A stretch of 60,904 bases of DNA from IMG/VR virus record IMGVR_UViG_3300029778_000003, positions 1 through 60,904 of that record; one strand, 5' to 3'. The notes beneath the pieces are model-generated. The model did no database searches, was not told where the DNA came from, and saw only the letters and a list, made by a program, of their open reading frames with translations. The stretch's first letter is position 1, and the number at the start of each line of letters is the position of its first letter. Source of the DNA: a virus. Position numbers and translations under genes: made by a program. Shown here one piece after another: positions 1 to 60,904 of this stretch.

Positions 1-123
1 TGCCCTACCCTAAGAGCCAATAAAACAAGTAGCGGAGTGATTGAAGTAATGGTAGATGTAAATGTAATAGGCTCTCTTGAATCAAAATTTGAGAGTACCA
101 ACAGAATTTATGATGTGGGGGGG
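1..123. repeat. Terminal overlap identical to 60782-60904; window is a closed circular or circularly permuted unit of 60781 bp
   Basis: Both ends compared by eye: same 123 nt from tgccctaccctaagagcc to the poly-G run. The overlap lies inside a methyltransferase reading frame, so it is closure overlap rather than a functional LTR. Confidence 0.93.
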
Positions 124-799
124 GTGCAGTCCAACATTGAGTACAATGCAAGGCGGTAATCAAGAGCCAAAAATACTTGAAGCAAAGCAGTTAGGATTTA
201 TGGATAATGGTACAGGCAAACATCAATCAAACACAGTATATGATGAAAATGCACTTTGCCCTAATATCACAACAGTTGAGGGCGGTGGTACGCAACAGAT
301 TAAGGTGTGTGAAAGTCAGATAGTTGCTATGCGTGGCAGAAATCCCGATAATCCGTCAGATAGAACTGCGGGAAGTTTAACAGAGCAGAGATTAGAGGTG
401 AATATGCAAGGCCTAAGTAATTGCTTAACGAGTGTGCAGAAAGATAATTTATTGCTTGAAAATAATATCCAAAAAGTCGGTCAAATATCAAGCAACGGTT
501 CCCAATGTGGCACAGTTATTTCTGATAACGGCATATCGGCTAATCTCGTAGCCGGAACACACGGATATGTGAATAGCCATATTGCCACGCAATATCGTAT
601 TAGAAAACTAACCCCTAGAGAGTGCGGACGGCTGATGGGTGTATCTGATGAAGATATTGACAAAATGGCAGCAGTAAACAGCAATACACAACTATATAAG
701 CAATTCGGCAACTCGATTGTGGCAGATGTTATGTGTGCTATGTTTAAAAATCTGAATATCAAGCAAGGAGATAGCAATGAAGCACTACAAACCAATTAA
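77..799 (+). CDS. DNA (cytosine-5) methyltransferase, C-terminal segment (TRD-like modules plus motifs IX and X); continuation of the gene starting at 59641 across the circular junction
   Basis: GGCSPTLSTMQGG, ALCPNITTVEGGG, VAMRGRNPDNPSDR..TEQRLE..SNCLTSVQKDN, GISANLVAGTHGY, then RKLTPRECGRLMGV (motif IX) and QFGNSIVADV (motif X). The M at 77 is not a real start. Confidence 0.85.
   Translation: MNQNLRVPTEFMMWGGCSPTLSTMQGGNQEPKILEAKQLGFMDNGTGKHQSNTVYDENALCPNITTVEGGGTQQIKVCESQIVAMRGRNPDNPSDRTAGSLTEQRLEVNMQGLSNCLTSVQKDNLLLENNIQKVGQISSNGSQCGTVISDNGISANLVAGTHGYVNSHIATQYRIRKLTPRECGRLMGVSDEDIDKMAAVNSNTQLYKQFGNSIVADVMCAMFKNLNIKQGDSNEALQTN
117..124 (+). repeat. Homopolymeric G8 tract inside the C5 methyltransferase gene
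   Basis: gatgtGGGGGGGGtgcag. Upstream frame reads NRIYDVGG and downstream frame reads CSPTLST; they join only if the tract were one G shorter. Confidence 0.9.
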
Positions 800-953
800 A
801 TGTGTAGTCTGTAGCAAGACGTTTACACCGACCGCAGCTAATCAAAATACGTGTTGTGAAGCACACCGACAGCAGAGAGCTACGGAATTAAGAAAAATCA
901 GAGAAAAGAAAAGACTCAAAAGAAAGCCTGTTAAGAAAAACAAACTTGCGTAA
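777..953 (+). CDS. Small basic Cys-containing protein (58 aa), hypothetical
   Basis: Hand translation: MKHYKPIKCVVCSKTFTPTAANQNTCCEAHRQQRATELRKIREKKRLKRKPVKKNKLA. ATG overlaps the methyltransferase 3' end; below the ORF-track cutoff. Confidence 0.4.
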   Translation: MKHYKPIKCVVCSKTFTPTAANQNTCCEAHRQQRATELRKIREKKRLKRKPVKKNKLA

Positions 954-1176
954 ATCTGCGAGATTGCTAAGAGTAAGGGCATGAGCTACGGACAATATAT
1001 GGCAGAGCAGTATAAAAAGGAAGCGATGATAAAATGAACAGCAGAACTATAAGTGATATAGAGCCATTTGAAAGACAATGTGTATACGAGGACAACAAGC
1101 CGTGTAACAGCTCATGCCGATACTCAAATACTTGTATACACAGTACAAGCAAAACCGAAGAATAGGAGATAGGCTT

Positions 1177-1578
1177 ATGAAGTTTTCAAAACTTACTAAG
1201 CCGGAACTTGAAGAAATTTTGAAAAATGCCAATTTTACCGATGAAGAAGCGGAAGTTTTTAAGTTGCTAGTTGCTGATAAAAGCCTTGAAGAGGTATCAC
1301 AGAGACTATTAATTTCAAAAACGACCACTTCCCGGAGAGTGGCAACCATTAAGGAAAAGATAGAAAGGAGCCAGGCGATGATTAACAAAGTGCCAATATG
1401 GGAAAAAGTAACGCTGACGATTGATGAAGCTGCGGAATACAGCAATATCGGAATTAACAGAATCAATGATATGCTTAACAATCCCTCGTGTCCTTTTGTG
1501 CTCTTTGTCGGAAGAGGCAAGCGATTAGTTAAGCGCAAGGAGTTTGAAAAATACCTCGAAAAGGCAGATAGCATATAA
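1177..1578 (+). CDS. Sigma-70 region-4-like HTH fused to excisionase-like HTH (putative Xis / directionality factor)
   Basis: ATG 1177 after aggaga. SQRLLISKTTTSRRVATI HTH, then LTIDEAAEYSNIGINRI..GKRLVKRKEFEKYL. Sits directly upstream of the integrase, as in Tn916-type xis-int pairs. Confidence 0.6.
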   Translation: MKFSKLTKPELEEILKNANFTDEEAEVFKLLVADKSLEEVSQRLLISKTTTSRRVATIKEKIERSQAMINKVPIWEKVTLTIDEAAEYSNIGINRINDMLNNPSCPFVLFVGRGKRLVKRKEFEKYLEKADSI

Positions 1579-1666
1579 ATAGATATATTGAATTATAAGC
1601 CATTATGTAGTAATATAGAAATTATCATATAATGGCTTTTGATTTTGAAAGGAGCCATAAATCAGT

Positions 1667-2854
1667 ATGGGAAAGGATTTGAGAGGAAAAGAGCTGGGAG
1701 TCGGAATAACCCAGCGCAAGGACGGACTCTATCAGGGCAGATATAAAGATAGGTTCGGCAAGAGCAAGACAATTTACAACAGCAAGTTGCCGGAACTGCG
1801 GAAAGAACTTAGTAAAGCAGTGACCGACAATCAACAATTCACAAGTGTTAGGGACAGCATTACCCTTGATGCGTGGTTTGACAGGTGGATGAATGTATAC
1901 AAGAAAAAGAGAGTGCGCCCCAATACCATTAGGGAGTACACGCATATATATAAGAAGAACATTTCACCATACTTAGGAAACCATGAAATAACATCTATTC
2001 GCAAGTCAGATGTGCAGTTACTTATCGACAAAGCTTCTGACGATAACTATAAGTATGAGAGACAGAGCAAAATCAAGGTTATTTTAAATGACATGTTCAG
2101 TAGAGCTATGGAAGATGACCTGATGATTAAGAATCCGGCGAAAGGTGTAAAGCTGAGAGCAGACAAAGAAGTTAATGCTTTTGCATTGACAGTAGAGCAA
2201 CAGAACGAGTTTTTTGAAGCGTGCAAGGGTACATTTTACGACAACATGTATAATGTGGCAGTTAATACAGGCTTGCGCCCAGGAGAACTGTTTGCACTCA
2301 CGATTGCAGATATACATATGGACGAGGGGTATATTGATGTTAATAAGACACTTGTGTATCAGAAATACCTTGAAGATAAAGGCAAGACATTTCATGTTGA
2401 GCCACCAAAAACCAAGCAGAGTCACAGACACGTACCAATTAACAGTGTGTGCAAGGAATATCTGACGAAACAATTTGAGCTTAAAAAGATAGTTTCAGCA
2501 CGCAGACCCAAGGAGCAAAACGAATATTTGTTTGTTACAAGGTTTAACACACCAATTAATTCGGTTATATACAGCGACTCTATACGTTCAGTTGTAAGAC
2601 GGATAAATGATACAAAGAGCAGTGACAATGAATTTCCATTTTTTAGCGGTCACACGTTTAGACATACGTTTGCGACAAGATGTTTTGAGTCAGGGATAGA
2701 GCCGAAAGTCGTTCAATCATATTTGGGTCATGCAACACTGAAAATGACAATGGACTTGTATACACATGTTACACCTGAAAAATCGTTTGCTGACATTGAA
2801 AAAATCGTTAGCACCGACAACAAAATCATAGAATATAGAAGAAAATGTGTGTAG
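1667..2854 (+). CDS. int: Tyrosine recombinase / phage integrase
   Basis: 395 aa. GLRPGELFAL (Arg I), HTFRHTFAT (His-x-x-Arg), LGHATLKMTMDLYTH (His..Tyr). The N-terminal GITQRKDGLYQGRY arm-binding-type domain resembles Tn916-family integrases. Confidence 0.93.
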   Translation: MGKDLRGKELGVGITQRKDGLYQGRYKDRFGKSKTIYNSKLPELRKELSKAVTDNQQFTSVRDSITLDAWFDRWMNVYKKKRVRPNTIREYTHIYKKNISPYLGNHEITSIRKSDVQLLIDKASDDNYKYERQSKIKVILNDMFSRAMEDDLMIKNPAKGVKLRADKEVNAFALTVEQQNEFFEACKGTFYDNMYNVAVNTGLRPGELFALTIADIHMDEGYIDVNKTLVYQKYLEDKGKTFHVEPPKTKQSHRHVPINSVCKEYLTKQFELKKIVSARRPKEQNEYLFVTRFNTPINSVIYSDSIRSVVRRINDTKSSDNEFPFFSGHTFRHTFATRCFESGIEPKVVQSYLGHATLKMTMDLYTHVTPEKSFADIEKIVSTDNKIIEYRRKCV

Positions 2855-3123
2855 TAAGTGTGTAGTAGTACACACTCTCAATTTACAGAATGTTGAAAAA
2901 TCAACGCTCGTAGGGTATTTTTATACTAAAACTGGTAAAATTATTATGTATATCAAGGAGTGCCATACGATTTCGTAAATAACGGCGCAATCCTAGGAAA
3001 ACAAAGGGTCTGCGGAGCTTTCGTAAAATCGTAAAAAATATAAAATTCTATGTATTTTAATGCATTTTAATGCGAAAAGTGTGTAGTAACTGTGTAGTAA
3101 CCACCCCAAAAAGTGTGTAGTAA
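2848..3123. promoter_or_regulatory. Probable attP region with five direct copies of the arm-type repeat TGTGTAGTA(A/G)
   Basis: Copies at 2848-2857, 2859-2868, 3080-3089, 3091-3100 and 3114-3123 bracket about 210 bp of noncoding DNA just after int. Confidence 0.65.
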
Positions 3124-3161
3124 AAATTGTATATAGAAAAGCCATTATATGACACAAATAT

Positions 3162-3194
3162 GAGAAGAACATGGAAATGCTCTTCTCTTTTTTT
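3162..3194 (+). terminator. Rho-independent terminator-like hairpin
   Basis: gagaaga..atggaaatgc..tcttctc followed by ttttttt. Confidence 0.55.
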
Positions 3195-3344
3195 ATGCCA
3201 CAATTTAGTCATAAGGAGATGATGTTATGTTTGACGATGATGTGAGAGAAAAAATATTTGCTAAAAGTGAGTTACAAAAAATCGACCTAATGACATTATC
3301 CCTTGTCATTAAAGCGATAGAGGAAGTTTTGGAGGAAAACAAAG

Positions 3345-3800
3345 ATGAACATGCCGTATCAGCAACCAATGATGAATTATACACCTAATTATGGAGCATA
3401 TCAGTACAACCCAATGGCAAACTATCAGAGATACCAGCAGCCCGAGCCGACACAAGGAATAAGTGGCAGAGTAGTACAGGCAGTTGAGACTATCAATCCC
3501 AACGAGGTGCCAATGGATGGCAGTGTAGCATTTTTCCCAAAACAGGATTTAACAGAGATATACGCCAAGAGCTGGAATGCTGACGGAACAATACGCACAT
3601 TGACTTTTAAACCGGCTCTAAATGGTAAGACAGACATTTTATCGGGTGACACGGAAAAACTTGAATTTGACCTATCAGAGAAAGCCACAGAGGGTATTAT
3701 GGCAAAGCTCAACGAACTATCTGAGAAAATTGAGCAATTATCTTTAGGGGCGCAAAGAAAAACTCCACGAACACAAAGTAAGGAGAGTGAAAAAGCATGA
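3345..3800 (+). CDS. Hypothetical protein with Q/Y/N/P-rich N-terminus
   Basis: 151-aa ORF. MNMPYQQPMMNYTPNYGAYQYNPMANYQRYQQPEP low-complexity head, then a globular part and a coiled C-terminus. No family recognised. Confidence 0.6.
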   Translation: MNMPYQQPMMNYTPNYGAYQYNPMANYQRYQQPEPTQGISGRVVQAVETINPNEVPMDGSVAFFPKQDLTEIYAKSWNADGTIRTLTFKPALNGKTDILSGDTEKLEFDLSEKATEGIMAKLNELSEKIEQLSLGAQRKTPRTQSKESEKA

Positions 3801-3994
3801 ATGTAATGGGAATAATGCAACAGATAATGAGCAATAATCGTGTAATGGGAAATCCAATGATTAAGAACGCAATGAGCATGGCTCAAAGCGGAAACAGCAA
3901 GGGAATTGAACAAATGGCAAGAAACCTATGCAAGGAAAAAGGCATTAATCCTGATGATGTAATGAAGCAGATTAAAGGTAATTTTGGAATATAG
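3797..3994 (+). CDS. Hypothetical Met/Asn-rich small protein
   Basis: 65 aa. ATGA overlap with the upstream stop, aaggagag RBS. Confidence 0.55.
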   Translation: MNVMGIMQQIMSNNRVMGNPMIKNAMSMAQSGNSKGIEQMARNLCKEKGINPDDVMKQIKGNFGI

Positions 3995-4050
3995 CATATG
4001 AGAGAACGTGCGCACGGCTCTTTATGAAATAAATTTTGGAGGTAAAACAG

Positions 4051-4818
4051 ATGTTCAACACAGGAAATTGTCCAAGCGTACCTATCGTGGCGAATTTGGA
4101 CGGAAACAACGGAAATAACTGGAATGACGGCTCATGGCTTTGGTTCCTTATCGTAGTATTTGCGATATTCGGAGGCTGGGGTAACGGCTTTGGTGGTTTC
4201 GGTGGCACTAATGGTGGTGTCGGAAGCGAAATTCAGAGAGGTTTTGACAATCAGGCGGTTATCAGCAAGTTAGATGGCATTTCCAACGGACTTTGTGACG
4301 GCTTTTATGCTATGAACAACAGTATGCTCACAGGCTTTAACGGCATAAACACAAACATTATGCAGACCGGCTACGGCATACAACAGGCGGTAAACGCTGA
4401 TACAGTTGCTAATATGCAGAATACCAACGCTTTACAGTCACAGATTGCTAACTGTTGCTGCGAGACGAGAGAAGCCATCCAGGGTGTAAACTACAACATG
4501 GCAACTAACACTTGTGCTTTGCAGAACACAATGAACAATAATACAAGAGATATTATTGACAGCCAGCAGGCAGGAACAAGAGCCATTCTTGAATTCCTGA
4601 CAAACGACAAGATTGCAACCTTACAGGCAGAGAACAATGATTTACGTAGAGCTGCTTCACAGGATAGACAGAACGCACTTCTGACTACTACAATGGCAGC
4701 GCAGACAAATCAGATTATTGATGCAGTAAGACCTACACCGGTGCCATCATTCCCGGCAAGCAACCTTTATGGATATGCTTATAACGGATGCGGATGTAAT
4801 ACAGGTTGCGGATGCTAA
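4051..4818 (+). CDS. Membrane-anchored Gly-rich, Q/N-rich protein with Cys clusters (CCC mid-protein, GCGCNTGCGC at the C-terminus)
   Basis: ATG 4051 after ggaggt. TM segment WLWFLIVVFAIFGGWGNGFGGFGG, long N/Q-rich region, terminal YNGCGCNTGCGC. Confidence 0.7.
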   Translation: MFNTGNCPSVPIVANLDGNNGNNWNDGSWLWFLIVVFAIFGGWGNGFGGFGGTNGGVGSEIQRGFDNQAVISKLDGISNGLCDGFYAMNNSMLTGFNGINTNIMQTGYGIQQAVNADTVANMQNTNALQSQIANCCCETREAIQGVNYNMATNTCALQNTMNNNTRDIIDSQQAGTRAILEFLTNDKIATLQAENNDLRRAASQDRQNALLTTTMAAQTNQIIDAVRPTPVPSFPASNLYGYAYNGCGCNTGCGC

Positions 4819-4979
4819 ACAATTAAATAATTGAGTATCTTAATCGAGTTCTTTCGAGTTTCTTTCGAGTTTCCACTCGAAGAATTGAATACAAGATTAT
4901 GTCTGCTAAGCAGTATTACTTATAACCCAAGGGCAGACTATAATGTTTGCCCTTATTTTGTGAAAGAGAGGATTTTATT

Positions 4980-5408
4980 ATGGCTGAATTTTCAAATGTT
5001 GCAACACAGACAGTTGCAGTAAACGGAAATGTATTATTTACAGATGCGCCAACGTCTGTATGCAATAAAGGATATATTTCACACAGAACAGGGAGCGGAT
5101 TAATTAACCTTAAAGGCGCTACCAACACTTGCAAAGCAAAGTACAGAATAGAATTTAACGGAAATATTGCAGTTCCTACAGGCGGAACCGCAGGAGCAAT
5201 TTCATTAGCTATTGCTGTCGAGGGCGAGCCGGACTTATCTACACTGGCAATCTCTACACCAACAGCAGTTGAAGCATTTAACAATGTGTCTATGGCAACA
5301 GATGTATGGCTTCCTTGCGGATGCTGTCAGGCAATTTCTGTCAAGAATACATCTGCACAGGCTATCAGTGTTGCAAATGCTAACATCACAGTAAATCGAA
5401 TTGGTTAG
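4980..5408 (+). CDS. Hypothetical beta-rich protein with CGCC motif (possible BclA-C/C1q-like jelly roll, by eye only)
   Basis: MAEFSNVATQTVAVNGNVLF..GTAGAISLAIAVEG..WLPCGCCQAISVKNTSAQAISVANANITVNRIG. Alternating beta-strand pattern. Confidence 0.65.
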   Translation: MAEFSNVATQTVAVNGNVLFTDAPTSVCNKGYISHRTGSGLINLKGATNTCKAKYRIEFNGNIAVPTGGTAGAISLAIAVEGEPDLSTLAISTPTAVEAFNNVSMATDVWLPCGCCQAISVKNTSAQAISVANANITVNRIG

Positions 5409-5419
5409 GGGGCGAGAGT

Positions 5420-6073
5420 ATGCACGTTGAAAGAATACACAAAATGCAGGAGTGTCTTACAGAGAAAGCTGTCAACGAGCTTGAAAAGGGCGTTGAGAAT
5501 GTTGACACTTCCGAGATGGGACAGGTCGTAGATATGATAAAAGACCTTGCAGAAGCTGAGTATCATTCAATAATTTCCAAGGCTATGAAAAAGGCTGATG
5601 AAGAGGAAGAAGAGTACGACAAAGAACTCCTAAGAAGCCTTAAGGCAGAATATGGCGAAGAAAGTGGTAGAAGATATTACGACCAATATCGCTATGCAAA
5701 TGGCAGATTTGCCCCTAAAGGCCGTGGAACACGTAGAGGATATGAAGAGCCACCATATTATCACATGCCGGTAAACTACAACGACATGGAGTATATGCGT
5801 GACATGGATAAGAGCCGAGGCAAGATGTACTACTCTGAACCGATTGCACCACATGTGAGTGAAAGCAATTATGACAGAGCAAAGAGACATTATACCGAGA
5901 CAAAAGAAATGCACAAAGGAGCTTCTACAGAGGACAAAGAGCATAAAATGAAAGCTCTTGACATGTATATCCGTGAATTAAGCGGAGATATATCAGAGCT
6001 TTTAAATGACATGACGCCCGATGAACGCAACCTTTTACGCACCAAAATGAGCAATCTTGCGTCAAAACTGTAA
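5420..6073 (+). CDS. Hypothetical charged, Tyr-rich protein
   Basis: 217-aa ORF with gggggcgagag RBS. Acidic run DEEEEEYD, RRYYDQYRYANGRFAPKGRG. Confidence 0.65.
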   Translation: MHVERIHKMQECLTEKAVNELEKGVENVDTSEMGQVVDMIKDLAEAEYHSIISKAMKKADEEEEEYDKELLRSLKAEYGEESGRRYYDQYRYANGRFAPKGRGTRRGYEEPPYYHMPVNYNDMEYMRDMDKSRGKMYYSEPIAPHVSESNYDRAKRHYTETKEMHKGASTEDKEHKMKALDMYIRELSGDISELLNDMTPDERNLLRTKMSNLASKL

Positions 6074-6080
6074 TTATTAA

Positions 6081-6112
6081 GGCTATGGGTAGTAATGCTC
6101 ATAGCCATTTTT
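6081..6112 (+). terminator. Rho-independent terminator
   Basis: ggctatg-loop-catagcc followed by attttt, 8 nt after the stop at 6073. Confidence 0.7.
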
Positions 6113-6125
6113 AGAGGGTATAAGC

Positions 6126-6449
6126 ATGGATATAAGAGTTAATGATATATTGTGGCACATACAGTTTAAAAAGCCCACATCGAGCGAATTAAGGCGGTCA
6201 GACGGCACAATAAGCCTAGGAGTGACCGACAACACAACCAAGACAGTGACGATAGCTGATAATGTGTCTGATTACATGGCTGACAAGATACTATGCCACG
6301 AGCTAGTGCATGTGTACTCATTCTCATACGGCTGTGACATTGACATAGAAACAGAGGAAATAATCGCAGACTTTATGAGCTTGTATGGACGGAATATTGT
6401 ATACACGGCTGACAAAATATTTAATTTATTGGAGCAGAAATATGGATAG
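6126..6449 (+). CDS. Zn-metallopeptidase-like protein (HExxH; ImmA/IrrE- or SprT-like)
   Basis: 107 aa with ILCHELVHVYSF motif. Confidence 0.6.
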   Translation: MDIRVNDILWHIQFKKPTSSELRRSDGTISLGVTDNTTKTVTIADNVSDYMADKILCHELVHVYSFSYGCDIDIETEEIIADFMSLYGRNIVYTADKIFNLLEQKYG

Positions 6450-6585
6450 AATAGACAGACTATTAGAATACATACACCGGACTAATCCAGAAATGACACG
6501 GCAGAAATTGATTGAAAAACTAGGAGAGAGTGACTACAGTGCCAAGAGTATTTACTTTTTGGCGATTCAAAATGCAAATTCCTAA
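6442..6585 (+). CDS. Small hypothetical protein (47 aa)
   Basis: ATG 6442 overlaps the upstream stop. MDRIDRLLEYIHRTNPEMTRQKLIEKLGESDYSAKSIYFLAIQNANS. Confidence 0.45.
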   Translation: MDRIDRLLEYIHRTNPEMTRQKLIEKLGESDYSAKSIYFLAIQNANS

Positions 6586-7112
6586 AAATTTTAGGATGAA
6601 AAAAGTACCCCCGTACCTTTGGATTTTTCAATTTCAAAAATCCGTTCGCAAAATTTTACAAAAACTTGTCGAGAACTTGCAAAGAACTCGCACCACGCTT
6701 TAATTGGATAAAGTTTTCTGAAAATTCAAACATTTTCCACGAGTTGGTGCGCCTGACTCACAGCATGTCACACCCGGCACGGCTTGACAACTTAAAGCTA
6801 TACAACTATATCGCAAAGCGTTGTAAGTGGCTTGTTTTACGGCTTATTTTAGCGCACTTGATAAAATCCACGCTAACACGTATAAAAGCCCTTAAAACGT
6901 CAAATACACGGCTTTAAATGTGTATATCATAAAATCATAGAATATTTTTGTTTATTTGTCAATGTACATATGCCCGGATGCATAGCCGGATAACTTGCGA
7001 CAGCTCGACAGCGCGCCAAAAAGGGATATAAATATCCCTAATAATAACGCGTGATATATTTTCCGGCTTGATAGTCACAAAATAATGTGACCGGATGAAC
7101 GTGCGCGCGCTT

Positions 7113-7292
7113 TTATACAACTTGCAACCATTCACCGGACCTTTGAACCGTAATTTTTAACTCGTGTGACTCCATCCATTCTATACAATCGTACTTTATA
7201 TAGCTAAAATCACTTATTTTCGGCATTTCATAGCCTAGCGCCTTGACTCGCTTATATATTTCCTTTTTCCCCAGGTATTCATAATTAGACAT
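7113..7292 (-). CDS. Hypothetical protein (59 aa), minus-strand moron block
   Basis: Hand translation: MSNYEYLGKKEIYKRVKALGYEMPKISDFSYIKYDCIEWMESHELKITVQRSGEWLQVV. Starts 11 nt after the upstream minus-strand gene. Confidence 0.5.
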   Translation of the reverse strand: MSNYEYLGKKEIYKRVKALGYEMPKISDFSYIKYDCIEWMESHELKITVQRSGEWLQVV

Positions 7293-7303
7293 AATACATC
7301 CCC

Positions 7304-7573
7304 CTATCTATAACAAGCCTTAATTATTGGGCTTATATAATTCTCGTGGTTTAAATAATTAGTAAAAGCCATCCGCCGGTATTCCTTGCCACTAATAAGC
7401 GTGGTAATATCGTCACACGTGCCAAAGTCCGCAGCAGTTCTAAAAATATTTGTTATCGCTTTACGTGTGGCGCGCTCGCTTGCCTGATATTCCGGTGCGC
7501 TTTGATATTTGCCGTTGTAGCGTGCTTTTATTTCCATTTCTACAGCATCAAGGCTTTTTAGTTCGTTATCCAT
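7304..7573 (-). CDS. Hypothetical protein (89 aa)
   Basis: ORF track. MDNELKSLDAVEMEIKARYNGKYQSAPEYQ... No family recognised. Confidence 0.55.
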   Translation of the reverse strand: MDNELKSLDAVEMEIKARYNGKYQSAPEYQASERATRKAITNIFRTAADFGTCDDITTLISGKEYRRMAFTNYLNHENYISPIIKACYR

Positions 7574-7942
7574 TCATTAACCCTCTTTTCTGTTTTGGTA
7601 CATGGTTTATAAGCTGTTTTTTTGACCTTTTCGCGGTCTGTCGTGCGTTAATCTGTTTTTATAGGTGCAAAATAACGCAAATCACCTATAAAGGGCACAC
7701 AATTATTTGTTCAGGCGTTGCACCTCTTGAGCCTGATAATAAATATAAAGGCATTTATAAGACCTCTTGGCGCGATTATTTACCGGACGCGCGGACGGAG
7801 TGCAATATATACAGCCGTAAAACTGTATAAAAGCACCTATAAATTAAATACATTAAATTGATAATATAAGACCTGAAAAGCCTTATATATAAAGCTAATG
7901 GCCGGAATTGAACCGGCTTAAAAATCCCTTGATATTAGCTAT

Positions 7943-8035
7943 TTAATAAAAAAATAAAAACAAACCACCATAACCAATAACAAGGCATGACGCAAAAAGC
8001 CCGAAAGCCTTTAAAAGCTCGATTAAATCTCTCAT
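7943..8035 (-). CDS. 30-aa hydrophobic peptide (candidate small membrane toxin, holin-like or exclusion peptide)
   Basis: Hand translation: MRDLIELLKAFGLFASCLVIGYGGLFLFFY. GGGGG SD lies 7 nt upstream; starts 11 nt after the stop of 8047..8415. Confidence 0.45.
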   Translation of the reverse strand: MRDLIELLKAFGLFASCLVIGYGGLFLFFY

Positions 8036-8046
8036 AGTTGCGCCCC

Positions 8047-8415
8047 CTAACAATAACAAAAATCACCTTGTAGCCCGGTTGTAATAATCATTTTCCCATC
8101 CTTACGGCGGTAAACTACACCGCAACCGCCACCACTTAAAGACCATACAAGCCAGCCAGCCGGAGTTATTTTTTTATGCTTCTTATAATCGTAAAAAGCA
8201 TAATGCGGTTTTACCCCCGCTTTTTCCTGTTCAAGTGCATTGTTTATAATTTCATCGTCCGTTAATAACAACGCTTTTCCGTTTTTCTGCCGTCCGTAAT
8301 ATCTCATTTTTACGCCTTTCTGGTCTGCCATCATCAGCACCGGGAGACCGTCCCGCGGTGGACGCTCCAAGTTGGAGCGTTTCGGCTTAAAAATAAATAT
8401 AAAAGCTTTTCCCAT
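8047..8415 (-). CDS. Hypothetical protein (start uncertain; MMADQKG at about 8334 is an alternative)
   Basis: ORF track. C-terminus WLVWSLSGGGCGVVYRRKDGKMIITTGLQGDFCYC. No family recognised. Confidence 0.5.
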   Translation of the reverse strand: MGKAFIFIFKPKRSNLERPPRDGLPVLMMADQKGVKMRYYGRQKNGKALLLTDDEIINNALEQEKAGVKPHYAFYDYKKHKKITPAGWLVWSLSGGGCGVVYRRKDGKMIITTGLQGDFCYC

Positions 8416-8713
8416 TGCTATTCCATTCGCTATCTAATACGGTAACTTTTGAAAGTCTGCCGATGCAACCATAAATCCCGGCGGCGTAATATTCAGAATC
8501 GACCCGACAACCTTTAGCATCGGGAAACTCTTTTTTAATTTCCTGTATAATCTCATTGACTTTGTGACAGCAAACGCCACTTTTTTCGTCGAACGGCTCT
8601 AGCCGTGAGATATAGTTCTCTGCGTTTTCAAAAGTATAGATGTTACAATTTAACTTGATGCCGTTAACCATTTCGCCCATTCTGCAAATTTCCTTGTGTG
8701 ATAATTTTTTCAT
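8387..8713 (-). CDS. Hypothetical Cys-containing protein (108 aa)
   Basis: Start taken at MKKLSHK (aaaggaaag RBS). First gene of the minus-strand block. Confidence 0.5.
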   Translation of the reverse strand: MKKLSHKEICRMGEMVNGIKLNCNIYTFENAENYISRLEPFDEKSGVCCHKVNEIIQEIKKEFPDAKGCRVDSEYYAAGIYGCIGRLSKVTVLDSEWNSNGKSFYIYF

Positions 8714-8749
8714 TTTCTTTTCCTTTTGACTGTGATATAATGCAGTCAC

Positions 8750-9096
8750 CTTTCAATTATTATTTTGTTTGGTGCTCATCGTGTAACTTTGGACGGCTGC
8801 GCGATGAGCTTTTTTATTTTGTTCCTTGCCTTTCGACTTGACTATACAATACTACATTGCAATCTATATGTCAATACTATATTGCAATAAAAATTGAAAA
8901 AATACTAAAATAATTATTTAAATTATTATTTCTACTATATAATGCAATAAATATTACAATATTGTATTGGCGTATTATTGAAATAGTTATTGACATAATA
9001 ATTTAATTATTATATATTTATGTATAGCAATATTGATATATAGTAATATTGTTAGTAACTATTGATATTATTAATTAAAATAATGAGGTGTAATAA
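8750..9096. promoter_or_regulatory. AT-rich divergent control region with repeated (T/A)ATTGCAAT-type motifs and a TTGACA-17-TATATT promoter (8990-9018, + strand)
   Basis: tacattgcaat, tatattgcaat, tataatgcaat, palindrome tacaatattgta. More copies at 9316-9342 just after the RHH gene. Confidence 0.55.
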
Positions 9097-9312
9097 ATGG
9101 ACGAAAAGAAAATTATTGAAAACTATAAAAAAAGAATAAAGCGACAGAATGAAAAAGCCCGGGAAAATTGGGACTCAATAACTTGTAAATTGCCAAAAGG
9201 CACAAAAGACCGGATACAGGCGCAAGGGCTTACAATTAACGGATTTGTAAATCAATTAGTGCTGGACAAGTTGGACGAGCTGGAAAAGAATAACAATGAA
9301 TGTCCATTCTAA
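9097..9312 (+). CDS. Ribbon-helix-helix (Arc/CopG-like) DNA-binding protein
   Basis: SITCKLPKGTKDRIQAQGLTINGFVNQLVLDKLDE has a beta-strand then two-helix pattern. Flanked on both sides by the TTGCAAT-type motifs. Confidence 0.6.
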   Translation: MDEKKIIENYKKRIKRQNEKARENWDSITCKLPKGTKDRIQAQGLTINGFVNQLVLDKLDELEKNNNECPF

Positions 9313-9389
9313 AAATTATTGCAATTATGTATTGCATTTATGTATTTAATGTGCTAATATAATGTCGTAGCAAATAAACAGTTTAATTA

Positions 9390-9578
9390 ATGAGGTGGGA
9401 AAAAGTGAAAAGCTATGATTATATTGTTATCTCCGGTAACAATGAAGAAATTTACAGCACCAAAAAAGAAGTAAACAAAAGAGTTAAGGAGCTAACAAGC
9501 CAAGGAAAAACCGGCTACTTTGCAAAGTGGGACTTAATCAACGATGAAATCCTAGAGGGTAGCCAAGTAGATTTTTAA
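9390..9578 (+). CDS. Small hypothetical protein (GTG 9405 after gaggtgg is an alternative start)
   Basis: ORF track, 62 aa. Confidence 0.5.
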   Translation: MRWEKVKSYDYIVISGNNEEIYSTKKEVNKRVKELTSQGKTGYFAKWDLINDEILEGSQVDF

Positions 9579-9597
9579 AATTGGAGGTATAAAGAGT

Positions 9598-9816
9598 ATG
9601 AAATACAGAATAGTTGACGCAGACAATAGAGCCGAATATAGTAAGCCAAAGACTTTTGAAGAGGTCAAAGCGTGGTTTGAGCCAAACGCAGAGCTTGAAG
9701 AGGAGCATAACAAGTGGGCGAAAATCGAAGATATTGACGACATGAGAGATTATCTCATATGGGAAGCCCAGGGAATGAGACCTAATTGGAAAATAGAGGA
9801 TTGTGAAGAGGATTAA
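9598..9816 (+). CDS. Small strongly acidic hypothetical protein
   Basis: 72 aa, ggaggt RBS. EEVKAWFEPNAELEEEHNKWAKIEDIDDMRDYLIWE..EDCEED. Confidence 0.6.
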   Translation: MKYRIVDADNRAEYSKPKTFEEVKAWFEPNAELEEEHNKWAKIEDIDDMRDYLIWEAQGMRPNWKIEDCEED

Positions 9817-9842
9817 GACGGAAGTTTGAAAGGAGATATACA

Positions 9843-10031
9843 ATGAGCGAAAAAATTAATGATAACATCATGAGTGCAATTGTTGTGCTCATGGACGACG
9901 AGACAAGAGAGCGTGTGCACTTTGAGCTTGCACCCTGCTCAAACGAGAGTTTTTTAAAAAGGTATTGTGAATTAGTGCCAGAGTTTGAAAAGACACTTAA
10001 AGATGAATTTAGCATTGAATTGGATGCATAA
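9843..10031 (+). CDS. Small acidic hypothetical protein
   Basis: 62 aa, aaaggaga RBS. Confidence 0.6.
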   Translation: MSEKINDNIMSAIVVLMDDETRERVHFELAPCSNESFLKRYCELVPEFEKTLKDEFSIELDA

Positions 10032-10053
10032 AAAATTAAATATTGTTTTTCAA

Positions 10054-10080
10054 AGAGTCGTTTTTAAACGGCTCTTTTTA
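10054..10080 (+). terminator. Rho-independent terminator
   Basis: agagtcg-tttttaaa-cggctct then tttt. Confidence 0.65.
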
Positions 10081-10208
10081 TTGCAATTTTTAGGACGTAA
10101 GAACCATGCGACAACTGTACCGGGTATTTCTTTTTTTGAGCCATTCAAGGCTTATTTTTTGCAACTTTAAAATTTATAGAGTGGAAAAATAAACAGAGAA
10201 ATTGATAG

Positions 10209-10288
10209 TTGTATCCAAAATGTATACATCATGTATACAACTTGTATCCAAAATGTATCCGTAGTATAGGTAAGGTTAGGTAAGTATA
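10209..10288. repeat. Iteron-like repeats in an AT-rich intergenic region (candidate second origin or pac-associated site)
   Basis: ttgtatccaaaatgtat at 10209-10225 and 10242-10258. tagtataggtaagg..taagtata at 10262-10288 matches 54054-54075 inside the replisome organiser gene. Confidence 0.6.
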
Positions 10289-10452
10289 TATATTAAATAA
10301 AGCCTAACGGCTTTATAGAAGAGTATATTATTATTAAACCCCTTTATTTTTTATTTATTTATATTAAACAAGAAAATATAATATATAAATATATAATACT
10401 TGATTAAATATATTTAGTTTAATATATACAGCAATAGTATTTTAAAATCTAT

Positions 10453-10481
10453 TTGACAAAATATATTTAGTGGTGTATATT
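10453..10481 (+). promoter_or_regulatory. Sigma-A-type promoter TTGACA-17 nt-TATATT
   Basis: ttgaca 10453-10458 and tatatt 10476-10481, counted by hand. Confidence 0.6.
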
Positions 10482-10546
10482 TACATCAACAATTTAAGCA
10501 CAGAACGTGTTATTGCCAAGCACGAGTGTATATGCGGATGCCGGTT

Positions 10547-10595
10547 AGCCTGTGTCACTTGGAATAATTCCAGGTGGTGCGGGCTTTTTTATTTT
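10547..10595 (+). terminator. Strong strand-specific terminator 20 nt upstream of the terS start
   Basis: 16-bp stem agcctgtgtcacttgg / ccaggtggtgcgggct, with several G-U pairs that form only in the + transcript, then ttttttatttt. Confidence 0.7.
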
Positions 10596-10614
10596 ATGAT
10601 TTTGAGGTGCTAAA

Positions 10615-11277
10615 ATGGAAAAAATTAAAGGAAATATAACTAAACATTTAATTGCCGATTTTGGCACTTTTCAGCTTTACCGCGAGGACTTCGAGAGAGC
10701 TATAGAACAGGCTTGTCAGGAATTGCAAATTGACGATTTGAAAAGCGAGGGTCAAAGGCCGTGGAAAGCTGTTTGTAAGAGAGTCGGAGAGATTATATTT
10801 AATGATAACAGTATATTAAAAGATAAACAGCTATATGATAATACATGTATGTTAACTAACTACAATAGATATAATTATAATATATTAAATAATATATGTG
10901 ATGAATATATATATATTAGTGATAAATATAATAAGCTATGTAGTACGGTTGCATTTAGTAATTGGTGTAATATTGATTGTGGCGTTATAGACAATTGGAG
11001 ACTGAATAAAGAGTCAAGTCCTAAAAGTTATGAGATTTGGGAAAAATTGCAAGGAATCCGCAAGGATTGTATTAAAGATAGGGCATATGACAATAAATCC
11101 CCTGTCGGTGCTATGTTCGTCGGCAACAATGAATTTGGCATGAACCAACCGGGAATTGGCTACGAAGCTACGCAAGCGAGAGCACTAACCGCCAATGAAT
11201 TACCACAGTTGGGCGGTGCAAATAGTCAGACTATTAAAGCATTATCGGATAATAACATGGTTGATAATGCCAAGTAA
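10615..11277 (+). CDS. terS: Terminase small subunit
   Basis: 220 aa. STVAFSNWCNIDCGVIDNWR (HTH-like) and NKSPVGAMFVGNNEFGM resemble the conserved GAIF..KN.FG end of Terminase_2-type small subunits (by eye). Confidence 0.6.
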   Translation: MEKIKGNITKHLIADFGTFQLYREDFERAIEQACQELQIDDLKSEGQRPWKAVCKRVGEIIFNDNSILKDKQLYDNTCMLTNYNRYNYNILNNICDEYIYISDKYNKLCSTVAFSNWCNIDCGVIDNWRLNKESSPKSYEIWEKLQGIRKDCIKDRAYDNKSPVGAMFVGNNEFGMNQPGIGYEATQARALTANELPQLGGANSQTIKALSDNNMVDNAK

Positions 11278-11419
11278 TTGTATATACAACAGATACAATT
11301 CTAAACCCTTTATTTACAAGGCTTTGCAGACTATTGAATTATTACAACTATTCACAAAACAGTTGTTTAGCGAAGAGTTGAAAGCACAGAAGTAAATTGT
11401 ATATGCAATAGATACAATT
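11276..11419. repeat. Two copies of a 25-bp element, each itself an inverted repeat (aattgtat-N9-atacaatt)
   Basis: aattgtatatacaacagatacaatt at 11276-11300 and aattgtatatgcaatagatacaatt at 11395-11419, starting at the terS stop codon. Confidence 0.8.
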
Positions 11420-11685
11420 TAAAATGCTTGATGTTTGAGGGCTGAAAAACGCACGTATTGGGTGCCCTGGGGGTGTATATGAAAAGCGACAAGCTGCCCC
11501 ACTTAGCCCCCAAAATATCCTCAAAAACAAAAAGACTCTTACTCATACCCTAAATCGCGCCAAGCAGTATTTATTATAACATAAGTTATATATTAATTAA
11601 ACAACATACACAATAATAATATATATACATACAACTATGATTAAATATTAGTTATATATAATATATAACAGTAAAGGAGCTAACA

Positions 11686-12138
11686 GTGATGAAATTAACA
11701 GGATTTGAGTCTGATAAAATTAATTCCGATATGGTAAATCACCCTAGCCACTATAACTTGCCTAATCGTAAAGAATGTATTGATGAAATGATTGACATTT
11801 ACGGGCTTAAGGATGTGGCTAAATGGTGTGAAATTACTGCATACAAGTATAAATATCGTGCCGGGCATAAAGGCTCTGTAATTGAGGATATGAGTAAGGC
11901 TGCATGGTACACAATTAAGGCTCATGAGCTTAAATCTAAGCGCAAATGGAAGATTTTCGACAAGATTGTTTATAAATTCATGCCAATGTTTCTTAAGGGC
12001 CTGTATACATGGATAATTTTATTTTGTATGTTTTACGGAATACTCTTTGCTGACCGATGCTCAATGGTAGTCTCAATAGTGTTTTTAGTTCTTGCGTGCA
12101 TAGCTGAGTCGGTATTGAAAGAAAATGAAGATAATTAG
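11686..12138 (+). CDS. DUF3310-like protein with C-terminal membrane segments
   Basis: VNHPSHYN..ECIDEM..AKWCEITAYKYKYRAGHKG is the signature I associate with the DUF3310 phage family. The hydrophobic tail is unusual. Confidence 0.6.
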   Translation: MMKLTGFESDKINSDMVNHPSHYNLPNRKECIDEMIDIYGLKDVAKWCEITAYKYKYRAGHKGSVIEDMSKAAWYTIKAHELKSKRKWKIFDKIVYKFMPMFLKGLYTWIILFCMFYGILFADRCSMVVSIVFLVLACIAESVLKENEDN

Positions 12139-12155
12139 ATTTTGAGGTGTAAATC

Positions 12156-12314
12156 ATGTTTGTACTAAAAATTGCAACAACAGTATGGCTGGCATTAATT
12201 GCGCTTGGAATGACAAGTGCTACATTAAACGAAAAAGAGACAATTACCACAAGACTCATTAGCATTGCTATAATGTTCGGTCAAATACTTGCCATAGCTT
12301 TCATGTGGCAGTAA
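12156..12314 (+). CDS. Small membrane protein (52 aa)
   Basis: Hand translation: MFVLKIATTVWLALIALGMTSATLNEKETITTRLISIAIMFGQILAIAFMWQ. tgaggtg RBS. Confidence 0.45.
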   Translation: MFVLKIATTVWLALIALGMTSATLNEKETITTRLISIAIMFGQILAIAFMWQ

Positions 12315-12318
12315 ATAT

Positions 12319-12390
12319 AGGGCATTCGCCAAGCGGCAAGGCACAGGATTTTGATTCCTGTATTCGTTGGTTCGAATCCAACATGCCCCA
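12319..12390 (+). tRNA. tRNA-Gln (anticodon UUG)
   Basis: Cloverleaf by hand. Anticodon stem cagga/tcctg, loop ttTTGat, T arm gttgg-ttcgaat-ccaac. Close to E. coli tRNA-Gln in the D arm (tcgccaagcgg). 1-72 unpaired as in tRNA-Gln. Confidence 0.85.
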
Positions 12391-12734
12391 TTCGGGGGTT
12401 TACGGTTCCCCCGACATTGGACTTAGTAGTTCCTTTCACCCTCATAGTGGAAAGCTGTTAAGAGCCGTCACAAGGCTCGTGAGGGTTAATCGTGTATAAT
12501 CCCACAATGCACGAGCGTGAAAATCAACCTGTCGTAAAGACATCTGTAATAGGCAGAGCAGACATATATACCCCCTTTAATTGTTAAACTAGGGCAACTC
12601 AAATTAGCGAGTCTTGAGTGAGGTGCAATCCCTCACGTGCCCTTTGCTGTAGGTTTTGTTAGCTCTTTTCCTACAGCACATACAAATTATATCTCCGGAG
12701 GGTGTTGCCACTCCTTAGACTTCACCCTCATTAC

Positions 12735-12806
12735 TGGCTTGTAGCTCAACGGTAGAGCAGTCGGCTGTTAACCGACTTGTCGTGGGTTCGATTCCCACCT
12801 TGCCAG
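12735..12806 (+). tRNA. tRNA-Asn (anticodon GUU), with two U-U mismatches in the acceptor stem
   Basis: D arm gctc-aacggta-gagc, anticodon stem gtcgg/ccgac, loop ctGTTaa, T arm gtggg-ttcgatt-cccac. Acceptor tggcttg/cttgcca is imperfect. Confidence 0.7.
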
Positions 12807-12892
12807 CTAATTATTGGTTCAAGTAGGCGACAAGGCTTGATTAAATGGGCGGTACAGAAAATGCGCTGCTAAGTCCTGCCAATAAATTATTT

Positions 12893-12975
12893 GCCGATAT
12901 GGGATAAAGGTATTCCAATAGCTTGCTAAGCTATCCAACAGAAATGTTGTTCGTGTTCGATTCACGATGTCGGCG
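12893..12975 (+). tRNA. tRNA-Ser (anticodon GCU), class II with long variable arm
   Basis: Acceptor gccgata/tgtcggc, anticodon stem atagc/gctat, loop ttGCTaa, variable arm ccaacagaaatgttgt, T arm tcgtg-ttcgatt-cacga. Confidence 0.85.
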
Positions 12976-13096
12976 CTAACTTACGACAGGCTATAAGAGT
13001 CAGCCGTAAGCGGTATAAAAAGTCCGCATGAAGCTGTACAAAATGTAGCGACAAAAGCAGTTTCAGTATAACAGTCACGCTACGGCTGTTATATAT

Positions 13097-13169
13097 GGTG
13101 AAATAGCCAAGTGGTAAAAGGCAACAGACCGCAAATCTGTGACCGCCAGTTCAAATCTGGCTTTCACCT
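13097..13169 (+). tRNA. tRNA-Cys (anticodon GCA)
   Basis: Perfect acceptor ggtgaaa/tttcacc, anticodon stem acaga/tctgt, loop ccGCAaa, T arm gccag-ttcaaat-ctggc. Confidence 0.88.
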
Positions 13170-13172
13170 TGC

Positions 13173-13286
13173 TGATGTGTGGCGGAATGGGTAAACGCTA
13201 TTGCCGTAAGATAATTCGTTGAAACCGGCAACTTAGATGACGAGAGTCGCGACAATCATGTGTGGTTCAAATCCACACCACATCAA
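13173..13286 (+). ncRNA. Aberrant 114-nt tRNA-like element (acceptor stem and canonical T arm, oversized interior)
   Basis: tgatgtg...cacatca acceptor pairing, T arm gtgtgg-ttcaaat-ccacac, D-like gcg-gaatgggtaaa-cgc. ttgccg/cggcaa stem encloses 19 nt and 28 more nt precede the T arm. Anticodon could not be assigned. Confidence 0.5.
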
Positions 13287-13383
13287 TTACAGCAAACTAG
13301 GTTAGCTACCGAAAAGCACAAGCCTTAGTGCCTGTTTGCTGTTTGTTAATAAGGCTATTATCAGAAAGGCAGGTAATAATATT

Positions 13384-13866
13384 ATGAATTTTGCAGAAAA
13401 TGAAAATTCAAGAATACTTCCTAATGTTCAAAGCCCTATAATCTATTTTCTTATGGATGGGGATGAGGTTGTTTATGTTGGACAATCTAAAATAGGATTA
13501 GCAAGACCATATTCGCATAAAGATAAAAAATTCACCAAAATAGCAATTATTAATTGCAAAGAAAGTGAATTGGATGATAAAGAAACAGAATTTATCAAAA
13601 AATATAAGCCGAAATACAATAAAATGGCGGGGAAAAGCGATTATTCATACGCTAGAATAAAAACAATAATCAAAAACCAAACGAATATTCGTAACTTTAA
13701 TGTGTATGATGTAAGAAAGCTTGTGACAAAACTTGGATTGAAAACTCATATTTTCAACGGGAGCATTTATATAAACGCAGAAGATTTTGATAAAATGTTT
13801 GCTTTTGTAAAAGAAACAAGTAACGGAATTACGAACAAGGAAGAATGGAAGAAAAAAGTATTTTAA
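13384..13866 (+). CDS. GIY-YIG-like nuclease domain protein (homing-endonuclease-like)
   Basis: IIYFLMDGDEVVYVGQSKIGLARPYSH...ETEFIKKYKPKYNK. Start uncertain (TTG 13336 in the ORF track). Directly downstream of the tRNA cluster. Confidence 0.65.
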   Translation: MNFAENENSRILPNVQSPIIYFLMDGDEVVYVGQSKIGLARPYSHKDKKFTKIAIINCKESELDDKETEFIKKYKPKYNKMAGKSDYSYARIKTIIKNQTNIRNFNVYDVRKLVTKLGLKTHIFNGSIYINAEDFDKMFAFVKETSNGITNKEEWKKKVF

Positions 13867-13980
13867 TTTAATTTGGTAAAATCAGTTGCCTAGTGATTGC
13901 AACACGAAAAGAGTAACCTACGAACTCCTGACAACTGTTTTTATATAAATCGTAGGGTTATCTATCGTAGGAGGTAATTT

Positions 13981-14445
13981 ATGACAGTAAAAGATTTATT
14001 TAATTCAAAAAACACACTGCAAGTAGATATTGGATTAGCAGAACAAATAGGATTACACAATTCAGTAGTCTATACAGAAATCAAAAAGGCTAAAAAAGAA
14101 AACAACATTGATTTGTTTAATAAACAGGATTTAGTTTTTGTTCAAAAGAAGTATTTACCATTCTTTTCGATAAAAACAATACAAAGGTCTTTAGAGTTTC
14201 TTATTGATAAAGGTTATATAACAGCAGATAAGATAAAACCGGAAGAAGCAAAAGAAATTGTTTTAAAAAACAAACATAATTGCAAGTTTAAATGCGAATG
14301 GTGTGGTTGTGGTTGCAATGTTATAAACGAACACCATTATCCAATACCAAAATCAATGGGCGGAACAAAAATTGTAAGGATATGTCCTAATTGTCATTAT
14401 GAATTTCATTCTTTATACAAAATCAGTAGAAAGGATGGTGTTTAA
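13981..14445 (+). CDS. HNH endonuclease with N-terminal winged-helix-like domain
   Basis: C-terminal CEWCGCGCNVINEHHYPIPKSMGGTKIVRICPNCHYEFH (HNH with two CxxC pairs). aggaggt RBS. Confidence 0.75.
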   Translation: MTVKDLFNSKNTLQVDIGLAEQIGLHNSVVYTEIKKAKKENNIDLFNKQDLVFVQKKYLPFFSIKTIQRSLEFLIDKGYITADKIKPEEAKEIVLKNKHNCKFKCEWCGCGCNVINEHHYPIPKSMGGTKIVRICPNCHYEFHSLYKISRKDGV

Positions 14446-14446
14446 T

Positions 14447-15487
14447 ATGGCGGAAGTTAGAATTAAAAAGGCTGTAATCAGAGAAGATTTATTATCAATA
14501 ACAAACGATTATAGAAAGGCAATTATCCTCAATCAATTCATTTATTGGTCTGAAAGAGTTTCAGATGCCGATAAGTTTATCAAGAAAGAAAATGAGATTG
14601 CGAAGAACAATGGAGAAGAAGGGAGAGAGCTTTTCTATGGTTGGATATATAAAACAGCCGAAGAATTAGCCGATGAGGTTATGTTAGGTTTATCTGCAAG
14701 TCAGATAAGAAGATATATCAGTGATTTGGTAAATATGGGTTATATCTCAAAGCGAAATAACCCTAAATATAAATGGGATAGAACATTGCAATATAGAGTA
14801 AATCTTGTAAATATTGCAAAAGACCTTAAAAAGAATGGCTATCCATTAAGCGATTACAAAATTGAAATACCGGAAAATGAAAAATTCAATGCGCATGAGT
14901 GCGCAATCAATAATGAGCCAATGGAAAATCAAACACAAGTCAGTGACGAAGCAATACCAAAGAGCACTAACATAGATTACTTAAACAGAGATTATGATTC
15001 AGAGATTACAAGAGAGGTACATACATCAACTAACATTGATGGAGAGGTACATACATCTGTTTCCGAGAAACAGACGGCAAGAGTCACCCGACAGGATATG
15101 CAAGCAAAGAAAGATGATATGTTCAATAGATTCTCTGAAATCTGTGACAACAGCATTGAAAATAAGACAGTCGGAGAAGTAGTCAAAAAAGCATTTTGTA
15201 GATACATGAACCTGTATGAAACATATTTTGCAAAGGTTCACCCAATCTTGACCGATAAAACTCTGACTAATGTATGCCTGTCACTTTCTAATGTGACCGA
15301 TACGGAGCATAATCACTTTGAGTGGACAGATGTTTACCTAGCAGACGAAACAGGGCTTACTGGGCTTGATAGAATGGTTAACGAGCATTTCAGACGAACA
15401 CATAGAAGAGAGACTAACTACTCGATAACGCATTTTGCCAAAAGCGACTATCTGCTACAGTTGGCACAAGGCATTATAGAGTATTAA
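14447..15487 (+). CDS. Hypothetical protein with N-terminal winged-helix-like region (possible DNA-binding or replication-related)
   Basis: ATG 14447 just after the upstream stop. LSASQIRRYISDLVNMGYISKRNN wHTH-like. Internal direct repeat gaggtacatacatc x2 (15014-15057) encodes EVHTS x2. Confidence 0.6.
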   Translation: MAEVRIKKAVIREDLLSITNDYRKAIILNQFIYWSERVSDADKFIKKENEIAKNNGEEGRELFYGWIYKTAEELADEVMLGLSASQIRRYISDLVNMGYISKRNNPKYKWDRTLQYRVNLVNIAKDLKKNGYPLSDYKIEIPENEKFNAHECAINNEPMENQTQVSDEAIPKSTNIDYLNRDYDSEITREVHTSTNIDGEVHTSVSEKQTARVTRQDMQAKKDDMFNRFSEICDNSIENKTVGEVVKKAFCRYMNLYETYFAKVHPILTDKTLTNVCLSLSNVTDTEHNHFEWTDVYLADETGLTGLDRMVNEHFRRTHRRETNYSITHFAKSDYLLQLAQGIIEY

Positions 15488-15501
15488 ACGGAGGTATAAA
15501 T

Positions 15502-15696
15502 ATGGCAAAGGGAGTTAAGACACGAAATATTGAATCATTCCGAGAGGGATTGATGGAATACGCATATGGCAGATGTTCACAGGCGGAAGCTGCAAAAATA
15601 GCCGGTATGAGCGTACCAACATTTAGGAAGTACGCAAATATGCATTTTTTAGGCATTCCGTTTCCTGACACGCTGTTTAAGGCAAAGGAAGGGTGA
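15502..15696 (+). CDS. Small HTH protein
   Basis: CSQAEAAKIAGMSVPTFRKYANM helix-turn-helix. ggaggt RBS. Confidence 0.6.
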   Translation: MAKGVKTRNIESFREGLMEYAYGRCSQAEAAKIAGMSVPTFRKYANMHFLGIPFPDTLFKAKEG

Positions 15697-15701
15697 GAAG
15701 C

Positions 15702-15902
15702 ATGTGTGAGTTTTGCGAAAATCCTACAAAATGGAATACTGATGATTATAGCTTAGTTCCAAACAGAAACTTATCAGATGGGGTTATGCAAGCGGAAGAT
15801 AACACATATCAGATTGGTATGTTTGACAGCAATTCTGATTGTTGGGAAGTTATGGATATCGACTATTGCCCTATCTGCGGAAGAAAGTTGGTGGAAGAAT
15901 GA
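15702..15902 (+). CDS. Small zinc-ribbon protein
   Basis: MCEFCEN...DYCPICGRKL has two CxxC pairs. Confidence 0.55.
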   Translation: MCEFCENPTKWNTDDYSLVPNRNLSDGVMQAEDNTYQIGMFDSNSDCWEVMDIDYCPICGRKLVEE

Positions 15903-16066
15903 TATTGTGCAAAATAGCATTGTTTATTTACTATCTCTTATCGTTATGGTTCATAAAGAAATCCAAAAATATTAGAGAAGTCGCAGAAGTGGGTTTTTTA
16001 AGTGTTATATTTCTTTTGACAATGATTGTAGCGAACATTTAAGCGTATAGAATAGGTGGTGGAAGA

Positions 16067-16237
16067 ATGAAACATCAAAAAGAATGGCGCACTTGCGACA
16101 GGTGCGGAAAAGAGATAAAAGCAGGGCTGTTGGGCGTGAACTCAATCACAAGAAATGGCGTATTGAGTACGACCTACGATTTATGCAATGAGTGCATGGA
16201 AGATTTTTGGAGATTTATGAGAAATGAACAACATTGA
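16067..16237 (+). CDS. Small zinc-ribbon protein (56 aa)
   Basis: Hand translation: MKHQKEWRTCDRCGKEIKAG...YDLCNECMEDFWRFMRNEQH. Confidence 0.45.
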   Translation: MKHQKEWRTCDRCGKEIKAGLLGVNSITRNGVLSTTYDLCNECMEDFWRFMRNEQH

Positions 16238-16442
16238 CAATCCTTTATCAGAGTATCAACCGCCATCTAAAGAAGCATTGAGAAATTTTGGCATAGACAT
16301 TTCAAGAGAAGCAGTAGAAAAATATGCTTTGGAAAAGTTTGGCAGACTGCCACAAAGCCATATTGAAATGAATTTTGCTAGGGATTCTAAAATAGTTGAA
16401 GAAACAAAGAGATTTATAAGGAATGAAAATAATAAATTGTAA
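16224..16442 (+). CDS. Hypothetical protein, paralogue of 16742..17014
   Basis: Shared pattern GIDIS.EAVEKYA...GR.P......F.R....I.EETK with the downstream paralogue. Confidence 0.6.
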   Translation: MNNIDNPLSEYQPPSKEALRNFGIDISREAVEKYALEKFGRLPQSHIEMNFARDSKIVEETKRFIRNENNKL

Positions 16443-16457
16443 AGGAGAAAATAAATT

Positions 16458-16721
16458 ATGAATTTTGGACAGGCAATTGAAGCATTAAAAAACAGCAAAA
16501 AAGTAGCAAGAAAAGGTTGGAATGGCAAGGAAATGTTTGTGTATTACGTTCCGGCTGGCAATTTTAAGTCATATACAGAAATTGGGAAATCTATTGCAGA
16601 TGGAGACGATTTAGTACATTACAGTCCGTATTTTGCTATCAAAAATGTTAATGAAACTGTTTCTACATGGGTTCCGTCAATCAATGATTGCTTAGCAGAA
16701 GATTGGTATGTAGTTGAGTAG
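16458..16721 (+). CDS. tad2: DUF2829 / Tad2-like protein (candidate anti-Thoeris signal sponge)
   Basis: MNFGQAIEALKNSKKVARKGWNGKEMFVYYV and C-terminal WVPSINDCLAEDWYVV are the hallmark ends of DUF2829 proteins as I know them. Confidence 0.75.
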   Translation: MNFGQAIEALKNSKKVARKGWNGKEMFVYYVPAGNFKSYTEIGKSIADGDDLVHYSPYFAIKNVNETVSTWVPSINDCLAEDWYVVE

Positions 16722-16741
16722 CATATGGGAGTTTTGGGACA

Positions 16742-17014
16742 ATGAGCATGGCAGAAGTAATTAAATCAATAGAGCGTGAAGCGTTTAGAGAAGCACAATC
16801 GCACGAAATAGGTGGTAGAAATGGCGAGCCTATAGAAACATCTGAACTTCACGATATGACTATCGGCATTGATATTTCAGTTGATGCAGTCAATGAGTAT
16901 GCAAAATCAATTCTAGGCAGATACCCGAAAAATAATTATGAATTTTTAAGAGCATTAGCAATGAAAATCCTAGAGGAAACAAAATCATTAGCGAATAGTG
17001 AGGGGAAGAAGTGA
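16742..17014 (+). CDS. Hypothetical protein, paralogue of 16224..16442
   Basis: TIGIDISVDAVNEYAKSILGRYPKNNYEFLRALAMKILEETK. Confidence 0.6.
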   Translation: MSMAEVIKSIEREAFREAQSHEIGGRNGEPIETSELHDMTIGIDISVDAVNEYAKSILGRYPKNNYEFLRALAMKILEETKSLANSEGKK

Positions 17015-17018
17015 GATT

Positions 17019-17201
17019 ATGAAAATAATTAAAAAGGGTGATTTGAACATAGCCAAAAAACCACTAAGATTTAAATGCAAGAATTGTTGGACGATTTTTG
17101 AAGCGATTGAAGAAGAATATATATACTGTGGCGACCAACGAGAGGGCGATAACTGGAAGTGCGAATGTCCTTTGTGCCACAAAATGGTTTATTACAGCTA
17201 A
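17019..17201 (+). CDS. Small zinc-ribbon protein
   Basis: MKIIKKGDL..FKCKNCWTIF...WKCECPLCHKMVY. Start moved to the ATG after gagggga. Confidence 0.5.
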   Translation: MKIIKKGDLNIAKKPLRFKCKNCWTIFEAIEEEYIYCGDQREGDNWKCECPLCHKMVYYS

Positions 17202-17241
17202 AATAATGATTGCTGATTATCAACAGAAAGGGGAACATATT

Positions 17242-18450
17242 ATGGCTGATTTGAAAATATTTACAGAAAATATAGAACATGAAGCATTAAATCAGATATA
17301 TACGCTTGTAAAACAGCCGGCATTTTCGGATTGCAAGATAAGAATTATGCCAGATGTTCACGCGGGAGCAGGGTGTGTTATAGGATTTACTGCTGATTTA
17401 GGAGAAAAAGTAATACCGAACATTGTTGGAGTTGACATAGGCTGTGGGATGCTTACTACAAACTTGGGGAATATTGATATTGATTTTGAGAAATTAGATA
17501 ACGTCATTAGAGAATATGTTCCAAGTGGTAGAAGGGTTCATGAAGAAGAAAACTCATCTGTCGCAAGCGATATTATTGAAAAATTGTATTGCAAGGAACA
17601 GTTGAAAAATATAGATTGGCTGAAAAGAAGTTGCGGCACGTTGGGAGGCGGCAATCATTTTATCGAAGTTGATAGCGATAGCAAGAATAATAAATATCTT
17701 GTTATTCATTCGGGAAGTAGAAATGTCGGAAAGCAAGTCGCAGAAATATATCAGCAAATGGCGATTGCTGATATTTCGGGAAAATCGAATTTTAAACAAG
17801 ACAGTGAGAAATTGATTGCTGAATACAAAAAATGTAAAAGAGAAAGAGAAATCAGCAAGGCTATTAAAGAATTAAAGCAGTCCTACGAAAAAAATACAAC
17901 TAAAATCCCTAGAGAGTTATCATATCTTGTTGGGAAACATAGAGAAATGTATTTACACGATATGAAATTATGCCAAGAGTTTGCGGAAATTAACAGAAGA
18001 GCCATTCAGAGCATTATTTGCTACTATATGGGTTGGAACGTTACAAAAGAAACGGAGCGATTTCAAACGATTCACAACTACATTGAACACGATACAAATA
18101 TTGTCCGTAAAGGTGCTATTTCTGCAAAAGCGGGGGAAAAAGTACTAATACCAATAAACATGCGTGACGGTTGCATTTTGGGAATTGGCAAGGGAAATGA
18201 AGACTGGAATTATTCAGCACCGCATGGAGCGGGGCGAACTATGAGTAGGTCAAAGGCAAAAGAAAGCATTTTGCTAGAAGAGTATCAAAAAGCAATGGAC
18301 GGAATATTTACAACATCTGTAAATACATCCACGATTGATGAAAGCCCTATGGCATATAAAACAATGGATGAAATAATTGGACATATAAAAGATACCGTTG
18401 AAATAGTTGACATTATAAAACCGATTTACAATTTCAAAGCAAACGAATAA
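17242..18450 (+). CDS. rtcB: RtcB-family RNA 3'-phosphate ligase
   Basis: MPDVHAGAGCVIGFT, GGGNHFIEV, IHSGSRNVGKQVA, PHGAGR are the metal- and GMP-binding motifs of RtcB. ATG 17242 preferred over the ORF-track start. Confidence 0.92.
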   Translation: MADLKIFTENIEHEALNQIYTLVKQPAFSDCKIRIMPDVHAGAGCVIGFTADLGEKVIPNIVGVDIGCGMLTTNLGNIDIDFEKLDNVIREYVPSGRRVHEEENSSVASDIIEKLYCKEQLKNIDWLKRSCGTLGGGNHFIEVDSDSKNNKYLVIHSGSRNVGKQVAEIYQQMAIADISGKSNFKQDSEKLIAEYKKCKREREISKAIKELKQSYEKNTTKIPRELSYLVGKHREMYLHDMKLCQEFAEINRRAIQSIICYYMGWNVTKETERFQTIHNYIEHDTNIVRKGAISAKAGEKVLIPINMRDGCILGIGKGNEDWNYSAPHGAGRTMSRSKAKESILLEEYQKAMDGIFTTSVNTSTIDESPMAYKTMDEIIGHIKDTVEIVDIIKPIYNFKANE

Positions 18451-18550
18451 AAACAATTACCGGCTACAGATTGATTGTAGTCGCTACCCTAAAACAGTTA
18501 TAGGCAGAGGTCTATAAGCACCTTTGCTGAAGAGCGGAGGTGCTTTTCTT

Positions 18551-20320
18551 ATGGCTAGTCAGAGCCTTATTTCCACAGTAAACGGATATGAAAACTACAT
18601 AGAGGATAAAGGAAAAGACGAGCAAGTAATTAATGCCTATGTAGACGCTTGCAGTGTAGCCATAAACGGCGAGAAAGATATTGAGTATGGACTACAACTC
18701 ACTAAGAGGGCAAAAGAGCTTATAGAGGACTTCTGCACGGCTAAAACAGGTGGTACGATTTGGGAATTGGATTATTACCATTTCAAACATGAGACCACAC
18801 CATATAACTTAGTTAATTACTATTTTGATTTATTTCTGATAGAAGCTCACTATAAGTTTGAGAGCTTTATGATTTACATGGAAAAAAATCGTCCACCATG
18901 GGAAAGATTTTATTTGCCGAGAAGAAATCCGTTAAGCAAAGTCGCACAGCTCATTCAAGATTTGTACGATGACAAGCTTGATGAGGGCATGGTATTCTGC
19001 CCCGGACGTATCGGAAAGACTCAAATCGTTAAAATGGGTAATTTGTGGTTTGGTTCAAACAGACCTGAGAGGTCAAATCTATATTCGGCATATTCTGACA
19101 AAATAACCGGAGGATTTTACGATGGAACATTAGAAATGGTAAATGACCCAACGTACACCTACAAAGATATTTACCCTAAAATTGTAGAGAAAAAAGCTAT
19201 CACAGACGGAAAAGACCTTACAATAGATTTCTTGCGTAAAAAGACATACCCAACATTTACCATGCGTTCTATATACGGAACACTGAACGGAGCGTGTGAC
19301 TGTGATGGCTTAGGAGTATATGACGATTTATTTAGTGGTATTGATGAAGCATTAAGTGAGGATAGACAGGCTACAGTTTGGGGAAAGTTTGATAATAACT
19401 TTATGCCGAGAATTAAGCCTGGCAAAGCAAAGTTGTTAGGAATAGGCACGAGATGGGCGCCAAGAGATGTACAAGGGCGCAGGCTTGAATTGCTTGCAAA
19501 TAATCCTGAATATAAAAACATACGTCATAGAGAGGTCATAATTCCGGCACTCAATGAAAACAATGAGAGTAATTTTGATTATCCCTACAAATTGGGATAT
19601 TCCACATTAGATTATAAGCGCAGAATGGCTTCATTTGAAGATAATGACGATATGGCTTCATGGTTCGCCCAATATCAGCAAGAGCCAATAGAAAGAAAAG
19701 GTCAGATGTTCAATATTGATAACATGAACTTTTTTGACCCGACAGAAATTGAGGGAATAAGACCTGATAGAATTTTTTCGGCAAACGACCCGGCATATGG
19801 TGGTGGAGACTTTGTATCAATGCCGATTTGCTATGAGATTGAAAAGGAATACTATATCGTGGATGTTGTGTATAACGATGGCGATAAGGATATAACAATT
19901 CCCGAAGTAACAAGTAGAATGGAAAGTCACTTAGATAAATTCTCGAATAAAACAGCAGAGGTACATTTTGAGGAAACAAAAACAACATCTGCCTATCGTT
20001 TGGAGTGCGAGAAAATATGGAAAAAAGATTGCTACCCAATATTGACAAGCCATGACCCAGCAGATAACAAAACTGCAAAAATGGACAGAATTAAAAATCA
20101 TGCGCCGGATATAAGAAAACTGCATTTCATAAAACTTGAAAGACAAACTAAGGAATACAAGAAATATTTTCAAAACGTTCTTTCTTGCACATATGAGGGC
20201 AAAATGAAACATGATGATGGTGTTGATTCTACTGCACAGTTGTGCGATATGATTTTTAGGGAAAAGCGGATAGCAAAGGTTGAAGCAGTACACAATCCGT
20301 TCAGAGGAGGGCTTTATTAA
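18551..20320 (+). CDS. terL: Terminase large subunit
   Basis: About 590 aa. GRIGKTQ Walker A-like, GVYDDLFSGIDEA Walker B-like, C-terminal nuclease DPAYGGGDF..HDDGVDSTAQ. ggaggtg RBS before ATG 18551. Confidence 0.88.
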   Translation: MASQSLISTVNGYENYIEDKGKDEQVINAYVDACSVAINGEKDIEYGLQLTKRAKELIEDFCTAKTGGTIWELDYYHFKHETTPYNLVNYYFDLFLIEAHYKFESFMIYMEKNRPPWERFYLPRRNPLSKVAQLIQDLYDDKLDEGMVFCPGRIGKTQIVKMGNLWFGSNRPERSNLYSAYSDKITGGFYDGTLEMVNDPTYTYKDIYPKIVEKKAITDGKDLTIDFLRKKTYPTFTMRSIYGTLNGACDCDGLGVYDDLFSGIDEALSEDRQATVWGKFDNNFMPRIKPGKAKLLGIGTRWAPRDVQGRRLELLANNPEYKNIRHREVIIPALNENNESNFDYPYKLGYSTLDYKRRMASFEDNDDMASWFAQYQQEPIERKGQMFNIDNMNFFDPTEIEGIRPDRIFSANDPAYGGGDFVSMPICYEIEKEYYIVDVVYNDGDKDITIPEVTSRMESHLDKFSNKTAEVHFEETKTTSAYRLECEKIWKKDCYPILTSHDPADNKTAKMDRIKNHAPDIRKLHFIKLERQTKEYKKYFQNVLSCTYEGKMKHDDGVDSTAQLCDMIFREKRIAKVEAVHNPFRGGLY

Positions 20321-20754
20321 TGAATACAAAAACTTACTTAAATCAAATCAGCAGATTAGATAAAATGATACAAAATAAGCTGTCTGAGATATACCGGCTT
20401 AAGACAATAGCATGTAGCGTTACTGTTTCAACGGATAAAGAGGCAGTTGATGTTTCATCGGACAAAGATAAATTAGGCAGTACAGTAACTAAAATTGTGG
20501 ACTTGGAAAAAGATACAGATAGACTCGTTGATGAATTTATGAGAAAAAGAAATCATATCATCGGTCAAATTGATAGTATGGAGAATACTGACTATTATCA
20601 TGTACTCTCAATGAGATATGTCAATCAAAACACTTTTGAAGAAATCGCGCAGGCTACAAATTGGAGCATAAGAAAAATATTTACAATCCACGGCAGAGCC
20701 TTGCAAGAGTTTGAAAGGCTTTACGGAAAAGAATATCTTGAAAATGTGCAGTAG
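20320..20754 (+). CDS. Sigma-70 region-4-like transcription regulator (ArpU/RinA/DUF1492-like late activator candidate)
   Basis: YYHVLSMRYVNQNTFEEIAQATNWSIRKIFTIHGRALQEFERL resembles region 4 HTH. TAATG overlap with terL. Confidence 0.6.
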   Translation: MNTKTYLNQISRLDKMIQNKLSEIYRLKTIACSVTVSTDKEAVDVSSDKDKLGSTVTKIVDLEKDTDRLVDEFMRKRNHIIGQIDSMENTDYYHVLSMRYVNQNTFEEIAQATNWSIRKIFTIHGRALQEFERLYGKEYLENVQ

Positions 20755-20861
20755 TGTGCATAGTTTTACATATCATTGCATATATACACTTAAAAAATTG
20801 ACAGTTATAATATAACTATGAAAAAATCGTAATTCGTTCATTGCGTAAAATCTCTTTTAGA

Positions 20862-20893
20862 AATGGCACTCACAGATTGTGGGTGCCATTTTT
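20862..20893 (+). terminator. Rho-independent terminator between the terminase/regulator unit and the portal operon
   Basis: aatggcac-loop-gtgccatt then ttttt. Confidence 0.7.
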
Positions 20894-20910
20894 AGTGAAG
20901 CGAGGGTGAC

Positions 20911-21132
20911 ATGAATAATCAGAATATTAATATTGTACCAACAGGAAAACGAAGTGTAATGTGCCCTCGTTGCGGTAAATTGCTAACGTGGGTGAATAAA
21001 AACGATAAGAAGCACCACAAAGTAATGTGTACGCACTGCCGTAAATGGATATGGTTTTGGGCTGGCACACAAGAATTTCAGATAAAAGAGGTTCCGCAGA
21101 GAACTTCTGCAAGTGGCATGAGGTTTTATTGA
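20911..21132 (+). CDS. Zinc-ribbon protein, Mu Com-like by eye
   Basis: MCPRCGKLLTWV...VMCTHCRKWIWF has two CxxC pairs. Confidence 0.5.
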   Translation: MNNQNINIVPTGKRSVMCPRCGKLLTWVNKNDKKHHKVMCTHCRKWIWFWAGTQEFQIKEVPQRTSASGMRFY

Positions 21133-22583
21133 TGTATAGATATGCTCATAAAAACGTAAGACCTTTTTCGGCCGTCTGCCAAAATAATTACGGCAGACAA
21201 GTTATTTTTACACGTAAAAGGCAAATCACAAAAAACAACATAATCGAAGAGCTGAATAAAGCACTTGTGATTCACGAGCAAAACGCTATTGAGATTGAGT
21301 ATCTTGACAGATACTATCGTGGCGACCAACCGATTTTGTATCGACAAAAAGTGAACCGCCCGGAAATCAATAACAAGATTGCTGTAAATCTTGCGTATGA
21401 GCTTGTTGAGCGCAAAACCGCAGAGATGTGTGCCGAGCCAATCCAATATGTGTTGCGTGGCACTGATAACCACAAGTCAGAAGAAATCACACAGCTTAAC
21501 ATCACGATGGACTCTGAAAGTAAACAAGAGTGCGACATAGACATACATCGTTGGAGAAGCATATGCGGTACCGGCTACAGATTCATCGGAAATGATGACG
21601 GACAAGGACAGTTGCTTGATGAAAGCGATTTTTATTTATCGTCTGAGAATCCAATGTACACCTTTGTAGTGTACTACTCAAACGGACGTCCGGCATTTTC
21701 CTGTCAAATCGGAGAGGACGAGAACGGAGCAAATATTTATTATGTGTTCACTGATAATGAGTGGTTTGATATTCGCAGCGACAAGATTTATGCAAGCGGA
21801 ATAAACGGAAACAGAGCAATCCCAGTGATTGAATATCCAAATAATGCAAGGCGATTATCTGACATCGAAATGACTATTGCAATCACAGACGCTATTAACG
21901 TGCTTACATCAGACAGAATTAATGGAGTCGAGCAGTTTGTGTCTGCATGGGTGAAATTCGTTAATTGTGAGATTGATATAGATACATTCAGGAAAATGCG
22001 ACAAGAGGGAGCATTGGTAGTTAAATCTAACAATGGTTCAGACAACAAGGCTGATGTTGACGTAATGACGAGCGAACTTAATCAGACAGAGGGGCAAGTG
22101 GTATTTACTGACCTTTTTGAAAGATTTTTAAGCATTCAAGGTCTTGCAAATCGTCAGGGCAACACAGGCGGTGACACCGGCTCGGCTGTAGAACTGCGAA
22201 ACGGACATTATGATGCCGGACTTAGGACGGCTATTAATGAGCCTATCCTCAAGAAATCAGAGAGAATGGCACTTAGACTTATTCTTAACAGGCTGAGAAT
22301 TAATAAGGGCTTTACACTTATGCCTAGTGATGTTGAGATACACATTAATCACAACAAGCTTGACAACATGCTTGTTAAGGCAGAAGTGCTTGAAATATTA
22401 CTTAGGTGCGGTATCAATTACAAGAGAGCCGTCAAGACGATTGACATGTTTAGTGACCCTGAACAAGTCACTCTTGAAAGTGCTAAGCGCATGGAAATGT
22501 TATTCCCGGAAGAACAGCCGGCAACAGCTACACCTAACAATAATAACAATGATAAGAACAATGGAAAGACAGCCGATGAATAA
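21132..22583 (+). CDS. Portal protein (SPP1 gp6-like)
   Basis: ATG 21132 (MYRYAHK). LDRYYRGDQPILYRQKVNRPEINNKIAVNLAYELV is typical of the SPP1-type portal N-region. Position follows terL. Confidence 0.85.
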   Translation: MYRYAHKNVRPFSAVCQNNYGRQVIFTRKRQITKNNIIEELNKALVIHEQNAIEIEYLDRYYRGDQPILYRQKVNRPEINNKIAVNLAYELVERKTAEMCAEPIQYVLRGTDNHKSEEITQLNITMDSESKQECDIDIHRWRSICGTGYRFIGNDDGQGQLLDESDFYLSSENPMYTFVVYYSNGRPAFSCQIGEDENGANIYYVFTDNEWFDIRSDKIYASGINGNRAIPVIEYPNNARRLSDIEMTIAITDAINVLTSDRINGVEQFVSAWVKFVNCEIDIDTFRKMRQEGALVVKSNNGSDNKADVDVMTSELNQTEGQVVFTDLFERFLSIQGLANRQGNTGGDTGSAVELRNGHYDAGLRTAINEPILKKSERMALRLILNRLRINKGFTLMPSDVEIHINHNKLDNMLVKAEVLEILLRCGINYKRAVKTIDMFSDPEQVTLESAKRMEMLFPEEQPATATPNNNNNDKNNGKTADE

Positions 22584-22612
22584 TTGGCTGTCAATTTATT
22601 TTGGAGCTTGAT

Positions 22613-23239
22613 ATGGCAGACGAAATCCACGCACTTAACAAAAATGAAATACAAGACATAGATTATGACACATATTTTGGTGAGATGGATTTGACGGACG
22701 AGGAAAAGGAAGATAGAAAAAAGCTTGCTGAAAAGTTTGAAAAAATCTTTGTTATGCTATTTGCCTTGTTATCCGGCAAGGAAGAAACAGAGATAACAAC
22801 TATCACCAAAGAATTTATCATCAGATATGAGAGCATTGCCACGCAGTATTGCAAAGCAAAGAAAACACCCTCATACATTACAGACTATGCCCGGTACATT
22901 GTGAATGAGGTGGTTGACGCCACCACACAAAATACTGAAGTAGAGTATTTTACTTCACAGAAGCGAGCAAAAAATGTAGCTGCGAATGAAGCTAATGCAG
23001 TCGGCAATTACAGATTGCAAACCGAAATGGTGAAACAAGGTTACAAAACAAAAGAGTGGCGCTCAAAAGAAGATTCACATGTCAGACCTACACATGCAGA
23101 TGTTGACGGAAAGAGAATTGATATTTTTAAGCCGTTTGAGGTTGGAAATTCACTGATGATGTTTCCGAAAGACCACTCTTTAGGGGCACAGGTAAAAGAA
23201 ATAGCAGGGTGTAGATGCAGTCTTAAATATTACAAATAA
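22613..23239 (+). CDS. Head morphogenesis protein (SPP1 gp7-like minor capsid protein)
   Basis: WRSKEDSHVRPTHADVDGKRI motif. Follows the portal. Confidence 0.8.
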   Translation: MADEIHALNKNEIQDIDYDTYFGEMDLTDEEKEDRKKLAEKFEKIFVMLFALLSGKEETEITTITKEFIIRYESIATQYCKAKKTPSYITDYARYIVNEVVDATTQNTEVEYFTSQKRAKNVAANEANAVGNYRLQTEMVKQGYKTKEWRSKEDSHVRPTHADVDGKRIDIFKPFEVGNSLMMFPKDHSLGAQVKEIAGCRCSLKYYK

Positions 23240-23370
23240 TAAGCAACTTGTAAGGAAAACTTATAGGTTGCTTTTTATTATACAAAATTTGCAGTTGTGC
23301 GTTAAACAACAGAAAAACTCGGCGGGAGCGACCCGCGATAACAAAAGCGTGAGTTACGGAGGTAATTGAA

Positions 23371-23925
23371 ATGACAAGAAATGATGTTTTGAAGCTTTTC
23401 CCCGATGCAACGGATGAGCAGATAACAAATCTGCTTAACAAGAGCGGTGAGGAAATGGCAAGAGAGAAAGAGAAAGCCAATCAGTACAAAGCTAAAGCCG
23501 ACAAAGCTGACGAGCTACAGACACAGCTTGATGAGCTACAGAATGGCAACATGACAGAGCTTGAAAAGGCAAATAAAGCCTTAGAGACAGCCAATCAACA
23601 GATTGCCAAGCTACAGAAAGATAATGCCGTCAGAGATTTACGAGAGAGTGCAATGTCTGATTTTGGAATTACAGCCGAACAGGCAAAGACAGTAGTAAAA
23701 GAGGATGGCTCTTTTGACACGACATCACTTGGCAAGATTATTTCCGACATGAAAGCCAATGCGATAGCAGAGTATGAGAAAAACGCTCTCAACAATACTC
23801 CGAATCCAAGCAATGGCGGTAACAATAATGAACCCGACTCAAAGCCAGCAGATGTAGCAAATGCAGAACAAATCTCATTCGGTACAGTTGCAAGTGCTGA
23901 AAGTCAAAACAGCTATGTAATTTAA
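23371..23925 (+). CDS. Scaffolding protein
   Basis: 184 aa, helical and charged with coiled-coil character (ELQTQLDELQNGNMTELEKANKALETANQQIAKLQKDN). Sits upstream of the capsid genes. Confidence 0.7.
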   Translation: MTRNDVLKLFPDATDEQITNLLNKSGEEMAREKEKANQYKAKADKADELQTQLDELQNGNMTELEKANKALETANQQIAKLQKDNAVRDLRESAMSDFGITAEQAKTVVKEDGSFDTTSLGKIISDMKANAIAEYEKNALNNTPNPSNGGNNNEPDSKPADVANAEQISFGTVASAESQNSYVI

Positions 23926-23941
23926 AACAGGAGGTAGAACG

Positions 23942-24292
23942 ATGGGAAAGCCAATCGTAAGAGACTTTACACAGGGTAAAGGAATTTTAAAATTTTTCCC
24001 TTATGAGGGTGCAGCGTGCCTTGTACCACAGACTATGGTAACAAGCGCAGATGGAAACGGAAGGAAGATTGTGCCGGCCGGTACACCATTCCCAAGCAAT
24101 GACGCAGAGTGCAAGGGCTATCTGTTACACGATGTAGATGTAACGATGGGTGACGCACCTGGAACATATGTATATCAGGGAACTATTGATTGGGAGAAAG
24201 TTAAGTCGCTTTCAATCGCAGATGAAGCTAGAACTGCAACACCTAGAGTTACTTTCTATGGCGCGCCAAAGATTGTAGCAAGTCAGGGTTAA
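23942..24292 (+). CDS. Head decoration protein candidate (gpD position)
   Basis: 116 aa between the scaffold and a gpE-like capsid gene. Assignment by synteny only. Confidence 0.5.
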   Translation: MGKPIVRDFTQGKGILKFFPYEGAACLVPQTMVTSADGNGRKIVPAGTPFPSNDAECKGYLLHDVDVTMGDAPGTYVYQGTIDWEKVKSLSIADEARTATPRVTFYGAPKIVASQG

Positions 24293-24308
24293 AAGGAGGT
24301 AGAAGAAC

Positions 24309-25400
24309 ATGGCATTACCATTAGCAGAAGCATTTACAGCGAGAAGCCTCGGTGTAATGTGGGATAACTACAAAAAGACATTAGGAACTGCCCCTTATCT
24401 TGGCAGACAAAAATTCGGAACACGTAAACAGGACTCACTTGACCTTAGATTTATCAAGGGTAAGAACGGACTGCCGGTATCGCTCAAAGCTTCAAACTTT
24501 GACGCACAGGCAGAGTTAAGAGATGTTGGAGGCTTCTCTGACATTCAGAACTCAATGCCATTTTATCGTGAGGGATATATGGTAACAGAGAAAGAGGAGC
24601 AGGAGTACGACAATTACAGAACTTCTGAAAACTCTAGCCTTGCCAATAACGTATTACGTGAAATCTCTAAGAAACCAATGATGTTAATTGAGGGCGCATT
24701 AGTTGTACCGGAGAGACAGATTTGGCAGTTACTTGCACCTACAGATGGTGTACCAAAGGTAAAGGTTGTACTTGGCGATAAGAACTATGTCGTTGATTAC
24801 ACAGCCGACAATGGTGCAGAGCATAAGGAAAAGCACTTTAAGTCAATTACCGGCACAAGTGCATGGGATAAGCCTACCACATGTGCACCGCTTGATGACC
24901 TTATCACAGCTCGTAGAGACTTTGCAAAGGCTACAGGCTACTCACTTACACGTTTTACCATGAATACAGAGACTTGGGAAATGGTGCTTAAGGCAGAGGA
25001 CACAAAGAAACAGGTACTCGGTATCACTGCTTACAATGGCGGTATCAGATTACAGCAAGGACAGGTTACTGAATACCTTAGAGGATATGGTATCGAGATT
25101 GAAGTATACGATAAGCTCTATGTTGACGAGTCAGGGCAGACACAGTACTTTGTACCAACAGGTATTGTATCTGCGCAGTCTGCCGGAGTATTCCTCGGCG
25201 ATTACACATTCGGTAAGACTCCAGAGGAAAGAAGCGGAAGTATCACAGACGGAAACCTCTCACTTGTTGAGACAGGTGTATCTGTATACACATATGCTAC
25301 AAATCATCCTATCAATACTCACTGTATCGTATCTATGATTGGATTACCTACATTCGAGGGTATGGATAGCGTTATGGTTCTCAAAGTTAAGGAGGATTAA
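24309..25400 (+). CDS. Major capsid protein (lambda gpE-like)
   Basis: 363 aa, strong aaggaggt RBS. Position and size fit; N-terminus MALPLAEAFTARSL..WDNY resembles the gpE family by eye. Confidence 0.8.
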   Translation: MALPLAEAFTARSLGVMWDNYKKTLGTAPYLGRQKFGTRKQDSLDLRFIKGKNGLPVSLKASNFDAQAELRDVGGFSDIQNSMPFYREGYMVTEKEEQEYDNYRTSENSSLANNVLREISKKPMMLIEGALVVPERQIWQLLAPTDGVPKVKVVLGDKNYVVDYTADNGAEHKEKHFKSITGTSAWDKPTTCAPLDDLITARRDFAKATGYSLTRFTMNTETWEMVLKAEDTKKQVLGITAYNGGIRLQQGQVTEYLRGYGIEIEVYDKLYVDESGQTQYFVPTGIVSAQSAGVFLGDYTFGKTPEERSGSITDGNLSLVETGVSVYTYATNHPINTHCIVSMIGLPTFEGMDSVMVLKVKED

Positions 25401-25405
25401 GGCTT

Positions 25406-25657
25406 ATGATAGCAACGCACTCTATAAAGCATGATGGAGTGTGGTATAAAGTCGGAGACGAGGTACCGGAAAGCAATAGCAATTCGGTGCCTTCTGATTT
25501 TATGAACCCACCTGAAACACCATACACAAAGACAGAAATTAACAGAATGTCAACAGCCGACCTAAAGAAGCTTGCGAGCGGAAATGGTATTGAAAATGCC
25601 GCAGAAATAAATGGCAGCGACTTGAAAAAAATGTTAATTGAAAAGTTTGGATTATAA
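25406..25657 (+). CDS. Small protein with Rho-N/SAP-like HeH motif
   Basis: MSTADLKKLASGNGIENAAEINGSDLKKMLIEKF. Confidence 0.55.
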   Translation: MIATHSIKHDGVWYKVGDEVPESNSNSVPSDFMNPPETPYTKTEINRMSTADLKKLASGNGIENAAEINGSDLKKMLIEKFGL

Positions 25658-25667
25658 GGAGCTTGGC

Positions 25668-26045
25668 ATGGAATACACCACATTAGAACAAGTCAAAATC
25701 AGACTCAAACAATTTCATATTGATACAGTCACGAATGATGATGATACAACATCTGATGTGGTTGTATTCGATAAAAAGGAAGATAACCCACTCATTGAAC
25801 AGCTCATTAAACAGGCTACGGAAGATGTAAAAGCAAAAAGGTGTTATCCGGACACTTTTACTGATGATGATATAACTGCCGATTTAAAGCAGTTTGAGAA
25901 TGTCGTTATCAATCTTGCTGTCTACGACCATTCACAAGCCGGTGAGAACTACATGAGCGCATTAAGTGAGGGCGGAGTGAGCCGTACATGGAAAGACAGA
26001 GATAAGCTGTTTGTCGGAGTTTTCCCTTTTGTCAAAGTGCTATAA
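25668..26045 (+). CDS. Head-tail connector (gp6-like) protein
   Basis: Position after the capsid gene. DDITADLKQFENVVINLAVYD pattern. ATG 25668 after taaggagc. Confidence 0.6.
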   Translation: MEYTTLEQVKIRLKQFHIDTVTNDDDTTSDVVVFDKKEDNPLIEQLIKQATEDVKAKRCYPDTFTDDDITADLKQFENVVINLAVYDHSQAGENYMSALSEGGVSRTWKDRDKLFVGVFPFVKVL

Positions 26046-26141
26046 GCAAAAGAAGATTGTGCGTTACCAAAATGGTAGCAGGCGGTACACATTAAGTGGT
26101 GGTGGGCGGTGTGCCAATTACCAAAGACGAAAGGCTGTAAG

Positions 26142-26513
26142 ATGAATAATTTAATCTATCAGACATACATTATTGCCTTGCCAATTGTCCTGACAGCGCT
26201 TTTGGGTTATATTGTTTGGCTTTTACAAGAGCAGAAAAAGCAAAAAGCGATAGACACAAAAGAAAGAAACGAGCGCATTGAAGAGGAAAAGAAGCTACGA
26301 CAAGCAAACGGAAAAGGTACAATGTTACTTTTACGAGTACAGCTTATCGAATACCACGATAAGTACATGAAGCTTGGCGAAATTCCCTCATATGCGTATC
26401 AGAATTTTTGCGAGATGTATGACGCATACCACGCACTCGGTGGTAATGGCATGGTAACGAAAATGAAAAATGAGATTGAGGAAATCCATTTAGGCAAAGG
26501 AGGTAAAAGCTGA
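26142..26513 (+). CDS. Membrane-anchored coiled-coil protein (lysis accessory candidate)
   Basis: N-terminal TM YIIALPIVLTALLGYIVWLL, then a charged helix. ATGA overlap with the holin-like gene. Confidence 0.5.
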   Translation: MNNLIYQTYIIALPIVLTALLGYIVWLLQEQKKQKAIDTKERNERIEEEKKLRQANGKGTMLLLRVQLIEYHDKYMKLGEIPSYAYQNFCEMYDAYHALGGNGMVTKMKNEIEEIHLGKGGKS

Positions 26514-26782
26514 TGGACTTTACACAAGTACCTACAGTAGTTGCTATTATGGTAATTACTTATTTAATCGGATATGCTTCAAAGCAGATACCACAGGTTA
26601 AAGATAATATTATTCCTATTATCGTAGGTGTAGCCGGTGGAATACTCGGTATTGTTGGAATGTTTGTAATTCCCGGTTATCCGGCAGACAACATTCTTGA
26701 TGCAATAGCAGTTGGCATTGTGTCAGGCATGGCAAGTACCGGTGTTAATCAGATTTACAAACAGATAAAGAAAAATGCTTGA
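26513..26782 (+). CDS. Holin-like protein
   Basis: 89 aa with 2-3 TM segments (VVAIMVITYLIGY; IIPIIVGVAGGILGIVGMFVI; AIAVGIVSGMASTG) and a basic tail KQIKKNA. Confidence 0.65.
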   Translation: MDFTQVPTVVAIMVITYLIGYASKQIPQVKDNIIPIIVGVAGGILGIVGMFVIPGYPADNILDAIAVGIVSGMASTGVNQIYKQIKKNA

Positions 26783-27200
26783 CATTAATAAACAGGCCAT
26801 GAAATACGCGCTTCAAGGGCAAACTGTCACAGTCTATGAAAAAGACGAGGACGGAAATCTAAAGTTTTACGAAACAGAGGACGGAGAGAAAATATATTAC
26901 ACCCATGAAGAAACAGGCTTTTCGGAGCCGATTGATTTTCGAGCGAATATATCTTTTGACGGAGGAGAAGCGCAGAACAAGGAATATGGCTTTAATACGG
27001 CTGATTTTGATGCTGTTTTGCTGACAGACAGAGGAGAATACCCTTTTAAAAAAGGTGACGTTATTTGGCTCGATAGCGAGCCTGCAAAAGGCGAAAACGG
27101 ATTAGTTGATTCAACTTCCGCAGACTTTACAATAGTGGGAGTAAAACCCTCTCTCTACTCAGTTAAATACATGCTCAAAGCAGTTGTGAAAGAAGTGTAA
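26775..27200 (+). CDS. Head-tail joining / head closure protein candidate
   Basis: 141 aa. Assignment by position in the connector module only. Confidence 0.5.
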   Translation: MLDINKQAMKYALQGQTVTVYEKDEDGNLKFYETEDGEKIYYTHEETGFSEPIDFRANISFDGGEAQNKEYGFNTADFDAVLLTDRGEYPFKKGDVIWLDSEPAKGENGLVDSTSADFTIVGVKPSLYSVKYMLKAVVKEV

Positions 27201-27202
27201 TT

Positions 27203-27736
27203 ATGAAGATTGACGTTTCTCTGACAGAAAAATCTATACAAGATGCGATAGACAAGCTTGAAAGATACAAAGACCGCTTACAAGACAAGTGCATAGCGTT
27301 TGTCGGAGAGCTTGCTAGTAATGGTATAGCTGTAGCGCAAGCAAATACAGGCAATTTCGGACACTATATTACATTTAGTTACGAAATTAAAGACACAACA
27401 GACGGCTGTACAGCTATTATTCTTGCGACAGAAACAGGGCAGATACAAAGCACATGGCAGACGGCAGATGGACTTAAAACAGTTGATGTATCGCCTTTGC
27501 TTATGGCTGAATACGGCTCAGGCTGGAAAGCTAAACCACATTTCAATGACGCAAGGGGCGGTCAGGGCACTTTCCCGGGACAGACACACGCATTCGATAG
27601 TGAGGGTTGGTATTGGAGAGACGAAAGCGGAGAATTACACCATTCATACGGCATTACACCTACAATGCCGATGTATCACGCATTTGTAGAAATGGAAAAT
27701 GACATTATGAGAACGGCACGGAAAAATTTTAGTTGA
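27203..27736 (+). CDS. Tail completion / HK97 gp10-like protein candidate
   Basis: 177 aa. Position. N-terminal KIDVSLTEKSIQDAIDKLERY pattern. Confidence 0.5.
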   Translation: MKIDVSLTEKSIQDAIDKLERYKDRLQDKCIAFVGELASNGIAVAQANTGNFGHYITFSYEIKDTTDGCTAIILATETGQIQSTWQTADGLKTVDVSPLLMAEYGSGWKAKPHFNDARGGQGTFPGQTHAFDSEGWYWRDESGELHHSYGITPTMPMYHAFVEMENDIMRTARKNFS

Positions 27737-27747
27737 GGTGAGATAAA

Positions 27748-28164
27748 GTGGCAAGTCAAAATCAATGGGTATACGACCTTGAAAATCTCACATATGCGAT
27801 TGTGAAAACCCGATGTGAGAAAAAATTGAAAACTAAATATCCCAAGCTAAAATTCACGCAAGAGGAACAGTCGGACAGTGCAACGGCTAGTTTCCCGACA
27901 GTGCTAGTTCAAGCACTCGAACCTATAGAACAGAATGAGGATTTAGAGTGTGAAAGAATAAATACAGTGTTATTTACGGCACAAGTAATTGTTACAACGA
28001 ATAAAAGCCGTTCAGAAGCCTTGAATGTGGCACAGACAGTGGCTAATGAATACAAAGCTATGTCATTCAAGCTGACAACAACCCCATTCGCTAGAAAAAA
28101 CGGCAAAATATGGACTGCAACATTACGTGCTAGGCGGTCATTCGATTGGAATGATAGATTATAA
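27748..28164 (+). CDS. Tail terminator-like protein candidate
   Basis: 138 aa, GTG start after gaggtgag. Immediately upstream of the major tail protein. Confidence 0.5.
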   Translation: MASQNQWVYDLENLTYAIVKTRCEKKLKTKYPKLKFTQEEQSDSATASFPTVLVQALEPIEQNEDLECERINTVLFTAQVIVTTNKSRSEALNVAQTVANEYKAMSFKLTTTPFARKNGKIWTATLRARRSFDWNDRL

Positions 28165-28212
28165 GAGCCTTTTGGCTCTTATTTTTTTATGAAAAATTAG
28201 GAGGTAATACAA

Positions 28213-28713
28213 ATGGCAACAGGATTAAAAAGTAGAATTGCTTACAAGACACCAACCGCATCTGCCACAAGTGGCGATTATTGGGCTGGAACTTACAAGC
28301 TCTTACTTAGAGCAAAATCAATTCCCTCACCATTCGGTTCACAAAACATGGTAGATACTTCAACTCTTGAAGATTTAGTAGAGACGCAGGAAATGGGCAG
28401 ACGTTCAGCCGGTTCCATGGAAGTTGAGGGGGCTTTTGAGAAGAAGTACAAGGATGAGATGGTAACTAACGAGGGCAAGAAGCTCGACTTTATCATTCTT
28501 TATGGTACAGATGGAAAAGGTTCAGAGGGTATCTGTGCTTTTATTGGACAGGAGTCATTCGCCCCAGGTGAGGCATCTGATGACCACTTAACAGGAACTG
28601 CGACTGTATCAGTTCAGACAGTGCCTAAGTGGATTGAGGATAACTACGATGTTGCGGTAACAGAGGATGACCAAGGCTATCCAGCAGAAATCACACTCAC
28701 AAAAAAATCATGA
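28213..28713 (+). CDS. Major tail protein
   Basis: 166 aa, strong aggaggt RBS. Followed by a terminator and the chaperone pair. Confidence 0.7.
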   Translation: MATGLKSRIAYKTPTASATSGDYWAGTYKLLLRAKSIPSPFGSQNMVDTSTLEDLVETQEMGRRSAGSMEVEGAFEKKYKDEMVTNEGKKLDFIILYGTDGKGSEGICAFIGQESFAPGEASDDHLTGTATVSVQTVPKWIEDNYDVAVTEDDQGYPAEITLTKKS

Positions 28714-28796
28714 GCCAATCGAAAAAAGCCGTAGCGGTTGGCTATGATGATAGCACGGCTGACAGCGAACTTGAAGAAACAATATAGTAAGGTAAT

Positions 28797-28822
28797 CGAG
28801 GCAGTGTTAAAACTGCCTCTTT
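28797..28822 (+). terminator. Hairpin terminator/attenuator after the major tail gene
   Basis: gaggcag-tgttaaaa-ctgcctc then ttt. Confidence 0.55.
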
Positions 28823-28856
28823 CCCTATATAAATTAGGGAGAAAGGGAAAAATAAA

Positions 28857-29261
28857 ATGAAAATTAAATTAAACGGAAAAGAATACACAGTTAAATTCGG
28901 ATATGCACCGGTATATAAGAATAAAATTATCCCAAGGCTCGTAGGAATGGAGCAAAAGGGCGAGGGACTTGAAGTCATTGACAACATGCTTGGATTTTTA
29001 CCGGAGTTTTTGCTCGTGGGCTTGCAAAAGTTTCACGCTGACGAATTTGGCTTTGATTTTGACGATAAAGAAGCAAAAGAGAAGCAATTAGCGAAGATGT
29101 ATGATTTGCTTGACGATTATCTCGACCCAGAGAATGAAGAGGGTGGAGATATAATGTCGCTCTACAACGATTTGTCGGCTGAAATGGAGAAAAACAGTTT
29201 TTTATCAAAGATGCTGGCGAAAGAGGTACAGACAGCCAAGAAGAAACCAATCAAGAAGTAA
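28857..29261 (+). CDS. Tail assembly chaperone (gpG-like)
   Basis: 134 aa. Position between the major tail protein and the tape measure. Contains the slippery heptamer. Confidence 0.75.
   Translation: MKIKLNGKEYTVKFGYAPVYKNKIIPRLVGMEQKGEGLEVIDNMLGFLPEFLLVGLQKFHADEFGFDFDDKEAKEKQLAKMYDLLDDYLDPENEEGGDIMSLYNDLSAEMEKNSFLSKMLAKEVQTAKKKPIKK
29198..29204 (+). promoter_or_regulatory. -1 programmed ribosomal frameshift site U UUU UUA
   Basis: In the G frame agT TTT TTA. The -1 frame is open from 29183 through 29656. Confidence 0.7.
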
Positions 29262-29656
29262 AAGAGCTTACATGGGAAGTATATTGTAACGAAATCCGCC
29301 CACATTGGCTCTTGGTAACTAAAGGTTATGGATTTAGCGTTGAGGACATAGATATGTCTTGTCCGGCTGATTTAGAGCCTTATTCAAAGGCTTATATGCT
29401 TGAGCAAAAAGAAGCCGACTCCAACATGTGGGCTTGGTGGGGCACATACGGACTAAGCGCAACTCTTACAGCAATTGACAGAGCTTTGAATGGCAACAAA
29501 GCAAGAGCAAAATACATTGAGAAATCATTAAATGAGCAATACTCAGAAGATAACGAGCCTAAATACAAGGAGTCTAATGAGGAAATTGCCGTTTATGAGA
29601 TGAAGCAACGAATTAACGCATTAAGACAGGTGGGATTACCTGAAAGTCCTGACTAA
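29204..29656 (+). CDS. Frameshift extension of the tail chaperone (gpGT-like T part)
   Basis: The -1 frame reads FFIKDAGERGTDSQEETNQEVKELTWEVYCNEIRPHWLLVTKGYGFS... with no plausible start or RBS of its own (the ORF track uses TTG at 29312). Confidence 0.65.
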   Translation: MKDAGERGTDSQEETNQEVKELTWEVYCNEIRPHWLLVTKGYGFSVEDIDMSCPADLEPYSKAYMLEQKEADSNMWAWWGTYGLSATLTAIDRALNGNKARAKYIEKSLNEQYSEDNEPKYKESNEEIAVYEMKQRINALRQVGLPESPD

Positions 29657-29668
29657 TGAGGTGAAAAT

Positions 29669-30727
29669 ATGGCATATAAAGGAATTGACGTATCGTCATA
29701 TCAAGGAAATATTGATTGGAGTAAGGTTAAGTGGGCTGGAGTGCAATTTGCAATCCTTAAAATAATTCGCAAAGACCTTAATCCGGATAAGACCTTTGAG
29801 CAAAATTGGAAAGGCTGTACTGATGTAGGAATGCCAATACAAGGTGTTTACAACTACTCATACGCTACAACAGTAGATAAGGCAAAGACAGACGCACAGA
29901 GAGTGATTGAGGTACTTAACGGAAGAAAAACTTTCGTTTGGTTAGATGTTGAAGATAAATGTCAGCAAGGACTCGGACAGACACTTATTGATATTATCAA
30001 CACATATCAGAGCGTTATCAAAAGTACCGGGCTTAACTTCGGTGTATACACAGGACTTAGCTTTTACAATCAGTACATTGCGCCATACGCAAATCAGATT
30101 AATTGTCCGTTTTGGATAGCACGTTATCCGTCAACTAAAGGAATGTCTATTGGTGATGAGCCTAATAGCGCAAAGAAGCCTGTTATTCAACATCCTCTGT
30201 ATGGCTGGCAGTATTCAAGCGCGTTTACTTGTAGCGGTCTGAATAACAGTACTGACGCTAACTTACTCTATGTTGAGCTTGGTAAGGGCGATGGAATAGA
30301 GAATAATCCGGCACCAGTAGCAACTCCGACACCAATAGCAACTCCGGTAAAGAATAACGCTTGGAAAGGCAATGAGGAGTATTACCTCGATAATAATGAT
30401 GTAAGAAAATGGCAGCACGCTATGAATGTAGGCTTCGACCTCAAAGGAGCTGATGTACTGAAAGAAGATGGTAAATTTGGAGCCAACTCGCAGGCATTCG
30501 CAAAAAACCACAATCTGTGGAGTGGTCAGAAACATTACTGCCCGACAGCCATTAAGTGGTTGAGAAAAACTCTACATGACAAGTATCATTTCTACAAACT
30601 TGATACTGATTATAAAGAGTGGAGTGACTACCTCACTAAATGTGTCATGGTATTTCAAAAGAATAGAGGTCTTAAGCAAGATGGATATGTTGGATTGATT
30701 ACAACATACTATCTGCTCAAAGACTAA
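29669..30727 (+). CDS. Endolysin: GH25 muramidase plus two peptidoglycan-binding repeats
   Basis: KGIDVSSYQGNIDWSKVKWAGVQFAILK..WLDVE is GH25. VRKWQHAMN..LKEDGKFG and VMVFQKNRGLKQDGYVG are PG_binding_1-like. Confidence 0.9.
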   Translation: MAYKGIDVSSYQGNIDWSKVKWAGVQFAILKIIRKDLNPDKTFEQNWKGCTDVGMPIQGVYNYSYATTVDKAKTDAQRVIEVLNGRKTFVWLDVEDKCQQGLGQTLIDIINTYQSVIKSTGLNFGVYTGLSFYNQYIAPYANQINCPFWIARYPSTKGMSIGDEPNSAKKPVIQHPLYGWQYSSAFTCSGLNNSTDANLLYVELGKGDGIENNPAPVATPTPIATPVKNNAWKGNEEYYLDNNDVRKWQHAMNVGFDLKGADVLKEDGKFGANSQAFAKNHNLWSGQKHYCPTAIKWLRKTLHDKYHFYKLDTDYKEWSDYLTKCVMVFQKNRGLKQDGYVGLITTYYLLKD

Positions 30728-30786
30728 ATACATGAGAGCTACTTTAGTGTAGCTCTCTTTTTTATTACATACAGGGAGGTGAGAAA

Positions 30787-33700
30787 ATGGCAGAGAGCAT
30801 TGAGCTTCAAATCAAGTCAGACGCACAACAAGCGACTAGAGCCATAGGCAATTTACAAGCTAAGCTGCAAGGGCTTGGAGATACTCTCAATTCCCTCAAT
30901 GGTGCAAGCATAAGCAATTTTGCGAGCGGAATGTCACAACTTGCAACATCACTTAGAAGCGTGAGCAGTATTGACACACGTACATTTAGCAAGATTGCCA
31001 CTAACATGGAAAAGCTTGGCAACCTTGATACTGCAAGGCTTGTCAGCTCGGCAAGCGCCTTAAAGAGCATGGCAACAGAATTGTCAGGCTTTGCGAGCAT
31101 ATCAAAGCAATCAGCAGAAATTACACAGCTAACAGCTTCAATTTCAAAGCTTGGCTCAAAATCAGCCGGATACGCTGCGGAGAATATCAGAAACCTTGGC
31201 AGTGCCTTGAAAGAGGTAATGACAACATTATCTAACGCACCGAGAGTCAGCAACAACATTATTCAAATGACCAATGCACTTGCTAATCTGTCACAGCAAG
31301 GCTCAAAAGTCGGCTCGGCTAGTAGGTCACTTGTAACAGGCTTTTCAAACACAACTAAGTCAATTAAGAGTACAAGAAGTGGATTCAGGGGCTTAGCTTC
31401 AACTATCGGTAAGTTTTACGCAACTTATTGGTTGGTTATGCGAGCTGTCGGAAAGCTAGGCGGTGCAGTTGATTTAGCGAGCCAATTAACAGAGGTTCAA
31501 AACGTAGTAGATACCACGTTTGGTGACATGGCAAGCAAGGTTGATGATTTTACAAAAACATCAATTCAAGATTTTGGAATGTCGGAGCTGACAGTTAAGC
31601 AAATATCAAGCCGTTTCCAAGCACTGGGTACTTCTATAGGTATTTCGTCAGAGCAAGTGGCAAATGGTACGGCAGTGGCAAATAAAGCTCTTATGAGTCA
31701 AAATAACACGCTATACAAGACTACAGACAGTATGGCTGATATGTCACTTAATCTTACAAGATTAGCTGGCGATATGGCTTCGTTCTACGATGTAGACCAA
31801 GCTGATGTAGCAAAGAGCTTACAATCTATTTTTTCGGGAACAATAGCACCGCTAAGGAGATACGGACTTGATTTAACACAAGCCACACTTTCAGAATGGG
31901 CTATGAAAAACGGATTTGACGCAAATATTAAATCCATGACGCAAGCTGAAAAGGTATTGCTAAGATATAATTATGTCATGGCAAATACGCAAGCTGCACA
32001 GGGTGATTTTGCCAAGACCGCAAATACCTGGGCTAACAGTGTAAGAGTCCTTAAGCAAGAGTTCCAAGCATGGGGCAGTATCATAGGTAGCGTAGTAATC
32101 AATGCTTTAAAGCCATTTGTCCAAGCCTTAAATAAGGTAATGCTCAAAGTTATCAGTTTCACAAGAACTGTAGCTGACGCACTCGGAGCAATCTTCGGAT
32201 GGACTATCGAGATAAGCGGTCGCGGTGCCACGGCTGACGGCATGGAGGACATAGCTGACGGAGTAGGCGATATTGGTGATAACGCTGATAGTTCCAATAA
32301 GAAAGCGCAAAAACTGAAAAAGACATTGCTTAGTATAGACGAGATACACGCGCTTGATGACAACAGCGATAGTGGCAGTGGTGGCGGTTCAGGCAGTGGC
32401 GGTTCAGGTGGCGGTGGAGCTGACAGTGGTGTTAATAGTTCGCTGAAAAAGACAGATGGACTGCTTGAAAAATACAAATCATCAATCAAAGACCTTTACT
32501 CGCTCGGAAAGTACATCGGTGACGCTCTAGCGAGTGCTATGGAGAGCATTGATTGGCAGAAAATTTATCGGAAAGCTGACAACTTCGGAAAAGGACTTGC
32601 AGACTTCCTTAATGGTTTAATCAGCCCAAGACTCTTTTATGACCTAGGCGCAACAATAGCCGGTTCACTGAATACAGCTTTACATTTCCTCAATTCATTC
32701 GGTACAACATTCGACTGGACTAATTTTGGCTTGTCGATTGCTAACGGCATTAATGGATTCTTTGAGAATTTTGATTTTGCATTGTTGGGGCAGACTATAT
32801 CGGCATGGGCTAAAGGAATACTCTCAACTCTAACAGCAGCAGTAGAGAACACAAATTGGGCTGAAATTGGTACTCAAATAGGTACGTTTTTCGCAAATAT
32901 TGACTGGGTGGGAGTTTTTCAAGATGTTCACGAGCTTGTCAATGGACTTGCAGAGGGCATTATAACAGGGCTTGCAAATTGGTTTAAAGAAGACCCTTTG
33001 AGCGCAACGATTGTAGCCGGTTTTGCTCTTGCAAAATTAACAGGAATAGACGGAAAAGTTGGCGCACTATTATCGTCAAAACTATCAAGCGTTTCTGCAA
33101 AAGTCGGATTAGTCCTTGCGGCAGATGGTGTTTCACTGTTTTTTGACTCAAAAGGAACTGATGTTAATTCCATTGTTTCACCTTTAATGGCAGGACTTGG
33201 AGCTAAACTACTCGGTGCTTCATGGCAAATATCCATTTCTGTAGCTATAGTGCTCGCCGCCGCAAACATAGGCTTAGCAGTGGGAAACTGGATAGCCGGA
33301 ACAGATGTCACTTGGGGGGATATTTTCAAAAACCTAAGTGATACAAGTTGGTGGACTGATTTATTGACATATATTTCGGGAGATTTGGCAAAGTTTGGCG
33401 GAAACCTTGTAACAGATGTAAATAACTGGCTAGTAGACTTCATAAACGGAATTATTACAAAGTTAAATAAACTACCTTTTGTAGAATTGCCACTTATAAG
33501 TGAAAGCGCAAAGGTGACGAAAGATGATGTCAAAAGATACGGAGAAGAAGTAGACCAAGCTGTACAGGATATGCAGAATGGTGTCGGAAAAAGCGTAGGA
33601 AAAACGAACGAGCATATTTCGGGAGCCGGACGCAAACTTGACGAATACAGGAAAAAGACAAAAGACGATACAAGCGACATTAGTTCGTCTCACAAAACCG

Positions 33701-34587
33701 CAAGCGATAGTGTAAAAAACTCTCTAAGCGGTACAAATTCGGCAATAGACGGCACCAAAAATAAAATGGGAGAACTTGAAAGCAAGTCAAGTACAAGCAC
33801 AACCAATTCAAAGGGTGTGTTTAACGGACTTGCAAACGCACTAGGACAAGCATTTAGCAATATAAACTCCGGCATAGACGGAACTAAAGGCAAAATGGGA
33901 GAGATGGAGAATAAGTCAAGTACAAGCTCGACAAATTCTCAAAGTGCTTTCTCAAGGCTTAAAAACGGGCTTTTGGGATTCCTTGCCTCAATAAACAACT
34001 CTATTAATGGCAACAAGGCAAAAATGGGGGAAATGCAAGACAAGGCAAATTCAAGCACAAATGGCGCCAAAAGCTCATTTTCAGATTTCGCAGCCAAAGC
34101 CAGTAGGTCACTTGCAAATACAAACAATTCCATGAGTGGAACAGAAAGGAAGATGAATAATCTGCCTAGTGTTTGGCGAGGAATTAGTTTACCGAGCATA
34201 ACGGCAAAAATTAAAATCCCTCACCTGTCAGTAAGTTGGGAAGATTTTGGAAAATTCAGTTTGCCAAAAATATCTATTAGATATTATCGCCAAGGCGGTT
34301 TCCCAAAGGGCGAGGACGGAATGTTTTTAGCAAACCATAATGAGATGATAGGTAAATTCTCAAACGGCAAAAACGTGGTAGCAAATAATCAACAGATTAC
34401 AGAGGGAATTAAGCAGGCTGTCATGGAGGGCATGGCACAAGTAATGATGAACTCTAATGCCGGCGGAAACTCTGCACCTATCATTGAAAACGTGTTCAAA
34501 TGCGACAGCGAAACGCTCTATCGCATGACACAGGTAGGTAAAGCAAAGCACGGGCAACGATATATTGTAGCAAATGAATTTGGCTAA
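30787..34587 (+). CDS. Tape measure protein
   Basis: 1266 aa, position. Gly/Ser run SGSGGGSGSGGSGGGG. Four degenerate tandem units (..IDGTK.KMGE.E.KSSTS..NS..) around 33715-34165. Confidence 0.92.
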   Translation: MAESIELQIKSDAQQATRAIGNLQAKLQGLGDTLNSLNGASISNFASGMSQLATSLRSVSSIDTRTFSKIATNMEKLGNLDTARLVSSASALKSMATELSGFASISKQSAEITQLTASISKLGSKSAGYAAENIRNLGSALKEVMTTLSNAPRVSNNIIQMTNALANLSQQGSKVGSASRSLVTGFSNTTKSIKSTRSGFRGLASTIGKFYATYWLVMRAVGKLGGAVDLASQLTEVQNVVDTTFGDMASKVDDFTKTSIQDFGMSELTVKQISSRFQALGTSIGISSEQVANGTAVANKALMSQNNTLYKTTDSMADMSLNLTRLAGDMASFYDVDQADVAKSLQSIFSGTIAPLRRYGLDLTQATLSEWAMKNGFDANIKSMTQAEKVLLRYNYVMANTQAAQGDFAKTANTWANSVRVLKQEFQAWGSIIGSVVINALKPFVQALNKVMLKVISFTRTVADALGAIFGWTIEISGRGATADGMEDIADGVGDIGDNADSSNKKAQKLKKTLLSIDEIHALDDNSDSGSGGGSGSGGSGGGGADSGVNSSLKKTDGLLEKYKSSIKDLYSLGKYIGDALASAMESIDWQKIYRKADNFGKGLADFLNGLISPRLFYDLGATIAGSLNTALHFLNSFGTTFDWTNFGLSIANGINGFFENFDFALLGQTISAWAKGILSTLTAAVENTNWAEIGTQIGTFFANIDWVGVFQDVHELVNGLAEGIITGLANWFKEDPLSATIVAGFALAKLTGIDGKVGALLSSKLSSVSAKVGLVLAADGVSLFFDSKGTDVNSIVSPLMAGLGAKLLGASWQISISVAIVLAAANIGLAVGNWIAGTDVTWGDIFKNLSDTSWWTDLLTYISGDLAKFGGNLVTDVNNWLVDFINGIITKLNKLPFVELPLISESAKVTKDDVKRYGEEVDQAVQDMQNGVGKSVGKTNEHISGAGRKLDEYRKKTKDDTSDISSSHKTASDSVKNSLSGTNSAIDGTKNKMGELESKSSTSTTNSKGVFNGLANALGQAFSNINSGIDGTKGKMGEMENKSSTSSTNSQSAFSRLKNGLLGFLASINNSINGNKAKMGEMQDKANSSTNGAKSSFSDFAAKASRSLANTNNSMSGTERKMNNLPSVWRGISLPSITAKIKIPHLSVSWEDFGKFSLPKISIRYYRQGGFPKGEDGMFLANHNEMIGKFSNGKNVVANNQQITEGIKQAVMEGMAQVMMNSNAGGNSAPIIENVFKCDSETLYRMTQVGKAKHGQRYIVANEFG

Positions 34588-34634
34588 GACACTCACCCTT
34601 GCGTGGGTGTCTTTTTATGTGAGGTGATGTACAT

Positions 34635-34991
34635 ATGGCGATGATGTTAGTAGACGGAGTGGAATTACCTACTCCGTCAAGCTTTGAATGGGGCTTGATT
34701 GATGTGTCTGCAAGCGATAGTGGACGTACACAGGACGGCAAAATGCACAAGAATAGAATAGCGCAGAAACGGCAACTTAAATTGTCGTGGAATGGTACAG
34801 ACAAGGCTAGGACAGCAAAGATACTTCAAATGGTGAACCCCGAATATATCAGAGTGACATATCCTGACGCTATGAGCGGAACTGATGAAACACGTACATT
34901 CTATGTGGGTGACAGAACCGCACCTATCAAGATATGGACTGTTGGCAATAAGAGGTATGAGGTATTAAGCTTTCCTCTCATAGAAGAATAA
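34635..34991 (+). CDS. Distal tail protein (Dit)-like, short form
   Basis: 118 aa immediately after the tape measure. GRTQDGKMHKNRIAQKRQLKLSW pattern. Confidence 0.55.
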   Translation: MAMMLVDGVELPTPSSFEWGLIDVSASDSGRTQDGKMHKNRIAQKRQLKLSWNGTDKARTAKILQMVNPEYIRVTYPDAMSGTDETRTFYVGDRTAPIKIWTVGNKRYEVLSFPLIEE

Positions 34992-35003
34992 GGCGGTGAT
35001 TAA

Positions 35004-37436
35004 ATGCTAAACGTATCAGCTAAATGGCAAAGGGCAGTAATGCTCGATAATGACATAAACGTAAATTGTTTTGCTGACATAGTTACGGCAAGTGGCGAGA
35101 AAATCCCTATTAGTGATAGTGAGCTGTGGGCGAATGGCTTCGAAGTTAATGACTCAACATCAAGCAATGGTACTTTCACAATCGGGGCTTTGATTGCCGG
35201 AAAACTGAAAATTAAGCTGAATAATATTTATGAAGATTACAACAAGTATGATTTTGATAAGGCAAGTGCAACAGCATATGTTTCAAAAAGCTTTTCTGAC
35301 GGCACAACCGAAAAACTAAAAATCGGTGAGTATAGAGTCAGCGAGACGAGCTATGATGGCTCACTCATAACGCTTACTTGCCTTGACAATATTAATAATT
35401 TCAATCGCGAGTACGATAGCAATTTAAGCTACCCTACGACAGCATATGAGGTAGTCAGAGACGCTTGTATTAAGTGTGATGTACCTTTTACTATGGCGAG
35501 ATTCGATAACTCTGATTACGTGATTAACGAGATACCGAGTGATAATCAAAAGCTCACATATGGACAGGCTATAGCTTACATTTTGCAGTTAAGCGGATTA
35601 TGGGGCAAATGCGGTCATGATGGCGAATTGCTTATCGAGTGGTATGATATGAGCCAGTTTGGGAGCCAAAATTACAATGGCGGAACTTTTAGCACAAAAA
35701 CTACACCATACTCTGACGGAGACAGCGTTGATGGTGGAAAGTTCACCGACTATTCAAGTGGAGATAGTGCTGATGGTGGAACATTCACGGAGGCGAGAAA
35801 TTACCACAATATTTACACGCAAAAAGACTTGAATGTTGCGACCGATGATGTTGTTATCACCGGGGTAAAGGTAACTGTAACCTCAAAAGAGGACAAGACA
35901 AAAGATGTTAATGCTCTTGCCGGAAAAGAGGAATATGTAGTCTCAATCTCTGACAATCCCTTCATTCCGGCAGACAAGGCACAGACAGTTGCAAACTATA
36001 TCTTCAAAAAAATCGGTGGCATGAGGTTTAGACCTCTTGACGCTACGCTCTTGTCAAACCCACTGATTGAGAGCGGAGATGTGGCGCTTGTGACAGACCG
36101 CAAGCAGAATACCTATAGCTGTTTTATTTCCAACCGAACATTTACAGTTGGAAGTGGCACTAAAATTTCGTGTGATGCCGAAAATGCCTCAAGAAATAGT
36201 GCTGATAAATTCAGTAATGAGACAAAGGCTGTCGTACAAGCTAGGAAAGTTGCGCAGGCACAATTAAGCGTATATGACAAGCAAATGCAATTGCTGACAC
36301 AGTTAATGTCTCAATCACTTGGGCTTTTTAAGACTGAACAGGTGCAAGAGGATGGCTCAATTATTTACATTATGCACAATAAAGCTGACCTTAATTCAAG
36401 CAATATACAGTGGAAAATGACAGCTAATGGCATGGCTGTATCAAGCGATTATGGTAAAACGTGGAATGCCGGAGTTGATAAAGACGGAAACGCTATTTTC
36501 AATATTATGTCGGCCATCGGCATTAATTTTGACTGGGCGCATGGTGGTACGCTCACTCTAGGCGGTGAGAATAACACAAACGGCAAGCAGTATGTCAAAG
36601 ACGCAAAAGGAAAAATTCTGATTACGCTTGATAACAAGGGCATTACGCTCGCTGACGGAGTGAGTATTTCGTGGAACAATATCTCAGACCAACCCGATTT
36701 TGCAACAAACGATAAGTTAAACGAATTAAAAGACAATATTGGCTATACGCAAATAGGAAAAGAGTATGTTATTTCCCCAAAAATTGTAGGAGCATACGGC
36801 GAATTTACAAAAGCTTTCAATGTTGATGTTGTCAACCCGTCCACAGGACTCAATCAAAGTTTTTGGGCGCAAGACGCGGAAACAGGGACAAAAATAAGCG
36901 GAAATTACAGTGGAAATGATATTGATAATAATCTTACAGTAAATCCAGAGGGAGCAAACCTTTTTTCAAACGTTGGAGGACATACTAGCGGTATGGGCTG
37001 TGGCGGTGGCTTTGCAAGCATAAACGGTGAAACGGTTAATGTAAGTGGAACTAACGTTGATATTACCGCAAACAATTTGACTCTTAATGGGGTTGAAACT
37101 GTTTTTGGCTCAAAAACATTTACCAATGAAAACGGCTGGTATTGGAGACAGTGGACAGATGGATATATAGAAATGTGGGGAAGTTTTCCCGCGACTGTCT
37201 CGTTTGGCTCTAAATATGGTAGTCTGTATTATACTTATGGAAGCGTATATATGCCAGACGGAATAAAAAGTATCTTACATACTACAGGTACTGTGTTTTG
37301 TAGCGCCGGCGGGTTGTATTCTATTTTTTTTACAAGATGGAGCAGTAATGAGTTGGGGTTTTGTATAAACTCGGCTGCTGCAGAAACAAACAAACAATTG
37401 TATTTACAACTTCACGTTTTAGGCAAATGGAGATAA
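35004..37436 (+). CDS. Tail-associated / baseplate hub protein (Tal-like) with C-terminal receptor-binding-type domain
   Basis: 810 aa, position. C-terminal NGWYWRQWTDGYIEMWG is typical of prophage tail fibre tip domains. Confidence 0.75.
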   Translation: MLNVSAKWQRAVMLDNDINVNCFADIVTASGEKIPISDSELWANGFEVNDSTSSNGTFTIGALIAGKLKIKLNNIYEDYNKYDFDKASATAYVSKSFSDGTTEKLKIGEYRVSETSYDGSLITLTCLDNINNFNREYDSNLSYPTTAYEVVRDACIKCDVPFTMARFDNSDYVINEIPSDNQKLTYGQAIAYILQLSGLWGKCGHDGELLIEWYDMSQFGSQNYNGGTFSTKTTPYSDGDSVDGGKFTDYSSGDSADGGTFTEARNYHNIYTQKDLNVATDDVVITGVKVTVTSKEDKTKDVNALAGKEEYVVSISDNPFIPADKAQTVANYIFKKIGGMRFRPLDATLLSNPLIESGDVALVTDRKQNTYSCFISNRTFTVGSGTKISCDAENASRNSADKFSNETKAVVQARKVAQAQLSVYDKQMQLLTQLMSQSLGLFKTEQVQEDGSIIYIMHNKADLNSSNIQWKMTANGMAVSSDYGKTWNAGVDKDGNAIFNIMSAIGINFDWAHGGTLTLGGENNTNGKQYVKDAKGKILITLDNKGITLADGVSISWNNISDQPDFATNDKLNELKDNIGYTQIGKEYVISPKIVGAYGEFTKAFNVDVVNPSTGLNQSFWAQDAETGTKISGNYSGNDIDNNLTVNPEGANLFSNVGGHTSGMGCGGGFASINGETVNVSGTNVDITANNLTLNGVETVFGSKTFTNENGWYWRQWTDGYIEMWGSFPATVSFGSKYGSLYYTYGSVYMPDGIKSILHTTGTVFCSAGGLYSIFFTRWSSNELGFCINSAAAETNKQLYLQLHVLGKWR

Positions 37437-37459
37437 TTGATGAAAGCGAGGCGTAATTT

Positions 37460-38953
37460 ATGGCAATTCAAATGAGACGAGGGGCATACGCGGAGTTTGA
37501 CCCCTTAAAAATGAAAGCCGGAGAATGGGCGGTATCGACCGATTCCGACACGAAAAAACAGCAGATATGGATGTGTTTTGCACCCGGAATAGTTAAGCGA
37601 ATGGGAACTGTTGAGGATTTTGACGTTGAAATTCAAAGACTTATTCAGAGTTACCTTGACGGCATGGCTCAATCCGTGTCACAGGCTCAAAAATCAGCAC
37701 AAACTGCGACAGAAAAAGCCAACTCAGCAAGCAGTTCTGCTTCACAAGCTCAAAAATCGGCAGAACTTGCCACAAGCAAAGCTCAAGAATCAGCTACTTC
37801 TGCAAACAATGCTAAGGCAAGCGAAACAAAAGCCAAGGCTTCTGAAACCAATGCTAGGACAAGTGAGGACAGTGCGTCTATCTCTGCACGTAACGCTAAG
37901 ACAAGCGAAACAAATTCTAAGGCCAGTGAAACTAATGCTAAGAAATCAGAGGCTAATGCGTCTACAAGCGCAGCTAACGCAAAAAACAGTGAAACTAATG
38001 CCAAGGCTTCTGCTACTAGCGCGTCAACTTCTGCAAACAATGCTAAGGCAAGCGAAACAAAAGCCAAGGCTTCTGAAACCAATGCTAGGACAAGTGAGAC
38101 TAACTCTGCAAAGAGCGAGTCGGAAGCGCAAAAGTACGCAGAACAAGCCAAAGAAATATCTGAGAGCTTAAGTGGAGCATTAAGACCTCTTGGAACAATT
38201 AACTTTGCCGACTTACCGAGCACAGCGAATGCCACTTCCGGTGATATGTACAACATAGCCGACCAATTTACCACAACCACTGGTTTTAAAGAGGGGGCCG
38301 GTAATATAATCCCCGCCGGCAGTAATGTATATCTGACAATCGACAGATATTGGGATGTGCTTGCCGGCACACCGGTAACAGGAGTAAAAGGCGCAAAAGA
38401 AGCTTATTATCGCAGAGGAAATGTAAACATAACTCCTGCCAATATCGGAGCGGTTGCAGAAGGTGGAAATATAAGCGATACAACAGTTACTTTTGCCGCT
38501 ACAACAACTAGAGCAAACCTTGTTTCTGGTGAAAAAGTGTCGGTCGGCTTCGGAAAAATTAAGAAGTGGTTCGCTGATTTGAAAAGCTTTGCCTTTAAAG
38601 ATTTGGCGAATAACCTCACGACTTCTACCACTGGAAACGCATTAGACGCGAGTCAAGGCAAGATTTTGAATGACAAATACGATGAATTAAACCAGAGTTT
38701 AGGTAATATGCATTTGGTTCATTTAGAAAGTCAACGAATTAATGGAGTAGGATATTCATTTGTATATATTGGCTATAAAACTGGATACAGACTTATAAAT
38801 GTTATAGTTAATTATAATACTTCTAGCAAAGGAAATTATCGAATAAATACAATTCAATATGACGATACAAATAAAGTGTATGTGGTATATATAAATCAAA
38901 CACTTGCATCAGGTAGTTATTTGCTTGCCGATTTAATATATATGTCTGAATAA
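37460..38953 (+). CDS. Tail fibre with Ser/Ala/Thr/Asn/Glu-rich repeat shaft and C-terminal variable domain
   Basis: 497 aa. (A/T)SETNAKAS heptad-like repeats. Exact 72-bp direct repeat 37796-37867 = 38027-38098. C-terminal 83 aa follow the LNQSL junction. Confidence 0.8.
   Translation: MAIQMRRGAYAEFDPLKMKAGEWAVSTDSDTKKQQIWMCFAPGIVKRMGTVEDFDVEIQRLIQSYLDGMAQSVSQAQKSAQTATEKANSASSSASQAQKSAELATSKAQESATSANNAKASETKAKASETNARTSEDSASISARNAKTSETNSKASETNAKKSEANASTSAANAKNSETNAKASATSASTSANNAKASETKAKASETNARTSETNSAKSESEAQKYAEQAKEISESLSGALRPLGTINFADLPSTANATSGDMYNIADQFTTTTGFKEGAGNIIPAGSNVYLTIDRYWDVLAGTPVTGVKGAKEAYYRRGNVNITPANIGAVAEGGNISDTTVTFAATTTRANLVSGEKVSVGFGKIKKWFADLKSFAFKDLANNLTTSTTGNALDASQGKILNDKYDELNQSLGNMHLVHLESQRINGVGYSFVYIGYKTGYRLINVIVNYNTSSKGNYRINTIQYDDTNKVYVVYINQTLASGSYLLADLIYMSE
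38687..38702. repeat. Left inverted repeat / putative crossover site within the tail fibre gene
   Basis: ttaaaccagagtttag. 15 of 16 nt are the reverse complement of 39375-39390. Encodes LNQSL. Confidence 0.85.
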
Positions 38954-39048
38954 TTTTTATTTCTTACTAAATATATGATACATTTGTAAAAGTTAATATT
39001 TAGTTACTCCTATTTACTAAAGAGATATTGGTTTACAATTGGATTTGT

Positions 39049-39417
39049 TTAAGATATAGGTGTTGGAATTACTGAATTTTCAATATATGAATTAAAATAT
39101 AAGCATGTAATCGATAATCTTACTCTTATACCAGCATTACTAACGTTTTTCATCTGAATTCCTACCCCTGACGAAGCATATATCATACTATACACAAAAG
39201 CATTAGAATAACCGCCACCGTTTGTAGTTGCATTCCAAAAAGACGTATTTACTATTATTCTAGTGTAGCCTTTTACTGATTTAAATTTAGTATATTCAAC
39301 CTGAGTAGTTCCGTTAGCCCCAATATATATATTATCAATTGTTTCATTTACAGCTACAATAGTAAATTTTTTATCTAAACTCTGGTTTAGCAGACTATCA
39401 CAAATAGGATTTTGCAC
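39049..39417 (-). CDS. Silent alternative tail-fibre C-terminal cassette (no ATG, no SD)
   Basis: The ORF opens with GTG and has no purine-rich SD. After 9 codons it reads LNQSL, identical in sequence and codon phase to the fibre junction, then 108 aa of beta-rich sequence. Confidence 0.65.
   Translation of the reverse strand: MQNPICDSLLNQSLDKKFTIVAVNETIDNIYIGANGTTQVEYTKFKSVKGYTRIIVNTSFWNATTNGGGYSNAFVYSMIYASSGVGIQMKNVSNAGIRVRLSITCLYFNSYIENSVIPTPIS
39375..39390. repeat. Right inverted repeat / putative crossover site (dyad CTAAAC-TCTG-GTTTAG)
   Basis: ctaaactctggtttag. Internal 6-bp arms are perfectly symmetric around a 4-bp asymmetric spacer. Confidence 0.85.
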
Positions 39418-39646
39418 ATAAAAAGAGAGAGCATAAGCCCTCTCGATTATTTTACAGGAATAGGGTTACAAAACAGTCCATATTGTCAATATTCGACAAA
39501 AATAAAACACTTTAAAGTGCTACAGTAATGATGTTCTCAAACAAGAGAACTCTTCAAGTTTCGGTAGGGCGGTGGATTATTCTGCCGTCCTTATTGACGT
39601 TTAAGAACAAATGTTCTATAATGGATGTATCGGAGGTAGTGTTGTA

Positions 39647-39754
39647 TGGAATATAAGGATGAAATAAAGAAACTAATTGATAGCATTGAAAATGAAAAAC
39701 TACTCGACTTTTTGCTAGGCTTCATAAAGTCGGCAATTAAGCGGTGGGGATAAA
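39647..39754 (+). CDS. Small hypothetical protein (35 aa)
   Basis: cggaggt RBS. MEYKDEIKKLIDSIENEKLLDFLLGFIKSAIKRWG. Confidence 0.35.
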
Positions 39755-39781
39755 AAATAGAGGTAGGAAAAACCTACCTCT
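39752..39781 (-). terminator. Terminator for the leftward immunity operon
   Basis: Perfect 9-bp stem agaggtagg/cctacctct with loop aaaaa. The A-run on the + strand gives a U-run on the minus transcript. Confidence 0.7.
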
Positions 39782-39792
39782 GCAAAAAAGAT

Positions 39793-40125
39793 TTATCTGA
39801 AACGATTACCACAATTCAAACAGATAAACTCGTCAACGGCATATCCGCTTCTTGCCTTTTTCACAACCTTTTCTTTTTTATTAACAAGTGTAAAAGGTCG
39901 GAGCGGATTTAGATTTGCCGTATACCTAGTTTTCGTCTTTTCAGGACGAGCACCATAAATTTGTTGACCGGCATACTGAAAATGCGTCGAGCCACAATAC
40001 GGACAACACTTCTGTCCTTGTTCATTATACGTGGTATTTCCATTATTACTACTATCTATATCTGCTAATTTTTCAAGTAAAACAATCAATCCCACAACCA
40101 TAATAACCATAAGTATTACATACAT
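39793..40125 (-). CDS. Membrane-anchored zinc-ribbon protein co-transcribed with the repressor
   Basis: N-terminal TM MYVILMVIMVVGLIVLL. CPYCGS...CLNCGN zinc ribbon. Confidence 0.6.
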   Translation of the reverse strand: MYVILMVIMVVGLIVLLEKLADIDSSNNGNTTYNEQGQKCCPYCGSTHFQYAGQQIYGARPEKTKTRYTANLNPLRPFTLVNKKEKVVKKARSGYAVDEFICLNCGNRFR

Positions 40126-40137
40126 AATAAATCCCCC

Positions 40138-40452
40138 TTATTTTAAATTTCTCAAAATCTGCATTATAGCTTTCTGACTATCTTCTGATAGCTTTGAGTA
40201 TAACTCTATAAGCTCGGTATATGTGTCCGATAGCTCGGAGCTTGGGGCAGATGTCTTTGCACCGTCCATTAAATATCCGGGGCTTAAATCAAGCACACCA
40301 CATATTAATTCTACTGTGTCCATGTCAGGTTTGGACTTATCTTTTTCCCAATCACTAATTGAATTATGTTTTGCGTTTATTAATTCTGCAAGTTGTCTTT
40401 GAGTGTAGTGCTTAGAAATCCTTGCAGTTTTTATTTTCTCACCAAAAGTCAT
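40138..40452 (-). CDS. XRE-family (cI-like) repressor, short form without peptidase domain
   Basis: FGEKIKTARISKHYTQRQLAELINAKHNSISDWEKDKSKPDMDTVELICGVLDLSPGYL. 104 aa. Confidence 0.88.
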   Translation of the reverse strand: MTFGEKIKTARISKHYTQRQLAELINAKHNSISDWEKDKSKPDMDTVELICGVLDLSPGYLMDGAKTSAPSSELSDTYTELIELYSKLSEDSQKAIMQILRNLK

Positions 40453-40478
40453 ATATGAATACCTCCTTTCTAATATTG

Positions 40479-40590
40479 ATAATAATATAAAAATTTCGGA
40501 TAGTCAAGAAAAAAATTTCGGATAAACCGAAAAAAGTTCTTGACATTCGGATAAACCGAAACTATAATACAATTGTTCGGTAAAACCGAA
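40479..40590. promoter_or_regulatory. Immunity switch: divergent promoters and three TTCGG-N5-CCGAA operators
   Basis: Operators at 40517-40531, 40546-40560 and 40576-40590 (plus a half-site at 40495). Rightward TTGACA 40540-45 / TATAAT 40563-68. Leftward TTGACT (rc of 40502-07) / TATTAT (rc of 40479-84). Confidence 0.8.
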
Positions 40591-40614
40591 ACAAAACAGA
40601 AAGGAGAAAAGAAT

Positions 40615-40830
40615 ATGTGCGTAGGACAGAAAATTAAAACTTATTTAGAGGACAACGGCATTACGCAGACTTTTGTTGCTAGTAAGACAGGTATTCCTGT
40701 TCAGAAGCTGAATTTATCACTCAATGGCAACAGAAGATTAGACTTCAACGAGTATGAGTTAATCTGCGGAGCATTATCAGTTGGTGCGGATAAGTTTTTG
40801 GAGCCAAAGACTTTAGAGAGAAAGGAGTAG
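40615..40830 (+). CDS. Cro-like XRE-family HTH protein
   Basis: ATG 40615 after aaaggaga. VGQKIKTYLEDNGITQTFVASKTGIPVQKLNLSLNG. Confidence 0.8.
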   Translation: MCVGQKIKTYLEDNGITQTFVASKTGIPVQKLNLSLNGNRRLDFNEYELICGALSVGADKFLEPKTLERKE

Positions 40831-40832
40831 GA

Positions 40833-41030
40833 ATGAGGTTGTTCGTGAGAAAAGAAATGCTCAACACATTAAAAAGCATTGACAGTACTTTAAAACGTAT
40901 TGAGCAATCCATAAACAATGATGAGAAACATCACCTTAATATTTGCAATGCTGTTTCTCATGCACTGAAAGGTGAAAGATATACACCTATTCAGTCAGAT
41001 GATTTAGTGCAAACTGATAAGCAGATTTAA
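40833..41030 (+). CDS. Small hypothetical protein
   Basis: 65 aa ORF directly after cro. Confidence 0.5.
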   Translation: MRLFVRKEMLNTLKSIDSTLKRIEQSINNDEKHHLNICNAVSHALKGERYTPIQSDDLVQTDKQI

Positions 41031-41160
41031 GATACTGAATTTCCTCAACAGACATTTCAGTATTGCCACACATTACGGCACTACGGCTGTCTATTTGGTA
41101 TTCGGCTAACTTTGAATTTGCATATACGATTGCTAAATCATGAATTTCATCATGAGTCAT
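40987..41160 (-). CDS. Small protein (57 aa) divergent from the antirepressor gene
   Basis: Strong aaggaggtg RBS (rc of 41165-41173) then MTHDEIHDLAIVYANSKLAEYQ... The 138-aa ORF-track version lacks an RBS. Its 3' end overlaps 40833..41030 by 44 nt. Confidence 0.55.
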   Translation of the reverse strand: MTHDEIHDLAIVYANSKLAEYQIDSRSAVMCGNTEMSVEEIQYLKSAYQFALNHLTE

Positions 41161-41215
41161 TTGTTTCACCTCCTTATTATCTAATGAGGAGATTATACCA
41201 CAGAAAGGAGAAAAC

Positions 41216-41938
41216 ATGAACGATTTACAAATTTTCAACAATGAAGAGTTTGGAGAAGTCCGAACAGCGGTAATAAATGATGAACCTATGTTTTGCTTGG
41301 CTGATATATGCAGAGTGCTAGAAATCAAAAATGTTTCTGATTGCAAAAGCAGATTAAGACAAAAGGGTATAGTTACTACCGATACCCTTACAAATGGCGG
41401 CAAGCAGAAGATGATTTTTATTGACGAAAGTAATCTTTACAAGACAATCTTTCAGAGCCGTAAAGAAAGCGCAGAGAGATTTACAGAATGGGTTACATCA
41501 GAGGTACTTCCGTCAATCAGAAAAACAGGCAGTTATGGTATGCCAAAGACAACAGGCGGTCAGATACAGCTTTTGGCACAAGGCTATACAGAATTAGAGC
41601 AGAAAGTAAACGACATCAAAGATGATGTGAGCGAGCTTAAGGAAAATGTACCACTTTACAGTTGCGATATTGACGAGATACAACAGCATGTTAAGCGCAG
41701 AGTTGTAAATATCCTCGGTGGCAAGCAGAGCGAAGCATACAGGGATAACAGTATCAGACATAAGACATTTTCTGATATATGGACACAGTTAAAGCGTGAG
41801 TATGGTTGCGTATCTACTTATAAGAGTATCAAGAGAAAGTATATAGACGATGTGCATGAGTTTATTGATTGCTATGTCGTGCCTAAATATCTTGATGAGC
41901 TTATTCAGGACGCAAACGCTCAACAGAGTTTTGCATAG
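41216..41938 (+). CDS. Antirepressor (BRO-N domain plus C-terminal Ant/ORF6C-like domain)
   Basis: LQIFNNEEFGEVRTAVINDEPMFCLADICRVLEI is a BRO-N signature. Confidence 0.85.
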   Translation: MNDLQIFNNEEFGEVRTAVINDEPMFCLADICRVLEIKNVSDCKSRLRQKGIVTTDTLTNGGKQKMIFIDESNLYKTIFQSRKESAERFTEWVTSEVLPSIRKTGSYGMPKTTGGQIQLLAQGYTELEQKVNDIKDDVSELKENVPLYSCDIDEIQQHVKRRVVNILGGKQSEAYRDNSIRHKTFSDIWTQLKREYGCVSTYKSIKRKYIDDVHEFIDCYVVPKYLDELIQDANAQQSFA

Positions 41939-41950
41939 TGAGGTGATTGT

Positions 41951-42232
41951 ATGAGAAAAAGAACTCTAAAGCAAAAATTCTATACCGGTTGTGGCTATTC
42001 GATTTTCGGGGTGTTGGCGTTCACTTTTTTTCTTGGATTATCGGTGGCATACGGAATTAAGGCGGCGAGTATTATCGTTGGAGCAATCGTAACAGTATTT
42101 TGGCTGATACTGATTGCAATATGTCTCATAGAGGAGGGCGAACCGCATGAGAAAAAGAAACCTGATGTTGATGTTATTAATTTCAACAATTGGAATTATG
42201 ACCTTAAAGCCAATAGTAGCGAAAGCAGATAG
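41951..42232 (+). CDS. Small membrane protein
   Basis: Two TM segments (SIFGVLAFTFFLGLSVAY, IIVGAIVTVFWLILIAICLI). Confidence 0.5.
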   Translation: MRKRTLKQKFYTGCGYSIFGVLAFTFFLGLSVAYGIKAASIIVGAIVTVFWLILIAICLIEEGEPHEKKKPDVDVINFNNWNYDLKANSSESR

Positions 42233-42650
42233 CAAAATTGAGCTGACAGCCGGTGTTTCTTCCTATTTAAATGATGTAATGCTAGGGAAGATTGAGCCAA
42301 CAGTAATTCAGAATGAGCCGGTTGTAGTTGAGCAGACCTATGTAGAACCAACAGTTCCAACTTGCCACAAGAAGTACAGTTGTAGCCGATTTAGGAAGCT
42401 AGGGCGAGTCCGATATGGTGATTACACTTATACGTGGTACTCACAGAGAGTGTTACCTGGAGGCGGTTTGAATATCCCAGGCAGACATTTAAACGAGCAC
42501 GGATTAGTAGTTGATGAAAACGAATACGTTGTAATTGCAAGTGATGATTTACCACATGGAGTTGTGGTCGATACTCCTGTTGGCATACAAGGAATTGTAT
42601 ATGACGAGGGGAGCGGAAATGGAAATCTTGACATCTACTGCGATTGGTAG
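42147..42650 (+). CDS. Secreted protein with C-terminal 3D/DPBB-like domain (cell-wall-active candidate)
   Basis: Signal peptide MRKRNLMLMLLISTIGIMTLKPIVAKA. C-terminal GIQGIVYDEGSGNGNLDIYCDW resembles the 3D-domain end motif. Confidence 0.6.
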   Translation: MRKRNLMLMLLISTIGIMTLKPIVAKADSKIELTAGVSSYLNDVMLGKIEPTVIQNEPVVVEQTYVEPTVPTCHKKYSCSRFRKLGRVRYGDYTYTWYSQRVLPGGGLNIPGRHLNEHGLVVDENEYVVIASDDLPHGVVVDTPVGIQGIVYDEGSGNGNLDIYCDW

Positions 42651-42789
42651 CCAATTGAAACGTCAGAGTGCTAACGATTACCTACAAGAATTATATCGAG
42701 CTAAGCGGCACAAGGACAAATCGTTTGACTTTCAAGCGTTACTAGATAAAGAAATGGAGAAGCTAAATGAGCAGTGTAAGACGAATTAG
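42619..42789 (+). CDS. Small hypothetical protein
   Basis: Internal ATG of ORF 42535..42789 chosen after ggggagcgg. Low support. Confidence 0.35.
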   Translation: MEILTSTAIGSQLKRQSANDYLQELYRAKRHKDKSFDFQALLDKEMEKLNEQCKTN

Positions 42790-42967
42790 GTTAGGTGATA
42801 CAAGATACAGATTGAAGCCATTAACAAGAGAGCAGAAGCTATTGCTCAACAAGGCTCATTACGTGGCTAATGAGTGGCTTTTTGTATCGGAGTCGGACTC
42901 GTATTTGAGAGTTGTTAAAAAATCAAGCCTACACGGAAATTTGATTCTGAAAACCATAAACAAATAG
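42767..42967 (+). CDS. Small hypothetical protein
   Basis: 66-aa ORF in the operon context. Confidence 0.45.
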   Translation: MSSVRRIRLGDTRYRLKPLTREQKLLLNKAHYVANEWLFVSESDSYLRVVKKSSLHGNLILKTINK

Positions 42968-42983
42968 AAAGAGAGGAAACGCA

Positions 42984-44966
42984 ATGAAGATTACACATGT
43001 ATTTGCACAGAATTTTTGTAAATTCTATGGCAAAAACACATTAGACACAGATTTTTCAATGAAAACTGTGTTATCCGGTCAGAATGAAGTCGGCAAATCG
43101 ACAGTTAAGAGAATTATTCTTGATGTGCTGAATTGTCACGATGAGAACGACAGAGAGATTACAGGCATAAGACCGCACGATGAAAACGGAGTTGAGATTG
43201 ACGATGTTGACATCACAAGAGCCGTTACCTTTGAGGTTGACGGAAAAGCAAAGACTCTGAAAAAGGTTACAAGGCAGAAACGTAACAAAAAGGGTGAGAT
43301 TACAGGCAGCGTTACTGATTATTCAATCAATGACGTGCCGTATAAAATGGCAGACTACAATCAGTACATCAATGACAACATGGCAGAGCTTGGAGTATTA
43401 CCATTTTGCTTAAATGCCATGACACTGCTTAACAAGTCACAGGCAGAGCAGAGATTAGCGCTTGCAAGCTATTTTGGAACACATACTGATGAAGAAATCT
43501 GCGATATGTTTCCACAGTTTGCCGAACTTAAGCCAATGTTTGACGATGGGGATGTAGACCAGCTCAAAAAAGTATGCCGTGGCAAGCTGAACGGCACAGG
43601 TGGTAGGAATGGCTCAAAAGGACTTGTCAAGGAAAGAGACGAAATCTCAACAAGGATTGATACAATTCATTCTACCAATGAGTATACAGACCTTGCAGAG
43701 CTTGAATTACAAAAGAAAACCTATGAGCCGCAGCTTAAGGAAATTGAAGATAAGCTGTCCGACTACAATAAGATTTTAGAGGATAAGCAGAAAGCCACAG
43801 AAGACATTATGAGCCTTAAATTTGAGCTTTCTGATATGGAGAGAAAAGCTAATGCCGAAAATCAGAAAAAGCGCATGGAGCTACAGTTACAGATTGATGG
43901 CTTCGACGCTTCAATCCGCAAAACAGAGTCAATGATAAGAGTTGGAAAAGCTAGCATTAAAAGCTCCGAAAGAGAGATTGGAGATTGCGCAATAGACTTA
44001 GCAAAGGTACGTGCTGACTGGAAAAAAGCAAAGGCACTTTCCTTTGATGAAAGCAGTGTTAATTGTCCGATGTGTGGTCAGAGATTACCGGAAGATACAA
44101 TAGAGAGTTTGAGAACTGATTTTAGTGATAAAAAATTGAAGAAGCTTAAAGAGCTTGAGGATAAGGGCAATTCATTATCAAATGACAGTAAGGAACTCAA
44201 ACAGGCTATTGAGGATAAGAAGAAAGAAATAGCTGACCTCGAAGCAGAACTTAAGGAGCTGACAGAAAAGCGTGATACTGTTGCTAACAAGTTTGAACGT
44301 GATAACATCGCTGAAGAGCTTGGAATGGTACCTACTGATATTGATATGACAGGTAACAGTGAGTATCAGGCACTTAAAGCTAAAATCGAGGAAAAAGAGA
44401 AAGCTCTTGCCGATGAAAATGATACATCGGAACTTATCAGAAAGTTCAAAAACGAGCGAAACGAACTGTTAAGGCAAGTTTCATCAGTTGATACAAAGAT
44501 TGAGCTTGGTGTGGCGAATAACAAGCGTATAGATGATAGCATAGCTGACCTTGAAAATAAGAGAACAGACCTCAATCAGGAGATAGCCGATTGGGAGAGA
44601 AAGCTTGATTTGCTGAAAGAGTTTACTCGCAAGAAGAATGAGCTTTTACAGGCTGACGTTAATAAGTATCTGAATTTTGCCACAGCAAAGCTGTTTAGAC
44701 CGCTCTTAAATGGTGATACCGAGGAGTGCTGCGACTTTGTATACAATGGTGAAGCATATGCGAGAAATCTGAATCATGGTGCGAGGATGCTGACAGAAGT
44801 TGATATATGCCGAGCTTTTCAGAAAGTGGCAAACGTTAATTTCCCAATTATCATTGATGATACAGAGAGCGTTGACGATTGGAGAATACCACAGATTGAT
44901 AACCAGTTGATTATGTTAAAACATACACAGGATAAAGAGCTTGTGATTGAAAATATGGAGGTATAG
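42984..44966 (+). CDS. Rad50/SbcC-like ATPase with coiled coil and CxxC zinc hook
   Basis: Walker A SGQNEVGKST, about 350 aa of heptad-rich sequence, central CPMCGQ, C-terminal PIIIDDTESVD (Walker B/D-loop-like). Confidence 0.8.
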   Translation: MKITHVFAQNFCKFYGKNTLDTDFSMKTVLSGQNEVGKSTVKRIILDVLNCHDENDREITGIRPHDENGVEIDDVDITRAVTFEVDGKAKTLKKVTRQKRNKKGEITGSVTDYSINDVPYKMADYNQYINDNMAELGVLPFCLNAMTLLNKSQAEQRLALASYFGTHTDEEICDMFPQFAELKPMFDDGDVDQLKKVCRGKLNGTGGRNGSKGLVKERDEISTRIDTIHSTNEYTDLAELELQKKTYEPQLKEIEDKLSDYNKILEDKQKATEDIMSLKFELSDMERKANAENQKKRMELQLQIDGFDASIRKTESMIRVGKASIKSSEREIGDCAIDLAKVRADWKKAKALSFDESSVNCPMCGQRLPEDTIESLRTDFSDKKLKKLKELEDKGNSLSNDSKELKQAIEDKKKEIADLEAELKELTEKRDTVANKFERDNIAEELGMVPTDIDMTGNSEYQALKAKIEEKEKALADENDTSELIRKFKNERNELLRQVSSVDTKIELGVANNKRIDDSIADLENKRTDLNQEIADWERKLDLLKEFTRKKNELLQADVNKYLNFATAKLFRPLLNGDTEECCDFVYNGEAYARNLNHGARMLTEVDICRAFQKVANVNFPIIIDDTESVDDWRIPQIDNQLIMLKHTQDKELVIENMEV

Positions 44967-44968
44967 AG

Positions 44969-45178
44969 ATGATTAAAGCAAAAGACGGAGAAGTTACATT
45001 TAGAGGCGCAAGAAGCAATATTATGGCAGAGGCAGTCACTGTTTTACGTGCGCTTAAAGAGGAACTTTCAGAGGAAGAGTACAAAATGGTGATTAGGCTT
45101 GCTGATAAAAGCGAGGAACAGGTGAAAGACGAAGCTGAGAGAGCAAGAGAAACACTCAAAAAGTTACTTGGATTATAG
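44969..45178 (+). CDS. Small hypothetical protein
   Basis: 69 aa, ggaggt RBS. Confidence 0.55.
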   Translation: MIKAKDGEVTFRGARSNIMAEAVTVLRALKEELSEEEYKMVIRLADKSEEQVKDEAERARETLKKLLGL

Positions 45179-45189
45179 GAGGCATAGAC

Positions 45190-45345
45190 ATGAGTATTAA
45201 GAAGAGAAATTATTACATGGGCGGTAAGAAACATACTGTGGAGCTTAAGTATGACGGATATATGTATACAGTTATATCTGACGGAGTTTTATTCAAGCAG
45301 ACACCTAATGAACTGTTTGCGGTTCAGGTTTTTAATGAGGTTTAA
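45190..45345 (+). CDS. Small hypothetical protein (51 aa)
   Basis: Hand translation: MSIKKRNYYMGGKKHTVELKYDGYMYTVISDGVLFKQTPNELFAVQVFNEV. ggagg RBS. Confidence 0.45.
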   Translation: MSIKKRNYYMGGKKHTVELKYDGYMYTVISDGVLFKQTPNELFAVQVFNEV

Positions 45346-45349
45346 GACA

Positions 45350-45526
45350 ATGGAAGAAATAAGAACAAATCTATCAAAAGAAGATGTTCTACACAATATG
45401 CTTGAGCTTGTCGGCTATTTAGTCGAACAAGAGGAAGAGGTAGACGAGATTGAGGTAAAAGTGAAAGATTTGAATATGCAATTTAAAGCATGGAGAGATG
45501 AGAAGCAAAGAGAGGAGAATCGATGA
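45350..45526 (+). CDS. Small acidic coiled-coil protein (58 aa)
   Basis: ATG 45350. MEEIRTNLSKEDVLHNMLELVGYLVEQEEEVDEIEVKVKDL... Confidence 0.5.
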   Translation: MEEIRTNLSKEDVLHNMLELVGYLVEQEEEVDEIEVKVKDLNMQFKAWRDEKQREENR

Positions 45527-46662
45527 GTATAAAAGGATATAAGGCATTTAACAGAGGAATGATATGCAAAGGCAAGCAATACGAAGAAAATACTACTTAC
45601 GAAGAAAAAGGAAACAAAATATGTGAAGCGGGTGTAATGCATTTCTGTGAAAATCCATTTGATGTGTTGAATTATTATCCACTTATTGATGAAGATGGCA
45701 ACATTTCAGATTTTGCAGATGTTGAAGCTATTGGAGATATTTATAAAGGAAAGGATAAAACAGCTACAAATAAGCTCCATATTGGTGCAAAACTTGGGCT
45801 TAAAGGGTTTATTAAGGCTTGCGTAGATTTTACAATTGAGAAAACAAAAGTTGAGACAGTCAAAGCAGACGATGTTGGTATCAGTAGTGGAGATTCCGCA
45901 AAGATAGGCAGTAGTGGAGATTACGCAAAGATAGGCAGTAGTGGAGATTACGCAAAGATAGGCAGTAGTGGAGATTACGCAAAGATAGGCAGTAGTGGAG
46001 ATTACGCAAAGATAGGCAGTAGTGGAGATTCCGCACAGATAGGCAGTAGTGGAGATTCCGCAAATATAGGCAGTAGTGGAGATTCCGCACAGATAGGCAG
46101 TAGTGGAGATTCCGCACAGATAGGCAGTAGTGGAGATTACGCACAGATAGGCAGTAGTGGAGATTACGCAAAGATAGGCAGTAGTGGAGATTCCGCAAAG
46201 ATAGGCAGTAGTGGAGATTCCGCACAGATAGGCAGTAGTGGAGATTACGCAAAGATAGGCAGTAGTGGAGATTCCGCACAGATAGGCAGTAGTGGAGATT
46301 CCGCAAAGATAGGCAGTAGTGGAGATTACGCAAAGATAGGCAGTAGTGGAGATTACGCACAGATAGGCAGTAGTGGAGATTCCGCAAAGATAGGCAGTAG
46401 TGGAGATTACGCAAAGATAACATCAGAAGGTAATAACTCTGTGGTTATGGCAGCAGGCTGCAATTCAATAGCAAAGGCAAAAATCGGTAGTTGGATAACA
46501 TTAGCCGAATGGATTAGAACTGATAAAGCAAATGATAGTGGTAATTATATATGGATTCCTAAGTGCGTAAAAACAGAATATGTAGACGGAGAACGTATCA
46601 AAGAAGATATATTCTATAAATTAGTTGATGGCGAATTTAAAGAAGTAGAAAGCGAGGATTAA
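45523..46662 (+). CDS. Repeat protein: DUF7666-like N-domain, 20 nonapeptide IGSSGD(S/Y)A(K/Q) repeats, C-terminal domain
   Basis: N-terminal KGYKAFNRGMICKGKQYEENTTYEE..CEAGVMHFCENPFDVLNYY resembles a phage/Firmicute family I know only as a domain of unknown function. Confidence 0.85.
   Translation: MSIKGYKAFNRGMICKGKQYEENTTYEEKGNKICEAGVMHFCENPFDVLNYYPLIDEDGNISDFADVEAIGDIYKGKDKTATNKLHIGAKLGLKGFIKACVDFTIEKTKVETVKADDVGISSGDSAKIGSSGDYAKIGSSGDYAKIGSSGDYAKIGSSGDYAKIGSSGDSAQIGSSGDSANIGSSGDSAQIGSSGDSAQIGSSGDYAQIGSSGDYAKIGSSGDSAKIGSSGDSAQIGSSGDYAKIGSSGDSAQIGSSGDSAKIGSSGDYAKIGSSGDYAQIGSSGDSAKIGSSGDYAKITSEGNNSVVMAAGCNSIAKAKIGSWITLAEWIRTDKANDSGNYIWIPKCVKTEYVDGERIKEDIFYKLVDGEFKEVESED
45877..46416 (+). 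repeat. Tandem array: one degenerate unit plus 19 units of 27 bp (ataggcagtagtggagatt[c/a]cgca[aag/cag/aat])
   Basis: Counted by hand from 45904 to 46416 (19 x 27 = 513 bp). Units are identical except at codon 7 (tcc/tac) and codon 9 (aag/cag/aat). Confidence 0.95.
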
Positions 46663-46664
46663 TT

Positions 46665-47552
46665 ATGGCAGAGAATACAGCAGTTGCGGAAAAGAAAGAA
46701 GCTGAAAGCAGAGAGCTTGTAGCAAAAGATTTTACAGAGGGAATGGTTGTGAAAATCAAGCAGAAAGAGAAATTTGGCTTGACATTTCCTAAAGATTACA
46801 ACTATACAAATGAGCTTATGTCGGCAATGCTTATCTTACAGGACACACAGGATATGAATAAGAAGCCTGTATTACAGAGCTGCACAAGGGCAAGTATCGA
46901 AAATGCACTTATTGAAATGGTGACAGACGGATTATCAATAAGAAAGAAACAGTGTTACCCAGTCGCTTATGCGGGCAAATTAAGCTGTCAGCCGTCTGTT
47001 TATGGTGCGACTTGTCTTGCTAGAAGATATGGGCTTAAAGACATTAATGCATCAGTTATTTATAAAGGAGATGTATTCAAGTACCACAAAGAGGATGCAA
47101 AGACAATTATTGATTGCCACGAACAGAGCTTTGAGAATATCGACAATGACAAGATTGTTGGTGCTTATGCAGTAGCAATTATGGGAAATGGTGAGAAGAT
47201 TGCAGAAGTTATGACTATGGCACAGATAAAGACAGCTTGGAAACAGGGATACGGATATAAGGAGACCGGAAACGGAGTTCATCAGAAATTTGCAGACCAA
47301 ATGGCTATGAAAACTGTTAAAAACAGACTTCTCAAAGCTATCAACAATACTCATAGCGGTTTTGGTAAAGAAGATGATTACGAGGAAATCAGCCGCGATG
47401 AAATGCTTGAACAGGATGTTGCTTATGATATTGAGCAGAACGCAAACACAGTAGATTTTGACGAGGACAACATAATTGATGTAGAGCCGACCGACACGGC
47501 CGACAAGCAGTCAGAGGAACTGCCGCCGTTCATGCAGAGTGAGGAGAGCTGA
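46665..47552 (+). CDS. recT: RecT-family single-strand annealing protein
   Basis: KKQCYPVAYAGKLSCQPSVYG..RRYG..GAYAVAIMGNGE pattern. Acidic C-terminal tail. Confidence 0.8.
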   Translation: MAENTAVAEKKEAESRELVAKDFTEGMVVKIKQKEKFGLTFPKDYNYTNELMSAMLILQDTQDMNKKPVLQSCTRASIENALIEMVTDGLSIRKKQCYPVAYAGKLSCQPSVYGATCLARRYGLKDINASVIYKGDVFKYHKEDAKTIIDCHEQSFENIDNDKIVGAYAVAIMGNGEKIAEVMTMAQIKTAWKQGYGYKETGNGVHQKFADQMAMKTVKNRLLKAINNTHSGFGKEDDYEEISRDEMLEQDVAYDIEQNANTVDFDEDNIIDVEPTDTADKQSEELPPFMQSEES

Positions 47553-47553
47553 T

Positions 47554-47886
47554 ATGAGAGTAATTTCACAGGATGGAACACTTGATATGCCATATGAAGA
47601 GGTGATTATTCAGAGATTCAGGTCAAGAATTTATTTTCTGAATAAAAACTTAACAGGCGTTGAGTCGCTTAGTGATGACATGCAAATTGCTGAATATTCC
47701 ACCGAAGCAAAGGCAATTAAGGCTATGGAAATGTTGAGAGAACATAATGAGGGTGTAATTTTTCTCAAAACAATAATAAATACCGAAAAAGGTACTACGT
47801 TCGTAAGTAGTTTGTCGAAAACTGATTTTAACAAGCTGACGCAGAATTACTTTCAGTTCCCACAGGATGATGAAATCGAGGTGTGA
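47554..47886 (+). CDS. Hypothetical protein
   Basis: ATG 47554 after gaggagag. 110 aa. Confidence 0.55.
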   Translation: MRVISQDGTLDMPYEEVIIQRFRSRIYFLNKNLTGVESLSDDMQIAEYSTEAKAIKAMEMLREHNEGVIFLKTIINTEKGTTFVSSLSKTDFNKLTQNYFQFPQDDEIEV

Positions 47887-47888
47887 GT

Positions 47889-48233
47889 ATGAGAATTATT
47901 AAAGGCAAAGAAAAAGAATACAAGGATTGGTACGACAAGAATAGTGACGGATACAGCAGAGCTTGCTTCACTTATGCTGAAAGGTGGGCTGAACTGTTAG
48001 AAGCAGAAATTGACAAGAGCAATGATATTAAGAAGTGCCTCGTTGATAACGCAGACAGATTGAGCCGTGAAGCAGACACAGAGGGTATAACAGAATTTAT
48101 GTACGGATGTGCAGTTAGCATTCTTTCGCAGTGCTGGGAATACGGAGAGTATTTGAGAAAATGGCACAATAAAGAGTATGACTATGACGGGAAAGGCGTT
48201 GTTAATCCAGCGCTTATGAGGATAAGCAAATGA
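47889..48233 (+). CDS. Hypothetical protein
   Basis: ATG 47889 after gaggtg. 114 aa. Confidence 0.55.
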   Translation: MRIIKGKEKEYKDWYDKNSDGYSRACFTYAERWAELLEAEIDKSNDIKKCLVDNADRLSREADTEGITEFMYGCAVSILSQCWEYGEYLRKWHNKEYDYDGKGVVNPALMRISK

Positions 48234-48960
48234 AACTTAAATGCTTAGGCTCATCGTCAGCCGGAAATTGCTATCTGCTAACTTCCAACAATGGAGAAAC
48301 ACTTATCCTTGATTGTGGAATACCGATTAAGGAGATTGAAAAAGGCTTAGATTGGCACATAAGGGGGATAAGGGGCATGATAATAAGTCATGCCCACCTC
48401 TAGACCATAGCAAGTCATTAAACGATTTTAAGGCTATGGGAATACCGATTTATGCACCATATTTGAAGATTGATTATATGTCAATGAATATGGGCGAATT
48501 TACAGTAAAACCCTTTGATTTAACAACAATAGACGGAAATTGGACACACACAAATGCAAACGGAACACCTTGCCCGATATTCGGCTTTCTGATTACTCAT
48601 AAGGAAATGGGGAGAATGCTTTACATAACCGATTGTGAGGTTGTCAAATGGAAATTCAAAGATATAAACCACATTCTATTAGGTGTGAATTATGACAAGG
48701 ATTTAATTGACAGGGATAACACAGGCAAAGCTAATCACGTTTTCAGAGGTCACTTAAGTATTGACACGGCTTGTGATTTTGTTAAGGCAAATTATTCAGA
48801 TAGCTTGCAGAATGTCATAATGTGTCATCTATCAAGTGAAAATGCTGATAGAGATAATTTTATCGAGAAGATGAAAAAAGTCGCTTGCGGGGCAAATGTG
48901 GATGTTGCAGAGCGCAACAAGGAATGGGCTTTAAGGAAAGGGGATGAATGTCCATTTTGA
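48230..48960 (+). pseudogene. Metallo-beta-lactamase-fold protein, reading frame broken inside the HxHxDH motif
   Basis: Frame A (ATG 48230): MKLKCLGSSSAGNCYLL..ILDCG..IISHAHL then TAG at 48401. Frame B continues LDHSKSLNDFKAMGIPIY... to 48960. Deleting the ta at 48401-48402 would restore HAHLDH. Confidence 0.7.
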
Positions 48961-49184
48961 GAATAGAAAGGACAAGATATGCCGTTATGAGACGAAATCG
49001 CACTGAAATATGGTGCGGTTTATCAAGAGAATTTCATTTTGTCAAAGTTGATGAATTGAAAGATACGGCAATTAAAACATACAGAACAGCAAAACAGGCT
49101 GAAAGCGGTTGTTCTTCTTGGGATAGAGATTTTGAAATTGTTAAATGCAAAGAAATTATTGATATAGAAAGTGAGGAAAAATAA
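48948..49184 (+). CDS. Hypothetical protein
   Basis: 78-aa ORF. Confidence 0.5.
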   Translation: MSILRIERTRYAVMRRNRTEIWCGLSREFHFVKVDELKDTAIKTYRTAKQAESGCSSWDRDFEIVKCKEIIDIESEEK

Positions 49185-49594
49185 TGAATTTTGTAGCATT
49201 AATGGGCCGATTAACTAGAGATCCGGATATTAGATATTCACAGGGAGAGAATGCAATGGCAATAGCAAGGTTTACACTTGCCGTTGACAAGAATTTTAAG
49301 AAGAAAGACGATAAGGCAAATTTCATTAACTGCGTGGCTTTTGGCAAGATTGCTGAAACAGTAGAAAAGCACGTATTTAAAGGCTCAAAGATAGCGGTTA
49401 TCGGTGAGTGGACTACAGGCAGTTACAAGAATAGAGACGGAAACACAGTCTACACTAACGATTGCAACATATCTAAGTTGGAATTTTGCGACAGTAAAAA
49501 TTCAAGTGGCAGCAGTGCAGAGCCACAGCCAAAACCCGATGATGGCTTTATGTCAATTCCTGATGGTATTGACGGGGAATTACCATTTAACTAA
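49184..49594 (+). CDS. ssb: Single-stranded DNA-binding protein
   Basis: MNFVALMGRLTRDPDIRYS..ARFTLAV OB-fold N-terminus and acidic tip DGIDGELPF. Confidence 0.92.
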   Translation: MNFVALMGRLTRDPDIRYSQGENAMAIARFTLAVDKNFKKKDDKANFINCVAFGKIAETVEKHVFKGSKIAVIGEWTTGSYKNRDGNTVYTNDCNISKLEFCDSKNSSGSSAEPQPKPDDGFMSIPDGIDGELPFN

Positions 49595-49648
49595 GAGTCG
49601 ATTGATTATAGGGCAGTCAATAACGGTTGTCCTAGAAAGGGAAAAATA

Positions 49649-50014
49649 ATGGATTATACGAACGAAGTATTTGCGAACATTGCAAAGGAAATAGCTGACC
49701 GGAAAGGGTATGTAATTACAAGAGCGTTTACATCGCAGATTGCAGAATTATTACAGAAAAACGGCATTATACCGATATGCAGCGAAAGATACATAAATCT
49801 TAACCCTGATGTGCCGAATTACAGTTCTGTCAGAAGAGTCACTGTTTCTTTTGATGAGCTTGATTGCACCAAGCATGACCGAGAAGTTAGAGAACAGGCA
49901 TACAGAGATTTTATCAAGGAATTTGAGAGCAGAGTTAATTCAAAAGATATATCTGAAAAACTCTTTGAAACTGAATGTATATTATTGGAGCGTGATAAGA
50001 ATGGGACTAATTGA
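49649..50014 (+). CDS. Hypothetical protein
   Basis: 121-aa ORF with RBS. Confidence 0.55.
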   Translation: MDYTNEVFANIAKEIADRKGYVITRAFTSQIAELLQKNGIIPICSERYINLNPDVPNYSSVRRVTVSFDELDCTKHDREVREQAYRDFIKEFESRVNSKDISEKLFETECILLERDKNGTN

Positions 50015-50321
50015 TGCAGATGCACTAAAGAAAGATTTAAAATCGGTCACTTTAAGCAATGGAACTTTAGTAAATACAAATGCAGTATTGCATTTACTAG
50101 AAGAATATCCGACCGCCTATGATGTAGACAAGGTTGTGGAGCAGTTGGAAAAGAAGATACAGACGCATGAGTGTTGTATAGAATATGAAAAGAAAAATGG
50201 AACGATAACAGAAGAATTTCAGCAAAGAAAAGCGGTTGAAGTGCTGAAAGATGCAATTGAGATTGTAAAGAGAGGCGGAGACATTGAATTGTCAAAACAT
50301 AGCAAGAGCCAAGGCGATTGA
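50001..50321 (+). CDS. Hypothetical protein
   Basis: ATG 50001 (MGLIDADALKKDL...). The upstream part of the ORF-track entry overlaps the previous gene. Confidence 0.5.
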   Translation: MGLIDADALKKDLKSVTLSNGTLVNTNAVLHLLEEYPTAYDVDKVVEQLEKKIQTHECCIEYEKKNGTITEEFQQRKAVEVLKDAIEIVKRGGDIELSKHSKSQGD

Positions 50322-50628
50322 ACAGGAAAATAAAAAGCGACTATTGAAGCTGAATCCAAAGCTGAATGATAAAAGCGGAATATACTTCTTGCTCCGAGAA
50401 GATGAAAACGGATTTAAGTATGCGTATGTCGGACAGGCAGTACATACACTTAGCAGATTGGCAAGCCACCTTGTAGGTTATGAACAGCACATAGACCTTA
50501 GCTTGCGCAAGCACAAGCTGTATGACAAAGAGAAAAATCCTTATGGTTGGCGAGTTGAATTTCTGAATTTTCCCGAAAGTCAGCTTGACGAGAAAGAGAA
50601 GTATTACATTAAGCAGATGAAAAGATAG
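50284..50628 (+). CDS. GIY-YIG domain protein, truncated paralogue of 51639..52241
   Basis: SGIYFLLREDENGFKYAYVGQAVHTLSRLASHL..NPYGWRVEF..EKEKYYIKQ. Ends where the 72-bp repeat begins. Confidence 0.7.
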   Translation: MNCQNIARAKAIEQENKKRLLKLNPKLNDKSGIYFLLREDENGFKYAYVGQAVHTLSRLASHLVGYEQHIDLSLRKHKLYDKEKNPYGWRVEFLNFPESQLDEKEKYYIKQMKR

Positions 50629-50683
50629 GAGGTAAAGAGGTTTGTGCGCACATTAAAACTGGTTTTACTCCGATTGAAAAATG
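50612..50683 (+). repeat. Copy A of a 72-73-bp dispersed repeat (copy B at 55067-55139)
   Basis: agcagatgaaRagataggaggtaaagaggtttgtgcgcaca..ttaaa..tttactcc..gaaaaatg. About 88 percent identical by hand alignment. Contains the palindrome tgtgcgcaca. Confidence 0.85.
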
Positions 50684-51451
50684 GAACAGAGGAATGTAAA
50701 TATTTTCAATGATGATTGCTTAAACATTATTAAGAAGATTCCAAACGAAAGCATTGACTTAATAGCGACAGACCCACCATATCCAACAACATCGAGAGGA
50801 AGTGCTGGAAACAGTGGTGGAATGTTGCAAAAGGAAATAAATAAAAAAGGAATAGTATTTACGCACAATAACATTGACTGCTCGGAATATGCATCAGAGT
50901 TTTACAGAATACTTAAAGATGGTAGCCATTGTTATGTTATGACTAATCATGTCAATCTTATACACATGCTAAACGCTTTTACTGATTTAAGAACCGATAA
51001 GGAAAAAGAGCAAGGGCTTAAAACTTATGGATTCCATTTTATTAAATCGTTGATATGGGATAAGGGAAACAAAATAATGGGTCAGTATTATATGTCACAA
51101 TTTGAATACATTTTGTTTTTCCGAAAAGGAAAAGGAGTAAAAATAAACAACTGCGGAACAAGTGATATATTGTCTATCCCAAATAAAAAGAAAAAGGATG
51201 CAAGTGGGAATAATCTACATGACACAGAAAAACCTGCTGAACTAATGAAAATATTGATTGAAAATTCTTCGGATAAAGGGCAAGTTGTTTTAGACCCTTT
51301 TATGGGGATAGGAAGCACAGGAATTGCTTGTATAAAAGCAGATAGAAAATTTATCGGAATTGAATTAGACCCACATTATTTTGAAATTGCAAAGAAAGAA
51401 ATGCTTGTGTTTGAGAAAGATAACCAGATGAGCATAACCGATTTCATATAA
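50681..51451 (+). CDS. DNA methyltransferase, N6-adenine/N4-cytosine class (DPPY before FxGxG, beta-type order)
   Basis: LIATDPPYPT (motif IV) then VLDPFMGIGSTG (motif I). Confidence 0.88.
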   Translation: MEQRNVNIFNDDCLNIIKKIPNESIDLIATDPPYPTTSRGSAGNSGGMLQKEINKKGIVFTHNNIDCSEYASEFYRILKDGSHCYVMTNHVNLIHMLNAFTDLRTDKEKEQGLKTYGFHFIKSLIWDKGNKIMGQYYMSQFEYILFFRKGKGVKINNCGTSDILSIPNKKKKDASGNNLHDTEKPAELMKILIENSSDKGQVVLDPFMGIGSTGIACIKADRKFIGIELDPHYFEIAKKEMLVFEKDNQMSITDFI

Positions 51452-51467
51452 AGAAAGGAATGATACC

Positions 51468-51626
51468 GTGTTTTTATTACTAGCGTTTGTATTTATGGTT
51501 TTAAGTTGGATTTTTGCGTTAAAATGCGACAAGTTTAATATCAAGAAAGACATTGTATGGCTTGTATTGTCAATCTTATTTGGATTTTTAGATGTTTTAT
51601 TTTGTGCATTACATTTTATTTTGTAA
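51468..51626 (+). CDS. Small membrane protein (52 aa), tentative
   Basis: GTG start after aaaggaatg. VFLLLAFVFMVLSWIFALKCDKF..WLVLSILFGFLDVLFCALHFIL. Confidence 0.3.
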   Translation: MFLLLAFVFMVLSWIFALKCDKFNIKKDIVWLVLSILFGFLDVLFCALHFIL

Positions 51627-51638
51627 AGGAATAGGAGT

Positions 51639-52241
51639 GTGAACCGATTGAGTAATATGCGACAAATATATGCAATCAAAAGCAAAAACAGAAAGCGGAT
51701 ATTAGAAGTTTGCCCCGATATGAAGAATCAAAGCGGTATTTACTTCTACACTAGAACCGATGAAAACGGAATATCGTACTTTTATATCGGCCAAAGCGTA
51801 GATTGCTTAGAACGTAGTATATCGCACTTGACAGGCTATCAGCACATAGATTTATCAATCAAGAAAAGAGGATTTTATAGCGAAAACAATCCTTATGGTT
51901 GGAAGTTGAATGTTATGTATTATCCGAAAGACAAACTTGACGAAATGGAGCAATATTGGATTTTGGAATACACAAAAAGAGGTTATCAGTGCAGATACAA
52001 CAAGACTGCTGGCGGTCAGGGAGAGGGCAAGGAAAAGATAAATGAGTTTAAGCCATCTAAAGGCTACAGAGACGGCATACAGCAAGGTAGAAAGAACCTC
52101 GCAAGGGAATTATCGCATATCATCGAAAAACACCTTGTTGTGACGATTAGAGAGGATAAACAGGGCAATAAGGTGTCACAGAAGCAACTAGATAAATTTA
52201 TGGAGCTTATTAATGCAGATTCATATAAGGACGTTGAGTAA
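51639..52241 (+). CDS. GIY-YIG homing-endonuclease-like protein, full length
   Basis: SGIYFYTRTDENGISYFYIGQSVDCLERSISHL..NPYGWKLNV..EMEQYWILEY plus a basic C-terminal extension. Start uncertain (ATG 51657 is an alternative). Confidence 0.75.
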   Translation: MNRLSNMRQIYAIKSKNRKRILEVCPDMKNQSGIYFYTRTDENGISYFYIGQSVDCLERSISHLTGYQHIDLSIKKRGFYSENNPYGWKLNVMYYPKDKLDEMEQYWILEYTKRGYQCRYNKTAGGQGEGKEKINEFKPSKGYRDGIQQGRKNLARELSHIIEKHLVVTIREDKQGNKVSQKQLDKFMELINADSYKDVE

Positions 52242-52445
52242 ATGAAAAGAAAGGCGGCAATTATGGATAAATCACAATACTTAGAAGAAATAAAATCAAC
52301 TACTGAGAATTGTTACAACATTGGATATAAGTGTAGATATGAAGCAGCGATAGAAGATTTGAAAACAAAAATCATTGCAAATATGCATGTTGATATATCT
52401 GCAAAGATGATGAATGAGTTATTAGACGAATTAAGCAGCGTTTAG
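52242..52445 (+). CDS. Small hypothetical protein
   Basis: ORF track. ATG 52263 is an alternative. Confidence 0.45.
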   Translation: MKRKAAIMDKSQYLEEIKSTTENCYNIGYKCRYEAAIEDLKTKIIANMHVDISAKMMNELLDELSSV

Positions 52446-52455
52446 GAGAGGTGAC

Positions 52456-52647
52456 ATGAAAAAGAAAATAATTATATTTATGTTAAAGCATGATATTTTA
52501 AGAAACATATTTTTGATTGTTATGTCAGTGCCGGTAAGTATTTTCTATGGTTTAAAAGGATTCTGCGAAGAATTTTGCGGTGTATGGGAAGACACATTTG
52601 ATAGCATAAAGGATAATGCTGAAGGAGTAAAAAGAAATTATGAATGA
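52456..52647 (+). CDS. Small membrane protein
   Basis: aggagaggtg RBS. TM NIFLIVMSVPVSIFYGL. Confidence 0.5.
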   Translation: MKKKIIIFMLKHDILRNIFLIVMSVPVSIFYGLKGFCEEFCGVWEDTFDSIKDNAEGVKRNYE

Positions 52648-52945
52648 AGAAATGATGTTTACAGCTTGTAATATTCCGAAGTTTTTAGAGGAACAGATGA
52701 ATAAAATGAAAGACACTCTTACAGGTGGTATGAACGAAGATAATCTTAAAGGTTTTGAGTATGCAGTAGATACTATGTTAAGTATTCTTAGGCAGATAAT
52801 TCGTGCAGCCGAGATGGATGATGAGATTCTTGTGCATAGCGATAAAATCGCTGATGAGAATGAATTAGAAGAGTTTGATTTACATGATTTGTTAGAACTT
52901 TATGGTTGCAGAGTTGTGGCAAACTTACAGAAGAAAAGTGTTTAA
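52640..52945 (+). CDS. Acidic hypothetical protein
   Basis: 101-aa ORF, gaaggag RBS. Confidence 0.55.
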   Translation: MNEEMMFTACNIPKFLEEQMNKMKDTLTGGMNEDNLKGFEYAVDTMLSILRQIIRAAEMDDEILVHSDKIADENELEEFDLHDLLELYGCRVVANLQKKSV

Positions 52946-53167
52946 TGTTGTAAACTGAAATTTAGAAAGGATGCCAGTCTGGTAAGAGAAAAGAACAGGC
53001 AAAGTAAATAATTTTATCCAAAACTTAAAAGAAAAAGGCACTACCGAGATAACACTTGATATAACAACAACAGGCAAAGGAATTGTCTATACATTAATTT
53101 GGTAGATATCCTGAAATCAAAAGAGAATTTGATGTAAAGATAAATTAGGATTTATGGAGGTAGATAT

Positions 53168-53347
53168 ATGATTACGCAGATAGGATTTTTAAGAAAAGGA
53201 GATGTGTTCAGATTTGAGGGTGATATTTACAAAGTAGGACATTTGTTGGAGAGTACAAATGGGTATGTTTCCTGTATTGATGTTAATACAGGAAAGAAAA
53301 AAAGATTGCATATTGATGTTGATGTAGAAATTGAACAGGCAAACTGA
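53168..53347 (+). CDS. Small hypothetical protein (59 aa)
   Basis: Hand translation: MITQIGFLRKGDVFRFEGDIYKVGHLLESTNGYVSCIDVNTGKKKRLHIDVDVEIEQAN. ggaggt RBS. Confidence 0.5.
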   Translation: MITQIGFLRKGDVFRFEGDIYKVGHLLESTNGYVSCIDVNTGKKKRLHIDVDVEIEQAN

Positions 53348-53372
53348 AATTTGTTGAAAGGAGTAAAACAGA

Positions 53373-53597
53373 GTGAAGTTTTTAAGCAAGAAGAAATGTG
53401 ATGAAATTCTGAAAAGAATTACTGCAAATGAAATTATTCAGGTAGAGTACGGACTACACGATATAGAAGCAGAAACAAAGGCAACGGAAAATAGAGCAGA
53501 AATAGCTTTTATTGTCGGTGGTTTCAAGGGTATGAACAAGGTGCAGAACACGTTGAGAAAAAGGTATAACAATATAAACAACGAGGGAAAAGATTAA
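53373..53597 (+). CDS. Small hypothetical protein
   Basis: GTG start after gaaaggag. 74 aa. Confidence 0.5.
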   Translation: MKFLSKKKCDEILKRITANEIIQVEYGLHDIEAETKATENRAEIAFIVGGFKGMNKVQNTLRKRYNNINNEGKD

Positions 53598-53637
53598 AAT
53601 ACATTAACCGAACTTGAAAAAATAGGAGATTAATTAA

Positions 53638-54423
53638 ATGGCAGAACGTAGAATGTTCACAAAAAAAGTCACTGATGATGATAATTTCATGGCTTTATCA
53701 TCAAGTGCGCAAGCCTTATATTTGCATTTATCTATGTCTGCTGATGATGACGGATTTTGCAATCAGGTATCAGTTTCCATGTTCAAAGCTCACGCAAGTG
53801 TGGCTGATTTACAGCAACTATTGGAAAAAAGATACATTTATCAGTTTGATAATGGTGTGATTGTAATTAAGCATTGGCGCATGGCAAACGCTTTGAGAAA
53901 AGACCGGTATACACCAACGAATTTTAAGGAAGAATTGGCAAAATTAAAGATAAAATCCAATGGTGCATACACATTTTCTGATGATGGTTGCCATGTGGTT
54001 GCCAATAGGTTGCCGGATGGTTGCCATGTGGTTGCCACTTGTCTGCCACAGGATAGTATAGGTAAGGTAAGTATAGATAAGAATAGTATAGTTAAGGATA
54101 GTAAAGATAAGGATATAAAAGAAAAAGATATTGATAAATCAATATCTAAAAAGAAAACTGTTTACTACCCTGATGATGCAATGCTAGAGAGTGCTTTTCA
54201 GGAATATCTGACAATGCGAAAAAAAATAAAAAAGCCAATATGTACCGAAATGGCATTACACCGAGCTATGAACACTATCGAGAGGCTTTCAAAGGGTGAT
54301 AACGATTTGGCTGTTAAAATCCTTAATCAGTCAGTAGACCATTGTTGGCAAGGACTGTTTGCACTAAAGGACAATGAGCCACATTCAGCTAACAAAGGTG
54401 CTATTGATTGGGATAATGTGTGA
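53638..54423 (+). CDS. Replication initiator / replisome organiser (SPP1 G38P-like, DnaD-like)
   Basis: MAERRMFTKKVTDDDNFMALSSSAQALYLHLSMSADDDGFC is the N-terminal signature of Firmicute phage replisome organisers. The gene contains iterons. Confidence 0.75.
   Translation: MAERRMFTKKVTDDDNFMALSSSAQALYLHLSMSADDDGFCNQVSVSMFKAHASVADLQQLLEKRYIYQFDNGVIVIKHWRMANALRKDRYTPTNFKEELAKLKIKSNGAYTFSDDGCHVVANRLPDGCHVVATCLPQDSIGKVSIDKNSIVKDSKDKDIKEKDIDKSISKKKTVYYPDDAMLESAFQEYLTMRKKIKKPICTEMALHRAMNTIERLSKGDNDLAVKILNQSVDHCWQGLFALKDNEPHSANKGAIDWDNV
53983..54130. repeat. Intragenic iterons: putative origin of replication
   Basis: gatggttgccatgtggttgcca x2 (53983-54004, 54015-54036), then tagtataggtaagg / taagtata / atagtatag / gataag-type short repeats. 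Confidence 0.65.
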
Positions 54424-54432
54424 GGTAGAGAA

Positions 54433-55083
54433 ATGACAAGAGACGAGACAGTTAAGATTATCCGCATAATGTGTGATTGCTACCCCAATTACAAGCCAAG
54501 CAATTTATCAGAGACAGTAGATGTGTGGAATATGATGTTGGAAAATTGCGCTTATGAACAAGTATCAGTCGCACTTAAAGCATATGTTTTTTCCGATACA
54601 AGCGGATTTGCACCGAGCATCGGACAGCTAATTAACAAACTGCATGAGGTTCAATCCCCACAGGAGCTTAACGAAATGGAAGCATGGTTCCTTGTTAGTA
54701 GGGCACTGCGAAATGGCTATTATGGTGCAGTTGAAGAATTTAACAAGCTACCACCACTTGTACAAAAGGCTGTCGGGAGTCCTGATAATCTTAGGAACTG
54801 GGCACTGACGGACAGCAAGAGTATTGAAAACGTAGTACAGTCAAACTTTATGAGAACCTACAGGACAGTTGTTAATCGAGCGAAGGAGTATCAAAAAATG
54901 CCAAAGGACATAAAGGCATTGATTGAAAGTGCCAATAGAAGCTCGTATTCGGCTCAAATCGGCTCTAAAAATCAACAGACGATAAAATTATCGCTCGAAG
55001 ATAATAAAAGCCAAAATAAGCCAATTAAAGGTATTCCAATGCCAAAAGAAATTAAAGAACGTATCGAGCAGATGAAGAGATAG
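54433..55083 (+). CDS. Helicase loader, SPP1 G39P-like
   Basis: MTRDETVKIIRIMCDCYPNYKP..VDVWNMMLENCAYEQVSVALKAYVFSDTSGFAPSIGQLI matches the G39P-type N-domain pattern by eye. Confidence 0.65.
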   Translation: MTRDETVKIIRIMCDCYPNYKPSNLSETVDVWNMMLENCAYEQVSVALKAYVFSDTSGFAPSIGQLINKLHEVQSPQELNEMEAWFLVSRALRNGYYGAVEEFNKLPPLVQKAVGSPDNLRNWALTDSKSIENVVQSNFMRTYRTVVNRAKEYQKMPKDIKALIESANRSSYSAQIGSKNQQTIKLSLEDNKSQNKPIKGIPMPKEIKERIEQMKR

Positions 55084-55139
55084 GAGGTAAAGAGGTTTGT
55101 GCGCACAATTAAAGCCGGCTTTACTCCTAGCGAAAAATG
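55067..55139 (+). repeat. Copy B of the dispersed repeat
   Basis: See 50612-50683. Here GTG 55099 after aggaggtaaagagg opens a 13-codon mini-ORF whose TGA overlaps ATG 55137. Confidence 0.85.
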
Positions 55140-55748
55140 ATAAAAGACAAGTATTCAAGGCAAAGGTATGAAGTACGAAAAGCCAGTAACCTTTGCGTAC
55201 TTTGTGGAAAACCACTTGATAGAGAAGGCGTGGTTTGCACGGCATGTAACACCAAACGTACAGCATATGGCCGAGAGCTTTACAAGAAATTACAGGCAGT
55301 TGGGGTTTGCCCTAGGTGTGGCAAGAACTTGCTATATGGTGATGAAAAAAGCTGTATCGAGTGTAGGGCAAAATCAGCCGAAGCCATGTCGAAGATACGC
55401 ACTGCTGATGTAAAAAAATACAATGAGCGACAAAAAGCATGGCGAAAAGCACGATACGAAAAAGACAAGAAAAATGGCATATGCACACGCTGTCGTAAGA
55501 GGAAAGCAGACCCAGGGCATACCACTTGCACATTTTGCCGGGAAACAATGAGAAGAGCACACGTTAAAATGCCTGAAAGAACCGGCAGATATGAACAGGG
55601 ACTATGTTTTTTCTGCGATAATCCGGTAAAGCCCGGATATAAGGTTTGCGAAAAACACTATCAGCAGAACGTTAAGAACGCAACTTGCGAAAAGGCAAAC
55701 TTGGCACGGCAGAAGATAAAAGAAAGGAGTCCACAATGGATTCCTTGA
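55137..55748 (+). CDS. Protein with four tandem CxxC-N(10-13)-CxxC zinc-ribbon units
   Basis: CVLCGK..CTACN; CPRCGK..CIECR; CTRCRK..CTFCR; CFFCDN..VCEKH. Confidence 0.7.
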   Translation: MIKDKYSRQRYEVRKASNLCVLCGKPLDREGVVCTACNTKRTAYGRELYKKLQAVGVCPRCGKNLLYGDEKSCIECRAKSAEAMSKIRTADVKKYNERQKAWRKARYEKDKKNGICTRCRKRKADPGHTTCTFCRETMRRAHVKMPERTGRYEQGLCFFCDNPVKPGYKVCEKHYQQNVKNATCEKANLARQKIKERSPQWIP

Positions 55749-56029
55749 AAGATTTTTACAAGTTTTACCGACCACTGCAAAGGAGATATGACTTGCAAAT
55801 GATTTACAAAACAAACAGCAAAGAAGCGAAAATAACTATCCGGTGGCGCGGTAAAGAACTTGTAAAAGTCGCAGAAGAAACTACAGAAACCTGTTTCATT
55901 AGGGCGAGACGAGAACTTGAAGAAAGAATGAAGAAATATGAGCAACAAACTGAAACCAAAGAAAAAGCACAAAGAGCCGGATTTTACATGGACAAAATCC
56001 GAGAGAGTTACGCTGAAAAGCAGCAATAA
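55736..56029 (+). CDS. Hypothetical protein
   Basis: ATG 55736 after aaaggag. MDSLKDFYKFYRPLQRRYD... Confidence 0.5.
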   Translation: MDSLKDFYKFYRPLQRRYDLQMIYKTNSKEAKITIRWRGKELVKVAEETTETCFIRARRELEERMKKYEQQTETKEKAQRAGFYMDKIRESYAEKQQ

Positions 56030-56549
56030 CCGCAGAAAGCTCGTAAGTCGGTCTTTCACAGACTTTATGGACTTAGGCTACTATGTACTGTATTTGCACC
56101 ATGGATTTGGTAGTAAGCGCATTGTAAGGCTTGAAAGAACCATAAATGAGTACCTTGATAGGGCACAGGCTGAAAAAGAAATGAAAACTGAAATGCTTGC
56201 TGAACTTTTGAAAGTTAGATACGGCATTGATGTACAGAAAGAAATTAATTTAATCCCAATGCAACAGCTGATTAGGATTTATCAGAGGAATAATCCACTG
56301 ACAATAAACGACACACGACAGCTTTTAAATGACACGGCATACAGCTACATGACTTTAGCGTGTACGGCACTTAAACTGATGTTTAAATTGTCGGTTAGAG
56401 AAATTAAAGAGTTTATCGCAGAATTTAGGGATTTAATCGACACGTTGTATAAATTTAATCAATTCGGTCTGACATTGCCAAAGGTGGCGCAATGCCTTGC
56501 TGATGAAGTTAATTATATCGATGAAAGGTACATAAAGGTGATTGATTAA
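55938..56549 (+). CDS. Hypothetical protein (start uncertain; overlaps the previous gene)
   Basis: 203-aa ORF. No family recognised. Confidence 0.5.
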   Translation: MSNKLKPKKKHKEPDFTWTKSERVTLKSSNNRRKLVSRSFTDFMDLGYYVLYLHHGFGSKRIVRLERTINEYLDRAQAEKEMKTEMLAELLKVRYGIDVQKEINLIPMQQLIRIYQRNNPLTINDTRQLLNDTAYSYMTLACTALKLMFKLSVREIKEFIAEFRDLIDTLYKFNQFGLTLPKVAQCLADEVNYIDERYIKVID

Positions 56550-56707
56550 TGACTTACGCATGGGATAATGACAGTACTCAAAATGCTCACATAAAGCAGA
56601 TGAGAGACGATAGACAAAAAGCCTACATGGAAACGCATAGAGACAATAAGGCATATGAGAGATTTAAGCATATGCCGGATTATGGGAAAGGAGCAAAAAA
56701 CGTATGA
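56549..56707 (+). CDS. Small hypothetical protein (52 aa)
   Basis: Hand translation: MTYAWDNDSTQNAHIKQMRDDRQKAYMETHRDNKAYERFKHMPDYGKGAKNV. ATGA overlap with the next gene. Confidence 0.4.
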   Translation: MTYAWDNDSTQNAHIKQMRDDRQKAYMETHRDNKAYERFKHMPDYGKGAKNV

Positions 56708-57336
56708 GTTATAGCAGTTTGATTGGAATTAAGGGAGATTACACGGGAGAGGCTATTTGCGATTTTAAAAATTCATGGCTTTTCTCACCTATAGTTATGG
56801 GAATTCTTCCGGATAAATATATCCCCGAGTTTATTACAACACCTTTCGGCTTTAAGAAAAGCATTATATCAGACATAACAGGAGAGGTACATAAGCGAAC
56901 AAATCACGAGGTAAATATCTGCAAGAATACGGCAGATAGAATTTGTTGGGAACTTGCAAATCAACAGATATTCTTCACGAAAGACAGGCAACTTGTTTCT
57001 GATAGTATTAGAAAATTTGTTAAACAGAATACAGATTACGATAAATCGAGCGAAGATGGACTGTCTCCTCTTGAAAGAGAACATATCATCGAAAGATTTA
57101 ATGAGATTGCAGACAGCATTTTAGAACTTGACGAAAGCGAGTATCCATTCTTTGTATTTAAAAATACGAGTTGCGATGATGGAGTGGAAAGATGGTTTGA
57201 GAAATATGACGATAAACGTGGCGAATATGTAGAGTGTTCTATGAAAGACAATATAGACAATTTCTATGCAGAATTTGTAATTATCGAAAATGGAGAAATT
57301 GTAAAATTTATTTCAAGCAAAGAATTTGAATATTGA
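56704..57336 (+). CDS. Hypothetical protein
   Basis: 210-aa ORF, aaaggag RBS. Confidence 0.6.
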   Translation: MSYSSLIGIKGDYTGEAICDFKNSWLFSPIVMGILPDKYIPEFITTPFGFKKSIISDITGEVHKRTNHEVNICKNTADRICWELANQQIFFTKDRQLVSDSIRKFVKQNTDYDKSSEDGLSPLEREHIIERFNEIADSILELDESEYPFFVFKNTSCDDGVERWFEKYDDKRGEYVECSMKDNIDNFYAEFVIIENGEIVKFISSKEFEY

Positions 57337-57358
57337 ATTGGGAAAGGAGTATCAAACA

Positions 57359-57751
57359 ATGACAAATAGAGAGAAATTTGCAGAACAGATTTTGGATATT
57401 GCTTGTAATGGTGGTTCAATAGCAGTTAATAAAGTGACATCAGAGCCAATGCGATGTCAAGGAACAGCGTGTAAAGAGTGTTTATTCAATTTTAATGGTG
57501 ATGAATTTTGCATAGACAAAAGAAAAAAATGGGCGAATAGCCAATATGTTGAATCATTTGTTGACTGGTCAAAAGTTGCAGTTGATACACCGATACTGGT
57601 AACGTATAGTGGTATTCACTCGTGGGTTAAAAGGCATTTTGCGAAATATGAGAATGGAAGAGTTTACGCTTGGAATCATGGAACAACATCATGGAGTGGT
57701 CAGATGTGTACAGTATGCGAACTAGCTAAGCTTCCGGACAAGGAGCAGTAA
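57359..57751 (+). CDS. Hypothetical Cys-containing protein
   Basis: ATG 57359 after gaaaggag. Confidence 0.55.
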   Translation: MTNREKFAEQILDIACNGGSIAVNKVTSEPMRCQGTACKECLFNFNGDEFCIDKRKKWANSQYVESFVDWSKVAVDTPILVTYSGIHSWVKRHFAKYENGRVYAWNHGTTSWSGQMCTVCELAKLPDKEQ

Positions 57752-58146
57752 TGGAGAGATTAACGATTGATGAGATAATCGAGCATTGCGACAGAAAAAC
57801 AGAGATGTACGAAAAAACTTGTGATGTTAAGTATCTCGAAACAACAGTTATGAATAATCCAATAAAGGAGTATTGGGAGCATAAACAAGTTGCTGAATGT
57901 TTAAGAAAGCTCAAAGATTATGAGGACTTAGAGGAACAGAGCAGACTTGTTAAACTACCTTGTAAAGATGTGTATTTCATTGTTGATATAAACAATCCTA
58001 AGTATGCAATGGTTATGAAAAGACCTATAAGGGAGCTTGCGATATACGGGATTGAGGATATTGACAAGGAAGGCTGCAAATATTTTTCCACAAAAGAAAA
58101 AGCCGAAGCAAAACTGAAAGAATTGAGAGGTGGAGAAGATGGATAA
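57751..58146 (+). CDS. Hypothetical protein
   Basis: 131-aa ORF, TAATG overlap. Confidence 0.55.
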   Translation: MERLTIDEIIEHCDRKTEMYEKTCDVKYLETTVMNNPIKEYWEHKQVAECLRKLKDYEDLEEQSRLVKLPCKDVYFIVDINNPKYAMVMKRPIRELAIYGIEDIDKEGCKYFSTKEKAEAKLKELRGGEDG

Positions 58147-58501
58147 ATTTCTTAAAAGCGTAAGCGAGCGTGACTTTGATAGAAGAATATCGGAAGTTGT
58201 TGAAATGCTTGAGGAAAAACAACTCTACGGAACTATCAGTTTGATAAAAGATTTGAAATATTATCTTGACTTAGCTGCAAAAGAAAAGACACACACTTGT
58301 AACTGCCAGCACAACAGCAATCCAAGAGATAATGAGCCTTGTTGCAAATGTGATAGCAGACAGACCAATGCCGACAGAATAAGGAATATGTCGGATGAAG
58401 AGTTAGCAGAATTTCTAACGACTGTAACGAGTGATGCTATATGTGGAAGCTCATGGGATTATGATGGGTGGATTAAAGAGCTTCAATCAGAAGCAGAATA
58501 G
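58139..58501 (+). CDS. Hypothetical protein
   Basis: ATG 58139 after gagaggtggag. Confidence 0.55.
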   Translation: MDKFLKSVSERDFDRRISEVVEMLEEKQLYGTISLIKDLKYYLDLAAKEKTHTCNCQHNSNPRDNEPCCKCDSRQTNADRIRNMSDEELAEFLTTVTSDAICGSSWDYDGWIKELQSEAE

Positions 58502-58509
58502 GAGAAAAT

Positions 58510-58827
58510 ATGAGAATATTTAAAAACGTAGACGAAAAATTAAAAGAGATTGGATTCAACAAAATCTGTGAAGATAAGCATGGCGCTCAATATGAACGCT
58601 ACAATACAAAGTACAATTATTGGCAGCGCGTTGACATTTGGCATAAAGCTTCAGGCCGTCATATTTTACAGTCGTATGACAGAGACTTGATGGACGAAAA
58701 GAAGATTGGAAATACTAATGTTGGCCTTACAGGATATGAAATGAAGCTTTTTCTTAAAAAAATGAAAAAGCTAGGACTTTACAGCAAAACTACGGGAATC
58801 GAGGGAAAGTATGACAGAAAAGAATAA
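58510..58827 (+). CDS. Hypothetical protein
   Basis: 105-aa ORF, aggaga RBS. Confidence 0.55.
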   Translation: MRIFKNVDEKLKEIGFNKICEDKHGAQYERYNTKYNYWQRVDIWHKASGRHILQSYDRDLMDEKKIGNTNVGLTGYEMKLFLKKMKKLGLYSKTTGIEGKYDRKE

Positions 58828-58978
58828 TAAAGAACCAAGCCCATGTAGCGGTTGCAAATACGAGAAAAGTACAAACATAAAGGAACTTTTAGCTTTTTGC
58901 ACACATTGTAAAAGAGCTTATTCCCACGAAGAGGATAGGGAAATTTGCGAGGATAGGTACGAGGAGAATATAACATGA
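58811..58978 (+). CDS. Small Cys-rich protein (55 aa)
   Basis: Hand translation: MTEKNNKEPSPCSGCKYEKSTNIKELLAFCTHCKRAYSHEEDREICEDRYEENIT. Confidence 0.4.
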   Translation: MTEKNNKEPSPCSGCKYEKSTNIKELLAFCTHCKRAYSHEEDREICEDRYEENIT

Positions 58979-59169
58979 CAGAGAGCGAAGCAATAAGAGA
59001 AAAAAGAAAATTCGCAATCGAACTAAAGCAATTAGTTCATCAAAAATGTGTTGAAATCAACCACTATGTCAGCGGTTGTGACAGTCCGTTTAGCTATTTG
59101 CAGATTGCAGATGTGCAAGAAAGTTTGAGGGAGATTGAAAACACTTTGAATATTAAGGCTAAGGAGTGA
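58975..59169 (+). CDS. Small hypothetical protein
   Basis: 64 aa, ATGA overlap. Confidence 0.5.
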   Translation: MTESEAIREKRKFAIELKQLVHQKCVEINHYVSGCDSPFSYLQIADVQESLREIENTLNIKAKE

Positions 59170-59175
59170 TGAAGA

Positions 59176-59397
59176 ATGATATTTGAAGTTGGCAAACATT
59201 ATGAACATAGCGCAGGAAAGAAAATGCACATATTAGGAAGAGTAAATTCTGATATGTATTATTCGCCCTGTTTAGTCGCAGAAGATTTAGAAGGTAATTT
59301 TATCCCAGTTGGAATTGGCGAAGAATATGCAGTTAATTGGACTGAAATTGATGAAACTGAATGGCTCAATGAATTAAAAATGCGTGACAATTCATGA
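59176..59397 (+). CDS. Small hypothetical protein
   Basis: 73 aa, aaggag RBS. Confidence 0.55.
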   Translation: MIFEVGKHYEHSAGKKMHILGRVNSDMYYSPCLVAEDLEGNFIPVGIGEEYAVNWTEIDETEWLNELKMRDNS

Positions 59398-59419
59398 AAA
59401 TAAAGGTGGGTGATACAGA

Positions 59420-59575
59420 ATGACCAACATAACAACAGTAGTATACACTGCCCTCATAGTATTCGGCATAATCGGGCTGACAGAGGTAGCGTTTGCATGG
59501 TACGACATCTACGGACGAGATAAGACCAATGATGAGATACAAGAGCAGTGGTGCAGTGAAAATATTAAACATTAA
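59420..59575 (+). CDS. Small membrane protein (51 aa)
   Basis: Hand translation: MTNITTVVYTALIVFGIIGLTEVAFAWYDIYGRDKTNDEIQEQWCSENIKH. Confidence 0.45.
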   Translation: MTNITTVVYTALIVFGIIGLTEVAFAWYDIYGRDKTNDEIQEQWCSENIKH

Positions 59576-59640
59576 TTAATCTATCAGAAAGGAATAGGTT
59601 GTCGCGACATAAAACCGAGGTTTCCTTTTGGTAAGAGAAA

Positions 59641-60597
<957 letters not shown>

Positions 60598-60627
<30 letters not shown>

Positions 60628-60709
60628 TGTAGCCGCAACTCTTAGGGCAAGAGATTATAAAGGCCTTGATAATTATGGAAGTAATGGAGTAATTGAATGG
60701 AAAAACTAA
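60598..60709 (+). CDS. C5 methyltransferase fragment in the +1 frame (second TRD-like module)
   Basis: KDMGETAEKQIDVAATLRARDYKGLDNYGSNGVIEWKN stop. Only the 3' part of ORF 60389..60709 looks like real coding sequence. Confidence 0.6.
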
Positions 60710-60801
60710 CAGATGCTATCGGAATAGTGCTTTTTGAAAGCAAAAAATTCGGTGGCGAAAAGGTACTTAGGGGGGGGGATTTGCCCTACCCTAAGAGCCA
60801 A
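60697..60801 (+). CDS. C5 methyltransferase fragment (third frame segment) ending after the G9 tract
   Basis: MEKLTDAIGIVLFESKKFGGEKVLRGGDLPYPKSQ stop. With G9 read as G8 it would read VLRGGICPTLRANKTSSGVIEV... Confidence 0.5.
60770..60778 (+). repeat. Homopolymeric G9 tract inside the C5 methyltransferase gene
   Basis: cttaGGGGGGGGGattt, counted by hand. Confidence 0.9.
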
Positions 60802-60904
60802 TAAAACAAGTAGCGGAGTGATTGAAGTAATGGTAGATGTAAATGTAATAGGCTCTCTTGAATCAAAATTTGAGAGTACCAACAGAATTTATGATGTGGG
60901 GGGG
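60782..60904. repeat. Second copy of the terminal overlap (equals 1-123)
   Basis: Identical by direct comparison. The window ends inside the poly-G run. Confidence 0.93.

Follow-up and report, generated by a model that had tools for sequence, protein, structure and literature searches.

A probable orphan tip-shufflon module in a phage tail-fibre gene, with recombinase-bearing relatives in Agathobacter prophages

The tail-fibre gene of the virus record IMGVR_UViG_3300029778_000003 is followed by an open reading frame on the opposite strand that carries the same short junction sequence. This arrangement raises the question of whether the opposed frame is a silent alternative fibre tip that DNA inversion could join to the fibre shaft and, if so, which enzyme would catalyze the exchange. 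The window, meaning the whole stretch of 60,904 nt that was analyzed, is a complete circular genome of ~60.8 kb, as positions 1–123 equal positions 60782–60904. The locus is composed of the following elements.

37460..38686, plus strand: constant part of the fibre gene, the N-terminal 409 codons, with an Ala/Ser/Glu-rich repeat shaft and a Phage_fiber_rpt motif, ending in ...KYDE
38688..38706, plus strand: left crossover site, TAAACCAGAGTTTAG + GTAA, encoding (L)NQSL-G in frame within the fibre gene (codons 410–415)
38702..38953, plus strand: expressed tip A, 83 codons and a stop codon, GNMHLVHLESQ...LIYMSE
38954..39048, no strand: AT-rich spacer of 95 bp between the two convergent tip cassettes, within the putatively invertible segment
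39049..39375, minus strand: silent tip E cassette, 108 codons and a stop codon, DKKFTIVAVNE...VIPTPIS, with the right core in frame and without a promoter
39371..39389, minus strand: right crossover site, the inverted core; the minus strand reads TAAACCAGAGTTTAG + ATAA
39415..39444, no strand: bidirectional intrinsic terminator, directly outside the right site

The fibre frame (37460–38953, plus strand) translates into 497 residues, with LNQSL at positions 410–414 and 83 residues after it. It matches PHROG tail-fibre families and, over residues 384–411, the Pfam entry PF22337; the members listed for its 90%-identity protein cluster have a common shaft and carry tips A, B or tip 6. The minus-strand frame (39049–39417) has 122 codons, lies 95 bp past the fibre stop codon and possesses GTG as its sole in-frame start, with no ATG and no Shine-Dalgarno sequence. 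Its translation opens with MQNPICDSL and continues with LNQSL, encoded by the same 15-nt core as in the fibre gene. This core, TAAACCAGAGTTTAG, is located at 38688–38702 (plus strand) and 39375–39389 (minus strand), the two copies being inverted and in one codon phase, and the dyad CTAAAC-TCTG-GTTTAG is found at the right site at 39375–39390 on the plus strand. The repeat extends to 19 nt (38688–38706 against 39371–39389, 95% complementary with one mismatch) and is the best inverted repeat within the 4-kb region. With at most two mismatches, the core occurs exactly twice in the 60.9 kb, as compared with a mean of 0.18 occurrences in shuffled windows and two occurrences in 0 of 100 shuffles; no third credible copy was found in the window, even with three mismatches. 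According to our computation, inversion of the 672 bp at 38703–39374 would yield a 522-aa fusion with a new 108-aa tip. In all these points the geometry from which a sequence-only reading had proposed a switchable fibre tip was reproduced.

Tip E is antisense to the fibre gene, has no start codon of its own and is shielded by the terminator, and should therefore be silent. On the minus strand, the terminator stem (39444–39425) is followed by the T-tract TTTTTATGTG, which ends exactly at the GTG, so that read-in transcription would be blocked and no Shine-Dalgarno sequence is available. On the plus strand, the stem (39427–39444) is followed by GATTATTTTA. The element is thus predicted to insulate tip E from the minus-strand repressor operon and to terminate the late (fibre) transcript. 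The outer flank with the terminator is kept in relatives having different cassettes, and the minus-strand leader varies with this flank (MQNPICDSL, MFLKAMFL or MYSQSL) while the tip is unchanged.

The cassette itself is a genuine alternative fibre tip, as had been claimed, since tip E is found, in frame, at the C-terminal end of expressed proteins from three further contexts. It is 87–90% identical to the C-termini of proteins P0002–P0006, P0008 and P0010, and the identity begins exactly at NQSL. An AlphaFold2 model of tip E is all-β with a pLDDT of 73.5; in a Foldseek search of the PDB, this model gave no match with E <0.001 and showed only a weak likeness to R-pyocin fibre-foot, lectin and jelly-roll β-sandwiches. 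Tip E had no match in Pfam, PHROG or NCBIfam, the sequence search of the PDB gave nothing meaningful, and neither blastn nor tblastn detected it in 50,697 records of cultured phages, where the matches of the region as a whole were confined to the shaft repeats and a single Roseburia phage fragment. Tip A is also expressed on two other shafts, in proteins of 125 and 158 aa, and is present as the silent cassette in recombinase-bearing prophages. In related loci the same KYD/GE|LNQSL junction carries other cassettes, with at least 14 tip families found after it.

Inversion of a homologous module is observed in the loci L168–L171, which belong to an Agathobacter prophage from two samples and have opposite orientations in L168–L170 and in L171. 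Positions 38683–39390 of the window align at 95% identity over 708 nt to the module of L171, and to that of L168 on the opposite strand; the homology stops at the cores, with its right end at 39390, and includes the 95-bp spacer. L168 and L171 represent one phage in two phases: their flanks are 98–99% identical, and the 702 nt between the cores are 98.7% identical in reverse complement. The overlaps of the L168/L171 alignments correspond to the 19-nt repeat and the breakpoints lie inside it. Both orientations of this module recur in many contigs. The left site of the window is identical over 19 nt to the matching site of the inverting module, and both 19-nt window sites are intact and identical to functional sites of relatives. 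The match to the functional L168 sites covers the core and its inner side; the outer flanks of the latter are not conserved between sites. The proposal of an invertible tip is borne out by a 95%-identical module that another phage carries in either orientation; the window phage itself was seen only with tip A joined to the shaft (A-ON).

The L168-type locus is a shufflon of four sites and four cassettes. Within the window-type fibre family, the B/X tip pair is inverted relative to a common right flank between L031 and L002, and tips B, C and GNIID are each found both in the expressed slot and in the silent slot. The silent slot of this family contains at least six different intact cassette families, which, together with one tip pair in both orientations, indicates continuing site-bounded rearrangement in the lineage. 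In the loci retrieved by protein (L145, L149 and L168–L171), the N-Q-S-L codons are identical, AAC CAG AGT TTA, and other relatives show the junction variants CAA, CGA, LNQSV and SNL. A pattern scan of the GTDB representative genomes gave almost only chance matches.

An intact gene for a 348-aa recombinase directly adjoins the L168-type module, and two more sites with two more cassettes lie beyond it on the opposite side. The protein carries Phage_int_SAM_4 and Phage_integrase domains and, by inspection, the complete set of motifs matching the R-K-H-R-H-Y catalytic residues. It is an armless XerC/D-like tyrosine recombinase, of a subfamily other than that of the window's Int. Homologues adjoin site arrays in L154 and L156, the former array comprising 14 CAGTAATTTAGG copies that alternate in orientation (0 of 200 shuffles); decayed copies of the gene are found in L149 and L152. 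A further homologue, in L155, was rejected as an invertase, as it adjoins a repressor and an excisionase and no clear site array. The recombinase was detected on several hundred contigs, one of 3.76 Mb. Its protein cluster includes WP_306785012.1 from Agathobacter rectalis, and the cluster of the window fibre includes WP_308793957.1 from Agathobacter sp. This gene neighbourhood suggests that the adjoining recombinase is the catalyst of the inversion.

The absence of an invertase gene from the window, stated in the sequence-only reading, was confirmed by tblastn, Pfam and PHROG searches. With Hin and gamma-delta resolvase as tblastn queries, the best E value was 0.83, over an HTH stretch, and no Pfam Resolvase match was found in 40 ORFs. 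Queries with the shufflon recombinase homologues P0024, P0026, P0030, P0032 and P0033 retrieved only the Tn916-type Int (1667–2854), which is accompanied by Xis (1114–1578) and is the sole recombinase of the window; Pfam on 40 ORFs and PHROGs on 20 revealed no further tyrosine recombinase. The window phage has the module without the recombinase, and the module is therefore an orphan. No serine invertase was present in 92 related loci: their sole serine recombinase, in L127, is the TnpA of an IS607 TnpA/TnpB insertion and was dismissed as a candidate. An insert of ~930 bp beside the terminator in L017, L003 and L015 was likewise discarded as an invertase gene, since its product is a 293-aa membrane protein.

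The 16 window-type A/E contigs that were read are without exception A-ON: this applies to six of six loci detected by DNA pattern (window included) and to 10 of 10 from protein look-up. The silent E frame is indexed in 261 sample blocks. No E-ON state of the window phage was found among the contigs or proteins searched: the 522-aa fusion and seven variants of the predicted flipped silent-A frame were absent from a collection of 15 billion proteins, and no silent-A ORF bearing the window-type leader was retrieved with the predicted frame as query. As these look-ups depend on exact matches or are confined to cluster representatives, they would miss rare or minority flips; a chimeric shaft-plus-E query was likewise compared with representatives only, and fibres with different tips share one 90% cluster. 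Tip A has at least five variants among contigs with an identical E cassette, a contrast between variable and static tips that fits a cassette unexposed to selection. The dN/dS ratio is ~1.2–1.6 for both silent and expressed tips, a value that is based on very few substitutions and does not separate used from unused tips.

We propose, with a probability of about 0.6, that 38688–39389 belongs, as an orphan module, to a tip shufflon of the tyrosine-recombinase type, can be switched in trans only and is for the most part locked A-ON. It would correspond to the two-tip unit of a tail-fibre-tip shufflon family common in prophages of Agathobacter (Eubacterium rectale group), a unit in which two convergent, presumably receptor-binding tip cassettes lie between inverted 19-bp sites encoding an in-frame LNQSL. 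The fibre gene reads across the left site into the expressed tip A, and recombination between the sites would flip the 672 bp, joining tip E to the unchanged shaft. This flip would presumably alter receptor specificity, and the tips probably determine host range. The candidate cognate enzyme is the 348-aa recombinase encoded beside the homologous module elsewhere, which could act in trans on the window sites; the module would then switch only if the enzyme is supplied, e.g. by another prophage residing in the same host, and appears essentially locked A-ON in the sampled populations.

The alternative that deserves most attention, though we regard it as rather improbable, is that inversion never takes place in the window lineage, the module having been inherited or captured from a phage with the recombinase and tip E being a fossil, of use at most as a source of sequence when homologous recombination with co-infecting phages occasionally occurs. 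A-ON as the sole state seen and a tip A that diversifies beside a static tip E would suit such a relic. So would the decay observed in relatives: all 27 of 27 SFK/DNT loci have a cassette truncated to 50 aa and a core that is mostly mutated from CAG to CAA, L008 and L059/L136 keep stubs of 14–15 aa, the degenerate core of L002 contains a stop codon, and some relatives have no cassette at all. The window itself does not show this decay, for both of its 19-nt sites remain identical to functional ones and its cassette of 108 codons, although located in AT-rich DNA, is open throughout and retains its 87–90% identity to expressed tips; the intact cassette families of the silent slot and the tip pair in both orientations also argue against a dead lineage.

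If the orphan module does switch, the driver could in principle be another enzyme. The sequence-only reading had considered the phage integrase and a host enzyme. Neither the integrase nor a Hin-type enzyme gained support as the catalyst, and it is the armless XerC/D-like recombinase that adjoins the module in relatives. Catalysis by the phage's own Tn916-type integrase with Xis is very improbable. It is the genome's only recombinase and, like the shufflon enzyme, a member of the tyrosine recombinase superfamily, the two being weakly similar (E 2e-5 to 1e-3), but it has the arm-binding N-terminal domain typical of integrases, and no further core-like sequence with up to three mismatches that attP could share lies near int or elsewhere in the genome. 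Moreover, phages whose integrases are unrelated contain the core or module as well, L106 with a large serine integrase and L152 with another Int; the flipping relatives have the dedicated armless recombinase besides an integrase, and activity of Int on the sites should give lysogens of mixed orientation, none of which was seen. We give slightly less credit still to a host- or plasmid-encoded Hin/Gin-type serine invertase acting on a 12-2-12 site, nnnnnnTAAACC-AG-AGTTTAnnnnnn. The Mu gix site, TTATCCAAAACC-TC-GGTTTACAGGAA, and the window site, ATGAATTAAACC-AG-AGTTTAGGTAAT, do have the inner AAACC..GTTTA (AAACC-NN-nGTTTA) in common, the central AG is asymmetric, as needed for inversion, and AA occupies the central position in most decayed relatives. 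Nevertheless, the outer half-sites differ from those of gix, the segment contains no chaperone (U-like) genes, the only serine recombinase in the window or the 92 related loci is the IS607 TnpA, and the enzyme found beside matching sites is a tyrosine recombinase. Hardly tenable, finally, is the view that the minus-strand frame is an independent chaperone or virion gene whose 15 nt in common with the fibre reflect a conserved fibre motif. LNQSL does end the Pfam Phage_fiber_rpt motif, so that its amino-acid conservation is partly structural, and gene callers predict the 122-aa frame from GTG. Yet this GTG lies within the terminator T-tract without a Shine-Dalgarno sequence, the nine leader codons are translated flank that changes with the flank while the tip stays constant, and NQSL marks the exact onset of identity to expressed proteins. 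The N-Q-S-L codons are in addition unchanged in the protein-retrieved loci, though other relatives vary, and the homologous module physically inverts.

The resemblance to Mu G, P1 C and shufflon systems that had been pointed out is partial: the constant N-terminus, the in-gene site and the opposed silent C-terminus correspond, while the invertase, the chaperones and the outer half-sites do not. In Mu G, P1 C and p15B Min, whose serine invertases are Gin, Cin and Min, these common elements serve a host-range switch. By contrast, the window has no serine invertase and the enzyme associated with its relatives is a tyrosine recombinase, U/U′ chaperone genes are missing, and only two tip ends with the 95-bp spacer lie between the sites, in a segment of 0.7 kb instead of 3 kb. 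In the R64 shufflon, the tyrosine recombinase Rci acts on short sfx sites with conservation restricted to one side and swaps the C-termini of the adhesin PilV. The multi-site arrays of the relatives, with 14 sites in L154 and four in L168, are comparable, whereas the R64 target is a conjugative pilus tip and not a phage fibre, its site sequence is different, and the window contains two sites only and no recombinase.

The Rin shufflon of Bifidobacterium prophages (Mavrich et al. 2018, Sci Rep, PMC6109161) is similar in several respects. It too is carried by temperate phages of a Gram-positive gut bacterium, fuses a constant RBP N-terminus, via a short repeated site and in frame, to C-terminal cassettes of ~95–130 aa that lack promoters, and was inferred to invert from prophage and virion variants with breakpoints in the sites; L168, L154 and L156 share with it an adjacent armless XerD-like tyrosine recombinase, distinct from the phage integrase (PMC6109161). 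The differences are the host phylum, which is Bacillota (Agathobacter) in the present case, the site, TAAACCAGAGTTTAG (LNQSL) as opposed to the 11-bp rix TTCCCTAACCC (PMC6109161), the organization of the Agathobacter cassettes in convergent two-tip units with the recombinase between units, and the lack of the adjacent recombinase in the window. The Bifidobacterium phages 689b-1 and Bb423phi2 possess a second, recombinase-less inverted locus, for which the authors proposed an invertase acting in trans (PMC6109161). Like the window module, it is a segment of ~500–700 bp with the 3′ end of a structural gene, a small opposed gene, a short repeat and no flanking recombinase (PMC6109161). That locus is inverted between relatives, whereas the window phage was not seen in both orientations; neither of its genes has a recognizable function and no enzyme was named (PMC6109161), whereas here fibre tips are identified and a candidate cognate recombinase is found in another prophage of the same host genus. 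Among the papers of the library searched, none linked rectale, prophage and shufflon, and only general work was found on invertons or invertible DNA and tail fibres.

A broader reading, which we offer tentatively and consider doubtful, is that of a shared 'tip currency' in Agathobacter, where one LNQSL site bounds two-tip modules across phages that differ in shafts and integrases, and where the recombinase of some prophages may flip the orphan modules of co-resident phages in trans and catalyze site-specific cassette exchange between phage genomes. If so, the host range of one phage would be controlled by the enzyme of another. Agathobacter rectalis ranks with the most abundant bacteria of the human gut, and the two phages are very common, as judged from the 261 sample blocks and the several hundred recombinase contigs. 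For annotation, the locus is a warning that silent cassettes are listed as small hypothetical proteins by current pipelines. A tyrosine-recombinase tip shufflon in Lachnospiraceae, for which sites, cassettes and a candidate enzyme are all defined, would add a third, independent example of programmed host-range switching to the Mu-type systems and to Rin of Bifidobacterium. The orphan module is in this respect a natural experiment, with identical sites and cassettes in the presence or absence of the recombinase, and the comparison would show which share of gut-phage host-range plasticity is programmed and how far prophages interact via shared recombinases.

The tail fibre gene is the last gene of the late operon, and its product carries LNQSL at residues 410–414, followed by 83 residues (tip A). 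The opposed ORF beyond it holds the silent tip E. The features of the module are as follows.

37460–38953, + strand: tail fibre, 497 aa, matching PHROG tail-fibre families, with Pfam Phage_fiber_rpt at residues 384–411
38688–38702, + strand: 15-mer TAAACCAGAGTTTAG, encoding LNQSL
39049–39417, − strand: silent ORF, 122 codons, starting 95 bp beyond the fibre stop
39375–39389, − strand: inverted copy of TAAACCAGAGTTTAG
39444–39425, − strand: stem of an intrinsic terminator with T-tract, ending at the GTG of the silent ORF

The sequence-only reading had described this fibre end and an opposed ORF devoid of ATG and Shine-Dalgarno sequence, which after nine codons reaches an LNQSL encoded by the same 15 nt; all of this agrees with our ORF reading. 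GTG is the sole start, and the ORF reads MQNPICDSL-LNQSL-DKKF. Because the minus-strand terminator ends at this GTG, the cassette lacks a promoter, a Shine-Dalgarno sequence and read-in transcription. The inverted repeat grows to 19 nt with one mismatch. With up to two mismatches, TAAACCAGAGTTTAG occurs exactly twice in the window genome (two matches in 0 of 100 shuffles), and no third credible copy appears when three are allowed. The fibre shaft has repeats with a 21/42-nt period, among them two perfect copies of 72 nt (37796–37867 and 38027–38098), and the varying length of same-shaft relatives (480–537 aa) suggests that these repeats expand and contract.

The first and last 123 bp of the window (1–123 and 60782–60904) are 100% identical, so it is the complete genome of a phage, circularly closed and ~60.8 kb long. 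A C-5 cytosine methylase is seemingly split across its artificial ends into two ORFs (59641–60627 and 77–799), which cover profile positions 2–227 (N-terminal ORF) and 236–322 (C-terminal ORF). In line with the sequence-only reading, a whole-genome search found a Tn916-type Int (1667–2854), with a Xis of the same type (1114–1578), as the only recombinase; there is no serine invertase, Rci-like gene or second tyrosine recombinase in the genome. This Xis/Int pair (1047–2854) lies mid gene map, ~22 kb away from the repressor/antirepressor region (40.1–41.9 kb), and two separate DnaD/O-like replication-initiator genes are present (14399–15487 and 53638–54423), an arrangement that may point to a mosaic origin or to a mobile element embedded in the genome. 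Immediately before the structural genes lies an RtcB-like RNA (tRNA-splicing) ligase gene (450 aa, 17098–18450, PHROG 1075, E 2.5e-128). After the fibre gene, in 38954–42700, there is no holin or endolysin, and the lysogeny module comes directly next: between divergent HTH genes (40138–40452, − strand; 40573–40830, + strand), the palindromic TTCGGATAAACCGAAA is present three to four times, ~29–30 bp apart (40484–40591), adjoining a perfect sigma-70-like promoter (40540–40568), and these copies are probably the operators of the lysogeny switch. A 167-aa ORF (42147–42650) has no Pfam match.

Inversion of a homologous module is observed in another Agathobacter prophage, represented by contigs L168–L170 and L171, which come from separate samples of one phage, their flanks being 98–99% identical. 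The 702-nt segment between the cores is inverted between them at 98.7% identity, and the overlap between forward and reverse alignments is precisely the 19-nt repeat; L168 expresses its shaft fused to tip E with A silent, and L171 the same shaft fused to A with E silent. Both states recur in many contigs, and next to this flank, whose leader is MFLKAMFL, the silent slot holds A in some cases and E in others. Directly to the right lies an intact 348-aa recombinase with Phage_int_SAM_4 and Phage_integrase domains, XerA/C/D-like yet below every NCBIfam cut-off and lacking an arm-binding domain, and beyond it two further sites and two further cassettes complete a four-site, four-cassette shufflon. 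In phage contig L154 (5300–11900) a 307-aa XerD-like recombinase is surrounded by 14 copies of CAGTAATTTAGG (encoding ..SNLG) whose orientation alternates (0 of 200 shuffles), which is a far larger fibre-tip shufflon whose enzyme belongs to the same recombinase subfamily. A homologous recombinase stands beside three ATTATGCCAGAGTTTA sites in L156, and decayed versions occur in L149 and L152.

The LNQSL junction recurs far beyond these contigs. Scans for the DNA pattern in IMG/VR, in metagenome contigs and in GTDB genomes yielded ~90 related loci, in which a constant ...KYD/GE|LNQSL leads into tips of at least 14 unrelated families, an arrangement that marks the junction as a module boundary throughout a large phage family. 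In many of them an opposed in-frame cassette begins at an inverted core copy and is bordered by the same terminator-containing sequence; this silent slot is occupied by no fewer than six different cassettes, all intact (E, D, B', K, B and GNIID). Depending on the contig, tips B, C and GNIID each fill either the expressed or the silent slot, and between two loci (L031 and L002) the entire B/X two-tip segment is reverse-complemented with the right flank unchanged in orientation. Other lineages retain decayed stubs: a 50-aa remnant in 27/27 SFK/DNT loci, whose core mostly shows CAG to CAA, and 14–15 aa in L008, L059 and L136.

Several loci have peculiarities of their own. An unrelated phage with a large serine integrase (L106) shows the same core and logic in another genomic background (2600–3790 and 5529–6896), with a 248-aa fibre (...FDELNQSL...) and then an opposed 138-codon ORF containing HNQSL. 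In L152/L153 a tip-B gene beside a 227-aa recombinase ORF has three tandem in-frame copies of the core (6557–6612; LNQSV-TT-LNQSV-TE-LNQSL), which aberrant recombination may have left. L127, closely related to the window phage, has an insertion in its early region (3574–5335): an IS607-family element with TnpB and a TnpA that is a MerR-like serine recombinase. Adjoining the invertible module of L017, a 293-aa membrane protein gene (8353–9234), which may be a moron or superinfection-exclusion gene, lies between the terminator and the remaining right flank; L003 and L015 show a gap of ~0.9–1 kb at the same position.

Tip E is, judged from its relatives, a genuine fibre tip. Among 5.8 billion protein clusters, E-type tips 87–90% identical to it are C-terminal in expressed proteins with three different N-terminal parts (165 aa in L145, just upstream of holin and amidase; 183 and 186 aa in L168 and L149), and identity begins exactly at NQSL. 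An AlphaFold2 model gives a six-stranded all-β domain (pLDDT 73.5) with no significant PDB neighbour, the weak matches including the R-pyocin fibre foot and lectin-like sandwiches. That the minus-strand ORF is an independent gene is scarcely credible.

Window positions 38683–39390 are 95% identical to the L168/L171 module over 708 nt and homology ends at the cores, for which reason the window holds one two-tip unit of this shufflon with the enzyme absent. In the core and on the inner side its sites agree with the functional ones, and the outer flanks are unconserved even among functional sites, which makes the window sites plausible recombinase substrates. Agathobacter rectalis RefSeq proteins, on contigs of as much as 3.76 Mb, belong to the recombinase cluster, and an Agathobacter sp. 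protein to the 90% cluster of the window fibre; since the two phages thus appear to share a host genus, supply of the recombinase in trans is conceivable. We favour, at a probability of roughly 60%, an orphan tyrosine-recombinase shufflon unit with tip A ON and tip E silent, which would switch only through a XerC/D-like recombinase supplied in trans and would be largely locked in nature.

A dead relic is a doubtful but serious alternative. Decay of the silent slot in relatives speaks for it, as does uniform orientation: all 16 window-type A/E loci (6 from DNA-pattern scans, window included, and 10 from exact protein look-up) are A-ON, and the consensus assemblies, to which the look-ups were confined, give no sign of switching. 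There the silent ORF has index entries in 261 sample blocks; 15 billion proteins include neither the 522-aa fusion that a flip is predicted to yield nor any of seven variants predicted for the flipped silent-A ORF, and no silent-A ORF with a window-type leader was found. Tip A has at least five variants among contigs with identical tip E, as expected if selection reaches A only. Against a relic, however, the sites and cassette of the window are intact and cassette turnover continues in the lineage. Catalysis by the phage's own Int and Xis, the integrase-driven switch raised by the sequence-only reading, is improbable: phages that have unrelated integrases carry this core too, and nothing core-like lies near int. 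A Hin-type serine invertase is marginally less probable still; the window site and the real Mu gix have only the inner AAACC..GTTTA in common.

Inversion of phage fibre genes is classical in Mu G, P1 C and Min. In Bifidobacterium prophages, Rin is a tyrosine-recombinase shufflon of receptor-binding proteins, and for a second inverted locus of ~500 bp without a flanking recombinase an invertase in trans was proposed (PMC6109161); the window module likewise has no recombinase, and its enzyme is proposed to act in trans. Tail fibres figure in systematic surveys as targets of gene-altering inversions, and these surveys also record loci without a nearby recombinase (PMC9881135). The literature searched held no comparable system in Agathobacter or Lachnospiraceae phages. 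The LNQSL site and the recombinase subfamily are new here, and the module is further set apart as a modular two-tip unit and as an orphan copy whose likely enzyme is carried by another prophage of that host.

Follow-up and report, generated by a model that had tools for sequence, protein, structure and literature searches.

What kind of protein is encoded by a viral gene in which a 27-bp unit is repeated head to tail 19 times with differences at only two codons, and what keeps those codons mixed? The gene, from a temperate gut phage, lies in the window, by which we mean the whole 60,904-nucleotide stretch of IMG/VR record IMGVR_UViG_3300029778_000003, and its parts are as follows.

45523..46662, plus strand: whole gene from the ORF listing, encoding a 379-aa early protein with a DUF7666 head, a helix, a predicted nonapeptide repeat rod and a C-terminal beta domain.
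45529..45819, plus strand: N-terminal DUF7666 domain, aa 3-99 (Pfam match; AlphaFold2 pLDDT about 85-95).
45796..45849, plus strand: predicted alpha-helix connecting head to repeats, aa 92-109 (helix H92-109 by DSSP on the AlphaFold2 model).
45877..45903, plus strand: degenerate first unit (unit 0) at the array edge, GGTATC..., translated GISSGDSAK, with its first 6 nt degenerate (in-frame listing).
45904..46416, plus strand: units 1-19, perfect 27-bp repeats encoding IGSSGD[S/Y]A[K/Q/N] (in-frame listing, Tandem Repeats Finder, pattern search).
46417..46497, plus strand: three degenerate 9-aa units directly after the array, ITSEGNNSV, VMAAGCNSI and AKAKIGSWI (in-frame listing).
46498..46659, plus strand: small C-terminal beta domain, predicted as a beta hairpin and two short strands (AlphaFold2 pLDDT 82-91).

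The in-frame listing places one degenerate and 19 perfect units at 45877..46416 and agrees with the sequence-only reading on the unit count, on the restriction of variation to two codons and on the exact mosaic. Tandem Repeats Finder reports the array at 45882-46419 (period 27, 19.9 copies, 95% matches, score 950). The DNA pattern of units 1-19 is ATAGGCAGTAGTGGAGATT[A/C]CGCA[A/C]A[G/T], in which variation is limited to nt 20 (A/C, for Y or S), nt 25 (A/C, for K or Q) and nt 27, where a G to T change found in unit 6 alone turns K into N. Codon 6 encodes D in all units, and the mosaic of units 1-19 reads YK YK YK YK SQ SN SQ SQ YQ YK SK SQ YK SQ SK YK YQ SK YK. The pattern matches 19 times in the window and not once in any of 100 dinucleotide-preserving shuffles, and a pattern search found no unit copy elsewhere in the window.

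The open reading frame is real, with a GGAG at 45514-45517, 5 nt upstream of the start, and an ATG that overlaps the stop codon of the upstream frame (ATGA). Its product belongs to PHROG 4433, and its head matches the Pfam family DUF7666 (PF24703) over positions 1-95 of the 95 in the profile, at 91.5 bits (cut-off 27, E 5e-26). The gene is thus a member of a large family of phage proteins, and the conserved residue pattern of the family (K-G-F/Y...C...C..G.H.C..P....YY) is present. An alignment with 18 diverse members shows K7, F9, C15, G37, H40, C42, P45 and Y52 to be invariant and C34 to be near-invariant, which suggests a possible CCHC metal site in the head. No relative of the head was detected among PDB sequences, using an N-domain profile, or among folds, using Foldseek. 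AlphaFold2 confidence over the connecting helix is high to fair, as the 10-residue blocks that span it average pLDDT 92 and 78. The C-terminal domain is modelled with strands at residues 324-336, 342-353, 364-368 and 371-375; PHROG 27197 covers aa 279-375, and no PDB sequence matched this domain. In BFVD, all matches were to other DUF7666 proteins or to uncharacterised viral proteins.

The family is widespread. The window protein has more than 8,000 close homologues, and the DUF7666 head matches 2,395 clusters at 50% identity. Members of the family are found in temperate phages of Firmicutes, Bacteroidota and Proteobacteria, and the head domain is also found in giant viruses. Cultured members of DUF7666 / PHROG 4433 include gp35 of Salmonella phage SEN22, XRA42147 of Pseudomonas phage P7869 and WAK79228 of Blautia phage Montmirail. 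Like the window protein, they have a DUF7666 head followed by a helix, then near-identical 9-aa repeats and lastly a small C-terminal beta domain, and the variation in their repeats is likewise confined to residues after the conserved glycine. The unit itself differs, as it is IGSSGDxAx in the window and S-A-A-(S/T)-N-T-G-x-x or G-A-S-S-N-T-G-x-x in the cultured phages (SAATNTG[DYN][CRW] in SEN22, SAASNTG[DYNS][RYQ] in P7869, and GASSNTG[DYN][RWC] in Montmirail). The window lacks the D/Y/N polymorphism of these units and has an extra variable K/Q position. The cultured phages also share the early-operon slot of the gene, which is located in the early-left operon of SEN22, after N and sieB and before exo, downstream of cI in P7869, and among replication genes in Montmirail. 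The location in an early module, previously regarded as odd for a structural-looking repeat protein, is therefore the rule in these phages. In our literature search, no paper mentioned DUF7666, and nothing relevant was found on 27-bp or nonapeptide repeats in phages.

Comparison with related loci, here numbered with the prefix L, shows that whole units of the array are gained, lost and shuffled in frame, and that concerted evolution keeps the array homogeneous. Over the 600 nt of the gene outside the repeats, the window is 100% identical to L001, L002, L003 and L010, in which the neighbouring genes are mostly 89-98% identical, a few being identical to those of L001/L002. The mosaics of the arrays differ between these loci. 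Relatives with a fully identical non-repeat gene contain 11-19 perfect units in differing orders, and some pairs of loci differ only by block indels, of seven units in L001/L002 and L009/L013 and of four units in L021/L080, as expected from the earlier prediction that the array would be polymorphic in length. Among the closest relatives, protein length changes in steps of 9 aa, and the frame remains open. A phase-variable contingency locus, in which changes in the number of a unit not divisible by 3 switch a gene on and off, was accordingly rejected, as the unit is 27 bp long and length changes step by 9 aa without closing the frame.

Some of the shuffling may be only apparent and due to assembly error, since most of the sources are short-read assemblies and many contigs break in the array. 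Those that end inside it include L030, L034, L054, L056, L059, L062, L072, L074 and L077, and one 43-kb contig carries two gene halves at its two ends (L092 and L099). The exact mosaic of the window was matched nowhere else, as its diagnostic stretches gave no exact DNA match in IMG/VR or metagenome contigs and an exact protein lookup found no identical copy of the protein. That unit number and order are altogether a product of short-read misassembly is nevertheless highly improbable. The same kind of array is present in the SEN22, P7869 and Montmirail genomes and in a complete bacterial chromosome, that of Segatella copri HDD04 (L095); identical arrays were recovered from independent samples or loci (L013/L014, L037/L038, L003/L004, and L088/L089); the frame stays open; and misassembly could not produce the restricted alphabets. 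In practical terms, arrays of this type break short-read assemblies of gut phages.

To learn how the units evolve, we compared 129 distinct related arrays with 1,791 units, which were mostly taken from short-read metagenome assemblies with many contigs ending inside the array. The 129 arrays contain 62 different synonymous backbones. Synonymous sites differ strongly between arrays (diversity 0.44-0.66) and are almost uniform inside each (H only 0.01-0.06), and serine codons are switched between AGY and TCN across a whole array. That all units of one array share their codons follows from homogenisation by concerted evolution, and the earlier suggestion of continuing homogenisation is supported on this broader basis. 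Three non-synonymous nucleotides are kept mixed in almost every array of the family. These are nt 16, 20 and 25, with a within-array H of 0.41-0.46 and mixed states in 93-95% of the arrays, and they correspond to D/Y/N at codon 6, S/Y at codon 7 and K/Q(R) at codon 9. The window uses the last two. As proposed from the window, variation is thus restricted by position; among the homologues the unit number varies, and three codons do. In Montmirail and SEN22, DNA variation is found only in codons 6-7. The alphabets at the variable sites are narrow, with H, C, F and E each at 2% or less of the 1,791 units; Asp at codon 6 is replaced by Tyr in 28% and by Asn in 13% of the units, and Asn at codon 9, as in unit 6 of the window, occurs in 2 of the 1,791 pooled units. 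Concerted evolution with a few mixed residues, predicted to be exposed, was not found described in the searchable literature.

Replication slippage or unequal homologous recombination may rapidly reshuffle the unit types, while selection would keep the mixture of Tyr, Ser, Asp, Asn, Lys and Gln. A part for RecT in this, as raised in the sequence-only reading, is a weaker candidate, with a RecT homologue at only 24 of 154 related loci. A different source of variation would be targeted hypermutation, which rather than selection would make the three sites vary. Diversity-generating retroelements (DGRs) are one such system, in which a nearby reverse transcriptase and a template repeat introduce variation at template adenines. 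Inside arrays, the three sites are over ten times as diverse as the synonymous sites, and codon 6 is of the type NAY favoured by DGRs, with the values D, Y and N. The second A of this codon is almost invariant, however, and most adenines of the unit never vary. The outcomes are limited to two or three residues, and close pairs that differ by indels of 4-7 units show no change at any variable site. A scan of the 30 largest or neighbouring open reading frames detected no reverse transcriptase, and there is no second copy or template of the unit elsewhere in the window. The gene was rejected as a DGR target on these last two grounds, and we consider hypermutation in general very unlikely.

Because the repeats of the window protein are themselves modelled with low confidence (AlphaFold2 pLDDT 33-61), the placement of the variable residues relies on a distant cellular homologue and on the rule that side chains alternate between inward and outward positions. 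The homologue is YdhT of E. coli (NCBIfam NF007410; PF27195), encoded by the last gene of the chromosomal ydhYVWXUT operon. Its 9-residue repeats (x-R/Q-I-A/G-S-x-G-x-x) are homologous to those of the window protein, its C-terminal region is similar, and the YdhT-type form h-(A/G)-S-x-G is present in the window units. The homology is supported by an NCBIfam match with E 1e-36 and by a BLASTP alignment, in register, with 38% identity over 132 aa, the E-value of which (2e-26) comes from a single comparison and is inflated by repetition. YdhT differs from the window protein in that its repeats are divergent, fixed in number and without homogenisation, and in that its N-terminal domain is helical rather than DUF7666. 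The window protein is not a YdhT equivalog, as it scores 126.5 bits against the NF007410 cut-off of 300, and the alignment is limited to the repeats and the beginning of the C-terminal region. In the literature, experimental evolution of Serratia symbiotica produced a 54-bp (2 x 27) deletion in a gene with the annotation ydhT_1 (PMC12505973), and YdhT is otherwise mentioned in a machine-learning feature list.

The AlphaFold2 model of YdhT is a confident beta-solenoid (pLDDT 92, pTM 0.87) with a 4-residue strand every nine residues and one loop per unit. Its top Foldseek matches are all parallel beta-helices, none of them significant (E > 0.4), and neither the window model nor the YdhT model had a PDB match in Foldseek with an E-value under 0.4. 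The proposal of a solenoid face made in the sequence-only reading is supported by the YdhT model. By analogy with YdhT, each unit would form half a coil of a narrow parallel beta-helix, with residues 9-1-2-3 as the strand and residues 4-8 as the loop. In this arrangement, I1, S3 and A8 would point inward, G5 would form the turn, and residues 6, 7 and 9 would be placed on an exposed ridge. About 23 units would yield a rod roughly 5 nm long. The three degenerate units after the array, which are kept in relatives, may continue or cap the rod, as the matching region of YdhT closes the solenoid in the model.

The RTX beta-roll, which has the motif GGxGxDxUx with an invariant Ca2+-binding Asp, resembles the window repeats in its period of nine, its richness in Gly and Asp and the predicted two beta strands per coil. 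PDB sequence matches to the RTX blocks of haemolysin and CyaA are weak (E 0.017-0.16). This identity was rejected, since the motif is offset by one residue (G-S-S-G-D instead of G-G-x-G-x-D) and the Asp is replaceable in relatives; its free replacement by Tyr or Asn makes a Ca2+-binding turn unlikely. RTX proteins are also type I secreted, whereas the window protein is regarded as cytoplasmic.

The genes around the array gene include relatives of anti-defence genes.

42984..44966, plus strand: 660-aa SMC-, Rad50- and LmuB-like ATPase, encoded further upstream in this operon (NCBIfam and PADLOC matches).
46665..47552, plus strand: recT, starting 3 nt past the stop of the array gene (Pfam RecT, E 1.7e-33).
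47883..48233, plus strand: Tad4 homologue (Pfam PF25186, E 5.7e-35); Tad4 inhibits type I Thoeris.
48230..48960, plus strand: Apyc1-like gene with a metallo-beta-lactamase fold, split into two overlapping ORFs (ORF listing, domain search).

The operon thus holds, in addition to the array gene, the SMC-like ATPase, RecT, Tad4, the Apyc1-like gene and SSB. The Apyc1 Pfam mark is weak on the L003 orthologue. Tad4 is listed as a ThsB binder in the EVADES supplement (citing 10.1016/j.cell.2024.12.035), and DUF7666 / PF24703 is absent from the EVADES supplementary files searched. The only families of the anti-defence catalogue at this locus are the neighbours, Tad4 and the Apyc1-like protein, and not the DUF7666 protein, for which PADLOC gave no match.

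The structural module is located far away, with the portal at 21045, the capsid at 24309 and a tail-fibre candidate at 37460. This bears on the reading of the gene as a collagen-like or tail-fibre-like virion protein, which would account for the matches of PHROG tail-fibre families to the repeat region (E 4e-12 to 7e-4), for matches of Pfam Collagen, PDB collagen chains and NCBIfam Scl adhesins to the repeats, and for the annotation of some homologues as "collagen-like". These matches cover only the low-complexity repeats, however, and no stretch passes the Pfam Collagen threshold (PF01391) on its own. The collagen triple helix has Gly at every third residue and frequent Pro, while the triplets of the window unit (GSS-GDY-AKI) break this periodicity, every third one lacking Gly, and Pro is absent. 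A collagen or Scl adhesin identity was rejected on this basis, the matches being compositional, and with the gene in an early operon a virion fibre is the least probable of the readings considered here.

The account that we put forward is that of a shuffled and homogenised array whose mixed ridge is under selection and forms a putative binding surface on an early cytoplasmic protein. Selection would keep the residue mixture on the exposed ridge, and the outcome would be a binding surface that is combinatorial and evolves fast, held by a head and a C-terminal domain that are both conserved. We lean towards this account as a whole with modest confidence. Its weakest step is the role, for which we favour binding of a host macromolecule or of a competing element; the neighbours and the slot in early operons suggest an anti-defence or host-takeover function.

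The composition of the units is also relevant to a simpler reading, in which the repeats are a structural spacer, that is, a stalk of variable length, and the mixture is selected for folding or solubility and not for partner recognition. A mixture would then avert ladders of like charges or tyrosines and the amyloid-like aggregation of perfect repeats. In agreement with this, the net charge per unit averages -0.07, as the frequency of D (0.55) roughly balances that of K/R (0.50). The combinations DY and YS are over-represented inside units and YY and DS under-represented, and about one aromatic residue per unit is thus favoured. At lag 1 there is a slight avoidance of identical residues (z about -2.3), and the order of units is otherwise near random, with no clear lag 2 signal in the autocorrelation over lags 1-7 and no parity preference in unit number among the compared arrays. 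Against a tight balance, however, the composition shows over-dispersion from array to array (index 1.8-4.6). The alphabets are very narrow: F, H, C and E hardly occur, yet for solubility or stacking they would do just as well. Furthermore, unrelated unit consensuses from different phyla vary at the same two or three positions and with the same D/Y/N alphabet. Near-random order combined with over-dispersion fits a surface selected for binding and equally a loosely constrained heteropolymer. On balance, we consider the spacer unlikely.

A more specific form of recognition is suggested by the arrays of TAL effectors, which consist of near-identical DNA units with variation at fixed residues, are subject to gain, loss and shuffling of units, and end in degenerate edge repeats. 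The window array resembles them in all four respects. TAL repeats are alpha-helical hairpins of 33-35 aa that read DNA bases, whereas the window units have 9 aa and are predicted to be beta, and there is no sequence or fold relationship between the proteins. In a modular code of this kind, a periodic ligand would be read element by element, one per unit; the element could be a nucleotide of extended ssDNA or RNA, for example, or a polymer residue. Specificity would then lie in the variable residues, and unit order would carry information. Apart from the evolutionary signature that it shares with TAL arrays, such a code would be consistent with the variable alphabets, since D/N/Y/S and K/Q/R/W/C are typical of base-contacting residues, with the neighbours RecT and SSB, which handle ssDNA, and with the conserved Cys/Cys/His/Cys of the head. 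On the other hand, a straight beta-helix with a rise of 4.8 A mismatches the geometry of B-DNA, and the RecT neighbourhood is not general, as a RecT homologue is present in just 24 of 154 related loci. We consider a modular code improbable. Cast as a beta-helix scaffold, it would have half-coils presenting first D/Y/N, then S/Y or R/W/C, and then K/Q, and shuffling would re-programme it in arms races, a speculative analogy to which we give little weight; that its ligand could be extended ssDNA or RNA, a repetitive host polymer or a filament is likewise a long shot.

Across the family, differences between units are erased except at two or three residues, predicted to be exposed, which are kept mixed in almost every array. 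The TAL effector code was discovered through the same kind of pattern. If the repeats do form a binding surface, they would represent a widespread and rapidly re-programmable tool of phage-host interaction, encoded beside known anti-defence genes, and possibly a compact natural scaffold for binder engineering.

The pentapeptide-repeat beta-helices of Qnr and MfpA are also solenoids built from very short repeats, with a period of five instead of nine. The near-neutral net charge of the units does not indicate a DNA-mimic surface of the Qnr/MfpA type. Some DUF7666 proteins are annotated with pentapeptide repeats instead.

The array is present in the window as the sequence-only reading had stated. 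Tandem Repeats Finder placed it at 45882-46419 (period 27, 19.9 copies, score 950), and listing the units in the frame of the ORF reproduced the reported mosaic of S/Y and K/Q/N residues exactly. The gene is organized as follows:

45523..46662, + strand, ORF of 379 aa that holds the array
45877-45903, + strand, degenerate first unit GISSGDSAK, read in the ORF frame
45904-46416, + strand, 19 units of ATAGGCAGTAGTGGAGATT[A/C]CGCA[A/C]A[G/T], read in the ORF frame as IGSSGD[Y/S]A[K/Q/N]
46417-46497, + strand, three further degenerate 9-residue units, 3' of the array

The 19 units vary at nt 20, at nt 25 and once at nt 27, and nowhere else. A search of the window with the unit gave 19 matches, as compared to none in 100 shuffles, and identified no second copy outside the array. 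An ORF on the opposite strand (45881..46423) spans the array, but arises mechanically from the repeat and was rejected as a gene. The coding frame is the + one, because it links two conserved non-repeat domains.

To describe the variation among relatives, we used 129 distinct arrays with a total of 1,791 units, taken from 151 related loci and the window. The filter used to pick units constrains the amino acid at six positions and leaves the synonymous sites and the variable codons free. The 129 arrays contain 62 different synonymous backbones; even the two serine codons are AGY in some arrays and TCN in others. Synonymous-site diversity is 0.44-0.66 between the consensus sequences of the arrays but only 0.01-0.06 within them, which shows that every array has undergone homogenisation. 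The reverse holds for three non-synonymous sites, which vary within 93-95% of the arrays and reach a within-array diversity of 0.41-0.46:

nt 16, codon 6, base 1: G/T/A, giving D/Y/N
nt 20, codon 7, base 2: C/A, giving S/Y
nt 25, codon 9, base 1: A/C, giving K/Q

The confinement of variation to fixed codons, previously noted for codons 7 and 9 in the window, thus extends to the relatives, with the D/Y/N codon 6 as an addition. Few residues are used at these sites: H, C, F and E could each be reached by a single mutation, yet none of them exceeds 2%. Neutral sites in a homogenising array could not stay so polymorphic, and therefore either selection holds the mixture or these sites mutate unusually often. 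Hypermutability would also generate polymorphism at these sites, but is unlikely: no reverse transcriptase was found in the 30 largest or neighbouring ORFs scanned and no template repeat in the window, most of the unit's adenines are invariant, the changes yield just two or three residues, and there are close pairs of arrays that differ by several unit indels yet have no changes at the variable sites.

A protein search with the 379-aa protein gave at least 8,000 matches, all with E < 1e-5. The lengths of the closest relatives step by 9 residues (289, 298, 307 ... 379), and their mosaics are partly shared, with block insertions and deletions of 1-6 units between them, as in the protein pairs P0005/P0008, P0003/P0012, P0016/P0027 and P0017/P0022. 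The length polymorphism that had been predicted is also seen in the DNA. The window shares its non-array coding parts (354 nt N-terminal, 246 nt C-terminal) at 100% identity with the related loci L001, L002, L003 and L010, while the number of perfect units ranges from 12 to 19 (window 19, L001 19, L002 12, L003 17, L010 13) and their orders differ. The neighbouring genes in these loci are mostly 89-98% identical to those of the window, and a few are identical to those of L001/L002. Some pairs of loci differ solely by indels, of seven units in L001/L002 and L009/L013 and of four units in L021/L080. In a published evolution experiment (PMC12505973), a Serratia gene with the annotation ydhT_1 is reported to have lost 54 bp (2 x 27), which would be consistent with unit loss in real time.

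Independent samples or loci yielded identical arrays (L013/L014, L037/L038, L003/L004 and L088/L089), while the mosaic of the window itself was not found elsewhere by exact protein lookup or by exact DNA scans of IMG/VR and metagenome contigs. L088 and L089 are located about 90 kb apart on one scaffold of Prevotella sp. oral taxon 376 F0043, and match exactly in their 16-unit arrays and their flanks; they are probably two copies of one prophage. Many metagenome phage contigs end within the array (for example, L030, L034, L054, L056, L059, L062, L072, L074 and L077), and the 43-kb contig CAVAWW010000011.1 has half the gene at either end (L092, L099). The 27-bp arrays therefore break short-read assemblies, and the array is a recurrent assembly breakpoint that often sets the contig termini. 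Part of the apparent shuffling may be assembly error. The database proteins P0125, P0139, P0146, P0153, P0186 and P0258 turn out-of-frame within the repeat (for example, ATTPRSAAR...), which suggests frameshift errors or genuine frameshifts in the arrays of public assemblies.

The window gene belongs to a family that is catalogued but uncharacterised. Residues 3-99 of its protein score 91.5 bits against Pfam DUF7666 (cut-off 27). Full-length, the protein matches PHROG 4433, and PHROG 27197 is matched by the C-terminal part; both are of unknown function. An alignment with 18 diverse members showed that K7, F9, C15, G37, H40, C42, P45 and Y52 of the head are invariant and C34 nearly so, and the conserved Cys and His residues could form a putative CCHC metal site. 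Matches to collagen, Scl adhesins and tail fibres cover only the repeats and were rejected as compositional, because the unit reads GSS-GDY-AKI without proline; the Pfam Collagen match was discounted because no stretch passes individually. AlphaFold2 gave good models of the head, with a pLDDT of about 85-95, of a helix at residues 92-109 and of a small beta domain at the C-terminus (pLDDT 82-91), and a poor one of the repeats (pLDDT 33-61). Foldseek and sequence searches identified no solved relative of any part.

NCBIfam ties the repeats to YdhT of E. coli (E 1e-36, below the equivalog cut-off), which has a similar C-terminal end but differs in its helical N-terminal domain and in its divergent, fixed 9-residue repeats of the form x-R/Q-I-A/G-S-x-G-x-x. 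In E. coli K-12, ydhT (L153:3748-4560) is chromosomal and the last gene of the ydhYVWXUT oxidoreductase operon. The AlphaFold2 model of YdhT, based on 26 orthologues, is a confidently predicted beta-solenoid (pLDDT 92, pTM 0.87) with a 4-residue strand every 9 residues. Its best Foldseek matches are all parallel beta-helices (among them CAP/CARP, SufB/D, tailspikes, pertactin), none of them significant. Mapped onto this model, the phage unit would form a strand at K/Q9-I1-G2-S3 and a loop at S4-G5-[D/Y/N]6-[S/Y]7-A8. Because of the strand alternation, the conserved I1, S3 and A8 are predicted to point inward, and residues 6, 7 and 9 to form an exposed ridge.

The DUF7666 head gave 2,395 clusters at E <= 1e-3, and among 150 diverse representatives, 67 contain clear repeats; the period is usually 9 or 18, and in some cases 8 or a multiple of 8. 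The logic h-(A/G)-(S/A)-(S/N)-G-[D/Y/N]-x-(S/A)-(K/Q/R) is followed by most of these. The homologs in three cultured phages have other units that behave alike: GASSNTG[DYN][RWC] in Blautia phage Montmirail (15 units, varying only at nt 16, 19 and 21), SAATNTG[DYN][CRWL] in Salmonella phage SEN22 (21 units, varying only at nt 16 and 19-21) and SAASNTG[DYNS][RYQ] in Pseudomonas phage P7869. All three, like the arrays of the window relatives, have a D/Y/N position after the conserved Gly. The hosts include Firmicutes, Bacteroidota (including a complete Segatella copri HDD04 chromosome), Proteobacteria and Melainabacteria. BFVD matches showed that giant viruses (Hyperionvirus, Sylvanvirus and mimivirus relatives) also carry the head, in proteins annotated as ankyrin-repeat or DUF4116. 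These results suggest that a conserved head is coupled to interchangeable repeat scaffolds, and the head may be a module common to viruses of bacteria and of eukaryotes. No description of family-wide repeat-variable residues under concerted evolution was found in the searchable literature.

The window represents a temperate phage, which also encodes an SPP1-type portal, a major capsid protein and a GH25 lysin. The repeat gene is located within its early operon, downstream of a Bro-N/ORF6C protein, an ATPase resembling SMC/Rad50/LmuB and small ORFs. Starting 3 nt past its stop codon are RecT, a 115-aa ORF, a Tad4 homologue, a metallo-beta-lactamase-fold gene and SSB.

1667-2854, integrase
47883-48233, Tad4 homologue, two genes downstream of the repeat gene (PF25186, E 5.7e-35)

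Since RecT homologues occur in just 24 of 154 related loci, adjacency to RecT is not a family property. Distant family members occupy equivalent early, accessory positions: 3' of N and sieB and 5' of the exonuclease in SEN22, downstream of cI and ahead of the exonuclease in P7869, and amid replication genes in Montmirail. Tad4 is an inhibitor that binds ThsB of type I Thoeris (EVADES supplement), and its strong homologue marks the early operon as a carrier of anti-defence genes. The orthologue of the metallo-beta-lactamase-fold gene bears a weak Apyc1 mark.

The protein lacks a signal peptide and is therefore probably cytoplasmic. The best supported interpretation is an early-expressed, probably cytoplasmic protein with a beta-helical rod, the mixed surface of which is held by selection. 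Slippage or unequal recombination would drive the evolution of the rod, and selection would retain its mixed Tyr/Ser/Asp/Asn/Lys/Gln surface, which may be read as a rapidly evolving binding surface. Because of the Tad4 and Apyc1-like neighbours and the accessory slot in early operons, we favour a role in host interaction or anti-defence, as may be inferred from this setting; DUF7666 was not found in the EVADES catalogue files searched, nor did the repeat protein match PADLOC. The main rival, that the residue mixture serves the folding and solubility of a spacer, is considerably less probable. In its favour, the units carry almost no net charge and tend to have about one aromatic residue each. 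By analogy with TAL effectors, the array might contain a modular recognition code, which we consider very improbable. Among the related arrays, neither a strong periodicity in the order of the units nor a preference for even or odd numbers of units was found.

Additional features were observed in the window. The upstream ATPase (42984-44966) is a 660-aa coiled-coil protein with weak matches to SMC, Rad50, SbcC and the PADLOC LmuB and JetC models, and has conserved counterparts, with a median identity of 32%, at 47 of the 154 related loci. The Apyc1-like gene consists of two overlapping ORFs (48230-48403 and 48352-48960), with two extra nucleotides at CTC-TA-GAC and the break exactly within the HxHxDH motif (…SHAHL* / …PPLDHS…). 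The split is also called in L001-L004 (57-59 aa and 201-203 aa) and could represent a conserved frameshift, a programmed shift or a shared pseudogene. An RtcB RNA ligase (17098-18450, E 2e-57), just 5' of the packaging and head genes, may repair tRNA/RNA cleaved by host anticodon nucleases. A gene for a C-5 cytosine methyltransferase is divided between the end of the window (59641-60627, N-terminal) and its start (77-799, C-terminal), and the window is therefore circularly permuted. The methyltransferase gene contains a (GACA) tract of about 15 copies (60421-60479), through which the methylase may be phase-variable. Finally, a putative tail-fibre gene (37460-38953, 497 aa), with matches to alanine-zipper and phage fibre repeats, contains an 84-bp repeat (1.8 copies, 21-bp sub-repeat) at 37811-37964.
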